Positions 1 to 64,000 of a stretch of DNA of 64,000 nucleotides are shown here, piece after piece. Where the stretch lies: positions 1 through 64,000 of the IMG/VR virus record IMGVR_UViG_3300034377_000007, one strand, 5' to 3'. The notes beneath the pieces are model-generated. The model searched no databases and was not told the origin of the DNA. It worked only from the letters and a program-made list of their open reading frames with translations. This stretch comes from a virus. Position numbers and translations under genes: made by a program. The stretch's first letter is position 1; the number at the start of each line of letters is the position of its first letter.

Positions 1-1352
1 GTCAGGGCCTGTTCGGAATTGGCAACGCCCTGCTGCGAATCACGGCGTGGTGCTCCGGGGATGATTGGGTCTTTCGGCTGTTTGGGATTGGTGTTCTTGG
101 CCGCTTGTGTCAGGCGAGCGTCAAGACGCTGGAAGGCGGGATGCTTCAGGCGCTCCCTGGCGTACTTGTCTGCGTAAGGGAAGATGGATTTAATTGCTTC
201 CAACACGTTCGCCTTCTCGCCCTTATCGACGTAGAAGAGGGCCGAATCTACCGCCGCCTTGATCGCTTGGTAGCCCGCCTCGTCCGTCTTCTCAAGGCCC
301 TTGGCCCAATTTGCGAAGTCGACTTCAAGCTCGGACAGACCGGCGCGACCGCCTCTCAGGAAGAGGCTCATTTTCTCTTCTTTGAGGTCGGCGACTTCCG
401 GCGCCAGCTCGCGCTCCTTATCGGTGACGGCTAAGCCGAACTCCTCTTCGAGCTTGCTCGTGAAGTAAGACTCGACGCCGCTCTCGAACGCGGTGAAGGC
501 TTCCTGCCTGACTTCGAGCGGCACGGTGTTGGCGGGCTGCTCTTTTGACTTGTCAGCATCGGGCTTCGCCGCTTCCGGCTTTTGAGCCTCGCCTGTAGCC
601 GTGTTGGACTGTTCGGGCTTGGCTTCTGACGGTTTCGCGCTGGCCGCTTTCTGGGCCGCTTCAATGAAGGCCAGAACCTCGGGCTCGTCGTCGAAGAGTT
701 TCGTGATCTCTTCAACCTGCTCGGCAGTCAAGGGTGTGATCCCCGTCGCTGCGGGCATCTCCTTCCCTTTATTGGCTTCCCAGAATGAGACGGCCTCTTT
801 GACAAGCTCCTTGGTCATGTCGTCGCGCCCCGTCATCGCCCGCGCGTAGAACTCGGAGCCGTCCTTCTCGTAGGCTTCGAGCATCAATGCGCCGTAAGCC
901 TCGCCGTCCATTTCGGCGATTCGTTTTGCTAATTGGGCGGGGTCGCTGAGGCGTTTCCTGAGCATCGCGCCTTCGAGGTCGGCATAACGAGAGGGTGAGC
1001 GGCTTTCGAGGTACTGGATTATCTCTTCCGGCGGTTTGGCCGGGTTCAAAAAGTGATCTTCAAAGACACGCTTCTCTTTCGCAGTATCGGAAGCGGTCTT
1101 TTGATCGGCAGCACCCTTATCTTCAGGTTTGGCCTCCGCCTTCTCTTCCGGCGCGGCCTGCTGTTCAATCAGAGCATCATCTGCTTGATCTTCTGCACCT
1201 TGCTCCTGGCTATCTGCGCCCGGCGTCGCTGCGTCGGCGTCAGTAGTTGTCGGAGGCTCAGGTGTAGAGTCGTCTTCAAAAGCCCAAGACATATCGTCAA
1301 CGGGTGTGTCGGCGACTGCTGCGGGCGGCGATTGAGATGATTGTTCTGACAT
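1..1352 (-). CDS. Acidic low-complexity protein downstream of portal (scaffolding-like); 3' end beyond window
   Basis: The minus frame is open from the ATG at 1352 to position 1. It is missing from the ORF track only because no stop lies in the window. It begins MSEQSSQSPPAAVADTPVDD, is more than 450 aa and is E/K/A-rich, and it sits after the portal gene. Confidence 0.6.
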   Translation of the reverse strand, partial: MSEQSSQSPPAAVADTPVDDMSWAFEDDSTPEPPTTTDADAATPGADSQEQGAEDQADDALIEQQAAPEEKAEAKPEDKGAADQKTASDTAKEKRVFEDHFLNPAKPPEEIIQYLESRSPSRYADLEGAMLRKRLSDPAQLAKRIAEMDGEAYGALMLEAYEKDGSEFYARAMTGRDDMTKELVKEAVSFWEANKGKEMPAATGITPLTAEQVEEITKLFDDEPEVLAFIEAAQKAASAKPSEAKPEQSNTATGEAQKPEAAKPDADKSKEQPANTVPLEVRQEAFTAFESGVESYFTSKLEEEFGLAVTDKERELAPEVADLKEEKMSLFLRGGRAGLSELEVDFANWAKGLEKTDEAGYQAIKAAVDSALFYVDKGEKANVLEAIKSIFPYADKYARERLKHPAFQRLDARLTQAAKNTNPKQPKDPIIPGAPRRDSQQGVANSEQAL

Positions 1353-1360
1353 AGGCGTAA

Positions 1361-1391
1361 ACACGAAAAAGCCCGCCAGAGGAAGCAGGCT
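1361..1391 (-). terminator. Intrinsic-terminator-like hairpin just upstream of the scaffold-like gene
   Basis: The minus-strand RNA reads AGCCUGC-loop-GCGGGCU (7 bp including one G-U pair that works only on this strand) followed by UUUUUCGUGUUU. Confidence 0.45.
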
Positions 1392-1587
1392 CATTTGCCT
1401 ATGGCTTCGTTCTGACGGGCTACCTTTTTAGGGGCTGTGGCCCTATTAAATTGTCAGCAGACGCAAGAGGCGTCCGCGCTTTCAGAGGGATATTACGCTA
1501 GTTTGAGTCACTGCGTAAAGCTAAATATTACGCTTTAGGGATTTCGATACGGACTTTCACCTCTCCTTCCTCACGTCAATGGCCTAG

Positions 1588-1818
1588 TCAGAAATAATGT
1601 TCATCAAAGTAATCCTCAACCATTTGACTTGCGAACCTTAGCCCTTCATTAAATCCCTCTGAATAGACTTTCCGGTTTTTAGGCTCAATATACTCAAACC
1701 ACTTAGCCGGACGTTCGTTTTCCTTGATCTTCTTTGTGATTCCCTCTAGCTGCTCTTTACGTTCTTCTTCAAGGGCCGTATCAACAGCTTTGGAGATTTT
1801 ATCTGCTACGCCGCTCAT
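1588..1818 (-). CDS. Hypothetical protein (76 aa)
   Basis: There is an ATGA start/stop overlap with the upstream ORF at 1815-1818. The protein is acidic and helical. The longer track ORF (start 1836) is probably an over-extension. Confidence 0.5.
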   Translation of the reverse strand: MSGVADKISKAVDTALEEERKEQLEGITKKIKENERPAKWFEYIEPKNRKVYSEGFNEGLRFASQMVEDYFDEHYF

Positions 1819-2411
1819 CCCTGCGTCCTCCCACAATAACAGGCTTCACCTACTGGTACATCTACTTCTAAACCGGGAGGATGGTTGGAGCATTTCCAAG
1901 TTCTAGGGATGCCATCATAAACGATTGTCCGTGCGGCCATGTTATAGACTGAGCCTGCACCGTGGTACGGCTCGTCAATGCGCTGCGCACCATAGGTCGT
2001 ATCGGGCACTTCATAGTATGCGCCGACTTTGCCGTAATAGGTTGAGTCAATACCGGGCAAGCCCCAGCTATCTTGGCCTTCTTTCATTGCAGGGAAGGTA
2101 ATTGTTTTCGTTTCGCCATTGTCTCCATCGGGTACTTCCATGCTGAAAGTTTTAGATGCCTCTGCTGCTCGCTGCTGCGCTTCTACTGCCTCGCTTATAG
2201 TCCGCATGGCCTCTTCATCTCCTGACACAATCGCCGCCGCAAAGCTCTTAAACAGGTCTGCGCGCGATGGCTCTACGCCAATGCCTACCATCTTGTCGCA
2301 GTGGGTTTTACCATCTGGCCCGACATAATGCACGTGCATCTCGTCCGTCCTGATTGCTTCGCGCCGTATCTCGCAATAGGTTGATTCGCTGTAGGCTAGA
2401 TCGTCGCTCAT
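1815..2411 (-). CDS. Hypothetical protein (198 aa)
   Basis: The ORF is complete, on the same strand as the head module, and has a balanced composition. I recognised no motif. Confidence 0.6.
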   Translation of the reverse strand: MSDDLAYSESTYCEIRREAIRTDEMHVHYVGPDGKTHCDKMVGIGVEPSRADLFKSFAAAIVSGDEEAMRTISEAVEAQQRAAEASKTFSMEVPDGDNGETKTITFPAMKEGQDSWGLPGIDSTYYGKVGAYYEVPDTTYGAQRIDEPYHGAGSVYNMAARTIVYDGIPRTWKCSNHPPGLEVDVPVGEACYCGRTQG

Positions 2412-2428
2412 GGCTTCAAATTATACCA

Positions 2429-2629
2429 CTACAACTCCAATTCCTTCTCAATACTTTCGACCTCTGCCAGCATCCCGCGCCGGAGCAGAAACATCTCGTC
2501 ACGCCTGAGCCTCTGCCACTCCTTACGCATGAATTGTCGAATTGCTTCGGCTAATTCAGGGGGTAGATTAGGCTCGTCGCGCGACTCCTTTTTACGGTCT
2601 GCACCTTTGATGTGGCGAACTTCAGCCAT
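2429..2629 (-). CDS. Hypothetical protein (66 aa)
   Basis: This is a compact ORF lying 4 nt after the upstream stop. It is charged and helical. Confidence 0.45.
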   Translation of the reverse strand: MAEVRHIKGADRKKESRDEPNLPPELAEAIRQFMRKEWQRLRRDEMFLLRRGMLAEVESIEKELEL

Positions 2630-2633
2630 TTGT

Positions 2634-2876
2634 TTACGAATCGGTCAGTCTCGCGCTCTCTATCACCCCCGCGCGCACCATCTCACCCGGCTTCAGCTTT
2701 GGAACAATACGCCCTATAGGTGCTGAGTGGTCTTCCGGTTCAACCATGCGCCCGCCACAATCAATAAACGGGCATTCATCGCCTACTTGGCTATTCCTCT
2801 TCTCCGCTTCAATGTAAGCGAGTGATTTCTGCTTGCAGGTGTCACAGACGAGGCGACTATCAGGCTCCATGAGCAA
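2634..2876 (-). CDS. Zinc-ribbon protein (80 aa)
   Basis: The pattern CDTC...CPFIDC is a four-Cys ribbon. Confidence 0.5.
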   Translation of the reverse strand: MLMEPDSRLVCDTCKQKSLAYIEAEKRNSQVGDECPFIDCGGRMVEPEDHSAPIGRIVPKLKPGEMVRAGVIESARLTDS

Positions 2877-2912
2877 ACGGATTGTAGGAATTGAAAGCAG
2901 ATACTCAGCCCC

Positions 2913-3026
2913 TTAGATACAATCGTCAAGCAGGGTATCCAGCGGCACAGGCCCGACAGCACCAGCGCGAGGATTAAGCATGAGTGCCAGTTTTTCTATC
3001 TTTTCTCTGTACTGCTCGTCGGTCAT
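2913..3026 (-). CDS. Small ORF (37 aa)
   Basis: It begins MTDEQYREKIEKLALML. Its ATG overlaps the stop of the upstream ORF (ATGA at 3023-3026). It is below the track size cut-off. Confidence 0.35.
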   Translation of the reverse strand: MTDEQYREKIEKLALMLNPRAGAVGPVPLDTLLDDCI

Positions 3027-3274
3027 TTCTCATCTCTCCTCTTCTTCTCATTAGTGACAACCAACTGAGTAAATAGAGCCAGATAGATTGCTTCTAAAGA
3101 TACCCATGTGGTTAAAACCAGAAGTACGAGCGTCGCGTCATAGAAGAACAGCCCCGCGAGGTTCACGATGAACAAGATGGTGTGAATTAAGATAGAGAGA
3201 GGCGAGCCGATCTTGTCGGCTATATGCTCTGCCATCTTGTTGAATTTATCGTTCACTCGTCGTCGTCCCACCAA
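3023..3274 (-). CDS. Small membrane protein (2 predicted TM helices)
   Basis: There are two hydrophobic stretches: PLSILIHTILFIVNLAGLFFY and LVLLVLTTWVSLEAIYLALFTQLVV. Confidence 0.55.
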   Translation of the reverse strand: MVGRRRVNDKFNKMAEHIADKIGSPLSILIHTILFIVNLAGLFFYDATLVLLVLTTWVSLEAIYLALFTQLVVTNEKKRRDEK

Positions 3275-3349
3275 TTACGAATGGCTTTGATGGCATCGTT
3301 GATCGCTTTGATTAAATCGGCGAGCGCTACCAGTCCGCGCCACAGAGTT

Positions 3350-3613
3350 TTAAGCTGCTCTCTCATCGCTATGCCCGCCATAAACATAGACCGCATCGTC
3401 TCCCTGCTCGCTCTGTAACAGATAAGACTCAATGGTGTAGGCTGGCACGCCTGCTGAATGGTTGCCGTGCAGCCGAGCTGCTGCATTTCTCAGCGCGGTA
3501 TCGGCTGGCGTGACTTTATACTCGACTGAAACGGGAAGATTTATTTGAACATCGCCCCGCTTTACGGCGACCTCTTTCCCGTCTAGAGGCCCTCCGACTA
3601 GCTTAGCTTTCAT
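3350..3613 (-). CDS. Hypothetical protein (87 aa)
   Basis: There is an ATGA overlap with the portal stop at 3610-3613. Confidence 0.55.
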   Translation of the reverse strand: MKAKLVGGPLDGKEVAVKRGDVQINLPVSVEYKVTPADTALRNAAARLHGNHSAGVPAYTIESYLLQSEQGDDAVYVYGGHSDERAA

Positions 3614-6150
3614 CTCACTATCTCCGGTTGATTACCATTCTGCTGTGCCTGTTGCGCCAACTCATGCTCGGCTGCTTTCTCGACAAGCCTGCGTTTCAGG
3701 TCTTCATCCTTCTGCGCTTCCTCTCGCTGCATATCAGCATCCCTGGAATCCTGTTCGGTTATATGCTCTAGGGCAGCGCCCGCCACCGCCGTCTCGGCCT
3801 GATCGTCCTCATCCGGCTGAGGATTAACTTCGCCCGAGAGCTTCTTCGTCAGCTCCGCCAGCTTGAACTGCTGCGCCTGCTGTGCCTCGAAGTGGTCGAA
3901 CCAAAGCTTGCCCACTACCGCCTTCATGGCATCGCTCGAAGTCTTCGCTCTCTCGCCAAAGAGCCAATCCTTATAGACATCTTTGAAGGATTCGTGCTCG
4001 TGCATGAAGGGGTCAACCAGCGGGGCGCAAATCTCCGCCATGACCTCATACATCCTGGTTGCCGCCGCAGCGGTGTCAGCCAAGAAAGACGGGTTCTTCG
4101 CCAAGGCGCGCGCTTCGATGGCCGCCAGTTTATTCAGACGATACTCGGCTTCTCTTCTGTCGCTGCGACCGGGGCCGATCTCGAATGGTATTCCTAGGAC
4201 ATCCCCCATTGTTGAAAGCAGTTCCAATCCCCAAGGTACGTCTTTCAGTCCTGATGCTATCTGCCCGAACGCCATGATATTCGCCTGCGTCAGAGCCATC
4301 GAACGGGGCGTGTCCGTGTTCTCCTTGACAGAGATAGACAGCGTTTGCCTGAAATTGCAGTTGAAGAAGCTTTCGACCACATCGGGGCCGAACCTCTTGG
4401 CCAACTCTTTTCTCTGTTCAGGAGCAGAGTAGTCCCTGATATTCTCTAATATCTGAAGCATCAACTCCTTATCCGCCGCGATTCTCTGCATGATGGGGCC
4501 GATCATGCGCCCGTTCGCGTTCTCGTTCATCATCGCCGCACCCGTGGCAGTCCCCGCCACCTTGGCATCGGGCGCTCCGACGTGACCCTGAAGGGAATAT
4601 GTTCCCCCGATGAACTGCATCATGCCTTCAATCCACGCCGATGTACCGTCCTCGGCCGCCGCCTGTCCGGGTAGTTGCTTAACCGCCCAATCAAGGCCGT
4701 TCACCGTGGACGGTAACTTATCCACGCTCAGGAATTGCCCGGCCATCGGCAATTCTTTCACGGCCTGCCTGTTCAGTATCGTCAGAGGTCTCGCGGAGGT
4801 CATCTTGATCGCGTACTTCTGGTTGAAGTCGTCGTTGATGATGTCCTGCAAGGTGATAAGGGGCTGAAGACCAGCGCCGCGGGATGAGCCCGGCCTCTTC
4901 CCATAAAATACCCACGACCAGCGGCGGTTCTTGTTCAGGGGTGCAGCGCGAACCAGAGTCCTTCCGACGTAGCAGAGATAGAGCCCATCGGGAAAGACTT
5001 CGCCGAGCAGTTTACCTGCAGGGACTTTCAGGCCGTTGGGGTAAATATCCGGGTCTGCCGGGAGCGTCTCTTCCTCCTTATTCCATTTATGACCGTACTC
5101 CACCGCGTCCATGTAGATGTGCTCGCGCTGTACCGGATTAGAGTTTTCATCCCTCTGGGAATTGCCCCCATACGTTCGACTGGAACCGACGATCGGGTCG
5201 GTCTGCTGCGAATATCTTTCCTGCTGTTGCCTCATTAAGACTTCACCGGTCAGATTTTCCTCATCCTCGATGATAGTTTGGTACATCCACTCAGCGACGT
5301 TCTTCGGGAGATAATCACGCTCGACGACGAAGGTCGAATGTTTAGGTTTCTGAGCGGAGAGAGACCTTTGGACGGCCATCATGTGGGGTATATGAAGGAT
5401 GTTTTCAGAGAGAGGGACTTCGACCTCCTCGGGCACGAGTTTCGTCGCCTTAGCGCCGGGAGCAGACTTTATGTACGTTGCTCCACACTTCGGGCAGGCT
5501 TTCTCTCCGTCTGGAACATCAACGTCGCACGCCTGGCATTTACGGCTGCCGGGAAGCTCTATCACCTCGCTTTTGTAGTCTATCCTCTGCGCCGTCTTCG
5601 GCGACTCGGGATTGATGCCCCACAGGAGGCATCTCGCGCTCTCACCCGCACAGACGGTATTGAGAATCTCATCCATCTGCGCATCTTCTGTCATCAACCG
5701 ATCTTTCTCTTCAACTGCCAACTCCTCCGCCATCTTAGAGACAGCAACGATTGAAGGGTCTGACTGGTTATTTGCTGAAAACACATAACCGGGCTTGGTC
5801 TTTAAGAGCTGCATCAAGACCTGTTCGGCATGGCCATTGATGACCGGAATCGAATAGGCGTAATCCCAGTCTCGACGCTGATCCACCAGGACACCGTTCT
5901 CGTTATACTCGCTGTACTGGTCGCCGTTTAAGTAGCGACACGTCATGTCCATATCTTCGAGGTGCTTGGTGCGAGAGTCCTTATCAACAGTACGATAGTG
6001 GTCTCTCCGGCCAAGAAAGAAAGTGCCGAGAGTCTCCTGCTTATTCCGCTGGCGCTCGATGAGTCGTCGGCGAAAGCTTTGCGGGTCGGCCTTCCTGGGC
6101 TTGTCCTGCTCGGTGACAGGGGCGGTTTGCAGTTCTGTTTGCGGGGTCAT
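3610..6150 (-). CDS. Portal protein candidate (846 aa)
   Basis: It is a large ORF two small genes downstream of terL. Its size and position fit a portal. It contains an internal CQAC...CPKC zinc ribbon. I could not verify any diagnostic motif by eye. Confidence 0.6.
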   Translation of the reverse strand: MTPQTELQTAPVTEQDKPRKADPQSFRRRLIERQRNKQETLGTFFLGRRDHYRTVDKDSRTKHLEDMDMTCRYLNGDQYSEYNENGVLVDQRRDWDYAYSIPVINGHAEQVLMQLLKTKPGYVFSANNQSDPSIVAVSKMAEELAVEEKDRLMTEDAQMDEILNTVCAGESARCLLWGINPESPKTAQRIDYKSEVIELPGSRKCQACDVDVPDGEKACPKCGATYIKSAPGAKATKLVPEEVEVPLSENILHIPHMMAVQRSLSAQKPKHSTFVVERDYLPKNVAEWMYQTIIEDEENLTGEVLMRQQQERYSQQTDPIVGSSRTYGGNSQRDENSNPVQREHIYMDAVEYGHKWNKEEETLPADPDIYPNGLKVPAGKLLGEVFPDGLYLCYVGRTLVRAAPLNKNRRWSWVFYGKRPGSSRGAGLQPLITLQDIINDDFNQKYAIKMTSARPLTILNRQAVKELPMAGQFLSVDKLPSTVNGLDWAVKQLPGQAAAEDGTSAWIEGMMQFIGGTYSLQGHVGAPDAKVAGTATGAAMMNENANGRMIGPIMQRIAADKELMLQILENIRDYSAPEQRKELAKRFGPDVVESFFNCNFRQTLSISVKENTDTPRSMALTQANIMAFGQIASGLKDVPWGLELLSTMGDVLGIPFEIGPGRSDRREAEYRLNKLAAIEARALAKNPSFLADTAAAATRMYEVMAEICAPLVDPFMHEHESFKDVYKDWLFGERAKTSSDAMKAVVGKLWFDHFEAQQAQQFKLAELTKKLSGEVNPQPDEDDQAETAVAGAALEHITEQDSRDADMQREEAQKDEDLKRRLVEKAAEHELAQQAQQNGNQPEIVR

Positions 6151-6159
6151 TCGCCTACC

Positions 6160-6558
6160 TCATTCCATTTCGAGCTTTTTATCAACTAACGCTAACTCTT
6201 CCTCTGTGAGAGACTCGCGGTTATCCTGAAGCGTCTTTTCCTTCTTCTCCTGCGCTTCGCGGGCGCGGGCCTCAGAGGCAAGCCTGGCTCTCGCCTTTAT
6301 CCCTGCGCGGCCTACCGCCGGAATGCTCATGATCTCGGCTTCCGAGAGGTGAGAGACGCCGTTGCCCGTAACCACCGGCTTCGTATCGGGCTTAGGCAAG
6401 ACGCGATCAAGCAGGTCGGCCTGCCCGTTGTTCAAATCTCGGAGCAGTTGGGTTAGTGTGGTGACCTGTTCGCGTAGCGCCTCTTCTCTGGCTTCAGCAC
6501 GGACGCGGGCGTCATGTTCTGCTTCGTACTTTTCCTGTGAGACAAATCCAAGCATCAT
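6160..6558 (-). CDS. Hypothetical coiled-coil protein (132 aa)
   Basis: It is a charged helical ORF between terL and the portal, with an ATGA overlap to the upstream ORF at 6555-6558. Confidence 0.55.
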   Translation of the reverse strand: MMLGFVSQEKYEAEHDARVRAEAREEALREQVTTLTQLLRDLNNGQADLLDRVLPKPDTKPVVTGNGVSHLSEAEIMSIPAVGRAGIKARARLASEARAREAQEKKEKTLQDNRESLTEEELALVDKKLEME

Positions 6559-6908
6559 TCAAACCTCATCCCCGAATACTCTGCGATAACATCGCAGAGT
6601 TCTTTGCGTTGTGCTAACTCTTCGGTCCTCTGGCGGCACACCGCAATCATCATTCTGGCAATGTGCTTTCTCAACCAGGATAGTTCTTTCATTTCGGCAA
6701 TACGCTTTTGATATACAGCAATAAAGCATATCGCCACTCTGTATGTTTCCAGTTCTAGTTTTTCTCGCTCAAGGCGCTGCCGTCTGATAGAAGTGATTCT
6801 TGCTGCACGCGCCCGTATGGCGGGAAGACGAGCAATACGCATCTCCTCATCATAAAGCCCGTTATAAATATAGGGCGGCGTCCATTGCGTCTGAACAAAT
6901 TGGCTCAC
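6555..6908 (-). CDS. Hypothetical protein (117 aa)
   Basis: It is translationally coupled to terL through an overlap at 6905-6908. Confidence 0.55.
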   Translation of the reverse strand: MSQFVQTQWTPPYIYNGLYDEEMRIARLPAIRARAARITSIRRQRLEREKLELETYRVAICFIAVYQKRIAEMKELSWLRKHIARMMIAVCRQRTEELAQRKELCDVIAEYSGMRFE

Positions 6909-9289
6909 TTCCTCCTATACCTCCTATGGCTCACGGGCTGCCCAATCATCCTCCCGTACTGCTTAACAAGCTTCTCTTCTTCCTTACGCTCTTCCTGTTC
7001 AATCCGGCCAAGGGCGTGCTGCATGCCTGAGAGGAGTTCAGGGAACTCGGGAGTGCCGCGCTGGGACATGACCGCAACAGGCTTCAACTCGTCCGGCAGT
7101 TGGGAGATGCGGCGCTGTTCTCTGGTCAAGGCCGTAGCAGAGAGGGCGAAGTTGTAGAGCATCATGCGAACGCAATCTAAGGTCACGCCGCCATAGGGCT
7201 GCGGCTCCCCTTTGTCGTTATAGGCCCAGGTGATCGCCTCCTGCCGCATTGCGAGTTGTCCCGCATCGTTAAAGGGGGCGTCCAACTGAAGGCTGTCAAC
7301 CAGCAGATAACAGTGAGAAGCTTTCCATCTCGGATAAACGGGATGCCTCTGGTTCGGTATCTCCTGAAAATACCAGTTCGTCTCAGGTAGACCGGCTTCC
7401 GCGTCGTCCTCGAAGTATTGAAGATCAAGGCCGTACTTTTCTCCTGCGACCTGAACGATGTCGGAACTCCCCTTACTCAGCCAGATGAAACCGGCCTGCT
7501 CGACACCCTTCTCGCAGAACCTTTGCAGCGCGCGCCTGAGACCTTCCAAAATCTTCGCAGGCCCGTCCACGTACTCCCTGCCGGAAGCCACGACGAAGGC
7601 ACATTCTCCCAAGAAAGCGTCCTCCGCTGCGCGCGCTGTGATCGCCCAGCCGGAAGGATTGCTAGCATCTGAATCCACGCGGACGGCAGCGCTAACCTCC
7701 CAGTGTCCGGGGATTCGTGGGCCGAACCTTTCAGCGAATTCCATCCAACCGAACAGGCGGGGCTCGCTTTTGATGACCAAGCCTCTATAGAAAAGGTCTG
7801 TCAGGAACTTATGCCCGTCGCTCCCCGCGTCAATGATGTCCTTGGTCGAGCCGACGGGGAAGTTCTTATGCTCACTTTTGAAGGGCTTAAACCAGTCGGG
7901 CGTCGAGCCGTCCCTGTTGCGAACGATGAAGACCTTCCCCTTATTGAAATCCACGGAGTACGGATAAGCACGCATCTCCTTCGAGCCACTCACAGGATCA
8001 GTGAAGACCTGATACTCCCTGAGCATCTGGCGGAACTTGTAGGCAACGTCTTTACCTGCGGAGCCGGGGTCTTGCGGGGCATGAATTGCAACCAGCTTGC
8101 CGTCTCGCTCTGCGGTCGTCTTTTGCAGATTCTCGCGGTCAGCCGTGTTGACCTGCTTTCTCTCGCAGTCTTCAATGTAAATATTGGCAGAGGAGTCTAT
8201 ACCCATCCGAAGGCCGACGCTGTACGCACCTGCCCCCTCGGTCGCCGCGTTGTCCCAGGCTCTTACGCGGTGAAGAAGCTTAGGGACTTGATCAAAGTCA
8301 ATCTCCTTCAAGCACGAGACGTTGAAGAAGTCGCCCTCCTCAGAAGTAGGTCTGCCTTGAAACTGTGAATTCCAGACCTGAGCGTTCTTCTTCTGGCGCT
8401 CGTAGTAGACAGCCGTTCGACGTGGGGAAAGATACTCGCCCTTTTCACGGCCCAGTGGATCAGGAAATGATCTTCCAGATTCCTCGTCAACGTAATCCCC
8501 ATCGGCCTGAGCGGCGTAACGTAACAGTCCGAACTCGCCCGAGGCTATTGCACGTCCTCCCATGTCGTCCTGATGGTAACGGTGAAACATGATAAAGACG
8601 TTCCCGGTCTCAAGGATGCGGGGCTGCGCCGTCTCTTCGTAGAACCTCCATGTCTTGTCTCGGATCACCGGAGAGAGTGCTTCTTCGACCGATTTATAGG
8701 GGTCGTCAATGACGAGAGTATCAGCGCCCGTACCGACAAAGCCGGTCTGGAGTCCTAAAGCGATGAATGAGGCTTGCCCGTCGTTGACTTCCAACCTTGC
8801 GTTGGTTGACCACTCGACGGCTTTACTACGTTCTGGAATGTGCCCGGCGGGGTCACGGAATATCTCTTTATGCTCTGCTGACTGAAGAAGCCTCTTGACG
8901 ACGACGCTGAACCTCGCAGCGTGGAGGATGTTGTAGCAGGCCAGCCTGAATCTGTGCGTCGGGTCTTGCCCGAAGATGTAAGCAGGGTATGCCTGCGACA
9001 TGATGATGGTCTTGCCGAACTGCGGAGGGGCGGCGATGGTCTCACGCTTGCCGGGATGACGGAAAGCGTCTTCCAGACGAGCGCAGAGGTCTATCTGCCA
9101 GTCGTCAAGCTTGATGTGCTTGACGCGCTCGACGTACTCAGCCAATGTCAGGGTCGGCTTTTCGATAACGGTCTCCACACGTTCAGCGGCACGCCGACGG
9201 CGCTCGCGCTCTGCTTTTGCTCTCAGGCTGACGGGGATGTTACCCCCGCGCAAGCTGGTCAAGTTCTTCGTCGGTGAGTGTGCTAACAT
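6905..9289 (-). CDS. terL: Terminase large subunit with a long C-terminal extension (794 aa)
   Basis: It has a Walker A-like APPQFGKTIIMS and a Walker B-like TLVIDDPY. Nuclease-type acidic motifs are VRAWDNAAT, HAPQDPGSAGKD and DIIDAGSDG. It lies next to terS and the portal. Confidence 0.85.
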   Translation of the reverse strand: MLAHSPTKNLTSLRGGNIPVSLRAKAERERRRRAAERVETVIEKPTLTLAEYVERVKHIKLDDWQIDLCARLEDAFRHPGKRETIAAPPQFGKTIIMSQAYPAYIFGQDPTHRFRLACYNILHAARFSVVVKRLLQSAEHKEIFRDPAGHIPERSKAVEWSTNARLEVNDGQASFIALGLQTGFVGTGADTLVIDDPYKSVEEALSPVIRDKTWRFYEETAQPRILETGNVFIMFHRYHQDDMGGRAIASGEFGLLRYAAQADGDYVDEESGRSFPDPLGREKGEYLSPRRTAVYYERQKKNAQVWNSQFQGRPTSEEGDFFNVSCLKEIDFDQVPKLLHRVRAWDNAATEGAGAYSVGLRMGIDSSANIYIEDCERKQVNTADRENLQKTTAERDGKLVAIHAPQDPGSAGKDVAYKFRQMLREYQVFTDPVSGSKEMRAYPYSVDFNKGKVFIVRNRDGSTPDWFKPFKSEHKNFPVGSTKDIIDAGSDGHKFLTDLFYRGLVIKSEPRLFGWMEFAERFGPRIPGHWEVSAAVRVDSDASNPSGWAITARAAEDAFLGECAFVVASGREYVDGPAKILEGLRRALQRFCEKGVEQAGFIWLSKGSSDIVQVAGEKYGLDLQYFEDDAEAGLPETNWYFQEIPNQRHPVYPRWKASHCYLLVDSLQLDAPFNDAGQLAMRQEAITWAYNDKGEPQPYGGVTLDCVRMMLYNFALSATALTREQRRISQLPDELKPVAVMSQRGTPEFPELLSGMQHALGRIEQEERKEEEKLVKQYGRMIGQPVSHRRYRRK

Positions 9290-9668
9290 CTATCTTCAAT
9301 GTCGGGTTATAGAGCCCCGGTTTATGGGCTTTCAGTAGAAAGATGGTTAAGGTGTCGCTCTGCGCGCGTGCTCGTTCCCACGCAATCTCTTCAAGGCTCT
9401 CAACCGCTCTATCCTTCGCCTCATCGGCACGCTTGCGAAACTCCCCATAGTTCTCGTAATGGTCGTAGTAAGACCTACGCGGCACGCCTGCGGCCTCGCA
9501 CGCCGCCGAGATGTTGGCGTTCTGCTCGAAGGCCAAGATAAACGCATCATGCCAACCAAAATCAGGCTGCGGGACGGGCGGCTTATTGACCTCTTTTTTA
9601 GGTGTGCGAACAGGCGTTTTCTTCGCTCTGGCTTTCGCCGCCTTCTTTGTGGATTTCTTCGCGGCCAT
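9240..9668 (-). CDS. terS: Terminase small subunit
   Basis: It has a Lys-rich N-terminus, then an HTH-like NISAACEAAGVPRRSYYDHY segment typical of phage small terminases. It overlaps the terL start. Confidence 0.75.
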   Translation of the reverse strand: MAAKKSTKKAAKARAKKTPVRTPKKEVNKPPVPQPDFGWHDAFILAFEQNANISAACEAAGVPRRSYYDHYENYGEFRKRADEAKDRAVESLEEIAWERARAQSDTLTIFLLKAHKPGLYNPTLKIDVSTLTDEELDQLARG

Positions 9669-9818
9669 TTACCCTCTCCACCCGATCAGATAAACGGCCA
9701 CCAGACAGGCAAATGCCAGCCACTGAAACTGAAATCTACCCTTACCCGTGACGTTGCATCCCGCGAGGATGAAAAACCCAAGCGCGAGGGCGTACAAAAT
9801 AAGCGTTGCGATTGGCAT
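9669..9818 (-). CDS. Small membrane protein (49 aa)
   Basis: The sequence MPIATLILYALALGFFILAGC...WLAFACLVAVYLIGW has two hydrophobic segments. Its TAA stop abuts the terS ATG. It is below the track cut-off. Confidence 0.45.
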   Translation of the reverse strand: MPIATLILYALALGFFILAGCNVTGKGRFQFQWLAFACLVAVYLIGWRG

Positions 9819-9870
9819 AATCTCTACTCCTTCTTGTTAGCTAAGTCCGATACGCTGGTCGAACTCCTCC

Positions 9871-12800
9871 TTACTGATTTGCTCTCAATTCCTGCCGCCT
9901 GCGCTTCCTATCCTGAATCTTAGCTGCTCGTGCTCTCTTGATCTCCGCTCTCTCGGGATTGGCGGCGGCATCCAAAGCCTTACGGTCTTTCTCTTCCTGG
10001 CGCGCTTCCTTTTGCTCAAGGATGGGTTTAAGAGAGAGCTGCTCTGCCGGAGTAGCCAGACTGTAGACATGCCGCGCATCTTCGAGAGAAAGTAGTCGAA
10101 ACTTTTCTTGCAGATAGGTCTGACTTCTGGCTTTGATGATCGTCTCGCCCCTGTTCTCGTTGATGACGCCCGAGGCGACAAGAGGTATGACTTCACGAGA
10201 AACGTCCTCGCCACGCCGGGAGCGGGTTTTCAGTTCGTCAAGTTTGCGTAAAGTCTCCTGGTCGGGCTTCTTACTGGTCGCACGTTCCCCTTTGTAGACG
10301 AACCTCATTGCAAGCTTCTCCGCTCTGGTTTTCGGCTCGTCCGCTCGATCAGGATAGACGTTGGCGCTGAGTCCGACGGCTTCCGCTCCGGCCTGTGCAG
10401 CACCATAAGCAAAGCCCTCTTTTCTCCCGGTCTGGAAGAAGTTCTGATAAGTAATCGGAGTCAGCCTCGTGCCGATGGCCCCGTCTATTCCGTAATCTCC
10501 GAACCATGTGAAAGGCCGGCGGTCAAAGGTCTCCCCCGTGGCCGCTTCGATCATGAGGGAGGCGCGCGGGTCTGCGCCCGAGTGGAGCCAGCGGCCCATG
10601 ATGGAATCCGCCCCTTCGCCGATTACCTTATCAAAGGCCATCTGCCCTGTGACCTGTCCCGTCAATCCACGGTAAGCCTCCATCATCAGGCGGAGGACGG
10701 TTCTGGCATGTGTGGCGTTACCGGCTGAAAGATCAATACGAATCTTCCCGTATTTGAATTTCATCCAATCATCGTCGTCGGGGTCGAACAGGCTGATCAG
10801 CGCCTCGTTAGTAATCCACCCCAAAGTAGCTAGGGCTCCGAAAGTCGCAGCCATTGTCCCCCACCACCTTGCGGTATTCTTGTAGACGATTCTTCTGGCT
10901 TCGGGCGGCGCGTGCCAGAAGGAAGGGTTGAGAGGCAAGGTCAGGAATTGGAGACGAGAGACACGATACCGAGGCGCGAAGCCTATCATCCGTCCGAGTG
11001 CTAAATAAGCTTTCGTCGCTGCCGTGTTGTGGTCTCCGATGTCTGCCCTACCCGTGACGATGTTGATGAAACGTCCTACGTCCTTGTAGGCACGCGGGTT
11101 GTCTTTGTAGCCGACGCCTTTCGCTCTCAGCTCATCAATCCAGAGTTTTCCGAGTGCATGGCGGAGATGGTCTAAACCTCCGCCGAAGACCTGATCGGAC
11201 TTGCGCACGAACGTACCCAAGGTCTGCTTGATGATTGGAATTCTCTGTAGAACGTCGGCGTCCTCAAAGAACTCTTCGCCTTTATTCCCTCCGGCAAAAG
11301 AGAAATCTATGCCCATCCTCTGCATGAGCGGAAAGTCCGGGTCTTGCTCTATAACATCTATGTTTCGAGCAAACCCCGCGTCCCGGATGCTCGAAGTGGT
11401 GGCTTTGACGAACGCCGGGAATAGTTGAGGCTGCATGACTGAGGGGACGCCGCCCTGACGGAGCAAGTTCGAGACCTCGCCGGATGCCATCAAAGAGATT
11501 GGGATGCCTTTCGATGCGCGCCATGCTGTGCCGACGATACGTTGCGCAGGACTCTTTTTGAGGGCGTCCAACTCTCTCGCTACCCGCCTCCCGGCTTCCT
11601 GCCTGGCACGACGGGCTTCCTGTAGGGAAGCCAGAGCCTGGTCGCGCTCCGTCTCGGTTGAAGCCACATGCTTTTTAAGGGCTGCGGCCATCTCTCGGGA
11701 TGCGGTGACCTCTGCGCGGGCACGCTCTAAGACCTCCCCGCCGGACATGAAGGCCGTACGGGCTTCTGTAGCGGTCAATCCATGATCCGCCATCATCTCG
11801 GAGACGAGATGGCCGGGTGAGAGTCCGCGAGAGAGTTTGGTGGCCGCAATCGCATCTATGTGAGTCAAGGCGTTACGAGCAATAGCCCGGTCAAGCGCCG
11901 TTGGCTTCGGCGGGCCACTCTTCACGCCTTCTGAAAGCAGTGGGCCGGGCCTGCGCTTGAGGTCTTCACCAAGACGTGGACCTTCCTTTTTGCCCGTGGC
12001 ATCGGAGAGACGTGGGCCATACTTAGGGCCAAGCTTCGCGCGCAGTCCGGCGATTCTTCCCGGCTTCGGCCCCTTCTCAAACTCTCTTGCGGCCTTTTCA
12101 TGCTCAGCCTGTACGGCTGCGAGGCGCTTGCGCTCTTCTCTCTCTTCCCGGTAAATGTCCTCTAATTCATCGCGGCTCAGTTCTTCGTTGCCGGGGCGCT
12201 CCGATATTCTCCGGATAGCACGATCATGACGTGCCTGCCGAATGGTCTGGCGAGCGAGTTTCACCGATTTGGCGTGGATGCGGTCAAGGTCTGATGAGAT
12301 ACCGCGCCCGAAGTCCGAAAGCATGACTCTCTTCCATGCCGAGACGGAGAGGCGGCCCCTCTCTGCACGAAGGAGTTTTAATGCTCCGAGTTTGGCGAGA
12401 TTGTCTATAGTATCTTCGTCGAGAGGGCGGACGGACTCTTCCACCTGTGCCATCTTGAGAAGATGTGAGGAATTGGATTGCGCCGCACTTGTCGGCGCAT
12501 CACTCGGTTTTGAGCCTTCTGCAAATACTACGTTGGTTGGGTCAAATACAACGACATGGCTACCCCGCTCTTTTAGATGCTTACCAAGTTCTTTTGTGGG
12601 GTTGTAAATAACGCCGTCATAGCCGAGATTACGAAGGACTTTTTGGAGTTCCGCCGCGCCCCTCCAAGGTTTGAAACCCGCTCGAACGGCATACTCCACA
12701 GCCTGACCGGACAAAGGCTTTGAGGTATCCGCTTCGATGTGGCCCAAGTTACGTTCAATGTTTGACAATAAGTAGCTGTCACTCCCAACTGCGCGCTTCA

Positions 12801-15800
12801 AATCCTCTAAAGTGACCGTTGAGATATCTGGTCTAAATGGGTTTTCTAGGTTGGCAAATAATTTTAATACCCGCGCGCCCTCCTTCGACACATTTCTATC
12901 TGGATGATCTGTTGCATATTTAGAAGCATCCTTTTCACTGGTCGTCAGATAGACGGCGCGACCGTAAGAGGCTTCGGGGTCGGCCTTGGTCAAATCAAAC
13001 GCCTCTACCGCTCCCGTTGTTCCATGATAGAGCGTCACCGGGTTGCCACGTCTGTCCGTCAACTTTGTGTTGGGGTAAGCACGCTTGAACCGTGAGACTG
13101 CGTCTTCAATTTCCAGGCGGCCTGATGTCCCTGTTTGCCCTTCCGCCTCTTTTCCAGACATCAGTTCGGGCTGACGTTCGGACATGGGCGGCATTTTATC
13201 ACGACGCGCCATCTTGAGCGGCACGTCTCCCAGACCCAGAGACGCGCGCACGCTCGCCATCAAATCGGCCTCGTCAACAGCCAACAATTCAACGGCTTTA
13301 CGTTTGACGGAAATCCCGGAGCGCGGCTTCCTCGCCCTTTCAGGCAACAAGCCTTCGAGTTCTTTAAGACGATCTTCCCGGCGTTTCTCTTTATCACGAA
13401 GAGAGGCGAGGCGCTTCCTCAGAGTGTCAATCTCCGCCATCGTGAGAGCACCCTCTTCGGCCCATCCTATGAGTTTTCTTGACTGTTCTACTTCTGCGCG
13501 GGCTCCGCTCGCTTCCGCTCCCGCGACTGCCAGAACGGCAGAAGCGGATTCTAATTCTTCGCCCGCACGGTGAATTCGTGCAGCCTCTTTCTCCGATAGC
13601 TCTCTTCCTCTTTCACGCGCGACTCTGGCAGCCGTAGCCATCACGTCTTCTACGGAGTTATCTGCAATTTGGGCAGCCTGAATAGCCTGTCCTGCTTTGG
13701 TGAAGGCTGCGGCTAAAGTAGAGGCGAGGGCTTCCGCTCTGGCTCGTAGGGCGGAAGCTTCCTCGGCGTCTATCGTCGCAAACGCTTCGCTGAGCAACGC
13801 CCTTTGCATCATCTTGGACAATGCGATGTGCTCTGCTCCGAGCGCCTGGCCTGATTTTAGAAGGGATTCTGCGGCGTCAAAGCCTATTTGCTCAAGGAGA
13901 CGCTTACCGTCAAGAAGAGCGGCTTTGTTGGGATAGACTTCGTAGAGTTCGTCGGCGGCGCGAAGTCCCTGCGTGCGTAAGGTGGATGGAAGTGCGCGCG
14001 CTCTTACTTCCCGCGCTTCGCCTTCTGCTCCTGAAGGAACTTCTTTATCTCTTCCCTGCGTTCCGCCTCCGGGAGATTCTGCAACCCTTCTGCCAGCTTG
14101 ATCGCTTTCCCTAAGTGCCGACGATTCCCCGTCGGCTTGGGAGCTATTATAAGCCCTCTTCGCGTTTTCAATGGCTTGTCTGACATGGCTCTCCTGTCTC
14201 TTGAATTCACTGAAAGCATTAGGCCCGTTGCGCTCTATGAATGAACGCGTCCAGAGTTCGAGATAATTGGCGGCCTCTTCATCCGAGAGGCCGAGTTTAG
14301 CATAATCTCCCCCGGCTATCGTGGCCGCAGTCTCCTCAATAGCCAATCCACGAGAAGCATTCATGTACTCGCGGGTTGAGCTGTAGTAGTTTCGCCACGC
14401 GGAGACTGCCGGGTGCGATTCCAATTCTTCAATCTTCGTATGACGATCTTCGAGGACTCTTCCTTCCGCCCCGAGGTAGCTTCCGGCGTGGAACGATTCG
14501 TGTGGCTCCGCTGCTGCGGGAGCGTCTTTGAATTTAATAACCGCTGTGCCTTTTCCCTCTCGGGCGGCGTCAAGAAGATTCCCGGCAAGATCGTTTAAAG
14601 GTTTGACATCATCACTCGACCAACCCATCTCAGGGTCGCGCATGTCCCTGGCTGTTCCCTGCAAGGTCTTAACGATCATTCGCACCTGGGACGGCTCAAG
14701 GAATAGTCCGTCAAGGGTTGGAGCGTCTTCGAGGTCTTGAACTTTAGAGACCAGAGCGCGGCGTATGACTTCTCCACCTTCGGCGTTGACGGTGACGATG
14801 TTTTCTTCGCGTGCAGAAGAGGCTGACGGGATGAAGTCGGAGGCGTGTTCAATAGTGCGGAGGCGGCTTTGCTCAACGCTCGCCATCTTGAGAATGTTTG
14901 GGTCGGACAGCGAGAATGTGCCACGGTTGCCTGTGGCTGATTTGATCTGGTCAGGATGCAAGACCATCACACGGTCGCTATCAGCACTATAAACACCATC
15001 ATAGCCTTCGCTGATTAGCCTGCCCCTGATGGCGTCCTGCCATGTCTCGCCACTTTTTAGTGAGTAATTTCGGTATAGGTCTGCTTCTATGCGGTCAAGT
15101 GCCGTGGGCGTTATTGGTTTTTCAATCCTAACGAACACTGGCATGATAGTGCCATCGTTAGGCCGTCCAACCGCGCGAGCGTAATCGTTTCCAAGGGCAT
15201 ATTCTGCGGCCTTATCAGGATTCTTGGATAGGTATATGCCCTTACCCCAAGAGCCAGAATCAGTCTGCCCGAATTTAGATAAATCAAACTCAGTGAAATC
15301 AGCAAGCGTGCCGTGATAAACGACGAGCGGCCTGCCCTGCCCGTCAACTACCTTTGAGCCAGCAAACCACCGCTTAAATTCTGGGGTGTCCGTGATCTTC
15401 TTTATTGCTGCCTGTGCCATCTTGAGCGGGCCATCACCAAATAGACCGTTCAACTCGTTGGCAATTTCCTGTGTGCCAGGCTGTTCGATCAATCCACTTG
15501 GCAGCTTTCCTGTTCGATCAATCTCAGCAAGTAGTCTCTCTTGCTCAGAGGTCAAATCCTTTTCACCGACGAGCATCGGCTGGTTGACGTAATCGGAAAC
15601 AGGAGTGCTTGAGCGGTCAAGCTCCGCGAGCTTTGAGGGGGCGGGGAGGGTGTCGGCGAGCACCTCAGTATCAACGCGGTCAGCCGACTTGACGACCTGC
15701 GAAGCGAGGCGGCGTACGCGCGGTGGGACATCATCTTCCTGCAATCCCGCAAGGGTTGCGACGTTGTCCTTCCCCAGCGAGCGCTCTAGTTCCTTCTCTT

Positions 15801-18800
15801 TATAATAACGCTCGGCGTATTCTCTTTCCTCTCTGGTGGTGTTAGGTGGCGGCTCGAATCTCTCGACAGGGCGCGCGCCGCCTTCGGCAAACAAACCGCT
15901 CTCAGCTTCACGGAAGCCTAAGCCTCCCTGTTCGGGTTGGTAGTAGTCGGAGAGTTTACGGGATGATTGAGGCGCGCCGTTCTCGCCGAAGTCGAAGCTT
16001 GTATCCGCTTCCCCCTCCGGCTCCGTCTCGTCTATTACTTCTTCTGCAAATATTGCTGGTTCGCTTTGCGGAAGAAGAGCATCTGATGAGGCTTCATCCT
16101 GAGACGCGAGGCGAGCGAGCGCAATTTCTCTAAGCGAGCGGAGTGTGATGCCGATGAGTTCTTCGTCGAGTCCATAAGTTGCACCTATTGTAACAAGGTC
16201 ATCGTAGATTTGGGAAGATATTTCGCCCGTCCGTTCGATCTCCGCGAGCATCTCCGCAGCGTCTTTGTCCTGCATGAAACGCGCTTCACGCTCAAGCAGT
16301 TTTTCCTCTTCGGCTGAGACCTCGCCTAAAGCTGCTATCTCTTCAAAGATGGGGTTCTCTGTCGAGAGGTGGCTTGCTATGCCGCGCGCGTCGTTCTCTA
16401 CGGCTTCAAGGAATTTATCAGGGTCAACGTAGCCGTACTCAGCATCGGTCACGATGTCGGGGATGTCTCGTAGATACCCGGCATCATAAGCAGCCTGCGC
16501 CATCTGCTCGACGGTGAAGCGAGAATTTTTATTGACGAGGAATGGCTTGCCGAGTTCCTTCTGTGACAGACGTTTTAATTCTTCACCTTCGCCCTTGACG
16601 CCGCCAGATAATTGAACGAAGCGCCTGAGCGAATGCTTTTTAGGGTCGGGGGCTTGACGCTGGCGCGGCTTGCGGTTGGCAGCCTTATCAATCTTGGCCT
16701 GCCGTTTCCGCTCCGCTCTTGTTTGCCGGGAAGCGGTCAGAGGCTTCAAAGCTTGGGGTACTTCAATCGCAGGATGTGCTAAATCACTTTTCGCTGTGGG
16801 GGTAGATACGGGTTGCTGAGATTGCAAGGCCGTTCTCTTAGTTGCGAGTTCAGCTATTTCCTTGTCAACCAAAGCCAGCGTGGTTTTGTATCTGTTCGGG
16901 CGCGGAGATTGAAGCTGGCGCGCAAACATACTTTGCAGGTCTTTCTTTTGCCGCCCTAACTGCACTTGTCGGCTATCGAGCTTTGACAACTCGCGCTCGG
17001 CCACCTCTGTCTGAATCTGCGCCTCTGGCTTTAAAAGTTCCTTTAACTCTCGTTCAATAGCAAACACCCGTAACAGCGTGTTTTGCTGGTGACGTTTCTG
17101 CCGTTCAGAGGTGCGCGCCCACTGGTCAGGCAGCACTAAAGAGGGGTCAATGTAGTGTAGCCCTTGATATTCATGAATCAGTTCAGAGGCACGTTGACGC
17201 TTCTCCACCGGCAAAGCGTTGAACGCTTCTGGTCGTACCACCGTCTGACGTACTACGGCACTCTTATCAAGCGTTGGCTCTTTTATTGCAGTGGTGGGTG
17301 TAGTCTCCGCATTCTGCGACGCTTGCACCTGATCTTCTTCAGCCTGTGGAGCATTGGACTCCTTCGGGGCAATCCTGAGCCCCTGGCGTGTGCGGACGGG
17401 AACCATGATGCGGTTTCCCTCGCCTCGTCCGTTGGACTGTTGAACGATGTGCTCCGTGCCTTGATCGTCGGTTACTCGTACGCGATTCTGTCCTACTCCT
17501 GATTGATTGGAGCTTTCGGTGACGAGGCCAAAGTCAGCATGTCGCCATTGACGTGGGGGTTGAGTCTCAGAGGCGGCGGGTAGACTATCTGCGCTCCGTT
17601 CTCGTCCATCACCCACGCGAAGAGTATTCCCCTCGGCTGTTGGGCGTAGGAGTTCTGTCTGTCCAGCCTGCGGCCCATCTCCTCTTGGTGCGCCTGCACT
17701 AACTTGGAAATCTCTTCGCACTCCGCTTGCGCCATCCGAGCTACGAGCTTTGCCGCCTCTGCTATCTGTTCCTGCGTTAGACTCTGATAGGCCATTTTCC
17801 TCTACTCTCCTTTGTGCTGCTTCCTGCGCTGACAGTAATTCCTGATTCGCGGTCTGCGGGAATTGCCGCCGGTCAACTTCGGCCTGTGCAATAGCATCTG
17901 CCTCTGTTGGCACAATCGAAGTAGACAGTTCTCGCCCTTCCGCATCTTCTGTTCTGAGAGCTGGCCCAACACTTGTGTCTGTTACAGGTGCAACTTTTCC
18001 GATTAAAGGCTCGAAGCCGTTTTGAGCAACATAGTCCTGAATAGACTTGATACTTGTGAGCCCCATCGCCCGCGCTTTCGTCCTCTTGACGAGCAAGAGC
18101 CCATCGGGGACGGGAACGCGTATGAAGCCGGTCGTGCCGCCCGGTTCAGGTGAAGATTTCGGATAGAAGACGGCGACGCGGGGGGAGTTCTCGTCTCTAG
18201 CGCTTTCAAGCTGCGCTTCAATGGTCTGAGACGACTCGGGCACGGGCGCGGCGTCCGTCTCCGATGGCTGCGGCAGCAACGCCTCTTCCGCGCCGTTCAC
18301 CCGCGCCTCCGACGCTCCCTCCGTGCCTCTGGCCGCCGCCGGAGCGTCCCCTTCGGCGCTCTGCGTCCCTTTCCAGACGTAGACGGGTTGACCGTGGCGC
18401 ACGTCGCGCACGTAGCCTTCCGGTATCTCTATGGAATAGGTATCAATGATGCGTGCGTCTAAAGTAGCCCGGCGCTTGATTCCGGCCTGTATCGCTTTTA
18501 ACGCTTCGGGCTGAATCGCGGGACGGGCAGATTCGTCAACGGCGATTCGATCAAGCTTGACGAGGCGGACATTTCCATCGTCGCCGCGAACGCGGGAGAA
18601 TCCCTCGGGGGCTTCACCTTCCGCCCGTAACCTTTGCCCGTCTTCGGGCGTCAGTTCTTCGACCGTGCCGCCCCTGACCGTGCCCTGTGTATCGGTGAAG
18701 GTGACGGGCTGCGCAGGTTTCGGCTGCCGAACCGTTGAAGGTTGAGCATTCTCAGCCTGCCCTTCGACGCTGGTGGCGGGCGCTATCTGGTCAGGCAAGG

Positions 18801-20943
18801 CATCAGACGATAAACCCTCGTCCGCCGGTTCCGTGTTTGCCCGCGCCGCTTCGCTGGAACCTCTGTGAATACGCCCGCCGTGACTGCCCGTTGCTGCGCT
18901 GACGATGGCAGAGAAGAGGGCGCCGGTCGCGCCGCCCGCTCCCGCAGCCGAGTAGATGCCGTCCGTCCATTCGCGCGACTTGTCGTAACCGACGATCTTC
19001 CTGGCTATTACATTGCCCGCCGCCGTCTGGAAAAACTCCTGTACGCTCTCCTCGAAGGTCTCCTTGCCCATCTCGATGAGAGCTTTCTTGAGCGTGCCCC
19101 CGCTGATCCTATCCAGACGACGAAGCGCGGTGCCGACACCAGCCACCTCCGAGGCACCGACGCCGCCGTTTAAGAGAGCCGAGAGGGTCGCATCGTCCTC
19201 ATTTGCTCCATGCCGCTTGGCATCCCTGTAGCCTTCCGACATCCCCATCGTGACGCCGAGCAGGGCCGGGACGACGTATGCCGATTTACTGATGAGCCCG
19301 CCGGATGCGAACCCGACGGCAGAGCCGATGGCCTGCGGAATCGTGGAGGCGATAAACTCCTCCTGCCTTGCGGGGTCGGTCGGGTAATGACGCCGCGCAG
19401 CTTCGCGGATAGCCTGCGCCCATTGGGCCGTGACCAAATCCGCCGCCTGGCTGGCGTCCCTGTAGGATTGCAGACCTTCGGGCAAGTGCCTGTCTATGTT
19501 GTAGGCAGTGATGGCTATAGCATCAAGAACCCCTGCCGGCATCTCGGCCACACCGGACAGGAACTGCCCGAACGCGTGCGCGCTGGTCGAAATGGGCTCA
19601 CTACCCACTCGTGCCCTGATACGCGGAGCGGAAGCTCGCGCCCGTGTCTCCTCTTCCGACTCGATGCGCCCTTCCGGCGAGAGCGTGCCGCCCTGCTGGA
19701 TATGGGCGATCTGAGCTGGTTGGAGGCCGAGGCGGCGCAGGGCTTCGGGTCTGACCTCTCGAATCTCCCCGCCTGAACCTAAGCCCCGCTCGCGTAGACG
19801 CTCCCCGACGGGCGCAAGTCCCGGCCCCTGTCGGTTCATTTCCTGTTCGATGGCTGCACGACGCTGCATGTAAGCATCGTCCGAACGGCGCACGTCGGCG
19901 ATGCTCGGCCTCTCTCTTTGCAGGCGCTCATATTCAGCTTTCGCCGCTGCGTATTCCTGCGCCTGCTGGTCGGCAAAGGTTGGGGCGAGCAGGCCGCCGA
20001 ACTCGGGGTCAACCGGCCTCTCGGTCAACTTCCGCCGTGCACGCTCCATGCGTGTGCGCGCTCTCTCCACCTGTCGCCTGCGTGTGCGCTGTGCGGCTCT
20101 CTGCCCCCGTCTCTGCTGCATTAGTGAGACCGCCTGCTGGTTGACCTGATCTATGGCAAGCGGATGATCGCGCCATCTCGCCTGTTCGGCTAACAGCTCG
20201 GGACTTGCAGGGGAGAACTCGTCTCCTTCACGCTCAGCCGGGGGTATGCGAGGGGACTGCACAGCCCGGGTTTCAGGCTGTGCAGTTTGCGTAGCAGAGG
20301 CGGTCGGCGGGACGCTGTTTAGCCGGATGAGTTCTTCGGGAGTGATCTTGTAAGTCCTGGCTATCTGCTCTAACGTATCCCCTTCGTGGGCGATGATATG
20401 GATGACTCCTTCGCCTGCCCAGTTCGGAACGGCAACCTCTTCTCCGCTTTTGAAGATGCGCGTGGGGGCCTGCTGCGTAGCGAAGTCAATCTCGGGCCTC
20501 GGCGTGAGCGACTGTCCGATCAAAGTAGGGCTGTAAGTCGGCATCGCCGCGCCGAGGCCCGGCCCGCGCCCTCCCGGCGGGCCGACGTGGATATGAGGAG
20601 CGGTGGATTTGCCCGGAACGGCTTTATCCCAAACCGTGTGCGGTATGCCCTGCCCCTTCAGCCATTCGGCGATCCACCGTACCTGCTCGGGTGTTTCACC
20701 CTGATTGATGCCGATGTCGAATCGCCCCTCGTGGGGGATGCCCATGCGGCGGTGGGTCTCGTCGTTGCCGAAGGAAGAGACGCGGATGTCCTTGCCGAAG
20801 ACGGAGCGATAGGCTTGGTTGAGGCGGTCGCGCACGTCCGCGGGGTCGAATGAGAGGCCCGGGGTGCTGCGGGCAGGCTTCGCCACGTCCGAGAAATCAA
20901 TCTCTTCCGGCCTGGCTGCATCTGAGAAGTCGATAACAGACAT
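9871..20943 (-). CDS. Giant multidomain polyvalent-type protein (3690 aa), probably virion-packaged and injected
   Basis: It is an uninterrupted 11-kb ORF upstream of terS. The domains seen by eye are listed as separate features below. Confidence 0.9.
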   Translation of the reverse strand: MSVIDFSDAARPEEIDFSDVAKPARSTPGLSFDPADVRDRLNQAYRSVFGKDIRVSSFGNDETHRRMGIPHEGRFDIGINQGETPEQVRWIAEWLKGQGIPHTVWDKAVPGKSTAPHIHVGPPGGRGPGLGAAMPTYSPTLIGQSLTPRPEIDFATQQAPTRIFKSGEEVAVPNWAGEGVIHIIAHEGDTLEQIARTYKITPEELIRLNSVPPTASATQTAQPETRAVQSPRIPPAEREGDEFSPASPELLAEQARWRDHPLAIDQVNQQAVSLMQQRRGQRAAQRTRRRQVERARTRMERARRKLTERPVDPEFGGLLAPTFADQQAQEYAAAKAEYERLQRERPSIADVRRSDDAYMQRRAAIEQEMNRQGPGLAPVGERLRERGLGSGGEIREVRPEALRRLGLQPAQIAHIQQGGTLSPEGRIESEEETRARASAPRIRARVGSEPISTSAHAFGQFLSGVAEMPAGVLDAIAITAYNIDRHLPEGLQSYRDASQAADLVTAQWAQAIREAARRHYPTDPARQEEFIASTIPQAIGSAVGFASGGLISKSAYVVPALLGVTMGMSEGYRDAKRHGANEDDATLSALLNGGVGASEVAGVGTALRRLDRISGGTLKKALIEMGKETFEESVQEFFQTAAGNVIARKIVGYDKSREWTDGIYSAAGAGGATGALFSAIVSAATGSHGGRIHRGSSEAARANTEPADEGLSSDALPDQIAPATSVEGQAENAQPSTVRQPKPAQPVTFTDTQGTVRGGTVEELTPEDGQRLRAEGEAPEGFSRVRGDDGNVRLVKLDRIAVDESARPAIQPEALKAIQAGIKRRATLDARIIDTYSIEIPEGYVRDVRHGQPVYVWKGTQSAEGDAPAAARGTEGASEARVNGAEEALLPQPSETDAAPVPESSQTIEAQLESARDENSPRVAVFYPKSSPEPGGTTGFIRVPVPDGLLLVKRTKARAMGLTSIKSIQDYVAQNGFEPLIGKVAPVTDTSVGPALRTEDAEGRELSTSIVPTEADAIAQAEVDRRQFPQTANQELLSAQEAAQRRVEENGLSESNAGTDSRGGKARSSDGASGVRRDFQVSAGAPRGDGPQAGQTELLRPTAEGNTLRVGDGRERSADSLPAASETQPPRQWRHADFGLVTESSNQSGVGQNRVRVTDDQGTEHIVQQSNGRGEGNRIMVPVRTRQGLRIAPKESNAPQAEEDQVQASQNAETTPTTAIKEPTLDKSAVVRQTVVRPEAFNALPVEKRQRASELIHEYQGLHYIDPSLVLPDQWARTSERQKRHQQNTLLRVFAIERELKELLKPEAQIQTEVAERELSKLDSRQVQLGRQKKDLQSMFARQLQSPRPNRYKTTLALVDKEIAELATKRTALQSQQPVSTPTAKSDLAHPAIEVPQALKPLTASRQTRAERKRQAKIDKAANRKPRQRQAPDPKKHSLRRFVQLSGGVKGEGEELKRLSQKELGKPFLVNKNSRFTVEQMAQAAYDAGYLRDIPDIVTDAEYGYVDPDKFLEAVENDARGIASHLSTENPIFEEIAALGEVSAEEEKLLEREARFMQDKDAAEMLAEIERTGEISSQIYDDLVTIGATYGLDEELIGITLRSLREIALARLASQDEASSDALLPQSEPAIFAEEVIDETEPEGEADTSFDFGENGAPQSSRKLSDYYQPEQGGLGFREAESGLFAEGGARPVERFEPPPNTTREEREYAERYYKEKELERSLGKDNVATLAGLQEDDVPPRVRRLASQVVKSADRVDTEVLADTLPAPSKLAELDRSSTPVSDYVNQPMLVGEKDLTSEQERLLAEIDRTGKLPSGLIEQPGTQEIANELNGLFGDGPLKMAQAAIKKITDTPEFKRWFAGSKVVDGQGRPLVVYHGTLADFTEFDLSKFGQTDSGSWGKGIYLSKNPDKAAEYALGNDYARAVGRPNDGTIMPVFVRIEKPITPTALDRIEADLYRNYSLKSGETWQDAIRGRLISEGYDGVYSADSDRVMVLHPDQIKSATGNRGTFSLSDPNILKMASVEQSRLRTIEHASDFIPSASSAREENIVTVNAEGGEVIRRALVSKVQDLEDAPTLDGLFLEPSQVRMIVKTLQGTARDMRDPEMGWSSDDVKPLNDLAGNLLDAAREGKGTAVIKFKDAPAAAEPHESFHAGSYLGAEGRVLEDRHTKIEELESHPAVSAWRNYYSSTREYMNASRGLAIEETAATIAGGDYAKLGLSDEEAANYLELWTRSFIERNGPNAFSEFKRQESHVRQAIENAKRAYNSSQADGESSALRESDQAGRRVAESPGGGTQGRDKEVPSGAEGEAREVRARALPSTLRTQGLRAADELYEVYPNKAALLDGKRLLEQIGFDAAESLLKSGQALGAEHIALSKMMQRALLSEAFATIDAEEASALRARAEALASTLAAAFTKAGQAIQAAQIADNSVEDVMATAARVARERGRELSEKEAARIHRAGEELESASAVLAVAGAEASGARAEVEQSRKLIGWAEEGALTMAEIDTLRKRLASLRDKEKRREDRLKELEGLLPERARKPRSGISVKRKAVELLAVDEADLMASVRASLGLGDVPLKMARRDKMPPMSERQPELMSGKEAEGQTGTSGRLEIEDAVSRFKRAYPNTKLTDRRGNPVTLYHGTTGAVEAFDLTKADPEASYGRAVYLTTSEKDASKYATDHPDRNVSKEGARVLKLFANLENPFRPDISTVTLEDLKRAVGSDSYLLSNIERNLGHIEADTSKPLSGQAVEYAVRAGFKPWRGAAELQKVLRNLGYDGVIYNPTKELGKHLKERGSHVVVFDPTNVVFAEGSKPSDAPTSAAQSNSSHLLKMAQVEESVRPLDEDTIDNLAKLGALKLLRAERGRLSVSAWKRVMLSDFGRGISSDLDRIHAKSVKLARQTIRQARHDRAIRRISERPGNEELSRDELEDIYREEREERKRLAAVQAEHEKAAREFEKGPKPGRIAGLRAKLGPKYGPRLSDATGKKEGPRLGEDLKRRPGPLLSEGVKSGPPKPTALDRAIARNALTHIDAIAATKLSRGLSPGHLVSEMMADHGLTATEARTAFMSGGEVLERARAEVTASREMAAALKKHVASTETERDQALASLQEARRARQEAGRRVARELDALKKSPAQRIVGTAWRASKGIPISLMASGEVSNLLRQGGVPSVMQPQLFPAFVKATTSSIRDAGFARNIDVIEQDPDFPLMQRMGIDFSFAGGNKGEEFFEDADVLQRIPIIKQTLGTFVRKSDQVFGGGLDHLRHALGKLWIDELRAKGVGYKDNPRAYKDVGRFINIVTGRADIGDHNTAATKAYLALGRMIGFAPRYRVSRLQFLTLPLNPSFWHAPPEARRIVYKNTARWWGTMAATFGALATLGWITNEALISLFDPDDDDWMKFKYGKIRIDLSAGNATHARTVLRLMMEAYRGLTGQVTGQMAFDKVIGEGADSIMGRWLHSGADPRASLMIEAATGETFDRRPFTWFGDYGIDGAIGTRLTPITYQNFFQTGRKEGFAYGAAQAGAEAVGLSANVYPDRADEPKTRAEKLAMRFVYKGERATSKKPDQETLRKLDELKTRSRRGEDVSREVIPLVASGVINENRGETIIKARSQTYLQEKFRLLSLEDARHVYSLATPAEQLSLKPILEQKEARQEEKDRKALDAAANPERAEIKRARAAKIQDRKRRRQELRANQ
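10790..10866 (-). other. Hydrophobic (TM-like) segment near the C-terminus of the giant protein
   Basis: The segment is WWGTMAATFGALATLGWITNEALISLF. Confidence 0.4.
12449..13218 (-). other. ART-like module 2 of the giant protein
   Basis: RRGNPVTLYHGT...YGRAVYLT...ASKYA...GYDGVIYN...HVVVFDP is a paralogous copy of module 1. Confidence 0.55.
14488..14502 (-). other. HEXXH (HESFH) zincin-type metal-binding motif in the giant protein
   Basis: PHESFHAG lies between the two ART-like modules. Confidence 0.5.
14882..15426 (-). other. ART-like module 1 of the giant protein
   Basis: FKRWFAGSKVVDGQGRPLVVYHGT...WGKGIYLS...AAEYA...GYDGVY...QIKSATGNRGTF resembles the ADP-ribosyltransferase-like domain of phage polyvalent proteins, as I remember it. 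Confidence 0.6.
20308..20403 (-). other. LysM-like peptidoglycan-binding motif of the giant protein
   Basis: HEGDTLEQIARTYKITPEELIRLNSV matches the LysM core (GDTL..IA..Y.....L...N). Confidence 0.65.
20581..20781 (-). other. LAS-type zinc peptidase-like segment of the giant protein
   Basis: The pattern IPHEGRFDIGI ... APHIHVG fits the H-x(n)-D ... H-x-H metal-ligand pattern of LAS / M15-type cell-wall peptidases. Confidence 0.5.
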
Positions 20944-20958
20944 GAGAAATGACTGGCC

Positions 20959-22089
20959 CTAATCCTGAATCGTGTAACCCTGCCGGACGGCTTCTTTCGC
21001 CACATCCTCCGGCAGCATGTTCAGAGCCTTCGCCTTCTGCACGACGGCATCCGAGCTGATCGTTTTTCCCGCGCCAGGATATCTCTGGGAGAACTGGTCT
21101 CTCGACATCTGCACGCGGTCTCTCTGGATGGCGGCAGACTGGGCGGCTATCTCCTTCTGCGCCTCTATTCTCCACCTGGCGATGCGCTCACGAGACTCTC
21201 TCGCCGCAGCCTGCGTCTCCTGGTTCATCGCTTGTGGTGTCGTGGTCGTTAATTGCCCATTCCCCCCGGGAGCGTTAACGGGCGCGGACTGGTCGCCTCT
21301 GAGCACATACCACGCTCCCGTGCGGGCGTCCTGTTTATAAGTAGCCTTTTCACCCTTCTTCTTGGCGATGACTGGTAGACCAAGCTCCCTCAAATCCGCA
21401 ACGGTCCGAGCATTCCCGGGGTCGTCCGGGTCGAACTCTTCGAGGTCGTTGATGACGGAGGCGACGGCGCGACGGCGTTGATCGAGGGCGCGGGCCCTGT
21501 CGGCTTCCTCCTTCCTACGCTGCTCCGTGTCCCGGTAGGTCGGCATATCCCGCTGGTTCGCAGCCTGCGCTCGTTTCAATTCCAGCTCGGCTTCGTTCTG
21601 CTCGCTCTCCTGGCTCATCTTCGATATCCCGGCCTGGCGCGCGATGTCCCGATTGTGGGCGATCTGTTCATCTGCCGCCGGGTTCAGGAGCCCCATAAGA
21701 GCGTTACTCAGCCTCTGGCCTATCAAGTTCCCCAGGGAATCGGACGGTCGTACAGGCTGGCCCGCCATCGCAAGCGCAGACATCCCGCGACCGTTCACGT
21801 CCACGACCCCCTGGCTCATAAGCTGCTGCAATCGCTCGGTCGGGTTCAGCGGGTTCGCTTCCCCCGGTGTTCCTGTGACGAGTCGAGGGCGCGTTGCTGC
21901 GTAAGTCGGACGAGGAGAAACCGTCTCCTGCTCAAGTGCTGGGTCTACGTCGAAGACCGGAGGGGCATAGGTCGGGTAATCCGTACGGGGTGCTGTGGTA
22001 TCATCTTCTGCCGTATAAGTGTAGCTAGGCACGATGCGCGGCAGTGGCACGTAGCTTGGGCCTCTTCTTCTATGCTGTGTAGATGTCAT
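20959..22089 (-). CDS. Hypothetical protein (376 aa), Pro-rich N-terminus and coiled-coil centre
   Basis: It is a complete ORF directly upstream of the giant gene and could be an internal virion or ejection protein on position alone. Confidence 0.6.
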   Translation of the reverse strand: MTSTQHRRRGPSYVPLPRIVPSYTYTAEDDTTAPRTDYPTYAPPVFDVDPALEQETVSPRPTYAATRPRLVTGTPGEANPLNPTERLQQLMSQGVVDVNGRGMSALAMAGQPVRPSDSLGNLIGQRLSNALMGLLNPAADEQIAHNRDIARQAGISKMSQESEQNEAELELKRAQAANQRDMPTYRDTEQRRKEEADRARALDQRRRAVASVINDLEEFDPDDPGNARTVADLRELGLPVIAKKKGEKATYKQDARTGAWYVLRGDQSAPVNAPGGNGQLTTTTPQAMNQETQAAARESRERIARWRIEAQKEIAAQSAAIQRDRVQMSRDQFSQRYPGAGKTISSDAVVQKAKALNMLPEDVAKEAVRQGYTIQD

Positions 22090-22145
22090 ATCTTTACCTC
22101 ATGCGCTCCAAAGACCCCATTACGCTGCCAATAATGGCTTACCCC

Positions 22146-22478
22146 TCAGCCAACCTTCTGCAAATCCCTAACCTGTTGTTCAAGGTGGGCGCAACGCTCT
22201 TCACACTTCTCGTTATCTGTGTGTAGCTGCCTGTTCTCATCCTTGAGCCCCTGCACGTCAACCTTCAAACCTTCGATGGTTTCCTTGTAGACCTTCAGGA
22301 CAAATGTGACTTCCTCCAAGTTAAGTTTTCGTGTCTCGCCCGCCGTCATCAACTCATCAACTCTGGTCTTAGCTTTTTCTGTACGCCTCCGCTCAACATA
22401 CTTATCAGCGAGGTCGAGAAGCTTAACCAGCACGGTGCTACCCAAAACGGCGAGGAGAAGTTGCCATGTAGGGCTCAC
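22146..22478 (-). CDS. N-terminal TM plus coiled-coil protein (i-spanin-like or lysis accessory)
   Basis: A GTG start overlaps the stop of the upstream membrane ORF (GTGA at 22475-22478). The sequence reads WQLLLAVLGSTVLVKLLDLA followed by heptad-rich E/K/L sequence. Confidence 0.45.
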   Translation of the reverse strand: MSPTWQLLLAVLGSTVLVKLLDLADKYVERRRTEKAKTRVDELMTAGETRKLNLEEVTFVLKVYKETIEGLKVDVQGLKDENRQLHTDNEKCEERCAHLEQQVRDLQKVG

Positions 22479-22927
22479 GTCGTTTTCCGCCCCAGTCTGA
22501 GGTAAAGCCACGCGGATTGAAGTGCCGCCACCGCGATCGTGGGCGATGCCGTTGAGCGTGGCGCTCCGATAAAGAGTAGCAGGGCGATAGTCGCCCACAT
22601 CACTGCCGCCCAAAACGACGCCCACTTTTTCGCCCTGACGAATACTCCCAAAGCTACCGCCACCTGCCAGAGCCCAACAACCAAAGCGATCAAGCCGTAC
22701 CAGTGCAAAGCGGCGTAGCGCTCCATTACGGCGTAAGCAGGCGTTGGGTAGTCACTAAGAACAAGAAACCAGAACGCCCACAACAGCGAGAGAAGGCAGT
22801 TCGCATACTCTGCAATCTCACAGCGATAGTTAAATCCCGCTTCAGCCTGCGATCTGAATGCACACCTGCCAAAGAAGGTTTTCAGCCCCATAAGTTCAAA
22901 CGCCCAGTCTGTAATAACCGCTGTCAT
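22475..22927 (-). CDS. Integral membrane protein (about 4 TM helices)
   Basis: It has four hydrophobic segments and is Trp-rich. It sits in the lysis-like neighbourhood. Confidence 0.55.
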   Translation of the reverse strand: MTAVITDWAFELMGLKTFFGRCAFRSQAEAGFNYRCEIAEYANCLLSLLWAFWFLVLSDYPTPAYAVMERYAALHWYGLIALVVGLWQVAVALGVFVRAKKWASFWAAVMWATIALLLFIGAPRSTASPTIAVAALQSAWLYLRLGRKTT

Positions 22928-23170
22928 GCGCTGACCCCTTTTCTCGTCCGAGGGAGATGCGCGCTCTTTATTCTCACAGGGCGAATTGCCCCTGACCTGT
23001 GAGATATGCTAATAGCTTTGTGCCGCATCACTGGTAGCCTCAGTGGTGTGTGCCGGTGAAGGCTTTCGGGCCTTCGTCGTGAGGCTCGGCGGGGTGTTTG
23101 CTGCATCCCGTCGGGCCGCTCCATTTTTCCTACCAATACGCAGGCAAGCCTTATTGACCGCCTAGCGCGA

Positions 23171-23199
23171 AATAACCTTCTGGCCTTTATCCAGAAGGT
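23171..23199 (-). terminator. Hairpin terminator after the 23200 gene
   Basis: It has a perfect 9-bp stem ACCUUCUGG/CCAGAAGGU starting right after the stop, followed by UAUUU. Confidence 0.5.
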
Positions 23200-23439
23200 C
23201 TAAGTTTTCAACGCCTCTTGCTCTCTTTCTCGCTTAACAAGTAATTTTCCCTTCATAATCAGTCTGTAAACGTCCTCATTCTGACACAGGCATTTAAGCG
23301 CCTCATGAATCTCAAGTGACTCAAGGTTTCGGCCAGCAAGCAAGGCCGCGCTATTACTGATCGTATCAATGAGACCGGTGCTTATCCCTTCGTCAGACGA
23401 TGCCTCAACATCAGCGCGAACTCTACGCTTGCACTTCAT
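23200..23439 (-). CDS. Hypothetical protein (79 aa)
   Basis: The internal Met gives an ATGA overlap with the upstream ORF at 23436-23439. Confidence 0.45.
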   Translation of the reverse strand: MKCKRRVRADVEASSDEGISTGLIDTISNSAALLAGRNLESLEIHEALKCLCQNEDVYRLIMKGKLLVKREREQEALKT

Positions 23440-23675
23440 CTTTTCTCTCTTGATCTCCTTAACCCGCGAAGAAACATTTGCATTTCTTCGTGCCTCATCC
23501 ATCGCCGCACTCGCTTGATCGCGCTCTTCATGTAAGCCCTTTGCAGTCCCTCTGGCGCGGTGTCAAAAGGCGGATAGGGCGCGTATGGGCCGTCCTGATA
23601 AGCCCGCAACGCTTCTGCTCGTACCCGCTCCATGAAGGACTTCATATTCAACCTACTAGCGTAGCGCCACACCAA
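23436..23675 (-). CDS. Hypothetical basic protein (79 aa)
   Basis: It is a complete ORF coupled to the downstream ORF. Confidence 0.45.
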   Translation of the reverse strand: MVWRYASRLNMKSFMERVRAEALRAYQDGPYAPYPPFDTAPEGLQRAYMKSAIKRVRRWMRHEEMQMFLRGLRRSREKR

Positions 23676-23918
23676 CCAAACCGTTGTCGCTTCGTATCAT
23701 CCAAAACGGCCAGGGGGCAGGGACACTCCCCCACCCCGGCCAGCCTAGCTTGGGTATCCAAAGAACTCTTTCAACCGCAGTGGTTGAAGGCAGACTCTAA
23801 AATCTGCATTGAAATAGTTAGTTATCAAACTCTTGATTCTAGGGCGGCAATTCCAAGATTCGCCGCCCTCTTTCTTTGTAGTAGAACCGCCCCTCTCATT
23901 TACTTCGCCCCGGCCTCT

Positions 23919-24164
23919 TCACTTCTGGATTGCCTTCTTAGCTTCGCTCGGCGAGATTTCGGCCAAGGCCGTGATCTGCGCCGCCGCCTTTCCCTTATCC
24001 GCCATACCCTGTCCGATGATGTATGCGACAATCGGTGAAAGGATTGTGCCGACCGATACGGGGTCAAGCTCTAGCCCGTATCGCGCGGCGAGCGCGACGA
24101 TCACACCGGCAATCATGGCGATGGCCTTTTTCGAGGTTACGAGCTGTTTGATTAAATTAAGCAT
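23919..24164 (-). CDS. Holin-like protein (81 aa, 2 TM, charged C-tail)
   Basis: TM segments AIAMIAGVIVALAARYGL and VGTILSPIVAYIIGQGMA are followed by a Lys-rich tail. It lies adjacent to a PG-binding-domain ORF. Confidence 0.5.
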   Translation of the reverse strand: MLNLIKQLVTSKKAIAMIAGVIVALAARYGLELDPVSVGTILSPIVAYIIGQGMADKGKAAAQITALAEISPSEAKKAIQK

Positions 24165-24166
24165 CT

Positions 24167-24436
24167 TTATCCCTTCTTCCTCAGTTCCTTATTGACCTCT
24201 CGAATCGTCACCTCGTCAATCTCACCCGTGACGACTAATCTGTGCGTGACCTGAAATGTTCGGATGGCGAATTTCAAGTCACTATCCATTCCACGACCTT
24301 GAGCGTTCTCGGGCAGGTAGCCCAAACTGACCAGTGCGTTTCTGAGGTCGCGGTATTCGTCATGTGCTATTGGTGGCGATTGCAGCCCCTCTGCCGTGTT
24401 TTCTTTCCCCTCCGGTGCTTGGGTGTCTAGATTCAT
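24167..24436 (-). CDS. Peptidoglycan-binding-domain protein (89 aa, no catalytic domain seen)
   Basis: LRNALVSLGYLP...DSDLKFAIRTFQVTHRLVVTGEIDEVTIREV fits the PG_binding_1 pattern (L..LGY...G.....A...FQ.....G..D..T). Confidence 0.6.
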   Translation of the reverse strand: MNLDTQAPEGKENTAEGLQSPPIAHDEYRDLRNALVSLGYLPENAQGRGMDSDLKFAIRTFQVTHRLVVTGEIDEVTIREVNKELRKKG

Positions 24437-24447
24437 AAGAGGCCCTT

Positions 24448-24504
24448 AAAACGACAAAAACCGACTCGAAGATAAAGTCCTTTTCAAGACTTCGCTTCGG
24501 TCGG
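24448..24504 (-). terminator. Long hairpin plus U-run terminator downstream of the tRNA-like RNA
   Basis: The minus strand reads CCGACCGAAG...CUUCGAGUCGG followed by UUUUUGUCGUUUU. Confidence 0.55.
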
Positions 24505-24568
24505 TCGCATTACGCAACGCCACGGCCCATTCGGGCCAGAACCGTTAGGTTAGATTGTCATCTGAATT

Positions 24569-24684
24569 AGCTATACGTCGGAGTCGAACCGACTTGTTTT
24601 TCTACCAAGACTAATCACGAATCGAACGTGAACAGCAGGAAGCCCCGAAGGTATTCCCCGTTGTGCGCCGCCAACTGGCATAGC
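24569..24684 (-). ncRNA. Non-canonical tRNA-like RNA (115 nt; tRNA-Ser(CGA)-like with a 27-nt inserted hairpin)
   Basis: The acceptor stem is 7/7 paired (GCUAUGC/GUAUAGC). There is a D-arm-like GUUG-GCGGCGCA-CAAC and a canonical T-arm GUCGG-UUCGACU-CCGAC. A 5-bp/7-nt-loop arm (UCACG-UUCGAUU-CGUGA) has CGA at the anticodon position. The variable region is 21 nt, and there is an extra UUCG-capped hairpin. Confidence 0.55.
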
Positions 24685-24744
24685 CATTCAGACTTTCAAA
24701 GCAGGATGTTTCGCACACCCTGCGGAAGCGTTTCGCGCTTGGCT

Positions 24745-25026
24745 CTAAGCCGCGCGCTCATTCTGATCAGATTGCATTGTACTACAATTCTCTTCCATTT
24801 CATCTAATAAATCCGCTATCTTGCGATGATCTTCTGCCGTCAAGGGTGTGGCGTGAATTTCCTTTCCATGTGACGCCGTGCTGCGGCTCTTGCCGATGTC
24901 CAGCAATAAAGCAATCGGATACTGACAGCAGGCGCATAGTAGCGACGGCCCCTTGCTGCGCTGTACAACCCTTGTATGCGAGAGTTCTAATACCACTTGC
25001 TCTTTATCTGTAGTATCAGCCATCAA
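24745..25026 (-). CDS. Hypothetical protein (93 aa)
   Basis: It is a complete ORF overlapping the upstream stop by 11 nt. Confidence 0.5.
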   Translation of the reverse strand: MMADTTDKEQVVLELSHTRVVQRSKGPSLLCACCQYPIALLLDIGKSRSTASHGKEIHATPLTAEDHRKIADLLDEMEENCSTMQSDQNERAA

Positions 25027-25270
25027 TCACCGTCGCCTTTATCACGTCCAACTCTGGCCGCAGCCTCTTCATTATCTTCGCATCTGGAACCTCAATGTGT
25101 ATGATCTGAAGCGATTCAAACTCATTAGTTGATTCGTGCTCGGTTTTCTTCTCTTCAATCCACTCAGGGTTATCCTCAGAGGCGCATTCGTCAGTAACTT
25201 CCAGCGCTTCCGGCCCATACTCACCGGAATATCTTTCTTTGCGTTGTCCAAATAGTACGAATAGCTTCAT
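25016..25270 (-). CDS. Hypothetical acidic protein (84 aa)
   Basis: A GGAGAG RBS lies upstream of the ATG. Confidence 0.55.
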   Translation of the reverse strand: MKLFVLFGQRKERYSGEYGPEALEVTDECASEDNPEWIEEKKTEHESTNEFESLQIIHIEVPDAKIMKRLRPELDVIKATVIDG

Positions 25271-25317
25271 CTTTCTCTCCTTTAGCTCCCGGCCCCTCCG
25301 TCTCGTGGAAAAACCGA

Positions 25318-25566
25318 CTAAAACGGCCCGTCGTCAGACGAATCTTCAGGCTCCCACTCTAGTAAACTTTCAGGGTCGCCGCAGTCATAACAAGCATCGC
25401 CTACTTCACCAAAGCCATGCCAGTCGCAATTATGACAATGCATCTCTACTATCCTGTGGCCCGCGCTTTCTTCAAGCTTCGCATCTTCTTCCGCTCTCGT
25501 CTCTTCGTAGACTTGCCGGAACTCAGGGTCTTTCAATTCTTCATTCAAGAAATCATCTAATCTCAT
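25318..25566 (-). CDS. Hypothetical zinc-ribbon protein (82 aa)
   Basis: I chose the internal Met preceded by the GGGGGAAAGAG RBS. The sequence reads MRLDDFLNEELKDPEFRQVYEE then CHNC...CYDC. Confidence 0.5.
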   Translation of the reverse strand: MRLDDFLNEELKDPEFRQVYEETRAEEDAKLEESAGHRIVEMHCHNCDWHGFGEVGDACYDCGDPESLLEWEPEDSSDDGPF

Positions 25567-25602
25567 TTCTCTTTCCCCCTTCCAAGAGCGCACAAGCGCC
25601 GA

Positions 25603-25956
25603 TCACAAACTTTGAACTTCGATGATCACTCGATACTTTCTTTTGCCGATAGCCTCTTGCTTATATTCAAACTTGATTTGGGGCGAGCCGTCATCAATGC
25701 CGATGAGCCGGGCAACCTCATCGCGGATATGCTTGAAGCTTCCTGCGAGGTTGTCATCATCTAAAAGATTCGGGCCGATACGAGTTAATGTCACAACGCA
25801 CGGAAGCGTAACCTTGCGGCCTCTGTATGCATTGAGCCATTCAACCTTAACTTCTCGTTGCTGTCTCAACTTACGATTGAGCCGCCCTATCCAGCCATCT
25901 CTAGAGTTAAGTTCGCTGACAGTCCGAATGGGAAGATCAAGTTTTAAAGTTGTCAT
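25603..25956 (-). CDS. rusA: RusA-like Holliday junction resolvase
   Basis: It is 117 aa. LLDDDNLAGSFKHIRDEVARLIGIDDG resembles the RusA D-x-D-N..K...D....DD core. Confidence 0.6.
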   Translation of the reverse strand: MTTLKLDLPIRTVSELNSRDGWIGRLNRKLRQQREVKVEWLNAYRGRKVTLPCVVTLTRIGPNLLDDDNLAGSFKHIRDEVARLIGIDDGSPQIKFEYKQEAIGKRKYRVIIEVQSL

Positions 25957-26086
25957 TAAGCTTGTCCCGCCTCAACAGTCAATCAGGAATATTCATCTCG
26001 AATGGAACATGCATGGCCCGTTGCGTGGGAAATGTTTATCTATATCTTTCTTGCTCATGCCGTTCGCCCCTCAAATCTTCCTCCGG

Positions 26087-26293
26087 TTAGACCGCTGCCA
26101 TTCCCCCGCGATTCTCGGGCGGCTCATCCCGCCAGCAATCTCTCCCCTTAATGTCCCTGCGCGAGCGTGGATAGATAGAACTCGCGCCCTTACAACGCGG
26201 CGTTTTATCTTCGCAGTGATACCAGGCATGGCTATGTAAATCTCGGTGAACTTCTCTATGGCATTTACTGCAAATCACGATTCCCCAACTCAT
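26087..26293 (-). CDS. Cys/His-rich small protein (68 aa)
   Basis: It contains CSKCHREVHRDLHSHAWYHCEDKTPRC. Confidence 0.4.
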   Translation of the reverse strand: MSWGIVICSKCHREVHRDLHSHAWYHCEDKTPRCKGASSIYPRSRRDIKGRDCWRDEPPENRGGMAAV

Positions 26294-26306
26294 TGTGTGC
26301 TTCCTC

Positions 26307-26603
26307 CTAAGCTGCTTTACGCCTAGCTACTAATCGCCAGCACCTATCCTCGCCTCTCATGTAAGGCTTGACCTTCCCACCGCCATACAAGACCGCCAGG
26401 GCATTTGAAAGCGCGTCCTCTGCCCTTGCCCTCTGTCCGTATTTCTTAATCAATCCTGAGCGCTGTAAGACCTCTTCAGTGGTACATGCGCCAAGCCTTA
26501 TCGCCGATAAAGTCATGTCGGTATCCTTTGCGGGCTGAATGCCTAAGACCTCATCAAGTTGTGATAAGAGAATGTCTATTCTGAGTTCTATCTCGGGTGT
26601 CAT
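26307..26603 (-). CDS. Hypothetical protein (98 aa)
   Basis: It is the first complete ORF of the minus-strand block, diverging from the 26694 gene. Confidence 0.5.
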   Translation of the reverse strand: MTPEIELRIDILLSQLDEVLGIQPAKDTDMTLSAIRLGACTTEEVLQRSGLIKKYGQRARAEDALSNALAVLYGGGKVKPYMRGEDRCWRLVARRKAA

Positions 26604-26656
26604 TGGTTGCTCTCCGCCGTTCTCTCAAATCAATTTGATAATGCTGATAGCGCGGC

Positions 26657-26684
26657 TTGAACCATTAGCGTTTCGTGTTAAAAT
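26657..26684 (+). promoter_or_regulatory. Sigma70-like promoter for the lone plus-strand gene
   Basis: The promoter is TTGAAC-16 nt-TAAAAT, with the ATG only 9 nt after the -10 box (near-leaderless). The palindrome TCAAAT-CA-ATTTGA lies at 26625-26638. Confidence 0.5.
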
Positions 26685-26693
26685 GGCTCCGCT

Positions 26694-27002
26694 ATGAACG
26701 ATGCCCTCAGAGCCCTATTCGTACTGGAATACAGCGTAGAGCAAGACGCCTTCCACATTTCCACCTTGGGTGACATTTTGGCGTCGAATCTCCGCAAGCT
26801 CGCCTCGCTCAAGTCTGCCGATTACATGATGCTCGCCATCACCGAAACTTACGATGAAGCCAGCCAGGCCGCCGCTAAATTGAGATTCCGGGTAGATCAA
26901 TTGATCGCCTCAGACCGTAATAGAAGAGCGGAGAGAATCAGAGAAGATCTCGGCGTCTCTCTTGATTTTAACGACCTGCACGACCCGTCTCTCTGGAAAT
27001 AA
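26694..27002 (+). CDS. Hypothetical protein (102 aa), opposite strand to its neighbours
   Basis: It is a complete ORF with its own promoter-like sequence. Confidence 0.5.
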   Translation: MNDALRALFVLEYSVEQDAFHISTLGDILASNLRKLASLKSADYMMLAITETYDEASQAAAKLRFRVDQLIASDRNRRAERIREDLGVSLDFNDLHDPSLWK

Positions 27003-27124
27003 ACATTTTCAGCCGGTAAAGACGCTTGAGCCTTATGGGTTTTAATGTCCTTCAAGGTAACGTCCTCAAAGGGCATACCCTTTGATTCTTCCTTCAAATC
27101 ATCTTCTGTGAAAACGATAGTCAT
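26897..27124 (-). CDS. Hypothetical protein (75 aa)
   Basis: There is an ATGA overlap with the upstream stop at 27121-27124. Its 3' end overlaps the convergent 26694 gene by about 105 nt, so one of the two may be shorter. Confidence 0.4.
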   Translation of the reverse strand: MTIVFTEDDLKEESKGMPFEDVTLKDIKTHKAQASLPAENVYFQRDGSCRSLKSRETPRSSLILSALLLRSEAIN

Positions 27125-27921
27125 TTCGTCAACTCCTTCACACCAGTACAGGAAACACATTCGTAGATATGAAAGCAGTTACGACAGACCATTTTATTCA
27201 TACTGAGCACGCCTGATTTCTCCCCGCAGCTCGGGCACATTTCATTCGTTTCGAGCGGAGCATTGCAGACTTCGCCAGCCGTCCAGCCTTCGACCGTATT
27301 CGCTTCCCGGCCACAGGATGAGCAGCGCAAGGGCTGTCCGACATTATCCTTAAACGGTTCAACTTCTACGGGCTTGCTTCCGATCATCCGTAGAGCTGCG
27401 CGCATGACGGCAGCTTGATCGAAGGTGACACCCCGCTTGCGCTCCGGTTCTGCGCCAGGCTCATGCCTGCATCCCGGCCTCACAGAGCCATCCGGCATCC
27501 GCTCCATACCCGTCCCGAAGCATTTCCGGCACGTACCCGATGCGTGCTCGGGCAGTAAACGAGTCTCGTCAATCTCGCTGTATAAGTCTTTGATCTTTAG
27601 CCATTCGACTGCCAAATCGTTCGGCGTGATGATCTGGCGCTCTTTACCCTGCCCACGCCTTTCGCTCTCGCGTTGCTGGGCTGAGCGGTAGCAATCTGAA
27701 TATCTTTCCGGCGGTGTGCCCGCGTCCGAAAGGATTTCAAACCACGTCAGGATGGCGATATCCTGCTCATTCTCAGGCAAACGATTCCAGCCCATCGCGG
27801 CGCGCGACTTGTCAATCAGCATACTCAAGACGGCTGCCGTTTCCTGGTCAGGCACGTTTGGGATATTTGCTGAAGTCTCGCGTGATGGGTGGTTTCGTGT
27901 AGGTGTTTGCAGGTTTTTCAT
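27121..27921 (-). CDS. Multi-zinc-finger protein in the replication module (266 aa)
   Basis: It has a DnaJ-type CRKCFGTG motif plus several CxxC pairs. It lies downstream of the initiator-like gene. I could not establish a function. Confidence 0.55.
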   Translation of the reverse strand: MKNLQTPTRNHPSRETSANIPNVPDQETAAVLSMLIDKSRAAMGWNRLPENEQDIAILTWFEILSDAGTPPERYSDCYRSAQQRESERRGQGKERQIITPNDLAVEWLKIKDLYSEIDETRLLPEHASGTCRKCFGTGMERMPDGSVRPGCRHEPGAEPERKRGVTFDQAAVMRAALRMIGSKPVEVEPFKDNVGQPLRCSSCGREANTVEGWTAGEVCNAPLETNEMCPSCGEKSGVLSMNKMVCRNCFHIYECVSCTGVKELTK

Positions 27922-28675
27922 TTCCGTTCCTTTCGCCGCTGTCTCTAACTTTCCAGCTACCGATTTCTTTTTTGACCGTTAGCCACGAAACGCGCGACTT
28001 TCGCCAGTGGTCAGGGTCTTTCAACTCGTCAAGGAAATCTCGTAAGCACTTGATTGATTCGTCCGCGTTGTAACCGTTCGTGAGTAGCCACCTGACCGCA
28101 TCGCCTTGCGCTTTGCCGTCCGAGATGGCCCCGGTTTGCTTTGCCAATTCCTTCATCATTCGCTGATGATCGCTTTCGGGTGATGCCCGACCATTGGGCG
28201 CGTCAGCGCCAGTGTTTTTAAGTTCTTTAGTAATTAAATTATTACTATCCTTGGTGGGTACGGAAGGGGGGACATTATGTCCTCTTTTATCGGCAGAAAT
28301 GTCCCCTTTTACGGCATCAAATGTCCCCTTTTCTGTTGGAAATGTCACCTTTTCCGCATCCGATAAGGTGACATTATGTCCTCTTTTATCGGACTCAATG
28401 GGGACATTATGTCCTGTTTTATAAGTGAAGGTGAACGAGTGCCAGTTGCCTCGTCCGCGACCTCTGGCGATGGTAAGTTCACCAGATTCTTCGATCTTGT
28501 CCAGCAGTCTCTTGATCTGGCGTACGTCCAGCCCCGTGTAGTCTGCGAGGATGCTAAGCCCAAGTTCCACGGTGTCGGAGTCTTGCAGTTCTTCTGCTAT
28601 AGCGAGCATTACAAGGCGCGCACCGCCTTTGTGCGTCGAGTATTTCCAGACAAATTCCCGAGCCTTGTCGCTCAC
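27848..28675 (-). CDS. Replication-initiator-like winged-helix protein with internal iterons
   Basis: The N-terminus is wHTH-like (GGARLVMLAIAEEL...LADYTGLDVRQIKRLLDKIEESGEL). The central linker has KRGHNV repeats encoded by the iterons. Confidence 0.6.
   Translation of the reverse strand: MSDKAREFVWKYSTHKGGARLVMLAIAEELQDSDTVELGLSILADYTGLDVRQIKRLLDKIEESGELTIARGRGRGNWHSFTFTYKTGHNVPIESDKRGHNVTLSDAEKVTFPTEKGTFDAVKGDISADKRGHNVPPSVPTKDSNNLITKELKNTGADAPNGRASPESDHQRMMKELAKQTGAISDGKAQGDAVRWLLTNGYNADESIKCLRDFLDELKDPDHWRKSRVSWLTVKKEIGSWKVRDSGERNGNEKPANTYTKPPITRDFSKYPKRA
28214..28250. other. AT-rich tract next to the iterons (candidate DNA-unwinding element)
   Basis: The tract tttttaagttctttagtaattaaattattactatcc sits in otherwise GC-rich DNA. 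Confidence 0.45.
28271..28422. repeat. Six phased iterons (core ATGTCCnCTTTT), candidate ori
   Basis: ATGTC cores lie at 28277, 28299, 28321, 28342, 28376 and 28409, giving spacings of 22, 22, 21, 34 and 33 bp. A 23-bp perfect direct repeat GACATTATGTCCTCTTTTATCGG lies at 28271 and 28370. Confidence 0.7.
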
Positions 28676-29398
28676 TTACGCCTGCTTTCTGTCAAGTACG
28701 GTGAAGGGTTTGGTTAACTGCGAGCCGTAGCCATGCTCGCTGAGTTTTCGGGTAAGCACATTGCAGAGTCCGACCATCTGGCGAACAACGACCGGGTTTT
28801 TCCAGTCGGTTAATTCGGTTTCGATGATGCGCTTTGAAGTGTGGAAATATCCGGTCTGGCTTTGCCCGCCAAGCCCTTTATGAACCTCGTTCTGTTCTTC
28901 CGTGAGCGTCTGGCCGTGCATGTGCATATCGGCCTGTTTGAGTGTTATAGGCTTAGCGAGAAACTGCGCGGTGAAGGAACTAACCGGCTTATCTTTTAAC
29001 CTCTGAACGGGGAGTCTCAAGGCTACGGCAATCTTCGCCTCTTCTATTCCGAGCTGAGATGCGCGCTGGCGTATCTGCTTGACCTGGTAGGATGAGTAGC
29101 GCACGCCATGCTCGGCATTAGCAGCGACGGCTTCAAGAAAAAATTCCTGATCACTGCCCATGTCAACCAGCACGGCGCTGATCTTCTTACGCCCGGCTTT
29201 TCGATGCGCGCGGGCGCGGTGTTCACCGTCAACGATTGTCATCGTCTTCCGGTCAACTTTGATCGGAGGGAATTTACTGCCCCCGAGAAGTGCCTGCGTG
29301 TAGTTCTCCACCGCCACCATGTCAACGGCGTGGCGTGGATAGAGATATGAATTCGCCTTCAGATCGTTTAATTCAAGGACTACAGCCTCTTCCGTCAT
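28676..29398 (-). CDS. ParB/Srx-fold nuclease-domain protein (240 aa)
   Basis: TIVDGEHRARAHRKAGRKKISAVLV matches the ParB N-terminal-domain motif (DG.HR..A). I chose the start at MTEEAVV, which has an AGGAGG RBS. The upstream part of the track ORF is Cys/Arg-rich and probably non-coding. Confidence 0.65.
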   Translation of the reverse strand: MTEEAVVLELNDLKANSYLYPRHAVDMVAVENYTQALLGGSKFPPIKVDRKTMTIVDGEHRARAHRKAGRKKISAVLVDMGSDQEFFLEAVAANAEHGVRYSSYQVKQIRQRASQLGIEEAKIAVALRLPVQRLKDKPVSSFTAQFLAKPITLKQADMHMHGQTLTEEQNEVHKGLGGQSQTGYFHTSKRIIETELTDWKNPVVVRQMVGLCNVLTRKLSEHGYGSQLTKPFTVLDRKQA

Positions 29399-29451
29399 AT
29401 CAAACCTCCTGCCCAAACAACACAAAAGCCCGCACCGTTTGGGCGCTATGT

Positions 29452-29566
29452 TGCACAAATCTTGCGACGGACTTGTGGACACAGACGCCCGCAACGATGC
29501 AGGCTTTTCTATTAAGATTTGTGCAGACCTTCTCCGAAAACAAGAAAGCCCACAAGTCCGTCGCAA
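29452..29566. repeat. Two interlocked perfect inverted repeats upstream of the ParB-nuclease-like gene
   Basis: A is TGCACAAATCTT (29452-29463) and A' is AAGATTTGTGCA (29514-29525). B is TTGCGACGGACTTGTGG (29462-29478) and B' is CCACAAGTCCGTCGCAA (29550-29566). The order is A-B...A'...B'. Confidence 0.7.
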
Positions 29567-29602
29567 TTCCAATCACAGCACAAAACACTTTCTCGTGGCT
29601 GA

Positions 29603-29830
29603 TTATTTACGATCTGTTTTAGCGACAACCGATTCAATCTCAGCTTGGGCCTTCTTAATGATCTTGTTGATTGCCTCGGCAACCTGCATACTGGCCGCGT
29701 AGCTGCGCCTATCCATGCAACCTAAGCCTGTGAGCCCGATCTCTCGGCCCATCTTCACGTCATGATCGCTCAGCCTGATTGCTTCTTTCAGAAAATCAAT
29801 CCGACTTGTTGTTCCCGTTACTGCGTTCAT
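29603..29830 (-). CDS. Hypothetical protein (75 aa)
   Basis: It is a complete ORF on the same strand as its neighbours. Confidence 0.45.
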   Translation of the reverse strand: MNAVTGTTSRIDFLKEAIRLSDHDVKMGREIGLTGLGCMDRRSYAASMQVAEAINKIIKKAQAEIESVVAKTDRK

Positions 29831-29956
29831 TTCTCCCTCTCACCGCTCTCACTAAATTAATCGTGTACCTACAAGCGTAATGCTCATTACCTTCTTTCAT
29901 CAAAATATCGGCGGAGACCCCCTCGCCTTCAGGCGGGGAAGGAAGCCGCAGCCTTA

Positions 29957-30190
29957 TTAGCCCGCGCTTTCAAGCGGGCGTTCAAGTTGCGATGCCGTAA
30001 ACTTCCAAGAGCACCCTAAACACCGCCCCTCATTCGCCTCCAACTGATGCGACTGCACAACCTCGTTACAGTCAACACAGTTACCGAGTCGAGCGTTAAC
30101 AACTTGCTCTCGTCGTTGCCCACACGCTACGCACCCCGGCGTGTACTCACCCGGATGTGCCCGACACAAAGGACACCTCCAAATAGCCAT
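29957..30190 (-). CDS. Zinc-ribbon protein (77 aa)
   Basis: It has four CxxC pairs: CPLC, CVAC, CVDC and CLGC. Confidence 0.5.
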   Translation of the reverse strand: MAIWRCPLCRAHPGEYTPGCVACGQRREQVVNARLGNCVDCNEVVQSHQLEANEGRCLGCSWKFTASQLERPLESAG

Positions 30191-30191
30191 C

Positions 30192-30935
30192 TCACCCTCC
30201 TTTCGCTAGTTGCAACTGTTCAAAAGCCAGCGTCTCTTGGCCCGGCAACTCGTTCGCTACGCGGCTGAGGCGCGTCGCTGCTATCTCACACGCGCGCTCG
30301 TTGCGGTCAATGCCGACGGCCTCGAACCCAAGCTCTCGACAGGCGCGCAAACTGCGCCCACTACCGATGCTGGGGTCAAGAATCACCTGCCCCGGCTTGG
30401 CGTACTTTTGCAGAATCCAACGATAGAGGGCCTTGGGTTTTTGCCCCAGATACAAGCGCGGCTCTTTGTTGCGCATGTCCTGCTGAAGCATCCCGTTCCA
30501 CTTGAAGCGGAATATGCGTGCGGCCTTATCGAATGAGCACCATGCTATCTCGGCATCTGCGAAAGGCGTGCCCACGTTGTCCTTATCCCAGATAATCCAA
30601 CACGGCGAGGGCCTCAAAAATTGCGTGTAATAGTTGCCGCCCCAAATTATTTGATTCTTAGTCACGCGAAAGAGGGCGTCGAAATGCGATTGCTCCCAGG
30701 GCTCTTTGTCATACTCGTTCAACTCGTAGTGGCTGGCCTTCGGGAGCTTCCGACCACCTTCGATTTTTGAGCCGCGCCCGATGCCGCGCGTGGCGTTGCG
30801 CGCTCCGGTTTCGCCGATTCCATAAGGCGGGTCGGCTATTGCTAATCCAAAGTGTCTCACGGGATACAGGGGCAACACGTCGCGGCAATCGCCGTGATAA
30901 ATCCTGATTCCGCTTTCGTCGTAATAAGGCTGCAT
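30192..30935 (-). CDS. DNA methyltransferase, N6-adenine/N4-cytosine type (beta class)
   Basis: The DPPY motif (IADPPYGIG) precedes the C-terminal AdoMet motif LDPSIGSGRSLRAC. Confidence 0.8.
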   Translation of the reverse strand: MQPYYDESGIRIYHGDCRDVLPLYPVRHFGLAIADPPYGIGETGARNATRGIGRGSKIEGGRKLPKASHYELNEYDKEPWEQSHFDALFRVTKNQIIWGGNYYTQFLRPSPCWIIWDKDNVGTPFADAEIAWCSFDKAARIFRFKWNGMLQQDMRNKEPRLYLGQKPKALYRWILQKYAKPGQVILDPSIGSGRSLRACRELGFEAVGIDRNERACEIAATRLSRVANELPGQETLAFEQLQLAKGG

Positions 30936-31112
30936 GATAACTACGCAAGAGAAACCGTCGCGTTTCTAACGCGGGGAGGCTTCATCATCTGACGAATACC
31001 CAGACATAAGCCTTGATCGAATGCTCTATGAAAGACCTTTTGACGGGCCGCTCGCTTTCCTCTTTACGCCTTGTCATAAAGATGTCGGCCCAAGCCGAAT
31101 TTCGCCGCAGCT

Positions 31113-31790
31113 CTACGAAGCGCCATTGATTCGGAATTTGAGAACGGGTCGCCGTAGCCTGATTTGTCGTCCTCTTCTGAGCCCCTGGCCCCCTAAGTAT
31201 TCAGAGTAAGCGGGAGGCACAGCCTGGGCCAGTTCATACGAGCGCATCCAAGGAATGCCCATCGCTTCACCCCACTGGCTCTTCCCTGTCTCGTGGCCGT
31301 AGACGCGGTAGTAATAGCCGCCGTCACCTTGTTTCCTGATACCAGTTCCTTTGTGCTTAGGATGAACCGGCGAAAAGAATGTGATGTTGGACTCGAAAAA
31401 GCGGTGGCGAGTAACACGTAACCCGAACATTTCACCGCACAGCATCACAGGGTTCAAAAGCGGCGAGCCTTGTACGTTCTCAATGATGTAAGGCACGCCG
31501 GCGCTTATTAAAAGCCGGCGAGTGTCGTCTATTAAATCAGGGTGCTTTGAGCGGTCTGTTAAGCCATGATTGAGCATCCCTGTGTATATTTGGCACGGGG
31601 GCGAGGCCCAAATGAAATCGAAGCCGGACAAGTCGAAAGTAAGAGCGTCGGCGCAGATAAATTCATCGCCGCAATAGCGCGGCTGTGGTTCTATATCTAC
31701 ACCTGTTACATGAAAGCCCGCGCGCTGTAATCCCTTAGTTGCGCCGCCTGCTTTACAGAAGAGGTCTAATGCTTTTGGTTTAGTAATCAT
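31113..31790 (-). CDS. Compact DNA cytosine-5 methyltransferase (225 aa)
   Basis: Motif I is DLFCKAGG, motif IV is SPPCQ, motif VI is IIENV, and the C-terminus has AVPPAYSEYLG. Confidence 0.8.
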   Translation of the reverse strand: MITKPKALDLFCKAGGATKGLQRAGFHVTGVDIEPQPRYCGDEFICADALTFDLSGFDFIWASPPCQIYTGMLNHGLTDRSKHPDLIDDTRRLLISAGVPYIIENVQGSPLLNPVMLCGEMFGLRVTRHRFFESNITFFSPVHPKHKGTGIRKQGDGGYYYRVYGHETGKSQWGEAMGIPWMRSYELAQAVPPAYSEYLGGQGLRRGRQIRLRRPVLKFRINGAS

Positions 31791-31918
31791 TCGAGTTATC
31801 TGAGATTCAAATGTTTAAAGATTCGGCAATCGCCGTCCGTCCCTTGAAATCCTTTCCTCTTCCCTTCGCCCCCAGGTGGAAACGGAACTGTTAAAAAGGG
31901 CGCACTACTCAGGAGGAG

Positions 31919-32893
31919 TCAGGAAGTACGCCCTACCGTGCTTTCCCCGGCGCGCAACTCTGAAAATCTACGATTTAACCTTTCGTGTAACGACTGCTTG
32001 GATATACCGAGAAGCCTCGCCGCCTCCGCTTTATTTCCTTCCGATTCCGTTAAAGCCTTCTCTATCCATTTGGCCTCAACTCTATGCAACTCTTCTTCAA
32101 GGCTGAACTTTGACCAGCGCGTATCCCTGACTTCCGCCAGGTTTCTTTCATCATTGATTGAGCGGAATATTTGCTCGGCACGGTCAAGGTGTTCTCTGGC
32201 TTCATCGGTCAATCCCATCTGAAGCAGTAGCCCGCCGATGTTGTTTTCGACCGCGCCCTGATACTGAAGGTGTCCAGCGAGTTCAAAGCAGACCGCCGCA
32301 CCTGAGTAGGACATGCGGGCCTCTGCAAAGCGCCCAAGTCTCTTTTGATTGATAGCTGTCCCGTTGAGGTGAAGCCCTTCAGTTAAAGGCGTCTGAATGA
32401 AAGGTCGTGCTTGTGCGTAGTATTCAAGGGCGGATTCATATCTCTTTGAGTCGCTTTCCATCACGCCCCTGTCCATTAGTGCGATGGCGCGACTGTCCCC
32501 GGCGGGGTAAAGAGGTATTGCCATCTCAAGCAAAGCCAGTGCATCGTCGAAGCTTTTATCTTTGTAGTAGGTGAGTGCTAGCTGGTGAAGGGCTTCGGCC
32601 TCTTTATCCTTTAGTTCGTATGCTCTGAATATCTCAACGGCCTCCGTCAGCAAGTCCCGCGCCCTTTCCTGCACATCTGACAGGCCTCTCTTTGCACCGA
32701 TCTTTGACGAGAGAGAACCGATACGGAGCAGTACTTCGCCCTGTATCGGCTTCTCAACGCTCATGCGGGGACGGATGCCTAAACCGCGCCACAAGCCCCC
32801 CAGGGCGCGTTTGGCATCTTCTAAACGCCCCCGCAACTCAAGTTCTCTGGCCTGTACGCATACGGACTTACATGTTTCGGTGTTGTAGTTCAT
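31919..32893 (-). CDS. TPR-repeat protein with C-terminal Fis-type HTH
   Basis: Repeated A..Y/ALxxA helical pairs are followed by IEKALTESEGNKAEAARLLGISKQSLHERL, which is HTH_8-like as in NtrC-family C-termini. No AAA+ domain is present. Confidence 0.6.
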   Translation of the reverse strand: MNYNTETCKSVCVQARELELRGRLEDAKRALGGLWRGLGIRPRMSVEKPIQGEVLLRIGSLSSKIGAKRGLSDVQERARDLLTEAVEIFRAYELKDKEAEALHQLALTYYKDKSFDDALALLEMAIPLYPAGDSRAIALMDRGVMESDSKRYESALEYYAQARPFIQTPLTEGLHLNGTAINQKRLGRFAEARMSYSGAAVCFELAGHLQYQGAVENNIGGLLLQMGLTDEAREHLDRAEQIFRSINDERNLAEVRDTRWSKFSLEEELHRVEAKWIEKALTESEGNKAEAARLLGISKQSLHERLNRRFSELRAGESTVGRTS

Positions 32894-32943
32894 AATGCAC
32901 GCGTCAAGATTTCTTGACCACTTTCATGAAAGGAACAGAACAG

Positions 32944-33117
32944 ATGAAAAAACTACTCACGGCGACAGTCTTCGCCCTGGCGCTCGCGCTTCCCGCTTGG
33001 GCGGGAGATATACAAACGACGGGGGATGAGCCTCCTCCTCCGCCTGAACCGACGCAATCCAGCACGTCAACCAATTCGTCTTTTGACTGGCTGCTCATGT
33101 TTGACATTCTCTTCTAG
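32944..33117 (+). CDS. Small secreted peptide (57 aa)
   Basis: MKKLLTATVFALALALPAWA is a Sec signal, followed by a Pro-rich segment. It lies on the opposite strand to its neighbours. Confidence 0.45.
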   Translation: MKKLLTATVFALALALPAWAGDIQTTGDEPPPPPEPTQSSTSTNSSFDWLLMFDILF

Positions 33118-33166
33118 TTAAGAAGCGCGGCAAGTACAGTCCCACCTATCGCCCGCCGCGCTCCCC

Positions 33167-33667
33167 TTATCGCGTCCCATTCCGACGCGAATCAACAGAC
33201 TCGACATTCAGGGAACTTAAATACTGCTCGACCTCGCTGATAACCAAGCTGCCCAAAGCTCTCAACTCGTCTACGGGCTTATCCAGCGCGTTGGCGTCCA
33301 TCAGATCAGCCAAGCGGCGGTTGATGGAGAGGATTTGCAAGTCCGGGCTTTCGGAGCACGTTTGCTGCGGTTCACGCCAGCCCCTAAAGTTGGTTTGAGT
33401 CAGAGAATCAATCGCTATGAAAACTGACGGAGCGTTAAGACAGAGCCATCCCATGATGCGGTGATAGTGATAAACGAATCCGTCCAGGTCGTCCGAAGGG
33501 TTTAGTTCCCGCGACAGTGTTGCCTCATTCAGGTTGAGGTCGTCGCACATATCAACCTGCTTCACGCCTGCGCTGTCGAATAAGAGCCGCACGGAGCGTT
33601 TAGTATTGAACTTATTGACGACGTAGAACTGGCGGGCTGTCTGTTTCAAAGTAAATTTCCTTATCAA
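33167..33667 (-). CDS. Hypothetical protein (166 aa), possible regulator
   Basis: It is a complete ORF. LNLNEATLSRELNP is vaguely CII/HTH-like, which is weak evidence. Confidence 0.5.
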   Translation of the reverse strand: MIRKFTLKQTARQFYVVNKFNTKRSVRLLFDSAGVKQVDMCDDLNLNEATLSRELNPSDDLDGFVYHYHRIMGWLCLNAPSVFIAIDSLTQTNFRGWREPQQTCSESPDLQILSINRRLADLMDANALDKPVDELRALGSLVISEVEQYLSSLNVESVDSRRNGTR

Positions 33668-33837
33668 AGGTTTACTGGACTAATTTAATTTCGGTGCTAC
33701 TCTTCACTTTGTAGGGAAGCCGGGTCTTTGACAAAAAACTGGTTAAGGTGAAACGCAAGCGCGTTATTTTATGAAGCGGAATGCGACGCCCCTCCACTAT
33801 GACTTACGCGGCGGCGGCGGCTGATGCGGGTCGCTCA

Positions 33838-34107
33838 TCATGTATTTAATCCCCCTTTCCTTTGTCGTTGCTGTTCGCTGTGTTTATGCATTGCTTCCCA
33901 CACCTTCTTCTTCATTTCGACTTCCTTCTTCCGTCTGCGCCGATGTTCAATACGCCCATCCAACCAGTTGACGAAGATGTAGAGGATTGCCGCGCAACCG
34001 TAGATTTGTAGAAGGGGTATTGGGATTATCCAGTCCATGCTTGAATCGAACCAACGTGGAATTGAAACGAAGGCCATCATTGCCGGGCGGCTGGACTCGC
34101 AGAACAT
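33838..34107 (-). CDS. Small membrane protein (start uncertain)
   Basis: The TM segment is WIIPIPLLQIYGCAAILYIFVNW, followed by a basic tail. Confidence 0.4.
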   Translation of the reverse strand: MFCESSRPAMMAFVSIPRWFDSSMDWIIPIPLLQIYGCAAILYIFVNWLDGRIEHRRRRKKEVEMKKKVWEAMHKHSEQQRQRKGGLNT

Positions 34108-34322
34108 CGCCCTGCTTATCCCTGCGGCATGGAGCCACAGTTGCCGCCCGTGTGTGATGGGGAATTACGCTCTTGCGGCCCCATCGCAAACTAAAAGTTA
34201 GGGTAGGGCTGCTACCCGACCGACTAGCGCCACACGTTGCCATTTCAGGACGGTGGCCTCTGTGGTGGCTCGCTGAATTAACTGCGTCTCGCAGCCCATA
34301 ACTGATATTTGACAAAGAGCGA

Positions 34323-34535
34323 TTAAATCTCGTCGGGCCACTCTTCTTCTTGGAAGTCCACGCCTAAGCCTTGCCGCTGCGTTTCGCTGGCGCGCTCCAT
34401 CCATAGCTGCGCGGATAGCCTTACCACTTCAAAGCGGAGTGATTCTTCGCGTTGCTTCAACCGCCCACAATGCCAACTCATTACGGCGATGGCTGAAACC
34501 AGAAGTGCTGTGATGACGGCGAATAAGATTTCCAT
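34323..34535 (-). CDS. Small TM plus helical protein (70 aa)
   Basis: I chose the internal Met, which has an AAGGTG RBS. The sequence begins MEILFAVITALLVSAIAVMSW. Confidence 0.45.
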   Translation of the reverse strand: MEILFAVITALLVSAIAVMSWHCGRLKQREESLRFEVVRLSAQLWMERASETQRQGLGVDFQEEEWPDEI

Positions 34536-34645
34536 GTAGCACCTTGAGCTTCGCTTCCCCCGTAGCGATAAAAAGATTGATTGCTGGTAAGACATTGACT
34601 TTGATAACGAACCCTTGCCGTTCCGCTCGAGATAGGCGCTCGCTT

Positions 34646-34855
34646 TCAGCGAGACGCGGGTTTTTGAATGTTGGCTATAAGCTTAGTCCGCTGAAGAAAG
34701 TTGTTAATGTGGTAAACAAACGGCGCGCATCCTTTGCGCCTCGCCATGACCCAGTTATCAATAACGCCCATGACTTTTATTTTGCCTAGACTGTCCTCGA
34801 AGACTGCGCCGGGAACAACGGTTGGTTTTCGTGCTTCAATTTCCGGGTCTGGCAT
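34646..34855 (-). CDS. Hypothetical protein (69 aa)
   Basis: It is the first ORF downstream of the cro-like gene. Confidence 0.5.
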   Translation of the reverse strand: MPDPEIEARKPTVVPGAVFEDSLGKIKVMGVIDNWVMARRKGCAPFVYHINNFLQRTKLIANIQKPASR

Positions 34856-34937
34856 GATTATCCTTTTTAAATCAGTTAGGGCGCACTCCCCCGGCTGACC
34901 TTTGATTTCGGATATGGGGGAGAATGAAGAATGATGT

Positions 34938-35207
34938 TCACGCTGCTAGTCGCTTTTCCTCTTCGGGGTCAGCCAGAGGTCTTCCAACGGCTGAGACAGG
35001 CACGCCCAAGTAATCCGCAAATCTCTTCCTGATTTGTGGGTAAACAAATGGGGCGCGGCGATTCACTACACGACTGATTTTTGTTGGCGTGGCCCTCTCG
35101 GCTTTCCACTTGCGCGCCAACTTCACAAAATTGTCGCCGTTGAGGATGACCGCCGCCTTGATTTCCTCCGGCGTAAGAACCTTGCCGTTCAGTGGTGAAA
35201 GTGGCAT
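34938..35207 (-). CDS. Cro-like small DNA-binding protein (89 aa)
   Basis: The start is at MPLSPLNG, with an AGGAG RBS. It is divergent from the XRE repressor across a 64-bp region carrying a palindrome. The longer track ORF is an over-extension. Confidence 0.55.
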   Translation of the reverse strand: MPLSPLNGKVLTPEEIKAAVILNGDNFVKLARKWKAERATPTKISRVVNRRAPFVYPQIRKRFADYLGVPVSAVGRPLADPEEEKRLAA

Positions 35208-35254
35208 AGTTGCTCCTTTGTCTAGCCTGCTTTTGCAGGTGTAATATAAGGATA

Positions 35255-35271
35255 ACTTAACTAGGTTAAGT
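35255..35271. promoter_or_regulatory. Operator-like 7-3-7 palindrome in the switch region
   Basis: ACTTAAC-TAG-GTTAAGT is perfectly symmetric and abuts the repressor ATG. Confidence 0.6.
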
Positions 35272-35850
35272 ATGTCAAGAGAAAAGTCTGCCCCACCGAA
35301 GGGAGAGGTAAAACACCGTGGCCCGAAGTCTGAGCATCCCGAGCCAAAAGTAGGATCATTACCTTGGAAGATTAGACAGAAGAGAAGGAAAGACGGGCTT
35401 AGTACTGGCGACTTAGGTAAAAAGATAGGCGTCTCAGGCGTATCTATATCCAAGATTGAAACCGGGCGAACCCATATTAGCGAGTCCACTATGTGGACTG
35501 TTATAAAAATCGTTCAAGCGTTGAATACTGATTTTAATGAGCCTGTGGTGCGTGAGCACTTACAAGAATGGATACCCCGCTTAGACGATGTATGGCGGAT
35601 AGTGGAATATGGGCCGCACGACTTCGGAAAGCCAGAACAAGACACCGCAGAATACCCGCCAATGCCGCCGCAAACGCGCAGCCGATCAATGCACGCTGGC
35701 CTGGTGGGGACGGGTGGGACTAAAGGCGAGCCCGTAAACATCAACGAAGAGGAAATGAAAGATTTTCATGCCGTTATTCAACACGCCCGCACAGACCAAA
35801 AAAGGCGTGGCGTTTCTGCGAAAGTCAGTAAGAAAAGAGGCGGGAAATGA
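35272..35850 (+). CDS. XRE-family repressor (CI/ImmR-like, no S24 peptidase domain)
   Basis: The HTH_3 pattern is IRQKRRKDGLSTGDLGKKIGVSGVSISKIETGRTHIS. It is followed by an ImmA-type protease gene. Confidence 0.8.
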   Translation: MSREKSAPPKGEVKHRGPKSEHPEPKVGSLPWKIRQKRRKDGLSTGDLGKKIGVSGVSISKIETGRTHISESTMWTVIKIVQALNTDFNEPVVREHLQEWIPRLDDVWRIVEYGPHDFGKPEQDTAEYPPMPPQTRSRSMHAGLVGTGGTKGEPVNINEEEMKDFHAVIQHARTDQKRRGVSAKVSKKRGGK

Positions 35851-36293
35851 TCTGCATGGCTAAAAGATTCCGGCAAATAAGAAGGGGCTGGAATAAGAGG
35901 CCGTTAACAGAGAAAGACTTTTGGGCGTTGTGCAAGCAGTATGGAATTGATATTGTTGAGGACGACACTAAGCACATGAAATGGCCAGGCATCTATACGG
36001 TGATTGACGATGTGCCAACTATTATCTTAAAGGCCAACCTGAAGGGCTTAGAGCGCCTGTGGGCAATGTTCCACGAATTAGGCCATCATCTTTTGCATAC
36101 ACCCGAAACTTGCTTTTTCTCTGATAGCACAGTCCATAAGGTACAATCGGAAGCCAACGCTTTCGCCGCCATTGCGTTGATTCCTGAAAAGGTAGTAAGA
36201 CAAACGCCTCTATGGGAACTTTATGATGTGGATGAGTTCGCAGTTAAGCTATTTCAAATCAGATTAGAGGTGTATGAACAGTACAAAATGTAA
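35847..36293 (+). CDS. ImmA/IrrE-family metalloprotease (anti-repressor)
   Basis: It has an HEXXH motif (FHELGHHLLH), is about 150 aa, and overlaps the XRE stop by 4 nt. Confidence 0.75.
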   Translation: MICMAKRFRQIRRGWNKRPLTEKDFWALCKQYGIDIVEDDTKHMKWPGIYTVIDDVPTIILKANLKGLERLWAMFHELGHHLLHTPETCFFSDSTVHKVQSEANAFAAIALIPEKVVRQTPLWELYDVDEFAVKLFQIRLEVYEQYKM

Positions 36294-36318
36294 TCTTAAC
36301 GAAGGGAGGGCATGACAA

Positions 36319-36756
36319 GTGGTTAGGCCAGGCTGCTTGTGGTGTGACAGAGAATTAACAGAGGAAGAGTTCAAGCTTAGCAATCTATGCGATGAATGCG
36401 AGAAGGTTTCTGAGGGGATTCCAGGGATGTCCAAAGAGCAACTTGATACCCTGCCCTTTGGGGTCGTCCACTTAGACCGGGACGGCAAAGTCCTAGCGTT
36501 CAACCACGCAGAGAAGAGATTATCAGGTTTGCCGGAGCGAGAATACATCGGTCGCAATTTTTTCACCGAGATCGCGCCGTGCTCAGACGTTCAGGACTTT
36601 AAAGGAAGGTTCACCGAGTTCCTAAACGGAAACCATCTTTCCGAGCGCTTCGATTTCGCCTACCGATTCAGGGCGTATACCGTAGACGTTCAGATTACTT
36701 TTCTGCGGGTTAATCAGCAGATGGCCTTTGTGTTGAGTAGGCGGGTTCAAAGGTAA
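36319..36756 (+). CDS. Zinc-ribbon plus photoactive-yellow-protein (PYP)-like PAS protein
   Basis: It has a GTG start with a GGGAGGG RBS. The N-terminus is CLWC-x15-CDEC. The rest aligns with PYP: QLDTLPFGVVHLDRDGKVLAFNHAE...IGRNFFTEIAPCSD...FKGRF. Confidence 0.8.
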   Translation: MVRPGCLWCDRELTEEEFKLSNLCDECEKVSEGIPGMSKEQLDTLPFGVVHLDRDGKVLAFNHAEKRLSGLPEREYIGRNFFTEIAPCSDVQDFKGRFTEFLNGNHLSERFDFAYRFRAYTVDVQITFLRVNQQMAFVLSRRVQR

Positions 36757-36813
36757 AGCGTTTGAGATTCGTAAGACGTAAGGGAGTCCCATACTGATAG
36801 AAAGGCCGCACCA

Positions 36814-37620
36814 ATGCCACTCAAAGATTTACTCAAGCAATCCCCGGAAACCTTTCCAATTTCCGACGAAGATGAATTGAGCGTCAACTTGTGGACAAAT
36901 GAGTTCATCTTTGAAGTCAGGTACGCACCAAACGCCCGCATCTTAGACCATCGCGGGAAATGGGCGGAACTTATCTCAAATCACATGGGATTCAAGCACT
37001 GGCAGATAATTGAAAACCGCATTGATGTCTTTTCGGAAGACCAGAAATCACGCGCCTTTGTGGGACACGACCGCGCTGGATACGTTCTTATTGACAGTCC
37101 TGGCAAAAGGTATTTTCAAGGGCAGACTGAGAAGCTTCTAAGGTATCTATTTAGATTAACCGAGTTTGGGGGTAGATTGAAAACAGAGCGCATTGGCGTG
37201 CGTTGCCGATTTGGGGTTAGATACGATGGGACATTTGATGAGCTATGCGAAAGAACGGCATCCCAATACATTTCAATCCCACAATCGACGCGCGCTGCCT
37301 TTGGCGAAAGCGCCCGCTTGAAAGACATAGGTATAGCGCTAAATTATGCCGATGAAATGGGCCGCTTTAATACTAATTGCGGCCCCATGACAAAAGCCGA
37401 GCTGGCGCAATTCTTTCAAAGGGACACAGAGAACCCGCCCCCCGAGGTGGGCTTCTACTTCGACATTGATTATTTCGTCAGACCCAAAGTCGAAATGATG
37501 GGAATTGAAATTATTCATAAAGTAATGAGGTTCTCAGATCAAAGCGTTAAGCGTTTTCAGTCGGTGCTTGAAATTTTAAATGGGGATACCCTTGATCGAA
37601 AGGCCCCTATTGAGCGATAG
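36814..37620 (+). CDS. Hypothetical 268-aa protein (possibly TIGR04255-like)
   Basis: It is a complete ORF in A/T-richer DNA in the immunity operon. The N-terminal FEVRYAPNARILDHRGKWAELI is reminiscent of that family, from memory only. Confidence 0.6.
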   Translation: MPLKDLLKQSPETFPISDEDELSVNLWTNEFIFEVRYAPNARILDHRGKWAELISNHMGFKHWQIIENRIDVFSEDQKSRAFVGHDRAGYVLIDSPGKRYFQGQTEKLLRYLFRLTEFGGRLKTERIGVRCRFGVRYDGTFDELCERTASQYISIPQSTRAAFGESARLKDIGIALNYADEMGRFNTNCGPMTKAELAQFFQRDTENPPPEVGFYFDIDYFVRPKVEMMGIEIIHKVMRFSDQSVKRFQSVLEILNGDTLDRKAPIER

Positions 37621-37668
37621 GGGCATGAGGGTTGAAAGTGCATAGGGAAAGTCTATGGTGACTAGAGT

Positions 37669-38205
37669 ATGGGCTCATCCTCGCGCAGAAAAAGAACGGC
37701 TCAAGCCTCAAGGCTGGTAGCAGAGCAGAAAGCGCCGCCTCTCAGGGTTGCTGTAATCCGTCCTGAACAACCATCCGACTCCACGGAGTTTCCTGGCTCA
37801 CGAGACATCCCTTCTGCGGCGCAATTCCTCAGGAGCGAGGACGCGACCACAGCGCCACCCATAACAAAAGACCCTGAGAAGATTGAAGCTCAAGGGCAAA
37901 GCCTCACGAGTGCCACACCCGCCGGTGCGCTCGTAAACTTTTTACAGGGTAATATCAAACCGGCAGCCTTTTCGCTAATCATACTTGTAGCTACAAGCTG
38001 GTTTGTATTTTGCATATGGATTCTTAAAAATGACAGTGATGCCGGGCGACTTGTTGATCGGGAAGGTTATAAACTGTATTCGTATAAAGTGCTGGCGGCG
38101 TCAGTTCTATTTTTGGTACTCATTGTACTGATTATTATTGTCTACATCGTTTTTACTGTGTTTGAAATTGTCCAGCAGAAACTCTTCCCACAAGACCCTA
38201 GTTAA
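37669..38205 (+). CDS. Membrane protein with disordered N-terminus and two C-terminal TM helices
   Basis: The TM helices are AAFSLIILVATSWFVFCIWIL and VLAASVLFLVLIVLIIIVYIVFTVF. Confidence 0.6.
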   Translation: MGSSSRRKRTAQASRLVAEQKAPPLRVAVIRPEQPSDSTEFPGSRDIPSAAQFLRSEDATTAPPITKDPEKIEAQGQSLTSATPAGALVNFLQGNIKPAAFSLIILVATSWFVFCIWILKNDSDAGRLVDREGYKLYSYKVLAASVLFLVLIVLIIIVYIVFTVFEIVQQKLFPQDPS

Positions 38206-38494
38206 AGCACCACTTCAGCCGGGTGATGAATTTCTTGAATTGCTCTATGGCTTCCTTATTGCCAGTTATGCTGACTATGTAATAAGAATTAAGCAGGCTC
38301 TTGTGTTCGGTTATCTCATATGAAATCCCTGCTAGGTCGCAGAAACAGCGTACCCTGCTTGTCACAAAGCGCCGAAACAAGCAAAACAATGAAAAGGCAA
38401 ATCTAACTTTTACCTGTTCTGACATTCCTACCAACCCATAAAACCGTTATCTCGTCTTCTGAAACCTTTGCCTGTCTTGTACCATCTGTAATAC

Positions 38495-38545
38495 ACAGCC
38501 TGTTCCAAGCATGAAACAGACCGTTTTGCAGGCTGTTTTTGTTTC
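38495..38545 (+). terminator. Terminator-like hairpin ending the immunity operon
   Basis: An 8-bp stem ACAGCCTG/CAGGCTGT with a 26-nt loop is followed by TTTTTGTTT. Confidence 0.5.
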
Positions 38546-38640
38546 AGGCGTGAAACAACCACAGCCCGCCTAACTCCCATATACCCAAGCCGCTTTAAGG
38601 CATTGCAAATTTCCTTCCCCCATCTTATCAAAAATATTGC

Positions 38641-38669
38641 TTGCAAACCTAACTAAGTTAAGTTATACT
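38641..38669 (+). promoter_or_regulatory. Near-consensus sigma70 early promoter with the operator filling the spacer
   Basis: The promoter is TTGCAA-17 nt-TATACT. The spacer (38647-38663) is ACCTAAC-TAA-GTTAAGT, which differs at 2 of 17 positions from the 35255 palindrome. An A/T-rich tract lies upstream. Confidence 0.7.
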
Positions 38670-38793
38670 GCTTTTGCACTTGCAACGAAGGGACAGCAAG
38701 AGGCCGATAGATTTAAAGATTTTTTCACTTTTCAGCTTATTGATTCTTACAGAGAGAACGATACCGGAAACAGTTTCTCAGGAGCGACCAAAG

Positions 38794-39105
38794 ATGCTGA
38801 CAACCACGACACTCCCCGGCATTCACTTTCAAGATCGCAACGCCATGACAGACCAGAGGGCAGTGGACTTCAAGCTCGATACAGGAGGGCGTGAGGGCTT
38901 CGAGGTTCGTCTTGATGGTGACTACCCGGCTACTCCGAAGTACACCATTGAAAAAAAGGTTGAAGTCGAATCCTATCTCGTCGGATGGGATGGCCGCAGG
39001 CGCTACCGGTTTGTTAAGTGGTATCGCGTGCTTGTTGACGGCAAGGCGGTCGCCTATGGACTGAAGAGGGCGAGTGCTTACAAGTTGGCGAAGGAGCTGG
39101 CGTGA
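38794..39105 (+). CDS. Early-operon hypothetical protein (103 aa)
   Basis: The ATG has an AGGAG RBS. The longer track ORF starts inside the 5' UTR. Confidence 0.55.
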   Translation: MLTTTTLPGIHFQDRNAMTDQRAVDFKLDTGGREGFEVRLDGDYPATPKYTIEKKVEVESYLVGWDGRRRYRFVKWYRVLVDGKAVAYGLKRASAYKLAKELA

Positions 39106-39171
39106 GGGAGATTACGCTTTCTCAAGACAAGGTTGCTCGTCTCAACTTTCCGCAGGAGGCCAGATAGCGAC

Positions 39172-39436
39172 GATGGTTGAAGCCCCTAATACACACCCTT
39201 TTGAAATCTACGTCGGCAGCCTAGCAGCGATGGAGATGGTTGCATTTCGCGGCGTAAAAGGTCTGAATCCTGACACGCACAGATGGCAAGTCGTCTCTAA
39301 GACCGCAACCTACCAAGTTATCAAGGATTTTGAGGTAGCAGATGAAGAAACGGACGAAAAATTTTGGTGCGCTTCCCTGTTCTGCGATCAAGACTTGCGC
39401 ACTATAGCTAATGGGAAAAGTCTAATCATCCCATGA
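39172..39436 (+). CDS. Early-operon hypothetical protein (87 aa)
   Basis: The ATG is preceded by GGAGG. Confidence 0.5.
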
Positions 39437-39521
39437 TTTTAATAAGTTACTTGATTCACAGTGCTTGGAAAGATTCTGAATTGACGGGCTATCAAATGCC
39501 ACTCGCTCAGAAGGAGGCCGC

Positions 39522-39725
39522 ATGAGCGCAATCCTTGAAGTCGCACCCGAGGTCATCGCCAGCAAAGAACTCCACGCTGGCCCGTGTTGTGCGGATGGAA
39601 TTCCCTGCCATACGTGGCTGCGGGAGTTTAGAAGTGAGTATAGAGACTTTCACGTTGGGCGAATTAAAGAAGCACGTAAGATCGAAGCGTTAAGCATTGA
39701 TGAATCTTGGATGGAGACAGCATGA
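39522..39725 (+). CDS. Early-operon hypothetical protein (67 aa)
   Basis: It has an AAGGAGG RBS. Confidence 0.55.
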   Translation: MSAILEVAPEVIASKELHAGPCCADGIPCHTWLREFRSEYRDFHVGRIKEARKIEALSIDESWMETA

Positions 39726-39928
39726 TGTTCGCCCGCCGCTCACATCTTCGTGGTAAAGGCTTCAGCAAGCCGCGCACTCGCATGGCCTCGCGCCGCTATC
39801 ACAAGCTCGATACGCGGAAGGGCTTGAAGGACAAGCGCGACAGGTTATTCAGCATCTTCATCCGTCTACGCGATGGCTCTTGTGTCCTCTGTGGTTCAAC
39901 CTTAAATCTTGAAAGCATGAAGCGTTAA
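39722..39928 (+). pseudogene. NinG-like fragment (68 aa), apparently truncated
   Basis: KRDRLFSIFIRLRDGSCVLCGS resembles the (F)IR.RD...C..CG segment of lambda NinG-type proteins. The ORF stops a few residues later. Confidence 0.4.
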
Positions 39929-39971
39929 ACCAAGCTATTTATTTTCTGTTCAACAGAGAGAGGGGCAGCAG

Positions 39972-40304
39972 ATGACACGCACGAAACGAGTTGATGAAGA
40001 TATCGAGAGACAACCAACTCTGGGATGCATCACCGCCGCCGAATACATCATTGACTTCGGGCAGATGGACGGTGTGAGTAGCGCGTTCAAAGAAAGCCTC
40101 GAAGATATGCCGTCCGAGCAGGATGCTATTCAGGCACTAGCAAGGCATATCAACAACGCTACAGGCACAAGTGAGCTGCTGGCAGCGCTGATCGGGGTTG
40201 TGGCTATAGCCGACCGCCGGACGGTCGAGTTTGACACTGCCCGCGCCGCAATCGCCAAATACCAGGGCAGCACTCAACCCGCCCGCAGCCGCCGAACAAG
40301 TTAA
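39972..40304 (+). CDS. Early-operon hypothetical protein (110 aa)
   Basis: It is a complete ORF with a GAGAGGGG RBS. Confidence 0.55.
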   Translation: MTRTKRVDEDIERQPTLGCITAAEYIIDFGQMDGVSSAFKESLEDMPSEQDAIQALARHINNATGTSELLAALIGVVAIADRRTVEFDTARAAIAKYQGSTQPARSRRTS

Positions 40305-40318
40305 CCGAATCTTGAGAG

Positions 40319-40513
40319 ATGTTCGCGATGGCAAAGAAAACAAAAAGATTTGTGGTTGCCGACCTGGGCTTTATCTATCCCATCGTGCGCCCATACAAGC
40401 GCATCAGGAATTGGGGCGTCAAGGATACCGTGGAATGGCGAATAGTCGCATCAGGCAGTAAACCCTACTGCCAGGGAATCGCTAAGGCACTAGAGGCAGA
40501 GGCGCGCAGTTGA
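40319..40513 (+). CDS. Early-operon hypothetical protein (64 aa)
   Basis: It is a complete, basic ORF. Confidence 0.45.
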   Translation: MFAMAKKTKRFVVADLGFIYPIVRPYKRIRNWGVKDTVEWRIVASGSKPYCQGIAKALEAEARS

Positions 40514-40547
40514 AAACCTGTGCGCTGGCTATCGCATACCTACCTCC

Positions 40548-40667
40548 ATGGAAGAAGTTAAGGCGGCAGAAGAAGCGATGAAGGATGAGCCCGTGCGCGA
40601 GCTGCCGGAATCGCTGAAAGACCCCTACGCGATCATCAAGGCCCATCCTGAAGTGTTTGGTAAATAG
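40548..40667 (+). CDS. Small ORF (39 aa)
   Basis: It begins MEEVKAAEEAMKDEPVRELPESLKDPYAIIKAHPEVFGK. Its TAG abuts the next ATG. Confidence 0.35.
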   Translation: MEEVKAAEEAMKDEPVRELPESLKDPYAIIKAHPEVFGK

Positions 40668-40802
40668 ATGAAACGAGCCAGCCCCACATCTCCACTTAAT
40701 AATTTTGGCGTTACAGGCCAGCGCGGAGGCGGCGGCTACATAGAGGGCTGCTATCACTCTTGCGGAGGCAGGCGTAGGCACATAAAACGGGTAAGAGGAT
40801 AG
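40668..40802 (+). CDS. Small ORF (44 aa)
   Basis: It is coupled to the previous small ORF and is Gly/Arg-rich. Confidence 0.3.
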   Translation: MKRASPTSPLNNFGVTGQRGGGGYIEGCYHSCGGRRRHIKRVRG

Positions 40803-40812
40803 TGAGGTAAAG

Positions 40813-41013
40813 ATGAAAGACCCTGACTATACAAATCTAATCACGCACAAGGAGTCCGATGCGTTCATTAGATGGACATGTCCCGAAGGTCATAAGCAAA
40901 AGGACTATACGCCAGTTGATAGCGTCGCCTATTGCATTGAGTGTAGGCGAGATTACCGCTGGTCGGAGATAACGAAATATAGCGGATTGATGACGGCAGA
41001 ATGGTTGCTATAA
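40813..41013 (+). CDS. Early-operon zinc-ribbon-like protein (66 aa)
   Basis: It has a GAGGTAAAG RBS and a CPEGH...CIEC pattern. Confidence 0.5.
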   Translation: MKDPDYTNLITHKESDAFIRWTCPEGHKQKDYTPVDSVAYCIECRRDYRWSEITKYSGLMTAEWLL

Positions 41014-41282
41014 CCATGCTCTTCATCTTCATAGGAATAGCCTTGTTCTACCTGGCTTACATATCGAAAGGAGTCTTGATGAATAAGCTTGTCAATCTAC
41101 TTCGTCGCCTGCTACGCCAGCCACAGGAGCGGCACACCGCCAATGTATTGCCTGTGCCGGGGAAGTGCGCGGATGAGCCCCAGGAGTGGAAAAAGAGAAT
41201 CGCACGGATTCATGCATTGATCGAAGAGAGGAAAGCGGCGCAGAGACTCGCAGGGCAAGTAGTTGATCGTGATGCAGCCTGA
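41001..41282 (+). CDS. Early-operon protein with N-terminal TM helix (93 aa)
   Basis: The TM segment is ITMLFIFIGIALFYLAYI. Confidence 0.5.
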   Translation: MVAITMLFIFIGIALFYLAYISKGVLMNKLVNLLRRLLRQPQERHTANVLPVPGKCADEPQEWKKRIARIHALIEERKAAQRLAGQVVDRDAA

Positions 41283-41295
41283 CGGGGGAGAGGAA

Positions 41296-41592
41296 ATGGC
41301 TCAACGCATATCAGAAGAGAAGATAGCAGTTGTATACGAATTCTACGGCCCGTCTTACTACGGGAGGCGGAACAAGCGGCTTGCCCGTCCCGTCAGCAAG
41401 GCGGTCGCCAGACCTTGCGACCGCCTTGTCAACTTTTCAGGGCGTCGAACCGGCACACTCAAGCGGCATGAAATTAGGCGCTTCCTAGGCGGCTTATCAT
41501 TCGACGGTTGGTTGGTTGATTGGGGAGATTATATATCCTGGACGAACAGTGATTATATGCAGCTTATCAACGCAGATGAGGTGCTCTCGTGA
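41296..41592 (+). CDS. Early-operon hypothetical protein (98 aa)
   Basis: I chose the internal Met, which has a GGGGGAGAGG RBS. Confidence 0.5.
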   Translation: MAQRISEEKIAVVYEFYGPSYYGRRNKRLARPVSKAVARPCDRLVNFSGRRTGTLKRHEIRRFLGGLSFDGWLVDWGDYISWTNSDYMQLINADEVLS

Positions 41593-41624
41593 TTGCGCCC
41601 TAAAGGGCGTCTTGGAAAGGGTGA

Positions 41625-42029
41625 ATGGCTGCTAGCCCAAAACAACTTGAACTATTCAGAGACGGCTATACTCGGATTGAAGCTAACAGCGAGCAAAAGC
41701 ATTCTGTTTTTCAGTTTGGCGCTGGCCGGGATTTCGTGGTGTTCAATGACCAGGAACTATCAATGGATGCGGTCACGGATGAGGATATTGACCTATGCGA
41801 GATAGAAGCGGGTTCACACTTCGCCTCTGCGGCATGGAGTTGTAATTGTAGCTGGTTTTTTATCATTACCGAGGACTCGATCTTGCTCTTTAACACTTAT
41901 TCGACAAAAGGCTTTCGATGCAGAAAGAAGAGCGCAGCTTTTATTGAGGCGTTTCTTGATGCGCCATATAGCCTAAAGCGTCAAAACAGCAAGCGTCAAA
42001 CTAAATCCGGCTCCCCTCTCGCCTTGTAG
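41625..42029 (+). CDS. Early-operon hypothetical protein (134 aa)
   Basis: It is a complete ORF with an AAGGGTGA RBS. Confidence 0.55.
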   Translation: MAASPKQLELFRDGYTRIEANSEQKHSVFQFGAGRDFVVFNDQELSMDAVTDEDIDLCEIEAGSHFASAAWSCNCSWFFIITEDSILLFNTYSTKGFRCRKKSAAFIEAFLDAPYSLKRQNSKRQTKSGSPLAL

Positions 42030-42073
42030 AGGGGCGGGAGGAAGAGAAATGACCAGTAGGGTCGAAGGAGTGA

Positions 42074-42286
42074 ATGGTGACAGACAACAATGATCTTCTG
42101 AGCCCACAGGGACTCGAAACGCTCTACAGCGTGAATGAGATTCTGTGCCAGCGATTCTATGAGTTGGTAGTCGGTGAATGGCCGGAAGACGTGCTCCTTA
42201 ACGCCGTTGGAATAACTGAGATTTTACTATTCCACTTCGGGCCGCTCATGACGGACGAAGAGGAAGCAGAGATGTTGGCGGGGTAA
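42074..42286 (+). CDS. Early-operon hypothetical protein (70 aa)
   Basis: It has a GAAGGAG RBS and is acidic. Confidence 0.5.
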   Translation: MVTDNNDLLSPQGLETLYSVNEILCQRFYELVVGEWPEDVLLNAVGITEILLFHFGPLMTDEEEAEMLAG

Positions 42287-42291
42287 AATAG

Positions 42292-42549
42292 ATGACATAC
42301 GAACAGATCATCGCTGAAATCAATCTAGGCGAAGAGTCTGACTTTACTCTTCAGCAGGCCCATATGGTCATAAACAGGCTGAGGCGAGTGGGTATCTGGA
42401 CGCGCGTTGAATTCATGGCGCACGGCCCTTACATCCGCGTTGAAATGGGGCGTCCTTCTGAGCAGTGGGATGTAGTTCTGGCACATTTCCCGTTGGCTGT
42501 TCATAAAGCAGCCAGCATGGCACTTGATAGGCTGCGGCGTGAGTTGTAA
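42292..42549 (+). CDS. Early-operon hypothetical protein (85 aa)
   Basis: It is a complete ORF starting 5 nt after the previous stop. Confidence 0.5.
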   Translation: MTYEQIIAEINLGEESDFTLQQAHMVINRLRRVGIWTRVEFMAHGPYIRVEMGRPSEQWDVVLAHFPLAVHKAASMALDRLRREL

Positions 42550-42592
42550 ACGCCAGTTTGAGCGGTGAGTTTTAGGTAGAGGGACAGAGCCA

Positions 42593-43006
42593 ATGCCAAA
42601 GAAAAAAGTTCCATTATTTCATTGCACCAAGCCCTGTAGAGACTGTCCTTATAGGACGGATGCCCCGCTACGGCTTTGGGCCCGAGAAGAGTTTGAAGGC
42701 GTGTTAGAGAGCGAAGGCGAACTTCTTGGCAGGGTCTACCAGTGCCACGGGAAAACGGGCAGCGTATGCGTCGGCTGGCTGATGAATCAAGATGAGAGAG
42801 GCTTCCCTTCGATTGCGCTGCGGGTAGCCTTGATGAGGCACGAAGTGACCAGAGACTACCTGGACTCGCTCAGGAGTCCAGCGCCTTTGTACAAGAGCGT
42901 GCAGGACATAGTACGAGCCAACTTTCCCGAGTTGCTGGGTTCGGATGCCGTGCCGGAGTTTCGCCTCATTGATCTACTCAATGCGATTGCCAGCTCTAAA
43001 ATTTGA
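42593..43006 (+). CDS. Cys-rich hypothetical protein (137 aa)
   Basis: It has a CTKPCRDCPYR ... CH ... C motif. It is the last gene of the early operon. Confidence 0.55.
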   Translation: MPKKKVPLFHCTKPCRDCPYRTDAPLRLWAREEFEGVLESEGELLGRVYQCHGKTGSVCVGWLMNQDERGFPSIALRVALMRHEVTRDYLDSLRSPAPLYKSVQDIVRANFPELLGSDAVPEFRLIDLLNAIASSKI

Positions 43007-43058
43007 CTCTGAAAATTCTTCTTATCGGAATTAAAGCGAGGTGTGCCCTGTACCAGTT

Positions 43059-43094
43059 GTGAAACAAGGGGCTTGCGGGTGTGAAACGAGGGGG
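43059..43094. repeat. Two direct GTGAAAC(A/G)AGGGG repeats 22 bp apart
   Basis: They lie at 43059-43071 and 43081-43094, in the gap between the early operon and the par genes. GTGAAACAA also occurs at 38550. Confidence 0.6.
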
Positions 43095-43333
43095 CGTGAG
43101 AGGATTTGAGGCTGCTAATGGGACACTGTACAGAAGGTGAATAAGCGCATGATGGCGGTTCGCGTGCAGCCCCAGAGACACGTTGACATAGCTCTGTAGC
43201 GCCTTGAGAGGCACGCTACCCCGGCGCAGAGGAGGCACTGCTGCCGCGTTACCCCGGCACGAACCCCCTGGTGACTGCCGCACCGACCCGCCGTTGACAC
43301 TGCTGACGTGCTCTTTGAAATCTGAATTACTCT

Positions 43334-44344
43334 TTACTTGCCGTGCTTGCACTTCCTCACTCCGCCGTCAGGGCCATTGGGATATTCCCAGCCCGAGCCT
43401 GCACACGCAGGACAGCTTTTAGCGGCCTCTGTGGGCTCTACAATCGCCTGATCGGGGAGTTCCCTGCCTTCCTCTCGGGCCTGGCGTTTATCTATCTTCC
43501 AGAGCCTTCTGCGGAGGTGTTCTGCAAGGAAAGCGGGCACACTTGATATGGTTGTTCGTGCTGCAGCAATCCTCAGTTCCGCGATAAGAACCTCGGCCAG
43601 TTCTTTCCACCGCTCCGCCTCGCCTGGGGAGAGTTCTTTACCTGTCAGTTCCCTGACGGCCTCTTTGAAGGCGCGGTTCATTTGGGCGAGCGCAGCGTCA
43701 TCATCAACTTCGTTGTCTTTAAGAGATGTATTTAATTGTCCGGTAATTTTTGACCCCAGTACCGCAGTATTTTCTGCCGCAGTACTCCGGTACTCCGGTA
43801 CTCCGGTATTACCGGAGTGGGATAGTATCCGATACTCGTCGCCGAGAGGGCTGTTGATGGAGGAGAGCCGTTCAATCCGGCCTTTAAGCTCAAGGCCGCG
43901 CAGGGCTGCCCTGACGGTCTTGTCCGACTTGTAGCCCGTGCGTTCCATCAATACGGAGACACGGACTCGAATGTCGCTGCGGTTGAATCCGACTGTGAAT
44001 CTTAGAAGATGCTCTAAAACCTTACTCTCAGCCGGTGAGAGGGTGCGATCAAGGCGGTCGGCATATTCATTGGCTTTCCTGTAGTAACGCTCGGTCGGCA
44101 CAACATCACTGCGATACTGCGGTACTTCAGTACTCCGGTAATCCGGTACTCGTTCATTGCTATCAATAGTTTGCGCCTGCTCCGGTACTCCGGTACTGCG
44201 GTAATCACCGGGAGTGAGCGCGCGGGGTTTGACCTTGGCTAAAAGGGAAGAAGTAGCGGTCGCGTCCGGGCTCTCGATGGCGTCACTTATTCCGCGCCCC
44301 AGCGCTCTCCCTTTCGATCTTTTCACGTCGCTCATAGAGGTCAA
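43334..44344 (-). CDS. ParB-like partition or centromere-binding protein with wHTH and C-terminal zinc ribbon
   Basis: The N-terminal KRSKGRALGRGISDAIE resembles the ParB LG(R/K)GL peptide that stimulates ParA. The wHTH-like segment is VLEHLLRF...TVRAALRGLELKGRIERL. It lies downstream of parA. Confidence 0.6.
   Translation of the reverse strand: MTSMSDVKRSKGRALGRGISDAIESPDATATSSLLAKVKPRALTPGDYRSTGVPEQAQTIDSNERVPDYRSTEVPQYRSDVVPTERYYRKANEYADRLDRTLSPAESKVLEHLLRFTVGFNRSDIRVRVSVLMERTGYKSDKTVRAALRGLELKGRIERLSSINSPLGDEYRILSHSGNTGVPEYRSTAAENTAVLGSKITGQLNTSLKDNEVDDDAALAQMNRAFKEAVRELTGKELSPGEAERWKELAEVLIAELRIAAARTTISSVPAFLAEHLRRRLWKIDKRQAREEGRELPDQAIVEPTEAAKSCPACAGSGWEYPNGPDGGVRKCKHGK
43759..44210. 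repeat. Three clusters of 8-bp GTACTCCG-type tandem repeats inside the ParB-like gene
   Basis: GTACTCCG occurs three times perfectly at 43782-43805. Degenerate runs lie at 44111-44152 and 44180-44210. They encode the (D/E)YRST(G/E)VPE peptide repeats. Confidence 0.7.
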
Positions 44345-45089
44345 TCAACTCCTTTGCCAGCTTGGTAAAGTCGAAATAGCCGGAACTCGTCTTGTCGTAT
44401 TCAAAGATGGATTTCCCATGCGCCGCCGCCTCGGCCAGTTTGACGTTTTTATGAATGATCGTCCCCAGCATCAGGGTCTCGAAAAAGCCCTCTACTTCGG
44501 CCTGCGCTTCGCGGTCTATCTTCTGGCGCTGGTCGTAGTGATTAAGCAGGGCGCGGATGACAAGGCCGTGACGGTCGAAGTCCTGCTGCACCGATGCGAG
44601 CGTTTCCATGAGCTGGGTAAGGCCGTAGAGCGCGTAGTAGCCGGAGTCCAGGACGACGATCACTTCATCTGCGGCCACCATCGCGTTGATCGTCGCGGTC
44701 TCAAGCGCTGGCGGGGTATCAATGAAAACGTAGTCGTAGCGCCCCTGGAACGCCCGCAATCGCATCTCCAGGAGTCTTTCACGATTGCGCTTGGCCGCTA
44801 ACTGCTGTTCCATCGCAGGCTCTAAAGTGTTTGGGATGAGGTCGAGGCCGGGGCGGGCAGAGATAACGTAATCGAGCGGGTCAGGAGCGTCATTGAGTAA
44901 TAGCCGGAAGGAGCTGTTTTGAATCTTGCGCGGGTCGAGCCCGAGCCCTACGGACAGGTTGCCCTGTGGGTCAAGGTCTACCGCAAGCACTCTTTTCCTG
45001 AAATGGGAAGCGAAGGCGGCAGAGAGATTGAGCGCCACAGTGGTTTTACCTGTTCCGCCTTTCGCATTAGCGAGGACGATAATCTTCAT
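44283..45089 (-). CDS. parA: ParA/Soj-family partition ATPase
   Basis: The deviant Walker A is MKIIVLANAKGGTGKTTVALNL and the Walker B is YVFIDTPP. Confidence 0.85.
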   Translation of the reverse strand: MKIIVLANAKGGTGKTTVALNLSAAFASHFRKRVLAVDLDPQGNLSVGLGLDPRKIQNSSFRLLLNDAPDPLDYVISARPGLDLIPNTLEPAMEQQLAAKRNRERLLEMRLRAFQGRYDYVFIDTPPALETATINAMVAADEVIVVLDSGYYALYGLTQLMETLASVQQDFDRHGLVIRALLNHYDQRQKIDREAQAEVEGFFETLMLGTIIHKNVKLAEAAAHGKSIFEYDKTSSGYFDFTKLAKELIDLYERREKIERESAGARNK

Positions 45090-45148
45090 GGGCGGATTAT
45101 ATAACTGAGAATGGGAAGGGAAGGCAAGGAATTTTCATTGAAGGAGAG

Positions 45149-45208
45149 ATGAGAATTAAAGCTATACGAGAGCGCGTCACGAATCACACTCGTTTGAATC
45201 TCAAATAA
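45149..45208 (+). CDS. Mini-ORF (19 aa) upstream of the HNH gene
   Basis: It has an AAGGAGAG RBS 5 nt before the ATG and reads MRIKAIRERVTNHTRLNLK. Confidence 0.3.
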   Translation: MRIKAIRERVTNHTRLNLK

Positions 45209-45219
45209 CTTGGAGGCTT

Positions 45220-45972
45220 ATGAGTCCAATATCAACACAGAAGGATTACAGGGAGATTCAATTACCAAGCGGCCATGTTGCGCTTGTTGATGAAGAAGAT
45301 TATGAGCGCACCACCGCTTACCGTTGGTATTATTGGCGGGTTAGTGAAAGGAGGGGCTGTTGGGTAGTTACTAATAGCATGATGAGGCTGCATCACCTTG
45401 TTCTTAACACCCCCAAGAATCTCCACGTCCAACACCTCAACGAAAACAGATTGGACAACAGGAAGGCGAATCTATCACAGGTCGGTCACGACAAAATAAG
45501 CGTTGCCTGCGATGGCTGCAGCATCACCTTCCAGCGTTACCCGTCGTCGATCAGAGGCGGGAGAAACTTCCACTCGCGAAAATGCCGCGAGCAAAACTCA
45601 GGCGGAAAAGTTGCATTTACTTGTGATACCTGCGGGAAGCCAAATGTCCATTTTCGCGCTCGTTTCAATAAGTATGAATTGCATTTTTGCAACGCCGCTT
45701 GCCAGCACGCAAATCCATATTTGCGCTACACAAAAGCTATTAAGTTGGCTAATCGCGTATTACCCATAATTTATACGCCCGAATTTCTCAGGCGTTGTCT
45801 AAAGTGGGACGAAGAGGGCTGTGCCTTTAGGGGTTGTGTTAATCCAAAGTCGAGAAATAGATGGCATCTCTGCCCGCACCACAATCAGCGCAGGGCCGAA
45901 GCCATGTCACACCAAAAACGTCGTTACGAATTCACTAAACATCTTAGAGGGGGAAATTATGTCAGCACCTAA
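45220..45972 (+). CDS. HNH endonuclease with two zinc modules
   Basis: It has LHHLVLNTPKNLHVQHLNENRLDNRKANL (HNH_3-like) and then CDGC...C and CDTC...C..C repeats. Confidence 0.7.
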   Translation: MSPISTQKDYREIQLPSGHVALVDEEDYERTTAYRWYYWRVSERRGCWVVTNSMMRLHHLVLNTPKNLHVQHLNENRLDNRKANLSQVGHDKISVACDGCSITFQRYPSSIRGGRNFHSRKCREQNSGGKVAFTCDTCGKPNVHFRARFNKYELHFCNAACQHANPYLRYTKAIKLANRVLPIIYTPEFLRRCLKWDEEGCAFRGCVNPKSRNRWHLCPHHNQRRAEAMSHQKRRYEFTKHLRGGNYVST

Positions 45973-46708
45973 AATGCCAGACGGAAGAATCAAACTCGGC
46001 GTCCGCACGCTGAAACTCGAAAAAGAAATCGCGCAGATGAAATTGCCGCGAGACGTGGAAGAGGCCGCAAGGCTTACCCTTCAAATGCGTAACGATGAAC
46101 TTGAGGCGCGATACAATAAGACGCTTCGCTTTATCCACCTGCAATCGTTAGGCGACTTCTGTACGGTGTTCGGTTGTAAGTCAACGCAAGAGTGGCTTGC
46201 ACAGAATGATCTTTCGTGCGGGTCTGCCCTCGCCAGCCAAGAGATACTTGTACGACTCTTCGATAAGCAGACCTTTATGACCGTTGGTGATGTGATGCTT
46301 GATGATATGACGTTTTTAGTGTCCAAGCATCAGAGTGATAGCGAACTGCGCAAACGCGACTATCAAGCCATCTTTGATACATACCTGAAATCAAATGATA
46401 CCTTTGATAAGGTTGAGTTCCGCAAGATTCTTTACTGGTATGTAAACACGACCTACAAGCCGGAAGGGCGCGACACGAAAGACAATACCGCCCGCCCGCC
46501 GCGCGCAGAACCAAAAGGCTGGGCGTCTCAAAAGAAACCGCGTCCAAACGAATCAGAAGCAAGCGCCGCAGAACTGCCGAACGACTTTGAAGTTGAGACG
46601 CGCCCGTGTGCGTGCGGTTGGCGTGAATATGCCCTAGAACTCGAAAACATCATCCGTTCTGAATTGGGAGCGAAGCGACTTCCTGCGCGCCCAAAGGAAT
46701 TAAGTTGA
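45959..46708 (+). CDS. Hypothetical protein (249 aa)
   Basis: The ATG has a GAGGGGG RBS and overlaps the HNH stop by 14 nt. Confidence 0.6.
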   Translation: MSAPKMPDGRIKLGVRTLKLEKEIAQMKLPRDVEEAARLTLQMRNDELEARYNKTLRFIHLQSLGDFCTVFGCKSTQEWLAQNDLSCGSALASQEILVRLFDKQTFMTVGDVMLDDMTFLVSKHQSDSELRKRDYQAIFDTYLKSNDTFDKVEFRKILYWYVNTTYKPEGRDTKDNTARPPRAEPKGWASQKKPRPNESEASAAELPNDFEVETRPCACGWREYALELENIIRSELGAKRLPARPKELS

Positions 46709-46835
46709 GCCCGAATGGAGGTGGCAGGAGTCAACGTATCGGTTTAACGGAGCGGGGCAAGTAGAGTGCTGGTAACACCCTACCGCCCCTAACACATCAA
46801 CCCACTTTCCCACTTGAAAGGAACAAAGTGAATCA

Positions 46836-47009
46836 ATGGCTACAAAACACTTAGCACATCTCTGTGCTTTATCGCTACTTCTCATCCTCGCATCTATCAA
46901 CGTCAACGCCCAGGAATACCCTGCGACTCTCAAAAGCAGGTTCGTCAAAGTCGAACCACATCAACCCGCCGACCCGGTAGTGCAGCCTCGTGACTACTCC
47001 CTACTCTAA
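46836..47009 (+). CDS. Small secreted peptide (57 aa)
   Basis: MATKHLAHLCALSLLLILASINVNA is signal-like. It is below the track cut-off. Confidence 0.4.
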   Translation: MATKHLAHLCALSLLLILASINVNAQEYPATLKSRFVKVEPHQPADPVVQPRDYSLL

Positions 47010-47238
47010 AGAGCAAGGCTTCTCATGCAACGGCTTGAGTCAACAACCTCTACCGTTAGCGCATGAAGGCTCAGTCCGAGCCGTAGAATTTCTAAAGCAG
47101 ATGCATGGTCTCGTCCGACCGACAAACCGCAAGCCGTACATTCATGCCAGCGAACTAAAGGGATGCAAACGAATCGGTGAGCGTTCGTCATCAGGCTTAA
47201 ATCAGCGTATCGGCTAATAAATCCTCATTCTCGCCAAC

Positions 47239-47352
47239 TTGACAGAAAACAAGCTTTGCATAGAATACGCGACACTTGAGCGTCGAGGCTGAATGTCTCC
47301 GCTAAAGAAGCCGCTGAGGGGAGTGAGGACGCTCGGCGGCTTCACCCTCTTT
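47239..47352 (+). repeat. Promoter-plus-hairpin module, copy A (candidate sRNA)
   Basis: It has TTGACA-16 nt-TAGAAT, then GAGGCTGAATGTCTCCGCTAAA. An 8-bp hairpin GAAGCCGC...GCGGCTTC follows, then CCCTCTTTT. Confidence 0.55.
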
Positions 47353-47660
47353 TAAGAGCAATTTCTAGCGGCTCTATATCCTGCCGCTTCCGCTTCAGCT
47401 CTCGTCCTGAAATACACTCGATTGTAAGGGGCAATGTCATCATAGTTCGGGCATCCCGGCCAGTGGTAAATCATGCTCCGCTTATTACCTCTGATCCGTG
47501 CGTCCTGTGGGGTAGGTGTCGTTGACTGGACGGGTCTGCTTGATGCGGGGCTCGGCCTGCTGTCTTGAACTAAGCGAGCCGGGGCTTGTCGTGTCGTGGT
47601 CGGAGTCTTTGTGCAAGCCAGAGTAAGTAGTAGCGCGAGGATGAACAGGAGTTTTGACAT
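47352..47660 (-). CDS. Lipoprotein with C-terminal Cys/His metal-binding-like domain
   Basis: The lipobox is LLTLAC. The C-terminus is MIYHWPGCPNYDDI...YFRTRAEAEAAGYRAARNC. Confidence 0.6.
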   Translation of the reverse strand: MSKLLFILALLLTLACTKTPTTTRQAPARLVQDSRPSPASSRPVQSTTPTPQDARIRGNKRSMIYHWPGCPNYDDIAPYNRVYFRTRAEAEAAGYRAARNCS

Positions 47661-47736
47661 GGGAGCTCTCCTTTTGAGCAGGGGAAATGTATTCTTGTAG
47701 GTTGTGGAGTGTCAAGGAAAGATCGGCGCGCCGCTG

Positions 47737-48039
47737 TTACTTTTGGCGCGCGCATTCATCCTCAACGATCAATTCTTCGAGGCGGCGAATGTCTTTCAGG
47801 TCGCGGGCTGATTTCATCGAGCGCGTCAGTGCAATGTTGTTTTCCTCACGCGCCCGTGTAATCGCCTCAACAGCTTTTATCAGGATAGCGATTGACTCTT
47901 CGTTCGTCTTAGCTTTGGGCTCAAAGTGGGCGCAGTCGTAGGAGAGGGTTACGTCATCGTATTTTATAATGACGTTTTTCCGTGCCCGCGCGGCGCACCC
48001 TGTAAAGATGAGGGCCAGAATGATGATCGTGAGTCGCAT
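47737..48039 (-). CDS. Small lipoprotein (100 aa)
   Basis: The signal plus lipobox is MRLTIIILALIFTGC. Confidence 0.6.
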   Translation of the reverse strand: MRLTIIILALIFTGCAARARKNVIIKYDDVTLSYDCAHFEPKAKTNEESIAILIKAVEAITRAREENNIALTRSMKSARDLKDIRRLEELIVEDECARQK

Positions 48040-48144
48040 CCGAGACGCATCTTAGCTCAGAAGGGCCTTGATGCGAAACTCGTGTGCCAGTGTCTACCTC
48101 TTTTCCTTGCGCCGCTTCTCTCTGCTTTGATAGCATGCTTTGCT

Positions 48145-49092
48145 ATGACCCTCAACCTCTTCTTCGCAATGCAGCCTCACGGTGACAGGTGGGTGAAGTA
48201 TGATCATTATCCGCGAGAGTTTATCCGCAGACTGATTCGAGGCAAGCCCAAAGTATTCGGCTTAGAACGCACATTCTTAAATCTCTGCGCTGGGCTGGAT
48301 AAGATAGGCGTCCAATATAGAGTCAATGATTATAAGTACATCAAAAAACATCCTGAAGAATTAGCCTGCATCATCGGCACGCCTTACCTGCTGAATAGAG
48401 AATGGAAGAATCCCGTCATATTCGGCCCCGCCGGGCACTCGCACCCGTCCGACGCGCCTGATCTGTTCTCACGTTTTGATATTCAAAAAGTCCTCGTCTA
48501 TGGCCCGTGGATGAAAGAGATGTGCGAGCCGTTCTGGAATGGGAAAGTAGCCATGTGGCCCGTTGGTATTGATACTGACCTGTGGAGTCCGGCGGATTCA
48601 CCAAAGGAGTACGATTTTATAGTTTATGACAAGATCATGTGGGACTACGAAAGACAAAAGGCCGAGTTCCTTACTCCGATACTTTCTGAGCTAGAGCGCT
48701 GTGGATTAAAGACAGCATATCTCCGCTATGGCTCTTACGATGAATCTGCGTATCTTGAATTACTGAGGCGGTCTAAAGCAATGCTGTTCTTGTGCGAACA
48801 TGAAACGCAGGGGATAGCTTATCAGCAAGCCTTATCCTGTAATGTCCCCGTGCTGGCGTGGGAACAGGGGATGTGGCTTGACCCGAAGTATTACCCTCGC
48901 ATCAAACATCACGCTTCAAGCGTGCCTTATTGGGATGAAAGGTGTGGGGTGAAGTTCAAAGACCTGTCAGAATTTGAGGCCGCGTTAAACCTATTTCTTG
49001 ACCAGCGAGATACCTTTTTACCGCGCCGCTTCGTGACTGAAAACCTAACGCTTGGTGAGCGTGCAAAGTCCTATCTAAGCTTTTGCCTTTAG
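48145..49092 (+). CDS. Glycosyltransferase (GT-B, GT4-like)
   Basis: FLCEHETQGIAYQQALSCNVPVLAW resembles the GT-B donor-binding motif. The start at MTLNLFF is uncertain because no clear RBS is visible. Confidence 0.6.
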   Translation: MTLNLFFAMQPHGDRWVKYDHYPREFIRRLIRGKPKVFGLERTFLNLCAGLDKIGVQYRVNDYKYIKKHPEELACIIGTPYLLNREWKNPVIFGPAGHSHPSDAPDLFSRFDIQKVLVYGPWMKEMCEPFWNGKVAMWPVGIDTDLWSPADSPKEYDFIVYDKIMWDYERQKAEFLTPILSELERCGLKTAYLRYGSYDESAYLELLRRSKAMLFLCEHETQGIAYQQALSCNVPVLAWEQGMWLDPKYYPRIKHHASSVPYWDERCGVKFKDLSEFEAALNLFLDQRDTFLPRRFVTENLTLGERAKSYLSFCL

Positions 49093-49099
49093 TTGCGCT

Positions 49100-49201
49100 T
49101 GAAAACAAGCCTTGCATAGAATGTCTATCTCCCAGGGCGTTGAGGCTGAATGTCTCCGCTAAAGAAGCCGCTGTGGGGAGTGAGGACTTTCGGCGGCTTC
49201 A
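49100..49201 (+). repeat. Promoter-plus-hairpin module, copy B (5' leader of the SGNH gene)
   Basis: It shares GAAAACAAGCyTTGCATAGAAT and GAGGCTGAATGTCTCCGCTAAAGAAGCCGCTG.GGGGAGTGAGGAC..TCGGCGGCTTCAC with copy A. Confidence 0.6.
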
Positions 49202-49260
49202 CACTTATATAAAACCCTTGCGCCTTGATCTACATCTCCTCTGTCAGATATGCTCCCCGC

Positions 49261-49953
49261 ATGAAACACGCCCTCATCGCTTCGTTACTCTTGAACCTGC
49301 TTGCAATATTCGTGGCCTGCGCGTTCGTTTATCACCGTGGGGGCATCTCGTTCCTCCGGGAGAAGCTTACAGGCCCGAACGCCGTTTACACTGCCTTTCG
49401 CCAGTCGCCTTTCTATCAAACCCGCGTGAGCGCCCAATCTGCCAATACCGCAACGGGTATGGACGTGTTTCTCGGGGACTCACTGACCGAGTACGGTAGT
49501 TGGAACGAGCTTGTGGGATGCCGGGCGGTTAATCGAGGCATCGCGGGGGATGAAATTCTCGGCGTTCAATCCCGCCTTCCTTCAATACTTGCTACAAGGC
49601 CCGCTCGCATCTTCCTGATGATCGGCCTCAACGATGTGCTCAGAGGTGACTCCCCTGAAACCATTTCAAAGAGGTATGGTGAGTTGGTAGATTCTATCAA
49701 ACCCGGCAATGTCGAGGTTTACCTGCAAAGCATCTTGCCCACACGCAAGGGAGAGTTCGGACAGGCTATCGTGGAAGTCAACCGGCGAATCGCTAAACTG
49801 GCAGACGGGCGGCGTGTGCACTACCTTGATCTATACGGATATTTTCAGGATGCGGACGGACTACTTGATGAGCGCTACACGATGGACGGAACACACCTTA
49901 ACGGTGCAGGATATTTACTATGGCGCGAGCGACTACAGGCCGAACTTAGATAA
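49261..49953 (+). CDS. Membrane-anchored SGNH/GDSL hydrolase (esterase or O-acetyl-type)
   Basis: It has an N-terminal TM helix and the blocks GDSLT, NRGIAGD, IGLNDV and DGTHLN. Confidence 0.75.
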   Translation: MKHALIASLLLNLLAIFVACAFVYHRGGISFLREKLTGPNAVYTAFRQSPFYQTRVSAQSANTATGMDVFLGDSLTEYGSWNELVGCRAVNRGIAGDEILGVQSRLPSILATRPARIFLMIGLNDVLRGDSPETISKRYGELVDSIKPGNVEVYLQSILPTRKGEFGQAIVEVNRRIAKLADGRRVHYLDLYGYFQDADGLLDERYTMDGTHLNGAGYLLWRERLQAELR

Positions 49954-51747
49954 GCCTGCCCTGTGCGCCGTAACCTGAGAAGTAGACCTTGCTTTGTAGA
50001 AGTTGGCAGCCCCAACTATACCCCCATCATGTGCTGCGTTCCTCAAACTCGCGTTAGCCGGTCTAAAGCCCTCGAAAATATAATTGATTAAATCTGCCGT
50101 GCGCGCCGGGTCTGCCTGAATCGCAGTTAAGCCGTCTGTATATGTTGAGCCGTATCCGCGCGCTGCTGTCCAGGAGGCCAGATTGCGAGCCGAGTCATAG
50201 AACTGCGGGTCGCCCGTTCCTTGGTGAACGTCTACGCCCGCTGCCACAGCATCACCGGCAGTCCACAAAGCATTTGATGCAAGCCTGTCCTCGTATCCTC
50301 TCTGGTTATCTCCCGCAGACAGATTGAACGTCCAGTTGTAATCCGCCCCGGCTGCCAATATGAGGTCTTTGGTCGTACCGGCCACCCTCTCACCAAGATA
50401 ACCCTGTGTGGCAGAACTGCCCCACCCGAGATTTGATTTCATCGCATTAAGGGTAGTGCTTGAGCCGCCCTCTGAAAAAGCAAACATCCCCCGCTTTCCT
50501 GCGGCGATTGAATCATTGACATTAGCCGTATTCCTATACCACTCAGTCGCAGATGTGCCAGCCCCGAAGGCGGTTAGCAAAGTCCCTGACGTGACCGACA
50601 CGGAAGGATAGGAGTTGATCAGTACGATGTTGTTTCTTCCAATTATTTTGTTCCCGCCGGAGGTGGCCGTAGCGTTAACTAAAACACTGTCTCCGGTATC
50701 AATCAGGTCGGGAGTGTGAGCTTCAAAGATGTTTTGGCTGACTATGGTATCTGCTGAAAGCAAGGCCGTGGGCGCAACGAAATGCGGGTTGCCTATCAGA
50801 TTATCCACTACAAAATAGTTGCGCTCCAAAGAAGAGGGGAAGAGCTGCCCGTTACCGCCGTTTAAGCTTCCGTCCTGCTTGACGAAGTTGAGGCGAAAAG
50901 TCCAGGTCGAGCCCGCGACGGACGCAAAACCCGAAGCGAAATAATTACCTGTAACCGAGAAAGATTTAGCGTTGTAAGTGACGCTTTTAGAAAATGTGTT
51001 TTTGAAGATACGGCGCGTGCCGGACGTGGCGGCAGTTGTGACAGAGAGATTCAAATCCTCGGTCGAGTGCGTTCCCGCAATAAAAGTGTTGCGGTCGAAG
51101 ATGATGTTTATAGTCGCGCTCGTGGACGTTGGCCTGATGCGACCACACGTATCAAAAGTAGAATCCGAGATTGAAAGGCTCGTCAAATTATTGGACGTGC
51201 CAAGCGCATTTATGCGACGAAAGACCCCGTAGGTGGCTGTGAAGTTGGCCCACGGCACGCCCATCCCAGCAGACTGCCCCGCTATCGCCTGAATTGTTAC
51301 TAGAGAGCCGCTTGAGCCGTTGAAATTGAAATTGCTGAAACCCACATTGATGAAAGTATAAATAGGCGAGCCGCCGCTTGCGGAATTATCGAACGTCACG
51401 GTTGAGCCCGCCTGCTGTGTGTGGGTTGAGCCGTTGACGTGGCCGATGTTTCCCTTGACGGTAAGCGTCACATTAGAGGCTACGGCAAGAACCGATGAAG
51501 CCGATGTCATGTTGATAACTTTTGTGATTGTGTCATTCGGACTTGTCCCGACAGTAGAGCTTATGTCTACTGTAACTGTATGGGCGCCGATTGATGCGGT
51601 ATCGCTGTCACCCGGTACACCTGCCCCTCCCCACGTCGAAGCGGAAGACCAATTGCCCGATTGTGAAGAAGTGTAGGCCGTTGCAAGTGCATGACTTGTG
51701 CAGAACAATAAACAGATAACCGAAAGAATGATTCGTCGCATACTCAC
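49933..51747 (-). CDS. Signal-peptide beta-helix-like protein (604 aa), tailspike or depolymerase candidate
   Basis: The sequence is MSMRRIILSVICLLFCTSHALA, then GNWSSASTWGGAGVPGDSDTASIG and S/T/N/G-rich repeats. Confidence 0.6.
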   Translation of the reverse strand: MSMRRIILSVICLLFCTSHALATAYTSSQSGNWSSASTWGGAGVPGDSDTASIGAHTVTVDISSTVGTSPNDTITKVINMTSASSVLAVASNVTLTVKGNIGHVNGSTHTQQAGSTVTFDNSASGGSPIYTFINVGFSNFNFNGSSGSLVTIQAIAGQSAGMGVPWANFTATYGVFRRINALGTSNNLTSLSISDSTFDTCGRIRPTSTSATINIIFDRNTFIAGTHSTEDLNLSVTTAATSGTRRIFKNTFSKSVTYNAKSFSVTGNYFASGFASVAGSTWTFRLNFVKQDGSLNGGNGQLFPSSLERNYFVVDNLIGNPHFVAPTALLSADTIVSQNIFEAHTPDLIDTGDSVLVNATATSGGNKIIGRNNIVLINSYPSVSVTSGTLLTAFGAGTSATEWYRNTANVNDSIAAGKRGMFAFSEGGSSTTLNAMKSNLGWGSSATQGYLGERVAGTTKDLILAAGADYNWTFNLSAGDNQRGYEDRLASNALWTAGDAVAAGVDVHQGTGDPQFYDSARNLASWTAARGYGSTYTDGLTAIQADPARTADLINYIFEGFRPANASLRNAAHDGGIVGAANFYKARSTSQVTAHRAGLSKFGL

Positions 51748-52487
51748 CTCGTCAAGTCTCTATTCCAGAAATAAACCCCGCCGATAACACCATTGAAGAA
51801 TCGCGTCGCGCCTTCGCTTGGCATGGTTGCGCCGACGCCGAAGAGAGGCGTCCCGCTCACAGCTCCAAGCCATGCGAACGTACCCGTGTTGGTTATCACT
51901 AAGGGATTCTCTTCTACATTATTTAAGAGAAGATAAAAGTCTGTGCCATCGTAAGTCAGAATTGCATTATAGGCAGTTGATGTTGATAGAACGGTCGAGC
52001 CCTCTACTGTTTGCTTTGTCCCTGCATTGTTGTATTCAATGTAAAGTTTCCCATCTGCCGCGATGCCGAACTCCCACCATGTATTTGCTACAGAGGAATC
52101 CGCCTGCGAAATCAGCACGAACGGCCCTGTAACACTGCTGCCGGTTTTGAAGACAACCGACAAGGACGCTGCGCCTGTTCGTGTTATCGCCTGACCCGAA
52201 TAAGAAAGAGCGTCGTTAGTGCCATCGAAGGTGAGGCCCTGCGTTGTGCCGAAGGCGCTTGAGATTACTGCGGGGCGATTGCCTGACGTGGCTTGAGAGA
52301 GTGTGATACTACCAGCGATTGAGGCCCATGCGCTTGCAGGGCTACCCGTAACGCTTGTATCCGACTCCCAATAAAGATCAGCTTTGGGCCGGAGCTGATT
52401 TTTGAAGGGAGACTGGCTATGTACTGTACCTAGTAGGGCATGCCCAGCTACTACGATGAAAAGTGTAAAGAGGAAGAATTTCAACAT
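51744..52487 (-). CDS. Signal-peptide LamG/concanavalin-like protein (247 aa)
   Basis: The pattern LTFDGTNDAL...SLSVVFK...WWEFGIAADGKLY...ILTYDGTDFYLLLNN is LamG-like. Confidence 0.6.
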   Translation of the reverse strand: MLKFFLFTLFIVVAGHALLGTVHSQSPFKNQLRPKADLYWESDTSVTGSPASAWASIAGSITLSQATSGNRPAVISSAFGTTQGLTFDGTNDALSYSGQAITRTGAASLSVVFKTGSSVTGPFVLISQADSSVANTWWEFGIAADGKLYIEYNNAGTKQTVEGSTVLSTSTAYNAILTYDGTDFYLLLNNVEENPLVITNTGTFAWLGAVSGTPLFGVGATMPSEGATRFFNGVIGGVYFWNRDLTR

Positions 52488-53149
52488 TAGTTATACCCCA
52501 ATCCGTAATTCCAAAAATAATTAGTTCCATCGTAAGCGAAGCAGATAATATCTTTTGCACCGGAAGCCGTGGTCAGCGTCACCACCCCTGCGCCGCCGTT
52601 TATCACTTTACTGCCAGCAGGTACTGCCAGCGTCCTGCCGCCCGTGCCGTCTTGCGTGACAATCAAGCACCCTTCCGCGCCGTTCGTCGCACCCGAAATA
52701 ACGAGCGCGCGATTGCCCCCGAGTGTGACGGTGGCCCGGCGGTACTGAGCACCGGAGAATGCCCAGGTGATCGTCGCGCCGTCTGTCAAAGGTTCAAAGG
52801 CAGGTGTGGCGATGAAAACCGAAGAAGTGACAGCCGAGCCCGTATCAGAAAGTGAAGAGGAGACTAAGTTCGTGCCGTTGGATTTAGGGATGACGTTTGA
52901 GCCCGCGCTATTGGTGACGCCCGCATCGGCAGTGGCCTTTGTCCAGATGCCGCCTTTACAATAGTACTCACCCTCGACGGACGCGCCGCCCGAAAGAAGG
53001 ATAAAGACCTCTGTGGAGGCCGACGACACGTTGCACGGGGAAGCGGGCAGGCTTGCACCCGAGCGCACCCGCCGAGCAGGGCCGTCCTGCGCAGCAGCGC
53101 TCACGGCCAGAGAGAAAACAAGTATTAAGAGCGGAATTACCTTCTTCAT
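52487..53149 (-). CDS. Signal-peptide protein (220 aa)
   Basis: I chose the start at MKKVIPLLILVFSLAVSAAAQ, which has an AGAGGTGA RBS. Confidence 0.55.
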   Translation of the reverse strand: MKKVIPLLILVFSLAVSAAAQDGPARRVRSGASLPASPCNVSSASTEVFILLSGGASVEGEYYCKGGIWTKATADAGVTNSAGSNVIPKSNGTNLVSSSLSDTGSAVTSSVFIATPAFEPLTDGATITWAFSGAQYRRATVTLGGNRALVISGATNGAEGCLIVTQDGTGGRTLAVPAGSKVINGGAGVVTLTTASGAKDIICFAYDGTNYFWNYGLGYN

Positions 53150-53165
53150 TTTATCACCTCTTTCA

Positions 53166-53459
53166 TCACGGCCCTTCGGACAGGTCGAAATTGACGTGCA
53201 GCACAACGGGAGCGCCTGAGTCGTTACGGACATATCGGTTGCTGGTCATCACGCGCCCGTCTTCCACACGCTGCTCCGCCAGAAGGGGGAAATCATACTC
53301 AGTGGCGGTCATGCTTTTGCCGCCGACCTTTATCCCGTCGCTTTCCGCGTAGTAGCGGAGCTTTGCGAAACTCGGCACGAAGTAGCCGGGGACGCGAGCC
53401 TGTTCGAGTGAATAAATATCGCGGTTAGTACCGTCAGCGGGTATCGTATAAGTAGGCAT
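53166..53459 (-). CDS. Hypothetical protein (97 aa)
   Basis: The start is at MPTYTIPADG, with a GGAGGTGG RBS. Confidence 0.55.
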   Translation of the reverse strand: MPTYTIPADGTNRDIYSLEQARVPGYFVPSFAKLRYYAESDGIKVGGKSMTATEYDFPLLAEQRVEDGRVMTSNRYVRNDSGAPVVLHVNFDLSEGP

Positions 53460-53481
53460 TGCCACCTCCGTTAGCTGCAAA

Positions 53482-55092
53482 TTAGGGGATGAGGTTCGTA
53501 CAAATCCTAAACTCCAGGCGGGACTCGTACACGGTTATGGGGGCGCTCCCGTTACCGATCACCTGCCAGCCGATATTTTTATATTGCTTATTGGCCGCCA
53601 GCGCCTGGAATTCCGGCGAGACGATGGCCGTGACGTTCACAGGCCCACCCGCGGCGGTTCCGTAGATGTAGGCGATGGGGACTATGTTAGCCGGCCCGTC
53701 GTCGAAATAGACCAGCCTCGCCACGTTCGCCGTGCTCTCCGGCTTCCAGATGAGACGCCACACCACGGAGAGGATGCCCGGAAACGGGTCGCTGAACCAG
53801 TACGTCTTCGTTGACGCGGTGAGGGCGGAGCCGGGAAACTCCCACAGCGAAGTAGGGGTCTGAATGAGAGCGCCCTCGGCCTGCACGGGCCCAAATAGCT
53901 GAACGGTGTGTGGAGCGATGATCGAGCAATTGCTGGGAGTGATCGGAATCGTCGCGTTCGGGCGAACGACGATGGAGATTGCCGCCCAATCCGACGAAGT
54001 AGCCGCCCACGTCATCGCGTTGGACACGCCGTTAATATTGTTGGCCCCGGGCTTCGTGCTGACTCCCAGACGGAAGCTCCCGTTGCCGAAGTTGACTTTC
54101 TGCGTCTGCCCGTGACTTGCAATCGGGGTGGGCACAAGGGCCACCCCGTCGATAACCAGGTCTTGAACGGAGGCGGGTATGGCCGATACCGGTTGAGCGC
54201 TTGTGCCGTTAAACTTGGCAGAGGTCGGCGCGGTTAGTGCGTTCTTAACTGAAAGGGCGGCGGCGAGAGTCTGCGTTGCGGTCGTCGTTATCGCTACCGT
54301 CCCCGTCGTGACGGCGGGGGCAAGCAGATACCATACTTCCAGCACCCTGCCCCCCGCTCCCCCGACTACCTGAGAATCCAGTTTCGTCAGACCTGTTCCC
54401 TGGAACGTGACCGCGCTCGGGCCGCTCCCGAGGGACTCGACGAAGACGACCAGCAGATTTCCGGTATTTACATGCTGCCACGAGAATGAGGTATTAGCGG
54501 AGGAGGTCGTCGAGGTCGTATCGACCTGGGGCGGCGCGCTGGTCGCATACAGTTGGGCGTTAGACGGAATAAACCCCGTGATCGGTGGTACGGCGGAAGC
54601 GGTGGCGGCTTCGGCGACCAGCGAGAGGACTTGCGCGGCGGTCATGTAGGAATCGCCAAGGGGTCTGGGCTGCGCCGAGTTGTAGGCGACCAGTTGCTTC
54701 CATGTGAGCGTCGTCGCGCTGTTGGGGATAACCCATGAAGTGAAAAGCGTCGTCGGCGAGCCGGTCGTGGGCGCGAGTATGCCCGTGATGCGAGTTTGAG
54801 GGCGGTCGATGGAGTCCACCGTCGAGGGTGTGGTGAAAGAGGGACATGTGATAGTGCCCGACGAAACCGTGCAGGAAACCTCCTGGTAAAAACCCGTCGC
54901 CGAACCGGCCACGCCTGCCACATGCGCCACGCCGTCCGAGTCCGTCCAATTATTGCTGCTGTAGAGTCTGAGCTTGACCGTGCCGGTGTACTTGGAATTG
55001 GCGATCTGAAAAGACGAGATGGTTATTTGAGTCGCCCGGGCATTGATCGAGCCAGCGACAAGCAGCATGCAGATTAGAGCTATTTTTTTCAT
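53482..55092 (-). CDS. Signal-peptide S/T/A-rich protein (536 aa), fibre or receptor-binding candidate
   Basis: The start is at MKKIALICMLLVAGSINARA. Confidence 0.55.
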   Translation of the reverse strand: MKKIALICMLLVAGSINARATQITISSFQIANSKYTGTVKLRLYSSNNWTDSDGVAHVAGVAGSATGFYQEVSCTVSSGTITCPSFTTPSTVDSIDRPQTRITGILAPTTGSPTTLFTSWVIPNSATTLTWKQLVAYNSAQPRPLGDSYMTAAQVLSLVAEAATASAVPPITGFIPSNAQLYATSAPPQVDTTSTTSSANTSFSWQHVNTGNLLVVFVESLGSGPSAVTFQGTGLTKLDSQVVGGAGGRVLEVWYLLAPAVTTGTVAITTTATQTLAAALSVKNALTAPTSAKFNGTSAQPVSAIPASVQDLVIDGVALVPTPIASHGQTQKVNFGNGSFRLGVSTKPGANNINGVSNAMTWAATSSDWAAISIVVRPNATIPITPSNCSIIAPHTVQLFGPVQAEGALIQTPTSLWEFPGSALTASTKTYWFSDPFPGILSVVWRLIWKPESTANVARLVYFDDGPANIVPIAYIYGTAAGGPVNVTAIVSPEFQALAANKQYKNIGWQVIGNGSAPITVYESRLEFRICTNLIP

Positions 55093-55154
55093 CGTTCCCT
55101 CTATCCTGAAATCGGGCAAAGAAAAAGCGCCGCTACTCCGTCAGCAGTAAATCT

Positions 55155-55748
55155 TCAGACCGCCAACGCCTCTGCTGCGCTGTTGGCGTTGCCCGCAAAG
55201 CCCATCAAAAGCTGCTTGAAAAATGACGGCCTCTTTGACTTTCGGTAGTCTGAATATCTCCCGTATGCACTATCGGCCATCGAATTGAAGAGCCCCGCCA
55301 AGCCCATTGACCGGGCATTCCCCATGCTTGCCAGCCCCGTCATCTTGTTATCCAAGGCTCCAAGAGTGTCGTCAACATAGCCTTCGAGTATACCCGAGGC
55401 CCGCGTGTCCCGTTCAAGCTGCATCTCTTTATCGAGCGATGCCGCGAAGTTCGGATTTGCGCCGTCCGAGAGCGAGGCCAATCCCCTGCCGATTCGCCCC
55501 GCGTCCCTCGACCGCTTGGCCTCGCTGAAGAGCGACATCCCGACACCGCTGCCGGGCATGTTTCGGACATCGATCGGGCCCGACTCGCCCATCCTCCACT
55601 TGTCGAGACTCAGCGCGTAGTCGCGCTGGCGCTGTTCAAGCGGGTCAGGCTTGGCGGCAGCTTCGGCTGCCGCGTTGGCCCTGGTCTGGGCGGCCTGCGC
55701 CTGCTGGTAAAGTTCAAGCTCCGAGGGCCCTTTCTTTTTAGTTCCCAT
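55155..55748 (-). CDS. Hypothetical virion protein (197 aa), internal-protein-like
   Basis: It is an Ala/Gly/Ser-rich helical protein in the tail operon. Confidence 0.5.
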   Translation of the reverse strand: MGTKKKGPSELELYQQAQAAQTRANAAAEAAAKPDPLEQRQRDYALSLDKWRMGESGPIDVRNMPGSGVGMSLFSEAKRSRDAGRIGRGLASLSDGANPNFAASLDKEMQLERDTRASGILEGYVDDTLGALDNKMTGLASMGNARSMGLAGLFNSMADSAYGRYSDYRKSKRPSFFKQLLMGFAGNANSAAEALAV

Positions 55749-56119
55749 TATCTAAAATCCTTCCTGAACAGTCGCCACACCCCGCGGTCCTGCGCTCCCA
55801 TTCTCAGCAACGCTCTCCCGATGGCCCTCTCGTCCGTCAATACGATTGCGGAGCGCCCCGGCACGAGGGAAAGAATCTCGTTGACTTCCAGGGCGAGCCT
55901 CCGCTCGAGTCCCGTGCCTCTGTACCCTTCGGCCACGTAAAGATTGTTGATATGAAAGACCTCCTCCACGTTGACGAATCCGGCCAGCGTCTCACCGGCA
56001 AACGCCGCGAGATAGCCGGATTGCTCGGGACTCACAGGCATCCCGTCTTCAAAAACATTTCTGACGATGGGCGCGACCATCGGCCATTCGTCATGCCTGA
56101 GCATTCTCGTTTTGATCAT
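55748..56119 (-). CDS. GNAT-family acetyltransferase
   Basis: NNLYVAEGYRGTGLERRLALEV is the acetyl-CoA motif A. It is 123 aa and is coupled to both neighbours. Confidence 0.65.
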   Translation of the reverse strand: MIKTRMLRHDEWPMVAPIVRNVFEDGMPVSPEQSGYLAAFAGETLAGFVNVEEVFHINNLYVAEGYRGTGLERRLALEVNEILSLVPGRSAIVLTDERAIGRALLRMGAQDRGVWRLFRKDFR

Positions 56120-57828
56120 AACGGGCTCGGCTGATCAATATAGGACTTGTTGTTGTGGCAGAAGAGCCCCCTGTCCCTTTGCTTCGAGTGGCCCGCGATG
56201 TACAGACCGTCCCCGTCACGAGCGGAAGGATGGCGCAGGGTGAATGTTCCCACCTCGACGGGCGAAGGGACGCAATACGCTTCGACCACTGTCGTCATCC
56301 TCTTCCTGCCGTTAACCCACGCGGCCAATCTCATACCTTTACGAACGCTCTTCGCGCGCACCCTCCTCCCGGTCTTCAGGTCTTTAATCAGGGGGTGCTC
56401 GGCGCTGCACTCGAGCGTGATGCCGTTTCCCGTCCTGATAACGTAATACTCCGCGACCGCGCCGACCCTTCTATCTATCGCAAGGTAGGGAGTCCTCCGT
56501 TCTCCTTTGAGAAGCGAGCCGACGCGGACTTGCTTGAAGGCGCGCCACCCCTTTTCCGTGAGCACGGGCGTAGAGAGCGTGACGCAGGTATAGCCGCCCG
56601 AGCCCGGGCTCGGAGGCGTGAAAACACCTCCTCCTCCGCCCTGGTTTCCGCTTGTCGGGGAGATCGAAGGCGTGGGAGCTGAGCCGTCCGAGAGCCTGAT
56701 GACATCGGGGGCCCATGAATTGAAGGTGGTCGAGAACCAGATGCGATCAAGGCCGAGATGGCGATTCACTCCGGTCGGATTCGTCAGGCCGATTCTCAGG
56801 TACTGTGCTTCCGCTAAAGAGAAATCGTAAGTTGCTGGTACGTAGATGGTCAGGTCGTTATAGGCCCAAGACCCTTGGAAAGCTCCGATCACGGCGCTCT
56901 TCGTCTCGGCATAGGCCAGGGGAGGGTTGCCGGGGTCAGGCGGCCATCCCGTTTCGGATATCCCTGCGGCCCCGGTATCGTTGTACATCAGATCATTAGA
57001 GTTCCTGATCGTATGTACTTTGGCGTAAGAGCCTCCCGTCTTCCTGTAGATCACATATTCGATGAACCCCGGCCCGGCATTGAAGAAAATTTGCGGATAG
57101 TTAACCGTCGAGAGGACTACCGGGCCGTCCGGCACGCTCAATACATTCGAGAGAATCGAGACGCCCGAATCGGTCCTGGCTAAGACCCTGTATTCATAGA
57201 GCGTCGCTCCCCCTGTTCCCGCTATCTGGTAAGAGAGATCGAACGGCCCGCCGTAGACCCATTCCTGCCCTGAAGCTGTCTTTTGCCAGATGCCGGCGAA
57301 GAACTCCACGTCGTCGGGAACTAAGGCCGCATTCAGGGCGGCTGATTTGATACGGACGTACCATCTTTGGTCGGGGCCGACGAGGTTTGCAGGAATAACG
57401 ATAATCAGATCGTACTGTGTGGCCCCCACCGAACCATTCTCTGCCCAGCCGTCAACCCTGTTCCAGATGGGAATACCGGGTGTCGCGCCTTCTCCTGCCG
57501 CGTAGAGAGAGTGCCCCGATGATTTGAGAGCATGCGCGGCATCAAGGACGACATCTGCCCCGCGTTCGGCCCAGTACCAGGCGTAGGCTTCAAGGTTCGT
57601 GTCTCCCGCTGTGCCGGGTGTCGTTCCCGGCGTCGTGGCTGCCAGCGTGGAATAGGATAGGTCGGAGTTGGGGCAGTGGTTTGTGCCTCCGCTGAAGTTG
57701 GGCGGCAGGGCCCGGGTTGACGGGATGAGGATGTCGCCGGTCTCTAAAGACGTGCGCATGCCTTTAAGCGCCGCTTCGAGTTCGCCGCGCGTCACCATCG
57801 CCCCTTTATTTTCTCCCGCTATGAACAT
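56116..57828 (-). CDS. Tail-fibre-like protein with C-terminal Hint (intein-like) domain
   Basis: It is 570 aa. The last roughly 145 aa run from CVTLSTPVLTEKGW to GLFCHN, which looks like a Hint/BIL domain. Confidence 0.6.
   Translation of the reverse strand: MFIAGENKGAMVTRGELEAALKGMRTSLETGDILIPSTRALPPNFSGGTNHCPNSDLSYSTLAATTPGTTPGTAGDTNLEAYAWYWAERGADVVLDAAHALKSSGHSLYAAGEGATPGIPIWNRVDGWAENGSVGATQYDLIIVIPANLVGPDQRWYVRIKSAALNAALVPDDVEFFAGIWQKTASGQEWVYGGPFDLSYQIAGTGGATLYEYRVLARTDSGVSILSNVLSVPDGPVVLSTVNYPQIFFNAGPGFIEYVIYRKTGGSYAKVHTIRNSNDLMYNDTGAAGISETGWPPDPGNPPLAYAETKSAVIGAFQGSWAYNDLTIYVPATYDFSLAEAQYLRIGLTNPTGVNRHLGLDRIWFSTTFNSWAPDVIRLSDGSAPTPSISPTSGNQGGGGGVFTPPSPGSGGYTCVTLSTPVLTEKGWRAFKQVRVGSLLKGERRTPYLAIDRRVGAVAEYYVIRTGNGITLECSAEHPLIKDLKTGRRVRAKSVRKGMRLAAWVNGRKRMTTVVEAYCVPSPVEVGTFTLRHPSARDGDGLYIAGHSKQRDRGLFCHNNKSYIDQPSPL
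56152..56586 (-). other. Hint / bacterial-intein-like domain
   Basis: The N-terminal Cys lies in a C-V-T-L-S-T-P-V-L-T context after a Gly-rich linker. The domain ends with HN, 11 residues before the stop. Confidence 0.55.
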
Positions 57829-57855
57829 TCAAACTCCGTGCTATAATTCATGCCC

Positions 57856-58056
57856 ATGAAAGAGAAAGTAGATTGCCCGCCAGACATGGTTTACTTCGTT
57901 GATGAATCTCAGCTTGAGCGAAGTGATTTAAGTGGCCTGAGCGTTGAAGAGATGATCTCTGCACAAGACAGCGTAAACGGGATGCTTGAGTTGATGCACA
58001 AGCATCAAGTGGCCCAACTTCCCGCGCCTTGGGACTTGGGCGAAGTTGAGGAGTAA
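57856..58056 (+). CDS. Antisense-oriented small acidic protein (66 aa)
   Basis: TATAAT lies at 57842-57847, just upstream of two in-frame ATGs (57850 and 57856), so the transcript is probably leaderless. Confidence 0.5.
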   Translation: MKEKVDCPPDMVYFVDESQLERSDLSGLSVEEMISAQDSVNGMLELMHKHQVAQLPAPWDLGEVEE

Positions 58057-58059
58057 GGC

Positions 58060-58368
58060 ATGACAAGCGATGAGATAGAGAAGCGTGCAGCAAAACTTTC
58101 CACAAGGCTCTTTCCCGGCCAATTGGGACATGCCTACGTTGCAGACGACGCCATAGCTCAAGCCATGCGCGAACTCGTCGCACAAGCGTATGAAGAAGCA
58201 ACGCGGGCGCAGTGTGTACTATGCGCAGCAGGTCAACCAATAAAGCGGAGTAGCGTGAGTAGTGCGGCTGAATGGGCCCACGTCGGCCCAAGCTACGAAG
58301 CAGGGTGCGCAGCGTCGCGCATCCATACACTGAAAGATTCACTTGTGCAAGAAACCGTCTCATCTTAA
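58060..58368 (+). CDS. Antisense-oriented small protein (102 aa)
   Basis: It has a GAGGAG RBS and starts 3 nt after the previous stop. Confidence 0.55.
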   Translation: MTSDEIEKRAAKLSTRLFPGQLGHAYVADDAIAQAMRELVAQAYEEATRAQCVLCAAGQPIKRSSVSSAAEWAHVGPSYEAGCAASRIHTLKDSLVQETVSS

Positions 58369-60131
58369 ACAGTCACCACCTCGTTCGCTGCGCCCCTCGT
58401 AGCTATCAGATCAACTCCCGCATCCCCTCCGGTGCTCGTCATCGTGACTCTCATCGCGTGATGGTTCACGTTGATGATGTTCTTCCCTGTGATGGGTAGT
58501 TCCACCGGGCCAGTCTGTGCCGGGTTGGAATTGAAGACCTGAATCGGCGAGGCATCGTTGAAGTTCTTAATCACTTCGACCTTGACCGGATTCGCTGTGT
58601 TATCAGCTCTCACCTGAACCTGCACTTCCGAGATCGTCGCCCCGTAGCCGTTTCCTCTCTGGTCGTCCGTTTGAACCACCATGACAGAACCAGAACCAAC
58701 ATCGAATTTATAGATTGTGAGCGCCGCACCGTCGGACGTACAGAGATACAGTTGTCGTTCGTTTGTGAAGGCCGAGACGATATTGCCCGAGACTTTCCCC
58801 GTCAGATCGATGGGTGCGCACCAGGCGTCGCGGGGGACGAACTTCGCCATGACCTTCTTCTGGTAGCACCAGACTTCATACTGGCCTTTCGGGTCATAGC
58901 CTACACAGACCGGAGCGGAAGAGGTCTGAGCGTCCCACCCTGCGAAATCCGGCAGAACCTTCGTCGCGTACTCGTAATCAGGGTCAACGCCGTTCTCGAC
59001 GACTGCGGGTTTATCCAGCCAGATCAGCAGGCGACCGTTAGCGCCCAGAGCGACGTTCTGAGGAAGAGAGATGCCAAGGTTCTCCCAGATAGCCTGGTAC
59101 TCAAGAGCAGGGGAGCCGCCGACATAGGAAAGAGCGCCCATCGAGTTCTTGCCGAAGCGTAAAGTGAGACCGTCGCCCCACCTCAGGTAGTGAACGGCGG
59201 GCTCATTCGGGAACAGGGAATTCGACGGAGGGAATGAGCCTATCTGTCCCGGCTCACCGACATAGATTATTCCGTCCGACTCAAGCCAGAGGGTGTCGTT
59301 CATCACTCCTGCAAATTGTCCGGCGGGAGGGGGAAAAGCTTTGTCCGGCGCTAAAGACTGGCCGATGAGCGCGCCGTTCGTCCATGAAATCTCTACTGCT
59401 CGGGTGTAGCCGTCAATCGTCGTTAAAGCTGACTCCGCCACTTCCCCGCCGAGGCTCGTCGGCAGTTCGTAATGATTCCCAAGGTCTGGGAAGCCTACTC
59501 GAACGACCCCTATCCCCCAATGCGTTTGACCGTTCGAGTCGGCCAGAGGCATCTGCACAATGACGCTCTGGTTGGTAAGAGTAAGGACATTCGACGGCAG
59601 GCTCTTGAGCGAGACCTGCCCTGTGTAGCTTGATACTCGCCAGATTACGACCGTGACGACTCCCGTCATCTCCGTCTGACCGGCGGAAGGGGCGCTTTTA
59701 GCGATGATCGTCGGGGCCGAGGGCTGAGCGTGTCCCGCCTGAAAGGGGCCGGTTGTGGCTCCGGCAGCATATACCCCGCCTGATTTCTTGACGAAAGAGA
59801 GGGTTGAAGACGCAATTATCCCGGCAAGTGCCAGACCGGCAAAATAGACCTGTCCCGCGCCGATGTAGCAGAGGAGATTGCGGGCGTTGAAGACTGAACC
59901 CGTGCCGGTGGTTGTGGCTGTGCCGAGTCCCGCGTAGGACTGGTCGGTCGAGAAGAAAACCCGTGATCCGACTTTACCGGCGAGGGCTGTGACGCCTTTG
60001 AAAGCGCGGACGAAGCCAAGCCCCGTGACCATAGCGTTCAAGCTTCCGGCGCACATGTGAGAGCCACCCTCGCCGCGAATAGCGGCGCTGATATACTCCA
60101 TGATTTTCCATTTGGCGAGATCAACCTTCAT
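58365..60131 (-). CDS. Large virion structural protein (588 aa), tail or nozzle candidate
   Basis: It is a complete ORF in the structural operon with beta-rich composition. I recognised no motif. Confidence 0.6.
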   Translation of the reverse strand: MKVDLAKWKIMEYISAAIRGEGGSHMCAGSLNAMVTGLGFVRAFKGVTALAGKVGSRVFFSTDQSYAGLGTATTTGTGSVFNARNLLCYIGAGQVYFAGLALAGIIASSTLSFVKKSGGVYAAGATTGPFQAGHAQPSAPTIIAKSAPSAGQTEMTGVVTVVIWRVSSYTGQVSLKSLPSNVLTLTNQSVIVQMPLADSNGQTHWGIGVVRVGFPDLGNHYELPTSLGGEVAESALTTIDGYTRAVEISWTNGALIGQSLAPDKAFPPPAGQFAGVMNDTLWLESDGIIYVGEPGQIGSFPPSNSLFPNEPAVHYLRWGDGLTLRFGKNSMGALSYVGGSPALEYQAIWENLGISLPQNVALGANGRLLIWLDKPAVVENGVDPDYEYATKVLPDFAGWDAQTSSAPVCVGYDPKGQYEVWCYQKKVMAKFVPRDAWCAPIDLTGKVSGNIVSAFTNERQLYLCTSDGAALTIYKFDVGSGSVMVVQTDDQRGNGYGATISEVQVQVRADNTANPVKVEVIKNFNDASPIQVFNSNPAQTGPVELPITGKNIINVNHHAMRVTMTSTGGDAGVDLIATRGAANEVVTV

Positions 60132-60656
60132 CTATTCAGTGTACCTTGCAGAAATAGCCCCGCATTGTTCACAGACGTAGAAACCAAGCACCCTCTTCTT
60201 GTAATAGACCTCTTCGATGAGTCGCTGAGTCCCCACCGTTTCACCTTTGGCGTTACCCGGCGTCGGCCTCTGAATCTTCTCCGGGCAATCACAGCGTTTG
60301 CCGATGCGCTTCATCGCCTCCGCTCGAGATTCGTACATATCCCTATGCGGAGGACTCTGGACAACCTCAATCGCTTTCTCAAAGAGACCTTGCAGCGCGT
60401 AGCCTTCAGCGAGTTGATTGAGGGCAGAGTGCGATCTATCACGAGACACAATCTCCCCGATCTCCCCCGCCTCTTCCTGCGCCTTCAGCGCTTCAAGCTG
60501 TTCAAGGGCCGACTGCTCCCTTGCGAGGCCAAGGAGAAAGTTGGAGTGCGGGACTGACCTGTTGATAAGGTCGCCGTGCTTCTCAAGCATCTCGGTTCGC
60601 TGACGAGCGGCGGCCTTTCGTCGCTTGGGGTCGTTGACGAGTTCTTCAAGGTTCAT
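60132..60656 (-). CDS. Hypothetical protein with C-terminal zinc ribbon (174 aa)
   Basis: It has a CDCP...CEQC pattern. Its stop abuts the start of the downstream gene. Confidence 0.55.
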   Translation of the reverse strand: MNLEELVNDPKRRKAAARQRTEMLEKHGDLINRSVPHSNFLLGLAREQSALEQLEALKAQEEAGEIGEIVSRDRSHSALNQLAEGYALQGLFEKAIEVVQSPPHRDMYESRAEAMKRIGKRCDCPEKIQRPTPGNAKGETVGTQRLIEEVYYKKRVLGFYVCEQCGAISARYTE

Positions 60657-61051
60657 AGCAGCCTTTCGTAGAGCCAGGAGGTAAAAGGCATCTGTCGCCC
60701 CTCATAAGGCTTGAGCATGAAGCCGTGAATTCGCGCCTCAAGATTGCAGGAGAATTCCAGTACTCTTCGGACAGCAGAACGATAAAGTGCTTGCAGTTCG
60801 CCGAAGGGATTGTGCGCGAGCATTACGTAATAAGAGTCGCAGGGATAAGCGCCCATTGAAAGCTTCATCTCAATTACCCGCACTCGAAGGTCTCCGACTC
60901 GAATAACCTTGTTGACTGGCGACGTGCCTCTCGGCAAGTGCTGGAATACGGTCATGCCGTCCACGAGCGCAACTCCGCGCGCGTCTCCACGCCATTCGCA
61001 AAAAACTCCGTGCGGGTATTTCCGACAAATAATCTCAGCGTCTTCTATCAT
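60653..61051 (-). CDS. Hypothetical protein (132 aa)
   Basis: It is coupled to both neighbours through overlaps. Confidence 0.55.
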   Translation of the reverse strand: MIEDAEIICRKYPHGVFCEWRGDARGVALVDGMTVFQHLPRGTSPVNKVIRVGDLRVRVIEMKLSMGAYPCDSYYVMLAHNPFGELQALYRSAVRRVLEFSCNLEARIHGFMLKPYEGRQMPFTSWLYERLL

Positions 61052-61791
61052 TAGATCACCTGCTGTTGACCAATCACGATATTTGGAATGGGTCTTACCT
61101 GCATTTCGCCCTTCATGATCAGAATAAGATCGTCCATCCCCGCCGCACGGTAGCGCTCCGAGATGGCGTCCAGAGAGTCGCCCTCCTTGACGAGCTTCGG
61201 GATTGCGAGCTTCACGATGGTGGCCTCGTACACGTCGGGAACTGAAGCGTCGGCCATCGTTCGTGTGAGCTGTATGAGGGGAATTTGCGCGCTGTAGCCC
61301 GTGAACTTGAAGCGGTTGTTAACAATCGAATAACGACATGACAGCGGGCTCGGATAACCGTTCGCGTCCACCTGATCGTGCGCCACTTGAACCCCGTCCA
61401 AAGCGCCTGAGTAGAAGGCTGCTCCCGGGAGATCGTTTCTATAAGAATCAATCTCGTCGGGGTCTGCCGGTATGCCTTCCCGGGCCGTAGCACCGGAGTA
61501 AGGAACGATTCTAGGAATACCTACCTCTCCATCATGCGCGGGGATGAAAGCATCATGTGCGACTGCCACCAGGGTACAGAGAGAGCCGAACCAGCCGTGT
61601 TGAGGATTGCTCGCTATGGCCCGAAGAATCTCCATCCCCGATTCGATTCGAGCCTGCGTGATCGCATTGTCGCCGGTTGTGGGGTGGGGCCTGCGGCGGT
61701 CATCCGTAATGGCCGTACCGTATCCGGCCGGGGCGGCGTTGATAATATCGATGATGTGGTTTTCCACTTTTACTGGGTCGCAAAATCCCAT
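61051..61791 (-). CDS. Virion structural protein candidate (246 aa)
   Basis: It is a complete ORF with 1-nt overlaps on both sides. Confidence 0.55.
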   Translation of the reverse strand: MGFCDPVKVENHIIDIINAAPAGYGTAITDDRRRPHPTTGDNAITQARIESGMEILRAIASNPQHGWFGSLCTLVAVAHDAFIPAHDGEVGIPRIVPYSGATAREGIPADPDEIDSYRNDLPGAAFYSGALDGVQVAHDQVDANGYPSPLSCRYSIVNNRFKFTGYSAQIPLIQLTRTMADASVPDVYEATIVKLAIPKLVKEGDSLDAISERYRAAGMDDLILIMKGEMQVRPIPNIVIGQQQVI

Positions 61792-62525
61792 TACATCACC
61801 CCCGCCTGCTGGACTCGCGCGATTCGTCGCCTGAACCTGCTATTGGTCTCGACCTTGCCTGCAAGGTAAGTCTGCCACCGCAACTTCCATCCTTCGACCG
61901 CCGCCTGGTAGATCGGCTGTGTGGCCGCCACCCACCTGTTCCAACCGTCGGACTCGTCCTTGACCTGTGGCATGAGCATCAGGGCCGACTCAAGCTTGAA
62001 CATCGTTACGAAATCCTGCGGGATGGGCAGCTCGCCCGTCAGAGCGATGGCGGTGAGAAGCGGCACGCGGTAGGCGATGCGAAATACGTAATCAGCCAGT
62101 TGAGTCGAGGTTAAATTAAGCTTCACCTTGATGCCCGCTGCTACACTTTGGCTTGCGTAGAAGGCTGCGGCCACGTAATCCGTTTTGTTGAGATGACGGG
62201 TGAAGTTATCGAGGTCTGCGATGACGGCCTCGTACCACGGTCTCGTTCCCGAATAGCTGACGGGGCCGTATTCCAGTTTCACGGGCTCGAAGTCCGGCAC
62301 GCCCGCAATGGTCAGGAGGTAATCAATGCCGTTACTGTTGGGAATAATGGTTGCATCGGCCAGTTCCGTCCTGTCCTCCTTCTCGCTCATTGCGAGGTCG
62401 CGGACGTAAGCCCTCAATAGATCGTTCATCGCCAGGCGAACGTCCTGATAAGGAAGCTTCACCTGCGAAGGTCTACGTAGCAGTGAGTAGACTCCGGCGA
62501 TCAATTGTTTTGAGGTATCAGCCAT
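61791..62525 (-). CDS. Virion structural protein, paralog 2 (244 aa)
   Basis: MADTSKQLIAGVYSLLRRPSQVKLPYQDV is paralogous to the N-terminus of the upstream gene. Confidence 0.6.
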   Translation of the reverse strand: MADTSKQLIAGVYSLLRRPSQVKLPYQDVRLAMNDLLRAYVRDLAMSEKEDRTELADATIIPNSNGIDYLLTIAGVPDFEPVKLEYGPVSYSGTRPWYEAVIADLDNFTRHLNKTDYVAAAFYASQSVAAGIKVKLNLTSTQLADYVFRIAYRVPLLTAIALTGELPIPQDFVTMFKLESALMLMPQVKDESDGWNRWVAATQPIYQAAVEGWKLRWQTYLAGKVETNSRFRRRIARVQQAGVM

Positions 62526-63281
62526 CTAGCTTCCCACTGGTAGATAACCGCGTGTTGACCGGGTTCGCCTGCGCCTGAATTCATCAAACCGCCTCAAAGG
62601 TTGAATGGCGGGCTCGACCGACGATGTTAGATAATCCATCCACCGCGCCCGCCAGTCCTGCACTCTCGCGGCCCACAGCACCGCCATCTCCTTCTTGAAA
62701 GTCTTCCACTCCTCCGACGAATCCCTGACCAGCGGAAGGCAATCGAGCGCCGTGTCGTACTTCAAAAGCGGAAGGAAGTTGGATGGCAGGGGCGGCCTGT
62801 CTCCGAGCTGCACGATTGCGAGAAGCGGCTGGCGGTAAGAGAGCCGAAATCGGTAATCACCGAGGTTGATCGGGTCAATATTCAGCCTGACCTTCATCCC
62901 CTCCTGCAAGGAAGAGCTGCCGTAGAAGGAGGCGGCTAAATAGTCCCTGTCGAAATGGCCCGTCCACGCGCTGAACGGGACGATTGTCGCCGCCCTCCAA
63001 ACCTGCTCCATGCCGCTCAGAACCTGCCCGTATTCGAGTCGAACGGGCTCGAAATCAGGCACGTTCGGAAGAGAGACGATGTAATCAATGTCGTCTTCGA
63101 GGAGCTGGACATCTGCGGTCTCGGTTCTCTGGTCTCGACCGTTCAAGTCCATGTCCTGCACGTACCCGCGCAGAATATCGTTCATGCGCTCAAGGATGTC
63201 CTGATACGCAAGCTTGGCCTGGCTGGGGCGTTGCAAAAGCGTGTACACCCCAGCCGCTACCTGTTGGGTCGTGTCAGGCAT
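62526..63281 (-). CDS. Virion structural protein, paralog 1 (251 aa)
   Basis: Its N-terminus is MPDTTQQVAAGVYTLLQRPSQAKLAYQDI. The two genes are colinear along their length (PDFEPV(R/K)LEYG, AA(S/A)FY(G/A)S). Confidence 0.6.
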   Translation of the reverse strand: MPDTTQQVAAGVYTLLQRPSQAKLAYQDILERMNDILRGYVQDMDLNGRDQRTETADVQLLEDDIDYIVSLPNVPDFEPVRLEYGQVLSGMEQVWRAATIVPFSAWTGHFDRDYLAASFYGSSSLQEGMKVRLNIDPINLGDYRFRLSYRQPLLAIVQLGDRPPLPSNFLPLLKYDTALDCLPLVRDSSEEWKTFKKEMAVLWAARVQDWRARWMDYLTSSVEPAIQPLRRFDEFRRRRTRSTRGYLPVGS

Positions 63282-63835
63282 TACTTCTCTTCGGCGGTCT
63301 CGGGCGTCGTCGGGCCAGTCGGCGTGGCGTTCTCACTCTGACGGGCGATGGTCGAGCCGTCAGCCGGGGCCATGCCGGGGTGCGGCGCGACGGGCTTGCC
63401 TTCCTGGCCAATACCGTAAGGCGTCTTCTCGCTGGGCTCTTCCTGCACTTCCTCCATCGGAATCTGCCCGTTGAACTGGCTGCTGGACGCGAGCGGATTG
63501 TCCGGCGCTGCCGCCTCTTTCCTCTTATCGACCACGGTAACCTCCCATGAAAGATTCCTGAGTTCTCGCGGGCGCGCGCCCGAGAACTTCTGCTCCGGGC
63601 TCATCTCCGCGCCCTTATCGGGGCCGTAGGAGATGAGCGACCTGCCGATCTGCGCGGCGACGACCGTAATCCCCTTGTCGCCTTCGAGGTCATCGCCCGT
63701 GACGACGGCGTTTCCGGTGATGTGAAAGCGGCAGTCCGTGTCCTTCCACCCCGGTAGTCGCTCGCTGTCCTTGATGGTGAATTCCAGCGTCTCGCCCAAT
63801 CCGAGCGTGATCGGTTCTCTCTGTGCTGTAGGCAT
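63281..63835 (-). CDS. Hypothetical virion protein (184 aa)
   Basis: It is a complete ORF with a beta-rich N-terminal half and a Pro/Glu-rich tail. Confidence 0.55.
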   Translation of the reverse strand: MPTAQREPITLGLGETLEFTIKDSERLPGWKDTDCRFHITGNAVVTGDDLEGDKGITVVAAQIGRSLISYGPDKGAEMSPEQKFSGARPRELRNLSWEVTVVDKRKEAAAPDNPLASSSQFNGQIPMEEVQEEPSEKTPYGIGQEGKPVAPHPGMAPADGSTIARQSENATPTGPTTPETAEEK

Positions 63836-63871
63836 TGTCCTGTGCTCCTTTATCGAATGGTTGGGCGAGGA

Positions 63872-64000
63872 TTATTCGCCGGGTTTCCTTTTTCGTCCGA
63901 GCGCCGCCGCGAGCACCTCATCCGTCTGCTTGCGCTGCGCCGCCATCTCTTCAAGAATCATCTGGTTCTGCTGCGCGACCGCGAGAAGCGCGCCGGCGAT
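63872..64000 (-). CDS. C-terminal fragment of an upstream ORF (5' end beyond window)
   Basis: The minus frame is open from the window edge to the TAA at 63872 and reads ...IAGALLAVAQQNQMILEEMAAQRKQTDEVLAAALGRKRKPGE. Confidence 0.45.
   Translation of the reverse strand: MAGALLAVAQQNQMILEEMAAQRKQTDEVLAAALGRKRKPGE

Follow-up and report, generated by a model that had tools for sequence, protein, structure and literature searches.

A cysteine-free giant polyvalent protein with two ART-PolyVal modules encoded directly upstream of the terminase genes of a phage

The window analysed here is a stretch of 64,000 nucleotides (positions 1 to 64,000 of the IMG/VR virus record IMGVR_UViG_3300034377_000007), and the replicon is a circular phage genome of ~68 kb with a terminase. 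A giant gene is located on the minus strand directly upstream of the genes for the small (terS) and large (TerL) terminase subunits. The single 11-kb ORF claimed for this gene in the original prediction was borne out; one uninterrupted frame begins with ATG and encodes 3690 aa without internal stops. The same 3690-aa gene is called on the Logan contig SRR10953302_22715, which may come from the same dataset and is not independent proof, and colinear relatives of 3491-5871 aa are present in other samples. The giant gene and its neighbours are as follows.

3610..6150, minus strand: 846-aa portal-sized protein, candidate portal by size, position and conserved synteny
6905..9289, minus strand: large terminase subunit, 794 aa (phrog_38, E=5.8e-59, and five further TerL PHROGs)
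9240..9668, minus strand: probable small terminase subunit, 142 aa, overlapping the TerL start; the syntenic gene of the related locus L023 matches Pfam Terminase_2
9871..20943, minus strand: whole giant ORF, cysteine-free (from frame and composition)
20959..22089, minus strand: upstream 376-aa partner gene without Cys, candidate second ejection protein

The giant gene is the first large gene of the run that leads into terS, TerL and the portal-sized gene, and it is probably transcribed with the packaging and head genes. A scan for promoters and terminators around it found sites no more numerous than in shuffled sequence. Among the packaging genes predicted as its neighbours, TerL is supported by phrog_38 and terS by its position and by the Terminase_2 match in L023, but the portal is indicated by size and synteny, and the 846-aa protein has no family match. 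This protein shows 53% identity to the syntenic 852-aa gene of L023 and 24% to that of L014. The gene order of L023 (partner, giant, terS, TerL, and the 852-aa, 480-aa and 452-aa genes) is the same as here, and in the IMG/VR relatives L014-L018 and L021 the giant gene is followed by an ORF of ~700 aa and then, where the locus extends far enough, by one of ~790-880 aa; the ~700-aa ORFs of L014-L018 are mutually homologous and give weak terminase matches. The order in L003 is TerL, 560, 87, 358, family member, 264 and MCP, and in MW202497 the family member comes after MCP and a 'phage stabilization protein', so that the family gene lies within head/packaging modules in all related loci examined. 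In L002, a distant TerL relative, the 10 kb upstream of TerL do not include a giant gene. Cys is absent from the gene immediately upstream of the giant gene in eight of nine compared loci (L016 has one Cys) and also in L023, and the C-terminal motif of the partner gene is common to the 413-aa protein of L023 and to L016, L018, L020 and L007. The tail genes gave no family matches.

The single chain of 3690 aa unites functionally unrelated domains: besides the pair of ART-PolyVal modules and the metal-site domain at the N-terminus, it has a LysM-like segment and at least four other conserved modules. The features within the giant gene, from the N- to the C-terminus of the protein, are as follows.

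20866..20937, minus strand: aa 3-26, tandem 'IDFSD' motif (VIDFSDAARPEE / IDFSDVAKPARS), common to close relatives
20569..20841, minus strand: aa ~35-125, N-terminal H-x4-D...H-x-H domain, putative metal-dependent murein hydrolase head (from conserved residues)
20266..20403, minus strand: aa ~181-226, partial LysM-like segment (Pfam LysM and weak PDB LysM matches)
18883..19572, minus strand: aa 458-687, five Gly/Ala-rich, moderately hydrophobic segments (Kyte-Doolittle peaks 1.1-1.4)
17314..18246, minus strand: aa ~900-1210, conserved domain (45-62% identity in P0003, P0005-P0008, P0010 and P0011)
15409..16707, minus strand: aa ~1413-1845, helical region kept in some relatives (matches P0008 and P0011)
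15415..15426, minus strand: aa 1840-1843, LKMA no. 1, encoded by CTCAAGATGGC (motif scan)
14914..15345, minus strand: aa 1867-2010, ART-PolyVal module 1 with H1877, Y1904 and D1982 (full-length PF18760 match, PHROG matches, tblastn to ART regions of phage proteins, catalytic residues)
14881..14892, minus strand: aa 2018-2021, LKMA no. 2 (motif scan)
13219..14880, minus strand: aa 2022-2575, conserved mid module, an N-subdomain with an [H/E/Q]-E-x-x-H site and a helical C-subdomain
14488..14502, minus strand: aa 2148-2152, HESFH, between the two ART modules (sequence and homologue alignment)
13207..13218, minus strand: aa 2576-2579, LKMA no. 3 (motif scan)
12544..13086, minus strand: aa ~2620-2800, ART-PolyVal module 2 with H2640, Y2665 and D2776 (second PF18760 stretch and DUF3990)
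12448..12459, minus strand: aa 2829-2832, LKMA no. 4 (motif scan)
11557..12447, minus strand: aa 2833-3129, helical, charged region before the C module, aligned in relatives within HSPs covering query residues 2829-3687
10084..11556, minus strand: aa 3130-3620, conserved all-alpha C-terminal (C) module (family alignment)
9874..10083, minus strand: aa 3621-3690, highly basic helical C-terminal tail (sequence and composition)

The domain-by-domain HMM scan proposed as a check on this gene matched ART-PolyVal in two stretches and LysM partially, just above its cut-off, and Pfam and PHROGs list nothing outside these regions. Indeed, the Pfam ART-PolyVal family (PF18760) matches the giant protein with an E-value of 1.3e-41 and 143.1 bits, compared with a curated cut-off of 31.2 bits, and its best stretch, aa 1867-2010, covers all of profile positions 1-140/140. 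DUF3990 additionally matches module 2 at aa 2637-2686. The motifs YHGT, G(I/V)YL(S/T) and GYDG occur in both modules, which are 30% identical over 91 aa (E=4e-13), and the predicted pair of paralogous ART-like modules is thus confirmed by the two PF18760 stretches and by a complete H-Y-D set in each. The active site of this fold is composed of H in strand 1, Y in strand 2 and D in strand 5 (Iyer et al., 2017; PMC5512222). Since the copies are only 30% identical, a recent tandem duplication was rejected. When the closest homologues are compared, module 2 appears as an insertion here; in P0003, P0005, P0006, P0008 and P0013 the mid region adjoins the C region directly, and P0003 has no ART match. 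The modules are predicted to ADP-ribosylate host targets after delivery; to our knowledge, nobody has yet demonstrated biochemically which target an ART-PolyVal domain modifies.

Other searches returned little for the remaining parts of the chain. Near-identity DNA searches found nothing in phages or plasmids, and in tblastn against cultured and deposited phages the ART region is the sole part that matches, with no match for the N-terminal half. Pfam at E<=10 gave nothing meaningful for six excised segments and for all alignment members of the N-domain and the mid module, an NCBIfam scan of the giant protein gave no match and no peptidase family at E<=0.1, and PDB sequence searches with single sequences and three profiles found nothing for the N-domain, mid or C modules. 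Likewise, neither the domain at aa ~900-1210 nor the helical region at aa ~1413-1845 has a Pfam or PDB match. Thus, of the two kinds of family that the original prediction called for, the ART fold was found (PF18760), but a peptidase was not, as judged from Pfam, NCBIfam and PDB sequences.

The N-terminus begins with the tandem 'IDFSD' motif, which also occurs in P0005, P0006, P0008, P0010, P0011, P0032 and P0074. In the following domain, the residues H71, D76, H117 and H119 of the HEGRFD...HIH signature are invariant in five of five aligned homologous domains. This domain and four homologues have no Pfam match at E<=10, its profile has no PDB sequence match, and a word-indexed search with the N-terminal 243 aa gave one match. 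Relatives carry SLT, M23 or M15-like domains where the giant protein has this head; the syntenic relative P0003 has Peptidase_M23 in the same position, and ~2/3 of full-length family members show an N-terminal wall-hydrolase motif. The LAS-type peptidase claimed for this region is putative; the motif is invariant and placed like the SLT, M23 and M15-like heads, but no HMM, sequence or fold match supports a peptidase. The metal-ligand spacing is H-x3-D in M23 and H-x6-D in M15 peptidases, compared with which the H-x4-D spacing found here is atypical. The evidence for the claimed LysM is marginal; PF01476 scores 22.3 bits (E=1.3e-4), just above the cut-off of 20.9, but the match is restricted to profile positions 5-29 of 43 and leaves the C-terminal end of the profile uncovered. 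The hydrophobic segment predicted in the C-terminal part is present at aa 3360-3387 and is moderate; the larger cluster is that of the Gly/Ala-rich segments at aa 458-687, which is kept in ~14 relatives. By the 19-residue Kyte-Doolittle mean no segment of the whole protein reaches 1.4, and none is hydrophobic enough for a transmembrane helix to be called with confidence.

The mid module was found in 37 of ~150 relatives. Its AF2 model has a mean pLDDT of 77, with the N-subdomain mostly above 88 per 10-residue block, and matches no PDB fold (best E=0.28); the module has no PDB sequence, Pfam or PHROG match, and a word-indexed search with the HESFH region gave none. Among the 37 homologues, conservation is 97% for E2149, 100% for H2152, 97% for R2167 and 100% for E2204, but nine have E or Q in place of the first His, H2148. 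A zincin had been proposed for this motif, and zincins are expected to have a third ligand besides an HExxH in which neither His nor the Glu varies; the motif does lie between the ART modules, but a zincin is not established, as the site departs from this pattern at the first His and finds no HMM or fold match.

The C module is characterized by the motifs TGRG, DPDDDD-(F/W)-LK and AEKLA together with the single hydrophobic helix at aa 3360-3387. It was found in 2266 cluster representatives at E<=1e-3, nearly always at the C-terminal end of giant proteins, and its carriers are nearly all giant proteins from uncultured phages; the family comprises >2000 protein clusters, is confined almost entirely to such phages, and several relatives lie on viral contigs of 67-75 kb. 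The AF2 model (pLDDT 75, pTM 0.72) gave no fold match with E<0.28, there is no Pfam, PHROG or PDB match, and in BFVD the module resembles polyvalent proteins of uncultured phages. By tblastn against cultured and deposited phages, P0047, taken as a typical C-module query, found one uncultured genome only; a profile from a narrower alignment found only four loci among genome contigs, and a metagenome scan found one short locus. The domain repertoire of the family includes SLT, M23, 2H, MTase with SNF2, InPase, GGDEF, MuF_C, TopoIB, ParB and GNAT, and in short members of ~1000-1100 aa the C module makes up nearly the whole protein. MuF_C occurs in one of 14 relatives; a MuF fusion was rejected for the giant protein, in which no MuF domain was matched.

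The tetrapeptide LKMA occurs four times in the giant protein against 0.025 copies expected, at every module border, and is found at the same module borders in relatives. It is always encoded by CTCAAGATGGC, and all copies share the same 11-mer. From sequence, these borders suggest polyprotein-type cleavage or cassette exchange, and a recombination joint could equally account for them, given the shared 11-mer. LKMA as a general prohead-protease site was rejected, as the giant gene is the only one to contain the motif when real genes from the window, the 4-kb gap and L023 are compared. In the analysis of polyvalent proteins by Iyer et al. (2017; PMC5512222), no description of such a cleavage or junction motif was found.

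The complete lack of Cys is a further property of the giant protein. With the 1.19% Cys of the other window genes, ~44 would be expected in 3690 residues (P~7e-20), and the whole family contains 29 in 323,514 residues, with none in 133 of 154 proteins. The same holds for N4 gp50 (0/3500, compared with 1.13% in its neighbours) and for T7 gp15 (0/747) and gp16 (0/1318), and phi24B gp47 has two in 2807 residues, both within the first 13. A lack of Cys is in keeping with a chain that travels unfolded and is exposed to the oxidising periplasm. Among the listed results of a literature search there were no reports of cysteine-free ejection proteins, and the word 'cysteine' is absent from the main text of Iyer et al. 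(2017; PMC5512222).

From these features, the giant protein genuinely belongs to the phage polyvalent proteins, an already established class (Iyer et al., 2017; PMC5512222), of which it is a good example and not a new kind of system. The original assignment to this class, with ART modules beside packaging genes and probable packaging in the capsid and injection, agrees with an ART-PolyVal score far above threshold, with relatives carrying a typical polyvalent repertoire, with the head/packaging context and with a Cys-free composition like that of the proven ejected proteins N4 gp50 and T7 gp15 and gp16. The combination singled out for characterisation, a duplicated ART together with a wall-degrading head, is not unusual, as up to 12 ART copies in one protein and peptidoglycan-cleaving domains are both already described in polyvalent proteins (Iyer et al., 2017; PMC5512222).

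The protein is likely to be packaged in the virion and to serve in both ejection and effector delivery; we infer its packaging, ejection, wall cleavage, ART activity and targets, and processing. It would enter the procapsid and, at infection, leave by way of the portal and the tail channel, stretched out like 'beads on a string', with the N-terminal H-x4-D...H-x-H domain and the partial LysM leading and opening the peptidoglycan. Membrane contact or insertion may be mediated by the Gly/Ala-rich segments and by the C module's hydrophobic helix, and the two H-Y-D modules, on reaching the cytoplasm, would ADP-ribosylate targets in the host to take it over or to counter its defences. The mid and C-terminal modules may represent the constant chassis of the family, and our guess is that they have encapsidation or ejectosome roles. 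The simplest reading of PLKMA at the module borders would be a polyprotein-type processing site, which the E-x-x-H...E site of the mid module may cut. The protein could then be a self-processing polyprotein, cleaved after ejection so that the ART cassettes are freed; the PLKMA junctions could also be microhomology joints for the swapping of effector cassettes. Similarly, the mid and C modules with the Cys-free partner could form a large, so far undescribed ejectosome or encapsidation family, in which complete avoidance of Cys would be a general signature of proteins that travel through the tail. Taken together, these polyprotein and ejectosome-family readings of the two modules, the partner and the junction motif are tentative, and we hold them to be possible rather than probable.

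Other explanations of the giant protein differ in where it acts and in which part is essential. It might be a structural protein of an ejectosome or internal core, analogous to T7 gp16 or to N4 gp50 minus the polymerase, whose essential job is a trans-envelope conduit for DNA and whose ARTs are dispensable passengers. The constancy of the wall-hydrolase head and the mid and C modules beside effectors that are variable or absent, as in P0003, is consistent with this, as are the short members that hold little beyond the C module and the Cys-free upstream partner, which resembles the Cys-free gp15 and gp16 of the T7 ejection set; a BFVD match to the Roseobacter phage CRP-5 'Internal virion protein D', weak at a probability of 0.16, also points in this direction. 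However, no fold match was obtained to any solved structure, including any T7 ejection-protein entries in the PDB copy, and the ART modules appear to be under selection because both keep their H-Y-D residues. This explanation, which we consider unlikely, overlaps with that of a packaged ejection and effector protein and differs in emphasis only.

A non-packaged multi-effector, made late and staying in the infected cell to modify components of the host or of rival phages, has a precedent in the ART enzymes ModA and ModB of T4, which act unpackaged (Iyer et al., 2017; PMC5512222). However, a wall-hydrolase head and a LysM-like segment make little sense in the cytoplasm, the gene lies in head/packaging modules at every locus examined, and the family avoids Cys as ejected proteins do, all of which render such a protein quite improbable. 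Still less credible is that the gene product is a tail protein resembling tape measures, or that it is one of the polyvalent proteins which conjugative elements deliver through a type IV secretion system (T4SS). Long helices, Gly-rich hydrophobic segments and murein hydrolase domains likewise occur together in tape measure proteins, and the giant protein has very weak BFVD matches to such proteins (probability <0.1), but the gene is located upstream of terS and TerL, outside the tail-like gene run, and 3690 aa would imply a tail of about half a micrometre; a tape measure protein was thus rejected as belonging to the wrong gene module. About 40% of polyvalent proteins are encoded on conjugative elements (PMC5512222), but the replicon here is a ~68-kb circular phage genome with a terminase, and the scanned window ORFs gave no T4SS or relaxase family match; a conjugative-element protein was therefore rejected as well.

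If the rule on Cys is general, it would offer a cheap prediction of ejected phage proteins from sequence alone. If LKMA is a cleavage site, it would provide a testable handle on a question left open in 2017, namely how polyvalent proteins are cut into working units.

Among known systems, the packaged ADP-ribosyltransferase T4 Alt and P1 DarB and DdrB are enzymes that the phage head carries and that enter the host along with the DNA, where they modify host targets or protect DNA; P1 DdrB also undergoes proteolytic processing, for which its own MPTase may be responsible (PMC5512222). Alt and the Dar proteins differ from the giant protein in their ordinary size and in lacking its chassis modules, and T4 Alt also belongs to the R-S-E clade of ARTs, not to H-Y-D (PMC5512222). 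N4 gp50, the 3500-aa virion RNA polymerase (vRNAP), is similar in size, is itself packaged in the capsid and ejected into the host, and likewise lacks Cys. Its loosely linked, beads-on-a-string domains are proposed to permit passage through a channel of ~35 A (PMC13434306), and it is reported to require its N-terminal domain for injection and its C-terminal domain for encapsidation (PMC4496689, which cites unpublished data). The giant protein, in contrast, carries ART domains as cargo and no RNA polymerase module, as judged from PHROG and Pfam, and the mid and C-module profiles do not match gp50; an N4-type vRNAP was rejected on the missing polymerase module. T7 gp16 (internal virion protein D) contains a murein hydrolase ('endolysin') domain and, together with its partners gp14 and gp15, is ejected to build the conduit for the DNA. 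This domain is N-terminal in gp16. The giant protein shares the absence of Cys with gp15 and gp16, but is three times longer than gp16 and carries predicted enzymatic effectors, and there is no detectable homology to the T7 ejection proteins because the C-module model matches no PDB chain significantly.

The polyvalent proteins provide the closest comparison. The 2811-aa gp47 of the Stx phage phi24B was detected in virions by proteomics and is proposed to be an ejection protein that extends the tail conduit (bioRxiv 10.64898/2026.04.10.717836); like the giant protein, it is a giant phage polyvalent protein and almost free of Cys. However, gp47 has neither the mid nor the C module (profile scores are insignificant), it carries LPD5, LPD1, LPD38 and MuF-C, none of which was matched in the giant protein, and its gene is located at the far end of the late region and not upstream of terS. 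With the class as described by Iyer et al. (2017; PMC5512222), the giant protein shares its great size and multi-domain build, its origin in a phage that has a terminase and a portal-sized gene, more than one ART-PolyVal with H-Y-D, a wall-attacking domain (putative here), the same domain repertoire in relatives, and predicted packaging in the capsid and delivery with DNA. It differs in that no LPD or MPTase family of Pfam was matched, a zincin-like MPTase domain being common in the class without being a requirement (Iyer et al., 2017; PMC5512222), and in its mid and C modules, which match neither Pfam nor PHROGs. The single gene therefore adds one well-formed example to the class described in 2017, and the family, with a constant and uncharacterised chassis whose C module is common to thousands of giant proteins, may outweigh it in usefulness.

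The giant gene is a single 11-kb reading frame (window 9871..20943, minus strand), as the original prediction held, with an ATG start and 3690 uninterrupted codons. A 62.7-kb Logan contig (run SRR10953302) encodes an identical product of 3690 aa, but its overlap with the window shows 100% identity, and the contig thus possibly comes from the same data. That the ORF is real is better supported by other samples, where colinear relatives (3491-5871 aa) have the same internal module order; one of them, P0003 (from SRR19627835), is located in a fully syntenic genome (locus L023). When the Logan contig is aligned to the window, the window ends are bridged by a 4043-bp stretch (L010:16151-20193), so that the window covers 64 kb of a source genome that is circular, or circularly permuted, and ~68,043 bp long. 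On the 4043-bp piece lie a 449-aa gene and several smaller genes. No tRNA genes were found in the window, and no near-identical DNA in phage or plasmid collections. A 152-aa protein encoded in the head-gene run of the 4-kb gap (L010:17635-18093) gave a sub-threshold match to the Acb2/Tad1 hairpin (E=0.02), and an upstream gene of the syntenic locus (L023:1-120) has an Acb3 match; both may encode anti-CBASS or anti-Thoeris sponges. A replication and regulation block lies at window 27848-32893 and 43334-44344:

Replication and regulation genes of the window
27848-28675 and 43334-44344: two replication-initiator (O-like) genes
28676-29572: ParB-like gene
30192-30935: DNA methyltransferase
31919-32893: TPR plus Fis-type HTH protein

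The central observation of the original prediction, two ADP-ribosyltransferase-like modules in one chain, is correct, since Pfam ART-PolyVal (PF18760) matches the giant protein in two stretches (E=1.3e-41, 143 bits, cut-off 31.2) and the H, Y and D that form the active site in this type of ART according to Iyer et al. (2017, PMC5512222) are kept in both ART1 (H1877/Y1904/D1982) and ART2 (H2640/Y2665/D2776). The best stretch, aa 1867-2010, covers the whole profile, DUF3990 additionally matches aa 2637-2686, and PHROGs matches of the protein fall in the ART region only. Identity between the two modules is just 30% over 91 residues, which marks them as old paralogues rather than products of a recent duplication. 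ART1 and, after it, the mid module recur as a pair in the family, and ART2 is an insertion relative to the closest relatives (P0003, P0005, P0006, P0008 and P0013), because the mid and C parts abut in all five.

The family was defined with the last 701 aa of the giant protein, which in an exhaustive HMMER search matched 2266 cluster representatives at E<=1e-3, 805 at <=1e-10 and 88 at <=1e-30, almost always at the extreme C-terminus of proteins of 900-6951 aa. Comparison with the best 150 of the 2266 representatives delimits a constant chassis of two parts, the mid module (aa ~2020-2575) and the C module with the helical region that precedes it (aa ~2833-3620). TGRG, DPDDDD-(F/W)-LK and AEKLA motifs are strongly conserved in the C module, whose AlphaFold model is all-alpha (pLDDT 75, pTM 0.72) and has no PDB match by fold or sequence; its counterparts in BFVD are uncultured-phage proteins labelled "Large polyvalent protein associated domain-containing" or "ART-PolyVal-like". 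Pfam has no family over this module and finds none common to the 14 scanned relatives, all of which carry it. The domains that do occur in these relatives, SLT (5/14), ART-PolyVal (3), 2H phosphoesterase (3), M23 (2), methylase with SNF2 or Sno helicases, InPase, GGDEF, MuF_C, topoisomerase IB, ParB and GNAT, are by their profile matches the classical polyvalent repertoire. Among deposited phage genomes the family is hardly represented, with a single uncultured record matched at BLAST sensitivity, and the four genome matches in a profile search of genome contigs are Acidobacteriota and Rhodothermales MAGs.

The HESFH sequence (aa 2148-2152), originally read as a zincin motif, lies inside the mid module, which is conserved in 37 relatives. 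E2149 (97%), H2152 (100%), R2167 (97%) and E2204 (100%) are kept among these, but 9 of the 37 have E or Q in place of the first His. An AlphaFold model from 13 sequences (mean pLDDT 77, the N-subdomain mostly >88 per 10-residue block) places a beta-strand before the E-x-x-H helix and E2204 on a later helix, a predicted topology compatible with a zincin. However, Foldseek returned no PDB match to the model below E=0.28 and none of the 13 members has a Pfam match; together with the variable first His, this makes the zincin a lead and not a finding.

The N-terminal HEGRFD...HIH stretch, taken earlier for a LAS-type peptidase-like head, is a small conserved domain in which H71, D76, H117 and H119 are invariant in an outside homologue (P0001) and three family members (P0107, P0066 and P0011), as is a G-K-S-T-A-P-H-I-H-V-G-like motif; a peptidase assignment, on the other hand, is supported neither by a Pfam or NCBIfam peptidase family nor by a PDB sequence match. 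The LysM claim is marginal: the match is above the cut-off (22.3 against 20.9 bits) but covers only profile positions 5-29 of 43. Relatives typically start with MPD.. followed by a murein hydrolase, and in a crude motif count such a head was seen in 68 of 102 full-length members, with 46 SLT-like, 13 M15-like, 3 M23-like and 5 GDVGRE-type heads and 3 of the H-x4-D/HxH type of the giant protein itself. This positional equivalence is the best evidence for a putative wall-attacking role of the H-x4-D/HxH head. The hydrophobic segment predicted for the C-terminal part corresponds to one moderate helix (aa 3360-3387), but the main cluster of hydrophobic segments, rich in Gly and Ala, is at aa 458-687, and a Kyte-Doolittle mean of 1.4 is reached by no segment of the protein. 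A tandem 'IDFSD' peptide (VIDFSDAARPEE / IDFSDVAKPARS) occupies aa 3-26 (window 20866-20937) and is common to about ten close relatives, often in two copies there too. G+C rises up to 0.62-0.63 in window 18001-22000 against 0.47-0.60 elsewhere; the upstream partner gene and the N-terminal quarter of the giant gene, which is of low complexity and rich in Ala, Gly, Pro and Arg, coincide with this rise.

The modules are separated by a short peptide, LKMA, which occurs four times in the giant protein (~0.025 copies expected, P~2e-8), at the exact module borders:

LKMA copies in the giant gene
15415-15426, minus: aa 1840, before ART1
14881-14892, minus: aa 2018, ART1/mid module
13207-13218, minus: aa 2576, mid module/ART2
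12448-12459, minus: aa 2829, ART2/C region

Relatives have LKMA at the same BLAST segment borders, with a junction consensus [GAS]-P-L-K-M-A-[RQ]-[PA]-E (27 sites in 15 proteins) and a family total of 43 copies against 7.3 expected. All four copies are encoded by one 11-mer, CTCAAGATGGC, which is absent elsewhere in the 64 kb and is also used at the L023 junction. No real gene other than the giant gene encodes the peptide in the window, in the 4-kb gap or in L023, and LKMA is therefore not a general prohead-protease site. Its position suggests processing of the giant protein into units, and processing of polyvalent proteins was postulated by Iyer et al. (2017, PMC5512222) with no sites named. 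The fixed codons allow equally well that LKMA may be a recombination joint between cassettes.

Cysteine is missing altogether from the giant protein: none in 3690 residues, where ~44 are expected from the 1.19% in the other genes of the window (P~7e-20). Across the family, 154 sequences contain 29 Cys in 323,514 residues, and 133 proteins have none. The same holds for known ejected proteins: for N4 vRNAP gp50 (L024:10524-21026; 0/3500 against 1.13% in neighbouring genes) and for gp15 (0/747) and gp16 (0/1318) of T7 (L025:9326-15552), in which the other structural proteins sampled (gp8, gp10A-gp14 and gp17) have 0.5-2.2% Cys; gp47 of phi24B (L012:49-8472) has 2 Cys in 2807 residues, both in the first 13. 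Cys depletion of this kind may be a compositional signature for proteins passing through the tail in general, and none of the results listed by a literature search reported cysteine-free ejection proteins. The gene directly upstream of the giant gene is likewise without Cys in 8 of 9 compared loci (one Cys in L016), and so is the partner gene of the syntenic locus (L023:8760-10001). The latter and the 376-aa product of the window have in common a C-terminal motif, YPGAGK.I....V..AK...MLP.D......QGYTI.D, present more loosely in the L016, L018, L020 and L007 partners, and the upstream Cys-free proteins share Gly-rich hydrophobic patches. The 376-aa gene may encode a partner ejection protein.

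Minus-strand gene run around the giant gene, in order
1. 20959-22089 (-): 376 aa, Cys-free; no identification
2. 9871..20943 (-): giant gene, 3690 aa
3. (-): 49-aa gene; no identification
4. (-): 142 aa, probable terS, by synteny
5. 6905-9289 (-): 794-aa TerL, phrog_38, E=5.8e-59
6. (-): 117- and 131-aa genes; no identification
7. (-): 846 aa, portal-sized, by position
8. (-): small genes; no identification
9. (-): 475- and 449-aa genes; no identification
10. (-): long run wrapping to 63835..49933; probably tail genes

The proposed place beside terS, TerL and portal is thus borne out by profile for TerL and by synteny for terS, and for the portal by position only. In L023 the order is that of the window: a 413-aa partner, a giant gene with a Peptidase_M23 head, a 213-aa gene matching Terminase_2, a 707-aa TerL, and 852-, 480- and 452-aa genes, of which the 852-aa gene is 53% identical to the 846-aa gene of the window and the 452-aa gene 67% identical to the 449-aa gene, probably the major capsid protein gene. 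The giant gene is followed by a ~700-aa ORF also in four 67-75-kb IMG/VR contigs (L015, L016, L018 and L021) and two shorter ones (L014 and L017), and next, where the locus extends far enough, by a ~790-880-aa ORF. In L014-L018 the ~700-aa ORFs are homologous to one another and have weak terminase matches; the large ORFs of L015, L016 and L018 are mutually homologous, and that of L014 matches the 846-aa protein. TerL of the window (6905-9289) and of L023 (21115-23238) are only 37% identical over 100 aa; the large terminase is not orthologous between the window phage and its relatives (L023 and L014-L018), which suggests terminase replacement within a conserved late module that kept the portal-sized (53%) and capsid-like (67%) genes. 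Shorter family members occupy other head-module positions: between a portal-sized gene and the major capsid protein in L003, and in MW202497 after the MCP and "phage stabilization protein", where P22-like phages keep their ejection proteins. The run after the head genes (49933-63835, minus) has 15 co-oriented ORFs of up to 604 aa, none of tape-measure size, with no meaningful match for six scanned against PHROGs or four against Pfam; these are presumably tail genes of an undescribed type.

Judged by those defining features that can be read from its sequence, the giant protein is a member of the polyvalent class, and we infer that it is quite likely packaged in the virion and then ejected. Ejection would take place ahead of or together with the DNA, with the wall-hydrolase head entering first and the loosely linked modules suited to passage through the tail channel; the two ARTs, with intact catalytic residues, would be cytoplasmic cargo, and the mid and C modules the constant part for incorporation and/or conduit. 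A duplicated ART with a wall-degrading head had been flagged as worth characterising, but multi-copy ARTs and wall-cleaving domains in polyvalent proteins have already been published (PMC5512222), so that this combination is not surprising. Less well charted are the cysteine rule, the junction motif and an uncharacterised chassis that thousands of proteins of uncultured phages have in common.

The best-supported reading is the model of Iyer et al. in a more specific form. The giant protein is neither an N4-type vRNAP nor a MuF fusion nor a tape measure. Loosely linked domains have been argued to suit channel passage in N4 vRNAP (PMC13434306), whose terminal domains are reportedly necessary for injection and encapsidation (PMC4496689). 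With T7 gp16 the likeness is functional, and homology is not detectable. In a 2026 preprint, the 2811-aa polyvalent gp47 was detected in phi24B virions, and the same role was proposed for it (bioRxiv 10.64898/2026.04.10.717836).

Follow-up and report, generated by a model that had tools for sequence, protein, structure and literature searches.

Few anti-host weapons of phages and conjugative elements are larger or more widespread than polyvalent proteins. They are giant polypeptides that combine unrelated effector enzymes, and embedded metallopeptidases have been proposed to autoprocess them; cleavage is known for DdrB and DarA of phage P1 (Iyer, Burroughs, Anand, de Souza, and Aravind, 2017; PMC5512222). 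The conversion of a chain of 3,000-6,000 residues into working enzymes has so far been an autoprocessing proposal without defined sites: that paper describes neither a junction peptide nor defined cargo slots, its text does not treat linkers or boundaries, and the term 'cleavage site' occurs only in the title of a reference (PMC5512222). A similar layout, in which a cargo enzyme is followed by an HExxH domain and then by a helical C-terminal part of very large size, is found in the virion RNA polymerase of phage N4, a virion-delivered protein of ~3,500 aa whose C-terminal domain consists of C1, with HExxH, and a large helical C2 (PMC13434306), and which is reported to be packaged uncut (PMC5512222, PMC13434306). 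Its sequence has no detectable similarity to that of the protein described below. We know of no repeats in it of the LKMA type reported here. Short uniform recognition peptides lie in flexible linkers at every module border of viral polyproteins and of MARTX toxins, the latter with effector cassettes that an internal protease releases. Prohead proteases trim capsid-internal proteins (T4 gp21 at L/I-x-E, phiKZ gp175 at S/A/G-x-E) and use the same consensus to cut capsid and scaffold proteins. Their substrates resemble our case in being packaged enzymes, an ADP-ribosyltransferase (T4 Alt) included, that are trimmed at a short consensus site. T4 Alt also figures as an ADP-ribosyltransferase in the survey of polyvalent proteins (PMC5512222).

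In the window, as we call the whole 64-kb stretch of viral DNA that was analysed, the ORF list and its translations contain a giant ORF of 3,690 aa on the minus strand (9871-20943), which also carries all features given below. It encodes a polyvalent protein: several unrelated domains (LysM and two ART-PolyVal domains) stand in one chain, and the gene lies immediately upstream of the terminase genes (small, TerS 9240-9668; large, TerL 6905-9289; PHROGs). The protein is probably delivered by the virion, and an exact copy of it is present in a public collection, on a 68,184-nt contig. The N-region (aa 1-1839; 15427-20943) contains a LysM domain recognized by Pfam (aa 187-211; 20311-20385) and is matched by L002 and other relatives, including through its N2 and N3 pieces; over aa 1469-1847 the identity to L002 is 46%. 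The region closes with a helix followed by a Gly-rich linker, ...ELNGLFGDGP. The MID segment (aa 2022-2575; 13219-14880), delimited by its identity to relatives as a conserved scaffold part, likewise ends in a helix and a linker, ...VRASLGLGDVP. It is 61% identical to P0001/L002 and 25-49% identical to 18 other giant relatives. The C-region (aa 2833-3690; 9874-12447) is a conserved C-terminal scaffold common to many giant polyvalent proteins: it is 55% identical to P0086, and a profile search with it retrieved 2,639 proteins at E<=1e-3, while Pfam, PDB, and GenBank-phage gave no match.

We found that the borders between these parts and the enzyme modules are all marked by the same short peptide. 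The window contains exactly four copies of the 11-mer CTCAAGATGGC, each on the minus strand (12449, 13208, 14882, and 15416), against an expected count of 0.05, and a count of 4 was reached in 0 of 100 shuffles. All four copies are in frame within the giant ORF and encode LKMA, in the heptapeptides GPLKMAQ (aa 1840), NILKMAS (aa 2018), VPLKMAR (aa 2576), and HLLKMAQ (aa 2829). The composition of the protein predicts 0.025 LKMA, and its 3,690 aa contain no other LKM, KMA, or L[KR]MA; a six-frame scan of the 64-kb window found no LKMA outside the giant ORF, and there is none in other ORFs of the relatives' loci. Junction 1 (GDGP-LKMA-Q, aa 1840-1843; 15415-15426) marks the border of the N-region with cargo slot 1, as seen from the motif and from L002, P0096, and P0095. 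Junction 2 (DPNI-LKMA-S, aa 2018-2021; 14881-14892) separates module 1 from MID, as placed by motif, alignment, and AF2. Junction 3 (GDVP-LKMA-R, aa 2576-2579; 13207-13218) lies between MID and cargo slot 2, and junction 4 (SSHL-LKMA-Q, aa 2829-2832; 12448-12459) between module 2 and the C-region, both supported by the motif and by relatives. The spacings from one LKMA to the next are 178, 558, and 253 aa. An earlier note on this DNA had reported the four repeats, the four peptides, and these segment sizes, with HESFH in the 558-aa stretch, and had asked whether the motif is as frequent in unrelated proteins of the genome; the counts hold, HESFH is at aa 2148-2152, and the other ORFs of the window lack LKMA.

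The 178-aa and 253-aa segments each contain an ART-PolyVal domain, so that what the same note had called ART-like modules are assigned to that family by Pfam (PF18760; 143.1 bits against a cutoff of 31.2, in two stretches, the best at aa 1867-2010). In this family the active site is H-Y-D, with His on strand 1, Tyr on strand 2, and Asp on strand 5 (PMC5512222). The corresponding motifs are YHGT (aa 1876), GIYLS (aa 1902), and GYDG (aa 1980) in cargo module 1 (14893-15414), and YHGT (aa 2639), AVYLT (aa 2663), and GYDG (aa 2774) in cargo module 2 (12460-13206). In an alignment of 25 sequences, the columns of His53 and Asp158 (numbering of the ART1 fragment) are invariant, and that of the strand-2 Tyr is conservative, with Tyr or Phe. 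The AF2 model of ART1 has a mean pLDDT of 78.6, with a core above 90, and in Foldseek it retrieved tankyrase/PARP catalytic domains with probabilities of 0.95-1.0 at modest TM scores of 0.33-0.44. The two modules are only 30% identical over 91 aa; their shared LKMA flanks are therefore not the residue of a duplication.

The peptide is also conserved at the homologous borders of relatives, a check that the earlier note had proposed. In at least 12 relatives (25-61% identical), the places where MID meets the N-region and the C-region still read L-K-M-A or L-x-M-A/S, an invariant island amid variable Gly/Ser/Pro linkers. The pattern L-x-M-A/S has 31 matches in 12 proteins (L002, P0086, P0088-P0096, and P0111), a count that includes two inside the C-region rather than at a border (LQMS in P0094 and P0095). 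Pro occupies position -1 in 21 of the 31 matches, and the 10 residues preceding the motif are 65% Gly/Ala/Ser/Pro/Thr/Asp/Asn, compared with 46% overall. The N-region of L002 ends GGAP-LKMA, those of P0096 and P0095 end in an LKMA motif too, and the relatives' MID ends ...G.(G/S)P-LKMA; an amphipathic helix always precedes the element. Within the close clade, Met followed by Ala or Ser is invariant. The protein sequences also conserve Leu at -2 and Pro at -3. More distant relatives have homologous junctions without Met (LKSA, LKRA, LFSR, IRFS), and in alignments LKMA falls on the canonical ART-PolyVal tail NPDI-RFS and on the G.PLFS that lies upstream of modules in other polyvalent proteins. 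The tails of modules share identical 4-mers in 28% of comparisons within proteins and in 1.5% between them, with tails repeated within one protein such as L[YF]MPA (six times), SITAS (four), RIDRL (three), and LKSA (two). This agreement is a tendency and not a rule, as the two borders of P0088 differ, one with IRFS and the other with LKMA. Judged by these alignments, LKMA is a lineage-specific form of a junction peptide that is widespread in polyvalent proteins, where it appears as PLFS upstream of modules and as NPDIRFS at ART-PolyVal ends.

Compared across relatives, the two borders act as cargo slots, whose contents differ while the borders stay. Slot 1 holds an ART here and a MuF_C domain in L002. 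Slot 2 holds an ART here and is empty in L002/P0001: there MID and the C-region are linked by a single LKMA. The repeat forms the exact bounds of the ART2 indel relative to L002. Slot 2 contains a domain of unknown type in P0086 and a non-orthologous ART in P0111; in P0094 it combines a Dam methylase with a ParB-like part. The effector domains of relatives comprise MuF_C, InPase, Dam, SNF2, SLT, M23, and Topo IB. ART-PolyVal here, MuF_C in relatives, and the embedded HExxH segment are shared with described polyvalent proteins; the four-residue code, its conservation, the PLFS/NPDIRFS equivalence, and the exact slot indels are new relative to that description (PMC5512222).

A peptide that exceeds chance, lies at every module border, is kept at the homologous borders of relatives, and is absent from the other ORFs of the window has the properties expected of polyprotein processing sites. 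We therefore lean towards reading LKMA as the putative protease recognition site of a modular polyprotein, an interpretation we hold to be somewhat likelier true than false. The fixed scaffold consists of three parts, namely the N-region with its cell-wall-binding LysM, MID with HExxH, and the large C-region, joined at two borders that each comprise an amphipathic helix, a Gly/Ser-rich linker ending in Pro, and L-K-M-A. An extra enzyme module can occupy either border slot and carries a further copy of the peptide at its end; with an ADP-ribosyltransferase in each slot here, the copies number four. We infer that a protease would recognize LKMA and cut the chain into N, ART1, MID, ART2, and C, probably between the hydrophobic third residue (Met, with Phe or Tyr elsewhere) and the small fourth residue (Ala or Ser). 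Cutting would follow either assembly or delivery to the host cell; the cargo enzymes would thereby be released. Border peptides, exchangeable modules, and a lineage-specific motif are features that this scheme has in common with viral polyproteins and MARTX toxins, for which the protease and its products are known. Our case differs in its host and in the route of delivery, a phage particle.

As to the protease that would read the peptide, the proposals of the earlier note, which had suggested processing by an embedded zincin or a prohead protease, fare less well than its processing-site reading. By the alignment of relatives, the HESFH motif within MID (aa 2148-2152; 14488-14502) may be a metal site and possibly part of a peptidase. 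Of 18 relatives, 14 retain H-E-x-x-H, 3 have PEExFH instead, and 1 has PHGYLH. Directly before the first His of the motif stands a Pro, with a variable low-complexity stretch upstream; ~55 aa downstream comes an invariant Glu (E183 in the MID alignment, VEEtAA), which might serve as a third metal ligand. MID has no Pfam match, here or in any of the 18 relatives, no PDB sequence match, and no significant similarity to any peptidase family (Pfam, PDB, hhalign). Alignment to MPTase-like sequences by hhalign reached 24% probability over 21 columns that cover one strand and HExxH only. This part is not recognizable as the Pfam MPTase-PolyVal type, and the single-sequence structure model of MID (pLDDT 51) is unusable for placing HESFH in a helix. 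Gly replaces the catalytic Glu in P0094, yet its four junction motifs are kept; in three relatives Glu replaces the first His, and the junction motifs persist. The HESFH segment itself is conserved; zincin is a tentative label for it. No prohead protease was recognized among the window ORFs scanned; as the structural genes are too divergent to name, this is not proof of absence. Prohead proteases would also be expected to act on capsid-side proteins, and neither the window nor the relatives' loci have LKMA in any other ORF, which leaves a prohead protease unsupported as the cutter. PhageMetallopep (PF18894) is present in two relatives and not in the window. The candidates are the MID HExxH part, PhageMetallopep in those two relatives, or a host protease, among which the MID part acting in cis is, weakly, the leading one.

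A wider version of the processing model, which we put forward tentatively and consider doubtful as a whole, is that giant phage polyvalent proteins carry a lineage-tunable junction code (a helix, G-x-G/S-P, and L-x-(M/F)-(A/S), in this phage LKMA) read by an in-built, previously unclassified HExxH peptidase, MID. This peptidase would release interchangeable cargo enzymes after delivery, and the same junctions would double as in-frame docking points for swaps of cargo cassettes. If true, this would be a general mechanism for the maturation and diversification of polyvalent proteins. The junction peptide and cargo slots provide concrete handles, namely exact residues and a candidate cis-acting HExxH domain, and the junctions would explain the in-frame exchange of ART, MuF_C, Dam, helicases, and topoisomerase between related phages. 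They also suggest a rule to delimit modules in unannotated giant proteins, and a possible use of this rule in engineering phage-delivered cargo.

The alternative that survives best, though we judge it rather unlikely, is that the peptide is conserved but never cut, serving as a linear motif or capping element in a protein that acts as an intact chain; it might dock the modules to a common partner (a chaperone, the portal/ejection apparatus, or a neighbouring domain) or set the geometry of the linker. The N4 virion RNA polymerase, with a comparable HExxH and large C-domain, is packaged and ejected intact (PMC5512222, PMC13434306), the element always includes the preceding amphipathic helix, AF2 places junction 1 in part of a helix (pLDDT ~64), and the scan of window ORFs and the MID searches found no protease. 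However, the same peptide follows unrelated modules (ART, MuF_C, Dam, a domain of unknown type) and remains at empty slots, and it lies in Gly/Ser/Pro-rich, poorly modelled linkers; AF2 models junction 2 as coil (pLDDT ~50) outside the confident ART core. A hydrophobic third residue, a small fourth residue, and agreement within one protein are, moreover, a pattern typical of protease sites.

We consider it improbable that the repeat acts at the level of DNA, with 11-16 identical nt serving as microhomology for the insertion, deletion, or swapping of cassettes and the copies being scars or substrates. The same Leu and Lys codons are used at all four sites, for which the chance is ~0.0015 given the peptide and the gene's own codon usage, so the DNA identity of the four sites is real; sites 1 and 4 share 16 identical nt, the repeat bounds the ART2 indel exactly, and the slots of relatives hold non-orthologous cargo. 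This identity is not common to relatives, however, whose junction codons vary within and between genes (Leu CTC/CTG/CTA/CTT/TTG, Lys AAG/AAA), with mixed Leu codons even in single genes (CTA/CTT in L012, CTC/TTG in L009, CTG/CTC in L010 and L011). Unrelated polyvalent proteins likewise vary the synonymous codons of their junction peptides (ITAS, IRFSR, L[YF]MPA). Because the codons vary while the peptide is kept, selection acts on the peptide and not on the DNA, and the stress laid earlier on the shared 11-mer was misplaced. In addition, 11 nt is very short for homologous recombination, and empty slots retain the peptide. Recombination at the repeat may be a real secondary consequence rather than its function.

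Internal translation starts at the LKMA ATGs, which the earlier note had offered as an alternative and which would yield separate MA... proteins (ART1, MID, ART2, and C), fit the invariant Met-Ala/Ser of the close clade, Met-Ala being a common N-terminus, but are highly improbable: none of the 150 relatives listed begins at a junction, homologous junctions elsewhere do without Met (ITAS as well as those of the distant relatives), the conserved Leu and Pro precede the Met, and each ATG follows ..CTCAAG with no Shine-Dalgarno at a usable distance, as that note had seen, while GAGG/GGAG sites precede many other genes of the window.

Four copies of the 11-mer CTCAAGATGGC are present in the 64-kb window, at 12449, 13208, 14882 and 15416, always on the minus strand and against an expectation of 0.05 copies. 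All four copies lie in frame within a single ORF (9871-20943, minus strand) encoding a giant protein of 3,690 aa, where they specify the peptides GPLKMAQ (aa 1840), NILKMAS (aa 2018), VPLKMAR (aa 2576) and HLLKMAQ (aa 2829), termed sites or junctions 1 to 4. The spacings are 178, 558 and 253 aa, and HESFH lies at aa 2148-2152 in the segment between junctions 2 and 3 (MID), all as described in an earlier note that read the motifs as processing sites around ART-like modules. We found no further LKM or KMA in the giant protein, for which amino-acid composition predicts 0.025 occurrences of LKMA, and a six-frame scan of the window found LKMA in no other sizeable ORF. These expectations rule out chance or codon bias as the source of the repeat. 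A LysM domain is located close to the N-terminus of the giant protein, and both LKMA-bracketed segments contain an ART-PolyVal domain (PF18760, 143 bits) that retains its ART clade's His, Tyr and Asp motifs. The AF2 model of ART1, the first module, has a core with pLDDT >90 and matches the fold of PARP/tankyrase catalytic domains (Foldseek); the Foldseek top match, the cyanophage A4 pre-ejectosome, was set aside because it aligned poorly (low TM score, rmsd 18.8); the paper describing it reports no processing data. Immediately downstream of the gene come the small and large terminase genes, and the product is a polyvalent protein as defined by Iyer et al. (2017; PMC5512222). ART1 and the second module, ART2, share only 30% identity over 91 aa and are thus not a recent duplication; since the motif also occurs at borders that have no ART, the flanks are not leftovers of such an event. 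An identical giant protein in a public collection is encoded by a metagenomic contig of 68,184 nt, so the window represents most of a phage-like genome.

A word-indexed protein search returned only two close relatives, P0001 (61% identity across the middle part of the giant protein) and P0086 (55% identity across the C-terminal 858 aa). The family was revealed instead by a full HMMER scan with a C-terminal profile, which yielded 2,639 homologues, many of them 3,000-6,000 aa long. Back-translated patterns searched against viral, genome and metagenome collections gave no useful close relatives, Megablast and tblastn against GenBank phages matched only the ART module, and the C-region had no match among GenBank phages. 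By these searches the lineage has no relative among GenBank phages apart from the ART module; the relatives are metagenomic. Segment mapping showed a common scaffold of three parts: an N-region, MID (which bears a PHExxH motif) and a C-region. Lack of conservation in homologues was the main refuting condition given in the earlier note; we found an LKMA-type motif at the homologous borders in relatives, so the note's reading was not refuted by this test. Specifically, P0089, P0090, P0092 and P0096 have LKMA at most ~10 residues from the start of MID and a second copy in the interval that separates MID from the C-region. LKMA also marks the MID|C border in P0088 and stands immediately ahead of the C-region in P0086, and in P0111 an ART between MID and C is flanked on either side by LKMA. 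Variant forms are found in P0095 (LKMA, LFMA, LKMA), P0094 (LKMA, LRMA, LMMS, LMMA) and P0091 (LQMS, LNMA, LMMA). Across 12 proteins we counted 31 matches to L-x-M-A/S, two of which (LQMS in P0094 and P0095) lie off the border within the conserved C-region. Pro directly precedes the motif in 21 of these 31 matches, the ten preceding residues are 65% small or polar (vs 46% overall), and the residue that follows is mostly Arg or Gln. The motif forms an invariant island amid freely varying linkers, and a conserved amphipathic helix precedes it (...L.a.vR..LG.G.P-LKMA).

In addition, we observed that the same borders hold different cargo in different relatives. L002, the contig of P0001 and the closest relative, carries the same giant gene with at least three frameshifts, which reflect either assembly error or a decaying gene; the gene (1-6071) is split into three called genes, and its frame is traceable by homology across the breaks. 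Its N-region ends in GGAP-LKMA, as in the window protein, and is followed at the N|MID border by a MuF_C domain (PF18819, E 2e-22) that ends in ...NGAM-KMA and then by MID. After MID there is one AAGP-LKMA with the C-region immediately behind it, so that exactly the 253-aa ART2 is missing, its left flank being site 3 and its right flank site 4. P0086 instead has at the MID|C border an unrelated domain of 158 aa, followed by PAAP-LKMA and the C-region, and in P0094 a Dam-type methylase and a ParB-like part are bracketed by PLMMS and PLMMA. Further cargo in relatives includes SLT, 2'-5' RNA ligase, helicases, an Eco57I-type methylase, topoisomerase IB, InPase and M23 peptidase. Because cargo differs or is absent at the same borders, and because ARTs in the same slot of different relatives are not mutual closest matches, the two borders are insertion points for exchangeable modules. 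Every inserted module carries its own copy of the junction peptide at its end. The ~150-aa domain of P0086 (aa 1-158; ..GHM(I/V)MPNGKG...ISNHWEVA(V/I)DAGYLP...LLKKGW..), for which Pfam gave no match, also occurs in P0098 (697-881), P0146, P0153 and P0203 and as stand-alone proteins of 190-250 aa.

The junction peptide also extends to other polyvalent proteins. In 85 proteins the ART-PolyVal tail reads ...IKSATGNRGTFDP.NPDI(R/T/L)(F/Y/K/M)(S/A/M), and site 2 (GNRGTFSLSDPNILKMA) matches NPDIRFS residue for residue in the alignment. Upstream of many ART modules, ~8-10 aa ahead of TDTPEFK.WF, we found G.PLFS(R), with which site 1 (GDGPLKMAQAAIKKITDTPEFKRWF) aligns. Junction 4-mers are identical in 28% of within-protein pairs vs 1.5% of between-protein pairs, the former figure resting on just 50 pairs. 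Repeated forms include L[YF]MPA (six times in P0027), IRFSR (five in P0003), SITAS (four in P0006), RIDRL (three in P0028), NILSQ (three in P0009), LKSA (two in P0104), LKR(A/I) (P0103), and L(T/A)QGE at both ends of the ART in Caulobacter phage Jess A. This agreement is a tendency, with P0088 (IRFS at one border, LKMA at the other) as an exception. By the two alignments and the within-protein agreement, LKMA is this lineage's version of a more general junction peptide whose third residue is hydrophobic and whose fourth is small. Nearly all of P0002 (1,746 aa) consists of nine tandem ART-PolyVal modules, each ending in a variant tail (NPDIRHS, NPDIRYR, NPNILHR, SPNILFS, NPDIAFR, HPGMLRR...). 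In Jess A (L001, MK942064), a 2,039-aa protein annotated 'lysis protein' (4258-10377) contains an ART-PolyVal bracketed by SLTQGE and LLAQGE, with a HEAGH metallopeptidase-like domain immediately after it. As a cultured phage, Jess A is suited to testing whether junctions are cleaved.

We lean towards the view that LKMA peptides serve as protease recognition sites of a modular polyprotein. In favor of this, one short peptide stands at every border, behind Gly/Ser/Pro linkers; it is kept across relatives despite hypervariable surroundings, tends to co-vary within a protein, and is present even where the slot is empty. The AF2 model places site 2 in coil (pLDDT ~50) beyond the ART core and gives site 1 a helix of moderate confidence. 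We infer a cut at or beside LKMA, for which Met|Ala is the simplest position; it would release ART1 and ART2 and would split the N-region, MID and the C-region from one another. The polyvalent protein class and the idea of autoprocessing are already known (PMC5512222); none of the literature searched described a junction peptide or defined cargo slots, or demonstrated that polyvalent proteins are cleaved. Alternatively, and with some doubt on our part, LKMA might be a docking or capping motif that is never cut: the N4 virion RNA polymerase, which like the giant protein has an HExxH domain ahead of a large, in its case helical, C-terminal part, is packaged intact (PMC5512222; PMC13434306). A DNA-level recombination signal is unlikely as the primary function. 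Given the peptide and the codon usage of the giant gene, the probability of the same Leu and Lys codons at all four sites is ~0.0015. However, relatives encode the peptide with differing codons (CTC, CTC and CTG, plus ATG AAA, in L002; CTC AAA in L005; for Leu, CTC and TTG in L009, CTG, CTC and CTC in L010, CTC and CTG in L011, and CTA and CTT in L012), and synonymous variation is equally free in the junction peptides of unrelated polyvalent proteins. Selection therefore acts on the peptide, and the emphasis previously placed on the 11-mer is not supported as stated. What relatives conserve is not the DNA identity, which is local and may stem from recent exchange of cassettes or from gene conversion at the junctions; a recombination signal may be a real by-product. 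An exact 16-nt direct repeat, CCTGTGCCATCTTGAG (coding strand CTCAAGATGGCACAGG), lies at junctions 4 (12444-12459) and 1 (15411-15426), where recombination could delete the entire ART1-MID-ART2 block, and CCGCTCAAGATGGC is common to junctions 1 and 3. Least probably, the ATGs inside LKMA would be internal translation starts; as the earlier note said, no Shine-Dalgarno sequence precedes them, though many window genes have one, and moreover the residues ahead of Met are conserved and homologous junctions elsewhere have no Met.

Comparison among relatives thus strengthens the processing-site reading itself, whereas the two proteases named with it, an embedded zincin and a prohead protease, are unsupported as stated. 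In MID, the motif (A/G)(L/I/V)PHE..H(Q/A)G is present in 14 of 18 relatives, with a conserved strand GTAV(V) just ahead and an invariant Glu ~55 aa downstream, which corresponds to a minimal zincin layout. Against this assignment, Pfam gave no match in MID or any of its 18 relatives, PDB sequence profiles gave none to MID, hhalign of MID against an MPTase-like alignment (Jess A and ten other proteins) reached only 24% probability over 21 columns, and the single-sequence AF2 model of MID was unusable. Moreover, P0094 has PHGYLH, without the catalytic Glu, and three relatives have PEExFH, while the junction motifs are still present. PHROGs and Pfam named no prohead protease, capsid or portal in the window ORFs, their sole assignments being terminase, methylases, ParB, a replication initiator and a Laminin_G_3 protein. 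LKMA is likewise found in no other ORF of the relatives' loci, and its absence from other ORFs there and in the window speaks against a head-maturation protease with capsid proteins among its substrates. In L009 (15131-15697) and L013 (16637-17260), the giant gene and the small terminase gene are separated by a small gene for PhageMetallopep (PF18894), which might act in trans as a protease in some family members; no homologue was found in the window or L002. A host protease is another possibility.

Directly upstream of the giant gene lies a 376-aa gene (20959-22089, minus strand) whose product is an obligate partner of the giant protein: each of the five relatives' loci has it in the equivalent place, with 382-426 aa and 20-47% identity. 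The product has no Pfam, PHROG or PDB match, and we rejected it as a protease candidate on its lack of a PDB profile match. A replication and modification block (27848-32893, minus strand) comprises, all on that strand, an O-like replication initiator (27848-28675), a ParB-like protein (28676-29572), two DNA methyltransferases (30192-30935 and 31113-31790) and an HTH protein (31919-32893). No tRNA genes were found in the window. A long co-oriented run of ORFs of up to 846 aa (49933-63835 and 3610-6150, minus strand) gave no PHROG or Pfam match except Laminin_G_3 (51744-52487) and a weak DUF1580 (56116-57828); this phage has a highly diverged structural module. The N-terminus of the giant protein (aa 1-211; 20311-20943, minus strand) opens with a short tandem repeat (VIDFSDAARP / EIDFSDVAKP). 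Ahead of LysM is a stretch rich in His and Asp (HRRMGIPHEGRFD...APHIHV), which has no Pfam match and by eye resembles a cell-wall peptidase; SLT or M23 domains are present in the giant proteins of relatives.

Follow-up and report, generated by a model that had tools for sequence, protein, structure and literature searches.

The minus strand of the window, which is the whole 64,000-nucleotide stretch of viral DNA analyzed here (IMG/VR record IMGVR_UViG_3300034377_000007, positions 1 to 64,000), carries at 24684-24569 an element that very probably encodes a structured RNA that is conserved and resembles tRNA but takes no part in decoding. As it possesses an extra hairpin and a second T-loop at the anticodon site, the RNA is most likely a tRNA look-alike and not a working tRNA. 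The explanation that we tentatively prefer is a blend of two parts, namely that the element is a gene in its own right, specifying a structured tRNA mimic without a decoding role, and that this mimic acts as a decoy; the decoy mechanism itself, judged alone, is possible though somewhat unlikely. An earlier note on this DNA had offered three functions; the evidence gives least support to a decoding tRNA interrupted by an intervening element, and a mimic or decoy fits it better, as a predicted function.

Anatomy of the Element

Position p of the element lies at window coordinate 24685-p, and the interval counts 116 nt, not the 115 nt given previously. The features of the locus are listed below in the 5' to 3' direction of the minus strand; L003 denotes the one other copy of the element that was found.

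24776-24803, minus strand: possible sigma-70-type promoter (-35 ATGAAA, 16-nt spacer, -10 TACAAT) within the 3' end of the upstream ORF; consensus scan, weak evidence
24701-24723, minus strand: upstream 9-bp hairpin GCAGGGUGU-GCGAA-ACAUCCUGC, between the end of the upstream ORF (24745) and the element; MFE and centroid folds
24686-24693, minus strand: outer closing helix, 5' strand, GUCUGAAU, paired with 24567-24560; CUGAAU is kept in L003
24678-24685, minus strand: acceptor-like stem, 5' strand, G-GCUAUGC; 24684-24678 pair with 24570-24576, plus G24685·U24569
24660-24675, minus strand: D-like arm GUUG-GCGGCGCA-CAAC with GG in the loop; sequence and MFE fold
24637-24658, minus strand: extra UUCG hairpin GGGAAUACC-UUCG-GGGCUUCCU; MFE fold
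24610-24636, minus strand: long arm at the anticodon-arm position, a GCUG/UAGU extension under UCACG-UUCGAUU-CGUGA (24631-24615), 9 bp in all
24594-24614, minus strand: variable region UUAGUCUUGGUAGAAAAACAA, 21 nt, with UGG at 24607-24605 and an A-rich stretch
24577-24593, minus strand: true T-arm GUCGG-UUCGACU-CCGAC, 5-bp stem and UUCRANY-type loop
24569-24576, minus strand: acceptor-like stem, 3' strand, GUAUAGC (24576-24570), and U24569 at the discriminator position; no encoded CCA
24534-24568, minus strand: bulged A24568, outer helix 3' strand AUUCAGAU (24567-24560), then the partly conserved tail GACAAUCUAACCUAACGGUUCU; alignment with L003
24456-24504, minus strand: rho-independent terminator CCGACCGAAG...CUUCGAGUCGG, a nested hairpin (24504-24461) and then UUUUU (24460-24456); sequence and fold

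The predicted fold is organized on a class-II tRNA-Ser-like plan, with an acceptor-like stem, a D-like arm with a GG loop, and a true T-arm, and by analogy with tRNA the acceptor-like stem would be stacked on the T-arm. The D-like arm, the arm of 5 bp and a 7-nt loop, the 21-nt variable region, and the T-arm described in the earlier note are all present in the sequence and the MFE fold. The seven pairs of what had been called a perfect 7-bp acceptor stem are all formed as well, but the stem is not perfect in the Watson-Crick sense because one of the seven is a G·U. Furthermore, the helix that closes the molecule comprises ~16 bp, not 7: in the fold pair list it runs outward through the pairing of G24693-U24686 with A24567-U24560, leaving A24568 bulged, and the eighth acceptor pair, G24685·U24569, exists only as part of this 16-bp helix. 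The U assigned to the discriminator is thus found at that position, although it is base-paired with G24685 within the longer helix.

Immediately 5' of the D-like arm, which has a 4-bp stem and an 8-nt loop, are C8 and A9 (24677-24676), with C in place of U8, and the first base of the D-loop is G24671 in place of A14; of U8, A14, and G18 G19, only the GG is present. At the 26/27 junction, 27 extra nt (nt 27-53) separate G26 from the arm at the anticodon position. These consist of the UUCG hairpin together with GCUGU (24636-24632), and the hairpin is built from a GGGAA/UUCCU stem, a 2 × 2 internal loop, a CC/GG stem, and the UUCG tetraloop, i.e. as reported before except that the 3' side given there has one surplus G. 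The arm that follows has a 7-nt loop with U33, a CGA triplet, U37 (U24621, the pyrimidine already pointed out at this position), and U38. The loop and closing pair of this arm (24631-24615) fit the T-arm consensus, having G53, U54 U55 C56 G57 A58, and C61.

A Second Copy in an Unrelated Phage

The sole homolog found is located at 4593-4709 of L003, an unrelated phage contig whose flanks cannot be aligned with the window and whose neighboring genes and proteins are unrelated to those of the window, none being shared nearby. The core is ~93-95% identical (93% over 98 nt), and the two sequences are the only ones of this exact type in the collections searched. Comparison of the two, a check for covariation that the earlier note had proposed, reveals that the helices are kept in L003, with double compensatory changes at six base pairs distributed over three of them. 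In the acceptor-like stem all positions differ and pairing is kept, three pairs being doubly compensated in the ungapped register (overall, the L003 stem has 7 bp with one bulged C); two further pairs are doubly compensated in the true T-arm, where the L003 stem is GCUGG/CCAGC, and the long arm contains one compensatory change, from U-A to C-G. As a control on the alignment, paired cells amounted to 95%, compared with 37-45% when the partners were slid by 1-3 columns, and only three substitutions, counted by eye, fall outside the helices. The outer helix is also formed in L003, where 4585-4591 pairs with 4709-4715. Since the D-like arm and the UUCG hairpin are invariant between the two copies, these two helices have no covariation support either way.

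Relative to shuffled sequences the bare 116-nt element is only modestly better folded, with a z-score of -1.6, and the whole 311-nt intergenic region has a z-score of -4.5. The conservation of the L003 core, the compensated pairs, and the z-score of the intergenic region confirm, at the level of sequence and predicted fold, that the element is more than chance. These data bear on the proposal that the locus specifies no functional RNA at all and instead represents a tRNA pseudogene in decay, a structure that arose by chance, a small coding sequence on one strand or the other, or a DNA site such as an attP core, which we consider extremely improbable. Mechanical ORFs do overlap the element (24628-24807 on the plus strand of the window, 4540-4707 on the minus strand of L003, and, in the sense direction of the window, an ORF of 36 codons), and homing-endonuclease-driven recombination at T-loop DNA can make chimeric tRNA fragments in phage tRNA arrays (PMC13096335). 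However, it is the core that is conserved amid flanks that cannot be aligned, and its stems carry compensatory changes; the antisense ORFs share only 16 residues, where the DNA is identical, and differ in their starts and ends; the antisense peptide shares no words with any protein in a collection of 5.8 billion sequences; the sense ORF is interrupted by a TGA in L003 (by eye); and in neither phage does the locus lie at an integration module.

The Intact RNA Is Not Recognized as a tRNA

ARAGORN in default, intron, and tmRNA modes made no call on the intact element and found 0 genes in the window, so the element lies outside any tRNA array. At relaxed thresholds only a distorted 91-nt parse was obtained, and the tmRNA mode found nothing even then. 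A search of Rfam returned 0 matches at the gathering thresholds, and the best sub-threshold match in a search at E ≤ 10 was tRNA-Sec, which reached 17.3 bits where the gathering score is 47. Both programs therefore bear out the earlier view that this is not a standard tRNA. When nt 27-53 were deleted in silico, ARAGORN in default mode called an 89-nt tRNA-Ser(cga), in agreement with the proposed class-II tRNA-Ser(CGA)-like scaffold carrying a 27-nt insertion at the 26/27 junction.

This call, together with U33 and the 7-nt loop and with the presence in L003 of G73, G1-C72, and G2-C71, is what favors a true tRNA-Ser(CGA) that decodes despite an additional arm and that would be charged by the anticodon-blind SerRS and would read UCG. 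Features that the element shares with class-II tRNA-Ser are the acceptor stem of 7 bp, the T stem of 5 bp capped by a UUCGANY loop (UUCRANY in the canonical tRNA), GG in the D arm, an extended variable region, and the U33/CGA arm; both the acceptor and T stems covary with L003. Unlike class-II tRNA-Ser, it has C8 and no A14, where the canonical molecule has U8 and A14; an inserted hairpin at the hinge of the D-stem and anticodon-stem, where the canonical arm directly follows position 26; U37 and U38, where position 37 should be a purine; and a loop at the anticodon position that copies a T-loop. Moreover, it has no encoded CCA, its 3' end is paired in the 16-bp helix, the discriminator is not only base-paired but differs between the copies (U in the window versus G in L003), and no tRNA model detects the intact RNA with an above-threshold score. 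A decoding tRNA is on these grounds very unlikely, and further evidence on this point comes from the related RNAs described below.

Three other candidates were rejected. For tRNA-Sec or allo-tRNA we looked for acceptor/T stems of 8/5, 9/4, 8/4, or 9/3 bp, a 6-bp D stem, a UCA (or variable) anticodon, and a long variable arm; the element has a 5-bp T stem, a 4-bp D stem closed by an 8-nt loop, and CGA as its triplet, and scores 17.3 versus 47 bits. A tmRNA, which would combine a tRNA-like domain with a tag reading frame and pseudoknots, is not matched by ARAGORN or by Rfam, and the 116 nt contain no conserved frame, the sense frame being broken in L003 (by eye). With regard to an archaeal bulge-helix-bulge intron, the junctions 26/27 and 53/54 form no 3-4-3 motif (by eye from the fold), and the genes of the window are of bacterial type (PG_binding_1, LysM, ParA/ParB, and intrinsic terminators), which counts against the archaeal-intron reading.

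A Wider Set of RNAs with Two T-loops

We collected from IMG/VR a set of RNAs with two T-loops, which is a set defined for this work and not a curated family. The loci were gathered with a pattern in which the T-loop context is fixed, and a member is defined by the loop UUCRAUU on a hairpin stem of at least 4 bp, 15-40 nt ahead of a true T-arm (GGUUCGANUCC). The window element fits this definition with its arms at 24631-24615 and 24593-24577 and has, in addition, a 7-bp acceptor-type enclosing helix and a UGG loop between the T-loops. The pattern matched 55 IMG/VR loci where, by our own calculation, fewer than one was expected. Approximately 48 distinct loci have the two-T-loop layout, with a stem of at least 4 bp in 46/48, and a 7/7 acceptor complement is found in 25/48 versus 5.5 expected. 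UGG occurs within the linker of 38/49 related RNAs, compared with 22.7 expected. Same-strand tRNAs adjoin 22/48 of the loci, and only one of the 48 overlaps an ARAGORN call.

Where a UUNNNUU loop precedes a true T-arm by 15-40 nt in IMG/VR, the triplet after filtering was CGA 30 times and CAA 3 times; the other triplets were singletons apart from CGG (7 matches), which by eye represents ordinary tRNA-Ala(CGC) in a different register, and no other Ser, Leu, or Tyr anticodon was present among the filtered triplets. To judge from these sequences, the "anticodon loop" behaves as a copy of the T-loop across the related phage RNAs. A triplet that is fixed to the T-loop consensus, with no other anticodons, argues against decoding, as do other set members, e.g. 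L056 and L081, in which the arms are far too long for that function.

The set is heterogeneous and may contain recombination debris from tRNA arrays. The Rfam tRNA model spans two members in which inserts of 56-66 nt replace the anticodon arm, and model R1 gives the other members only 15-34 bits, mainly via the shared T-loops, their architectures being different. The extended closing helix was ruled out as a set-wide feature, having been seen only in the window element and in L042. Three other two-T-loop RNAs had no nucleotide match in cultured phages, and the only proteins that recur near the element or the set members are GIY-YIG homing endonucleases, in tRNA arrays.

Genomic Context and Distribution

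In both phages the element sits between same-strand ORFs within long operons, the downstream ORF of the window starting at 24436. The strong hairpin and U-run that had been noticed 3' of the element read as a rho-independent terminator, and L003 has an analogous terminator, GCCGACA...UGUCGGC followed by UUUUUU, ~35 nt past its element. A hairpin is also present upstream of the L003 copy but is non-homologous to that of the window. The consensus scan that gave the candidate sigma-70-type promoter returned 2 sites against 1.0 expected in shuffles, and an equivalent of this promoter was not found in L003. GUCGG/CCGAC is common to the T-arm and the terminator of the window, which brought to mind a riboswitch or attenuator; this idea was dropped because L003, by eye, shows nothing comparable.

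No nucleotide match was found among cultured phages for the 1-kb or the 12-kb region of the window. A 16-mer from the D-arm occurs at 29 loci in IMG/VR, all of which are chance matches except L003; a pattern scan of genome contigs for close homologs gave 7 matches, all by chance, and two metagenome scans gave no match. The element is absent from loci L093-L099, which carry homologs of the 376-aa protein of the window, and from loci L100-L104, which carry homologs of the protein downstream of the L003 copy. The element is patchy, occurring in two unrelated phages and missing from relatives of both, and it is independent of its neighboring genes, with its own terminator. Related phages lack it at the equivalent sites, so that it does not belong to the operon's basic design.

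The position within operons is compatible with a cis-acting processing, or "punctuation," element, in which an RNase P and/or RNase III site would split the minus-strand operon transcript and uncouple the stability of the upstream and downstream mRNA, the excised RNA being a mere by-product. RNase P cleaves tRNA-like structures in mRNAs and phage RNA precursors, and the ~16-bp closing helix stacked on the 5-bp T stem would amount to ~21 bp, a length that is RNase III-like. We nevertheless regard this explanation as unlikely: an 85-nt core that is invariant and includes a UUCG hairpin and a second T-loop is more than a processing signal needs, each copy has its own terminator downstream, and the corresponding sites of related phages lack the element.

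Similarity between the window and L003 extends ~35 nt past the closing helix, and a terminator with a U-tail follows each copy, which would suit an arrangement where the tRNA-like fold is the 5' domain of a base-pairing sRNA of ~230-320 nt, with its seed in the tail at 24559-24534 and its end at the terminator, or where the tail is released like some tRNA trailers. This arrangement is distinctly unlikely. The similarity of the tail is weak and gapped (~75%, by eye from the gapped alignment, a value that carries no significance estimate), the tRNA-like core, rather than the tail, is the most strongly conserved part, no target was identified, and the nearby genes are not shared by the two phages.

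Comparison with Known Systems

The genes for rnaC and rnaD, the stable species 1 and 2 RNAs of phage T4, accompany its tRNA genes; both RNAs are small (119-139 nt) and unexplained, and rnaC ends in a T-arm-like CCGGG-UUCGAAU-CCCGG (AF158101, annotation and sequence). Many of the two-T-loop RNAs are likewise inside phage tRNA arrays, unlike the window element. Homology to rnaC and rnaD was rejected, there being no homology in sequence or structure and model R1 scoring them no higher than ordinary tRNAs.

YrlA Y RNAs, which are also present in phages, mimic the T-arm and D-arm of tRNA, have a long helix formed by both ends, are modified and processed by tRNA enzymes, and are encoded on the same strand within ~4 kb of rsr; their two ends pair to make the Ro-binding helix, which lies on the side of the anticodon stem, and a loop closes the acceptor-like stem (PMC4201824). 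The long helix of the two ends and the tRNA-like module with T and D arms in the window element, alongside the precedent of tRNA mimicry by bacterial and phage Y RNAs (PMC4201824), would be in keeping with a YrlA-type RNA that tethers the host Ro60/Rsr protein and uses the module as its effector-binding end. Such an RNA is highly improbable here, since the topology is permuted, with the ends closing the acceptor side beside the T-arm, and no Y-RNA was matched in Rfam even at E ≤ 10. In addition, no TROVE/Rsr gene occurs within 4 kb, the ten neighboring proteins (20-28 kb) gave no match to TROVE, and neither TROVE nor RtcB, a CCA-adding enzyme, a synthetase, or an RNA ligase was among the best 25 of 33 Pfam families for the 87 window ORFs.

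Defense systems that cut the variable loops of class-II tRNAs are documented, as are phage tRNAs that serve as a supplement or decoy; for the tRNA-Tyr of T5 and T6 versus retron-Eco7 and Septu, it has been proposed that class-II phage tRNAs supplement the pool or decoy the nucleases (PMC13096335). The element resembles these in being a phage-encoded, accessory, and patchy class-II tRNA shape, but, unlike the complete and decoding T5/T6 tRNA-Tyr, it has no usable anticodon. By analogy, the element may be linked to tRNA-cleaving defenses.

The C4 antisense RNA of the phage-plasmids P1 and P7 is a small regulatory RNA that RNase P releases from its longer transcript by way of a tRNA-like precursor fold. 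From its ParA, ParB, and replication initiator genes the window too looks like a phage-plasmid; unlike C4, the element has no Rfam match to C4 or to any other family, and no complementary target sites were identified.

Proposed Mechanism and Implications

In the decoy mechanism, the RNA would be transcribed and cut from the ~16-bp closing helix by host enzymes: RNase P would cleave at G24684, RNase III might act within the outer helix, and the 3' end would then be trimmed. Each of the two T-loops would dock on one of the two GG loops to give a tRNA shape with two "elbows" and no anticodon, and the mimic would serve in trans as a sponge or decoy, occupying a host factor able to read tRNA shape. 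Candidate targets are a tRNA-targeting defense nuclease or toxin and a tRNA-processing or tRNA-modifying enzyme. The T-loop elbow is the feature recognized by most tRNA-binding machines, and, as far as their sequences indicate, these RNAs appear to have given up decoding and yet to keep, and even duplicate, this elbow. It is a more doubtful proposition that they represent an undescribed phage class of tRNA mimics, in which a second T-loop replaces the anticodon loop and the UGG loop of the variable region provides its docking partner, and which titrate or mislead host factors. The factors that such a class could mislead include RNase P, the enzymes that modify T-loops, and tRNA-cleaving or tRNA-modifying defense effectors.

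Phage tRNA genes are part of an arms race with tRNA-targeting defenses, a picture that is limited to the genes visible to tRNA finders. The element and the ~48 related loci are tRNA-shaped predicted RNAs that standard tRNA finders skip. If expressed, they would add a class of RNA mimics to the accessory genes of phages, provide a handle on the host factors that read tRNA shape during infection, and offer a possible parallel for long-unexplained stable RNAs, e.g. T4 rnaC and rnaD. Were the mimic class to hold true, it would constitute an RNA-only device for counter-defense or takeover that tRNA finders have missed; were the element only a processing signal, it would still be a useful case of tRNA-like punctuation in phage operons. 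Weighing against the preferred explanation is the would-be 3' end of the RNA, whose burial in the 16-bp helix is atypical for substrates of RNase P or RNase Z and could indicate a different biology.

Anatomy of the element

On the minus strand, a gap of 308 nt separating the minus-strand ORFs 24745..25026 and 24167..24436 holds the element, which consists of the following parts, listed with its terminator (window coordinate = 24685-p for element position p).

24684-24678 and 24576-24570 (-): acceptor-like stem, GCUAUGC with GUAUAGC, 7 pairs, one of them G.U
C8 A9 (-): between acceptor-like stem and D-like arm
24675-24660 (-): D-like arm, GUUG-GCGGCGCA-CAAC
G26 (-): between D-like arm and UUCG hairpin
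24658-24637 (-): UUCG hairpin, GGGAAUACC-UUCG-GGGCUUCCU
GCUGU (-): between UUCG hairpin and UUCGAUU arm
24631-24615 (-): UUCGAUU arm, UCACG-UUCGAUU-CGUGA
24614-24594 (-): variable region, 21 nt, UUAGUCUUGGUAGAAAAACAA
24593-24577 (-): true T-arm, GUCGG-UUCGACU-CCGAC
24569 (-): U at the discriminator position
24504-24461 (-): terminator, nested hairpin, followed by UUUUU at 24460-24456

Helix by helix, this anatomy agrees with that proposed in an earlier sequence-only note, as judged by inspection and by RNAfold, which reproduces all listed helices and adds a 4-bp GCUG/UAGU extension beneath the UUCGAUU arm; the length is 116 nt rather than the 115 nt given there, and one hairpin G had been misplaced. 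From the end of the terminator it is 20 nt to the start codon (ATG) of the following ORF. The fold of the whole intergenic region (MFE -121 kcal/mol, z=-4.5) was matched in stability by none of 100 shuffles and extends the acceptor-like stem outward through a G24685.U24569 pair and an A24568 bulge into an outer helix, GUCUGAAU (24693-24686) paired with AUUCAGAU (24567-24560). The closing helix totals 16 bp, longer than the 7-bp stem noted earlier, the "discriminator" U24569 is base-paired in the predicted primary transcript, and no CCA is encoded at the 3' end of the element.

Comparison with tRNAs and known families

ARAGORN found no tRNA or tmRNA in the entire window, and Rfam gave no match at gathering thresholds. 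At E<=10 the sole relevant Rfam match was tRNA-Sec (17.3 bits vs a gathering score of 47), resting on the acceptor stem and T-arm, and ARAGORN with relaxed thresholds produced a distorted 91-nt parse; the relaxed or intron-mode ARAGORN and Rfam checks suggested earlier thus yielded no usable tRNA call for the intact element. When nt 27-53 were removed in silico, ARAGORN at default settings called an 89-nt tRNA-Ser(cga), and it made no call when the UUCGAUU arm was removed instead. These outcomes identify the UUCG hairpin as the extra piece and place the UUCGAUU arm, topologically, where the anticodon arm belongs, bearing out the earlier view of the hairpin as an insertion into a tRNA-Ser-like scaffold.

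Third among five rival explanations ranks a genuine tRNA-Ser bearing one additional arm. The deletion result counts in its favor; against it, the element does not fit a canonical tRNA, scoring below thresholds and lacking U8/A14, a purine 37 and the usual lone anticodon arm. The arm lengths and triplet of tRNA-Sec and allo-tRNA do not match, and tmRNA, an archaeal-type intron and homology to T4 rnaC or rnaD were ruled out, as were the overlapping ORFs, which are mechanical, as coding sequence. A Y-RNA-like RNA ranks fourth: the topology is permuted relative to YrlA, with no Rfam match, and no TROVE gene lies within 4 kb or occurs among the best 25 of the 33 Pfam families of the window. The element is without the features required for decoding and is most probably a mimic of tRNA; of the options first proposed, the decoding tRNA has the least support. 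In the literature searched we found no account of a tRNA mimic that carries a T-loop where the anticodon loop would be.

Conservation in an unrelated phage

Logan contig L001 matches the window exactly. Beyond it, a single true relative turned up, at 4593-4709 of the unrelated phage contig L003 (IMGVR_UViG_3300044808_000019). The flanks are unalignable and no L003 ORF resembles any window ORF, whereas the cores share 93% identity over 98 nt, with substitutions clustered in helices and pairing preserved: all positions of the acceptor stem differ (GCUAUGC/GUAUAGC to GGU(C)GCGG/CCGCACC), two pairs are swapped in the T stem and one in the UUCGAUU arm. Over these two sequences the ungapped register contains 6 doubly compensated pairs with 95% of cells paired, compared with 0-2 such pairs and 37-45% when partners were slid by 1-3 columns. 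The D-like helix and UUCG hairpin are invariant in both and gain no covariation support either way. The outer helix (CUGAAU / RUUCAG) is also kept in L003, where a terminator likewise follows the element. These comparisons, covering two close copies, argue that the element is conserved as RNA; a non-functional element ranks last among the rivals. A partly conserved A/U-rich tail (window 24534-24568 (-), L003:4709-4743; consensus (A/G)UUCAG-U-ACAAU-UAA-UA-C-GGUUCU) separates the tRNA-like fold from the terminator. The second-ranked rival takes the fold to be the 5' domain of an sRNA that extends further.

A second T-loop in the anticodon position

The closing pair and loop of the UUCGAUU arm (G-UUCGAUU-C) agree with the T-arm consensus at all positions. 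An IMG/VR scan for CGTTCGATTCG followed 15-40 nt downstream by GGTTCGANTCC returned 55 loci, 48 of them distinct, with fewer than 1 expected by chance from the collection size. In a free-triplet scan (CGTT NNN TTCG with stem filters), the matches listed included CGA at least 30 times, CGG at least 7 times and CAA at least 3 times, every other triplet being a singleton; on visual inspection the CGG matches look like ordinary tRNA-Ala(CGC) in a shifted register. T-loops follow the rule C56-R57-A58, to which CGA and CAA both conform. No further Ser, Leu or Tyr anticodon occurred among the matches listed, the pattern fixing a U-U...U-U context and so showing that loops of that form are T-loop-like, with anticodon-bearing relatives outside its reach. 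By sequence, the "anticodon arm" of the element appears to be a T-arm copy.

Dozens of phage contigs carry tRNA-shaped RNAs of this kind, 90-160 nt long, in which a second T-loop hairpin lies 15-40 nt 5' of the true T-arm. Examples, from loci L032-L085 and L105 onward, and the long-arm forms are:

L037:291-416 (-): example locus
L069:2503-2621: example locus
L050:10643-10748: example locus
L071:2853-2962: example locus
L056:3351-3481 (-): long-arm RNA
L056:4228-4347 (-): long-arm RNA, around the pattern match at 4238-4289 (-)
L081:1569-1702: long-arm RNA

A perfect 7/7 acceptor complement lies upstream in 25 of the 48 distinct loci (5.5 expected from shuffles) and one of at least 6/7 in 41; in 46 the first T-loop tops a stem of 4 bp or more, and only one overlaps an ARAGORN call. 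The Rfam tRNA model covers the full length of the RNAs in L069 (47.9 bits) and L037 (37.3 bits), where inserts of 56 and 66 nt replace the anticodon arm. In some members, L056 and L081 among them, the T-loop caps an arm far longer than an anticodon arm. The arm of L056 and L081 is of excessive length for decoding; its common form is GGAAACC...internal loop with GG...UUCCG-UUCGAUU-CGGAA...GGUUUC, and CCA is encoded at the 3' end of one L056 copy. UGG occurs in the inter-T-loop linker in 38/49 cases (22.7 expected), mostly within a predicted hairpin loop. The set is heterogeneous, R1, the search model of the window/L003 element, scoring other members at 15-34 bits only.

A same-strand tRNA lies within 300 nt of 22/48 loci, many inside large tRNA arrays where homing endonucleases are common, and some members may be recombination products in these arrays; a T4-type homing endonuclease cleaves T-loop DNA (PMC13096335). 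Some may already be among the candidate structured RNAs catalogued from IMG/VR in 2023, as that listing mentions unspecified tRNA-like candidates (PMC10690425). Within the set a long closing helix is confined to the window/L003 type and L042:3579-3685 (-) (around the pattern match at 3590-3647 (-); ~17 bp, CCUUAACUUAGUUCC / GGAACUAAGUUAAGG). Neither the L042 nor the window element lies in a tRNA array, a hint that copies standing alone have a different route of excision.

Carriers and proposed role

The window comes from a phage, possibly a phage-plasmid, as suggested by its terminase and plasmid-type maintenance genes; it also encodes DNA methyltransferases.

6905-9289: terminase large subunit
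9871-20943 (-): polyvalent protein, single 3690-aa ORF; ART-PolyVal (E=1e-41), DUF3990 and LysM domains
27-33 kb and elsewhere: plasmid-type maintenance genes, namely a ParA-like AAA_31/CbiA gene and the two entries below
28676-29572: ParB-like gene
27848-28675 and 43334-44344: replication initiators

The 3690-aa protein looks like one of the giant "polyvalent" proteins that are transferred along with phage or conjugative DNA; in related phages (L093-L095, L098) there are versions of 3200-4100 aa with other domain sets (2',5' RNA ligase, FtsK_gamma, MuF_C, Peptidase_M23, D12 methyltransferase). A third GTTCGATTC 9-mer, at 34043-34051 (-) inside ORF 33950..34315, is probably there by chance, as R1 sees no tRNA-like structure (5 such 9-mers vs 3.4 expected).

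In L003 the element sits within a head-gene module, between a portal-sized gene and capsid genes. It is absent from phage relatives of the window (45-52% identity in a 376-aa protein) and from those of L003 (57-69% in the downstream protein), the syntenic gaps of the L003 relatives included. The sequence comparisons show a conserved, structured RNA gene of tRNA-like shape that has a terminator to itself and a patchy distribution, and that is accessory and autonomous. The two carriers have different genes next to it, so a cis-regulatory role bound to one particular gene is unlikely. A processing or punctuation site is the first-ranked rival.

The two T-loops and two single-stranded GG sites (D-like loop; CUUGGU) would suit, by stoichiometry, two T-loop/GG-loop "elbows". 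We favor a decoy role, because the gene is accessory, because the recognition surface is kept and duplicated and the anticodon discarded, and because both defences aimed at class-II tRNAs, which they cleave, and phage tRNAs that counteract such defences have been described (PMC13096335). The element would be transcribed, the RNA freed by tRNA-processing enzymes and/or RNase III and folded into a two-elbow tRNA-like shape, and it would act in trans, on some host factor able to recognize the shape of tRNA.

Two ARAGORN "tRNA-Pyl" genes with CUA anticodons lie close to two-T-loop RNAs (L045:1607-1682 (-), L064:5532-5605 (-)); they may be amber suppressors and, if so, would point to stop-codon recoding by the phages concerned. 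The tRNA arrays that hold two-T-loop RNAs also contain ARAGORN "tRNA-???" calls with 2-nt or 4-nt anticodons (L033:2880-2953, L033:4319-4396, L034:2499-2572, L056:5162-5238), which are further non-standard tRNA-like genes.
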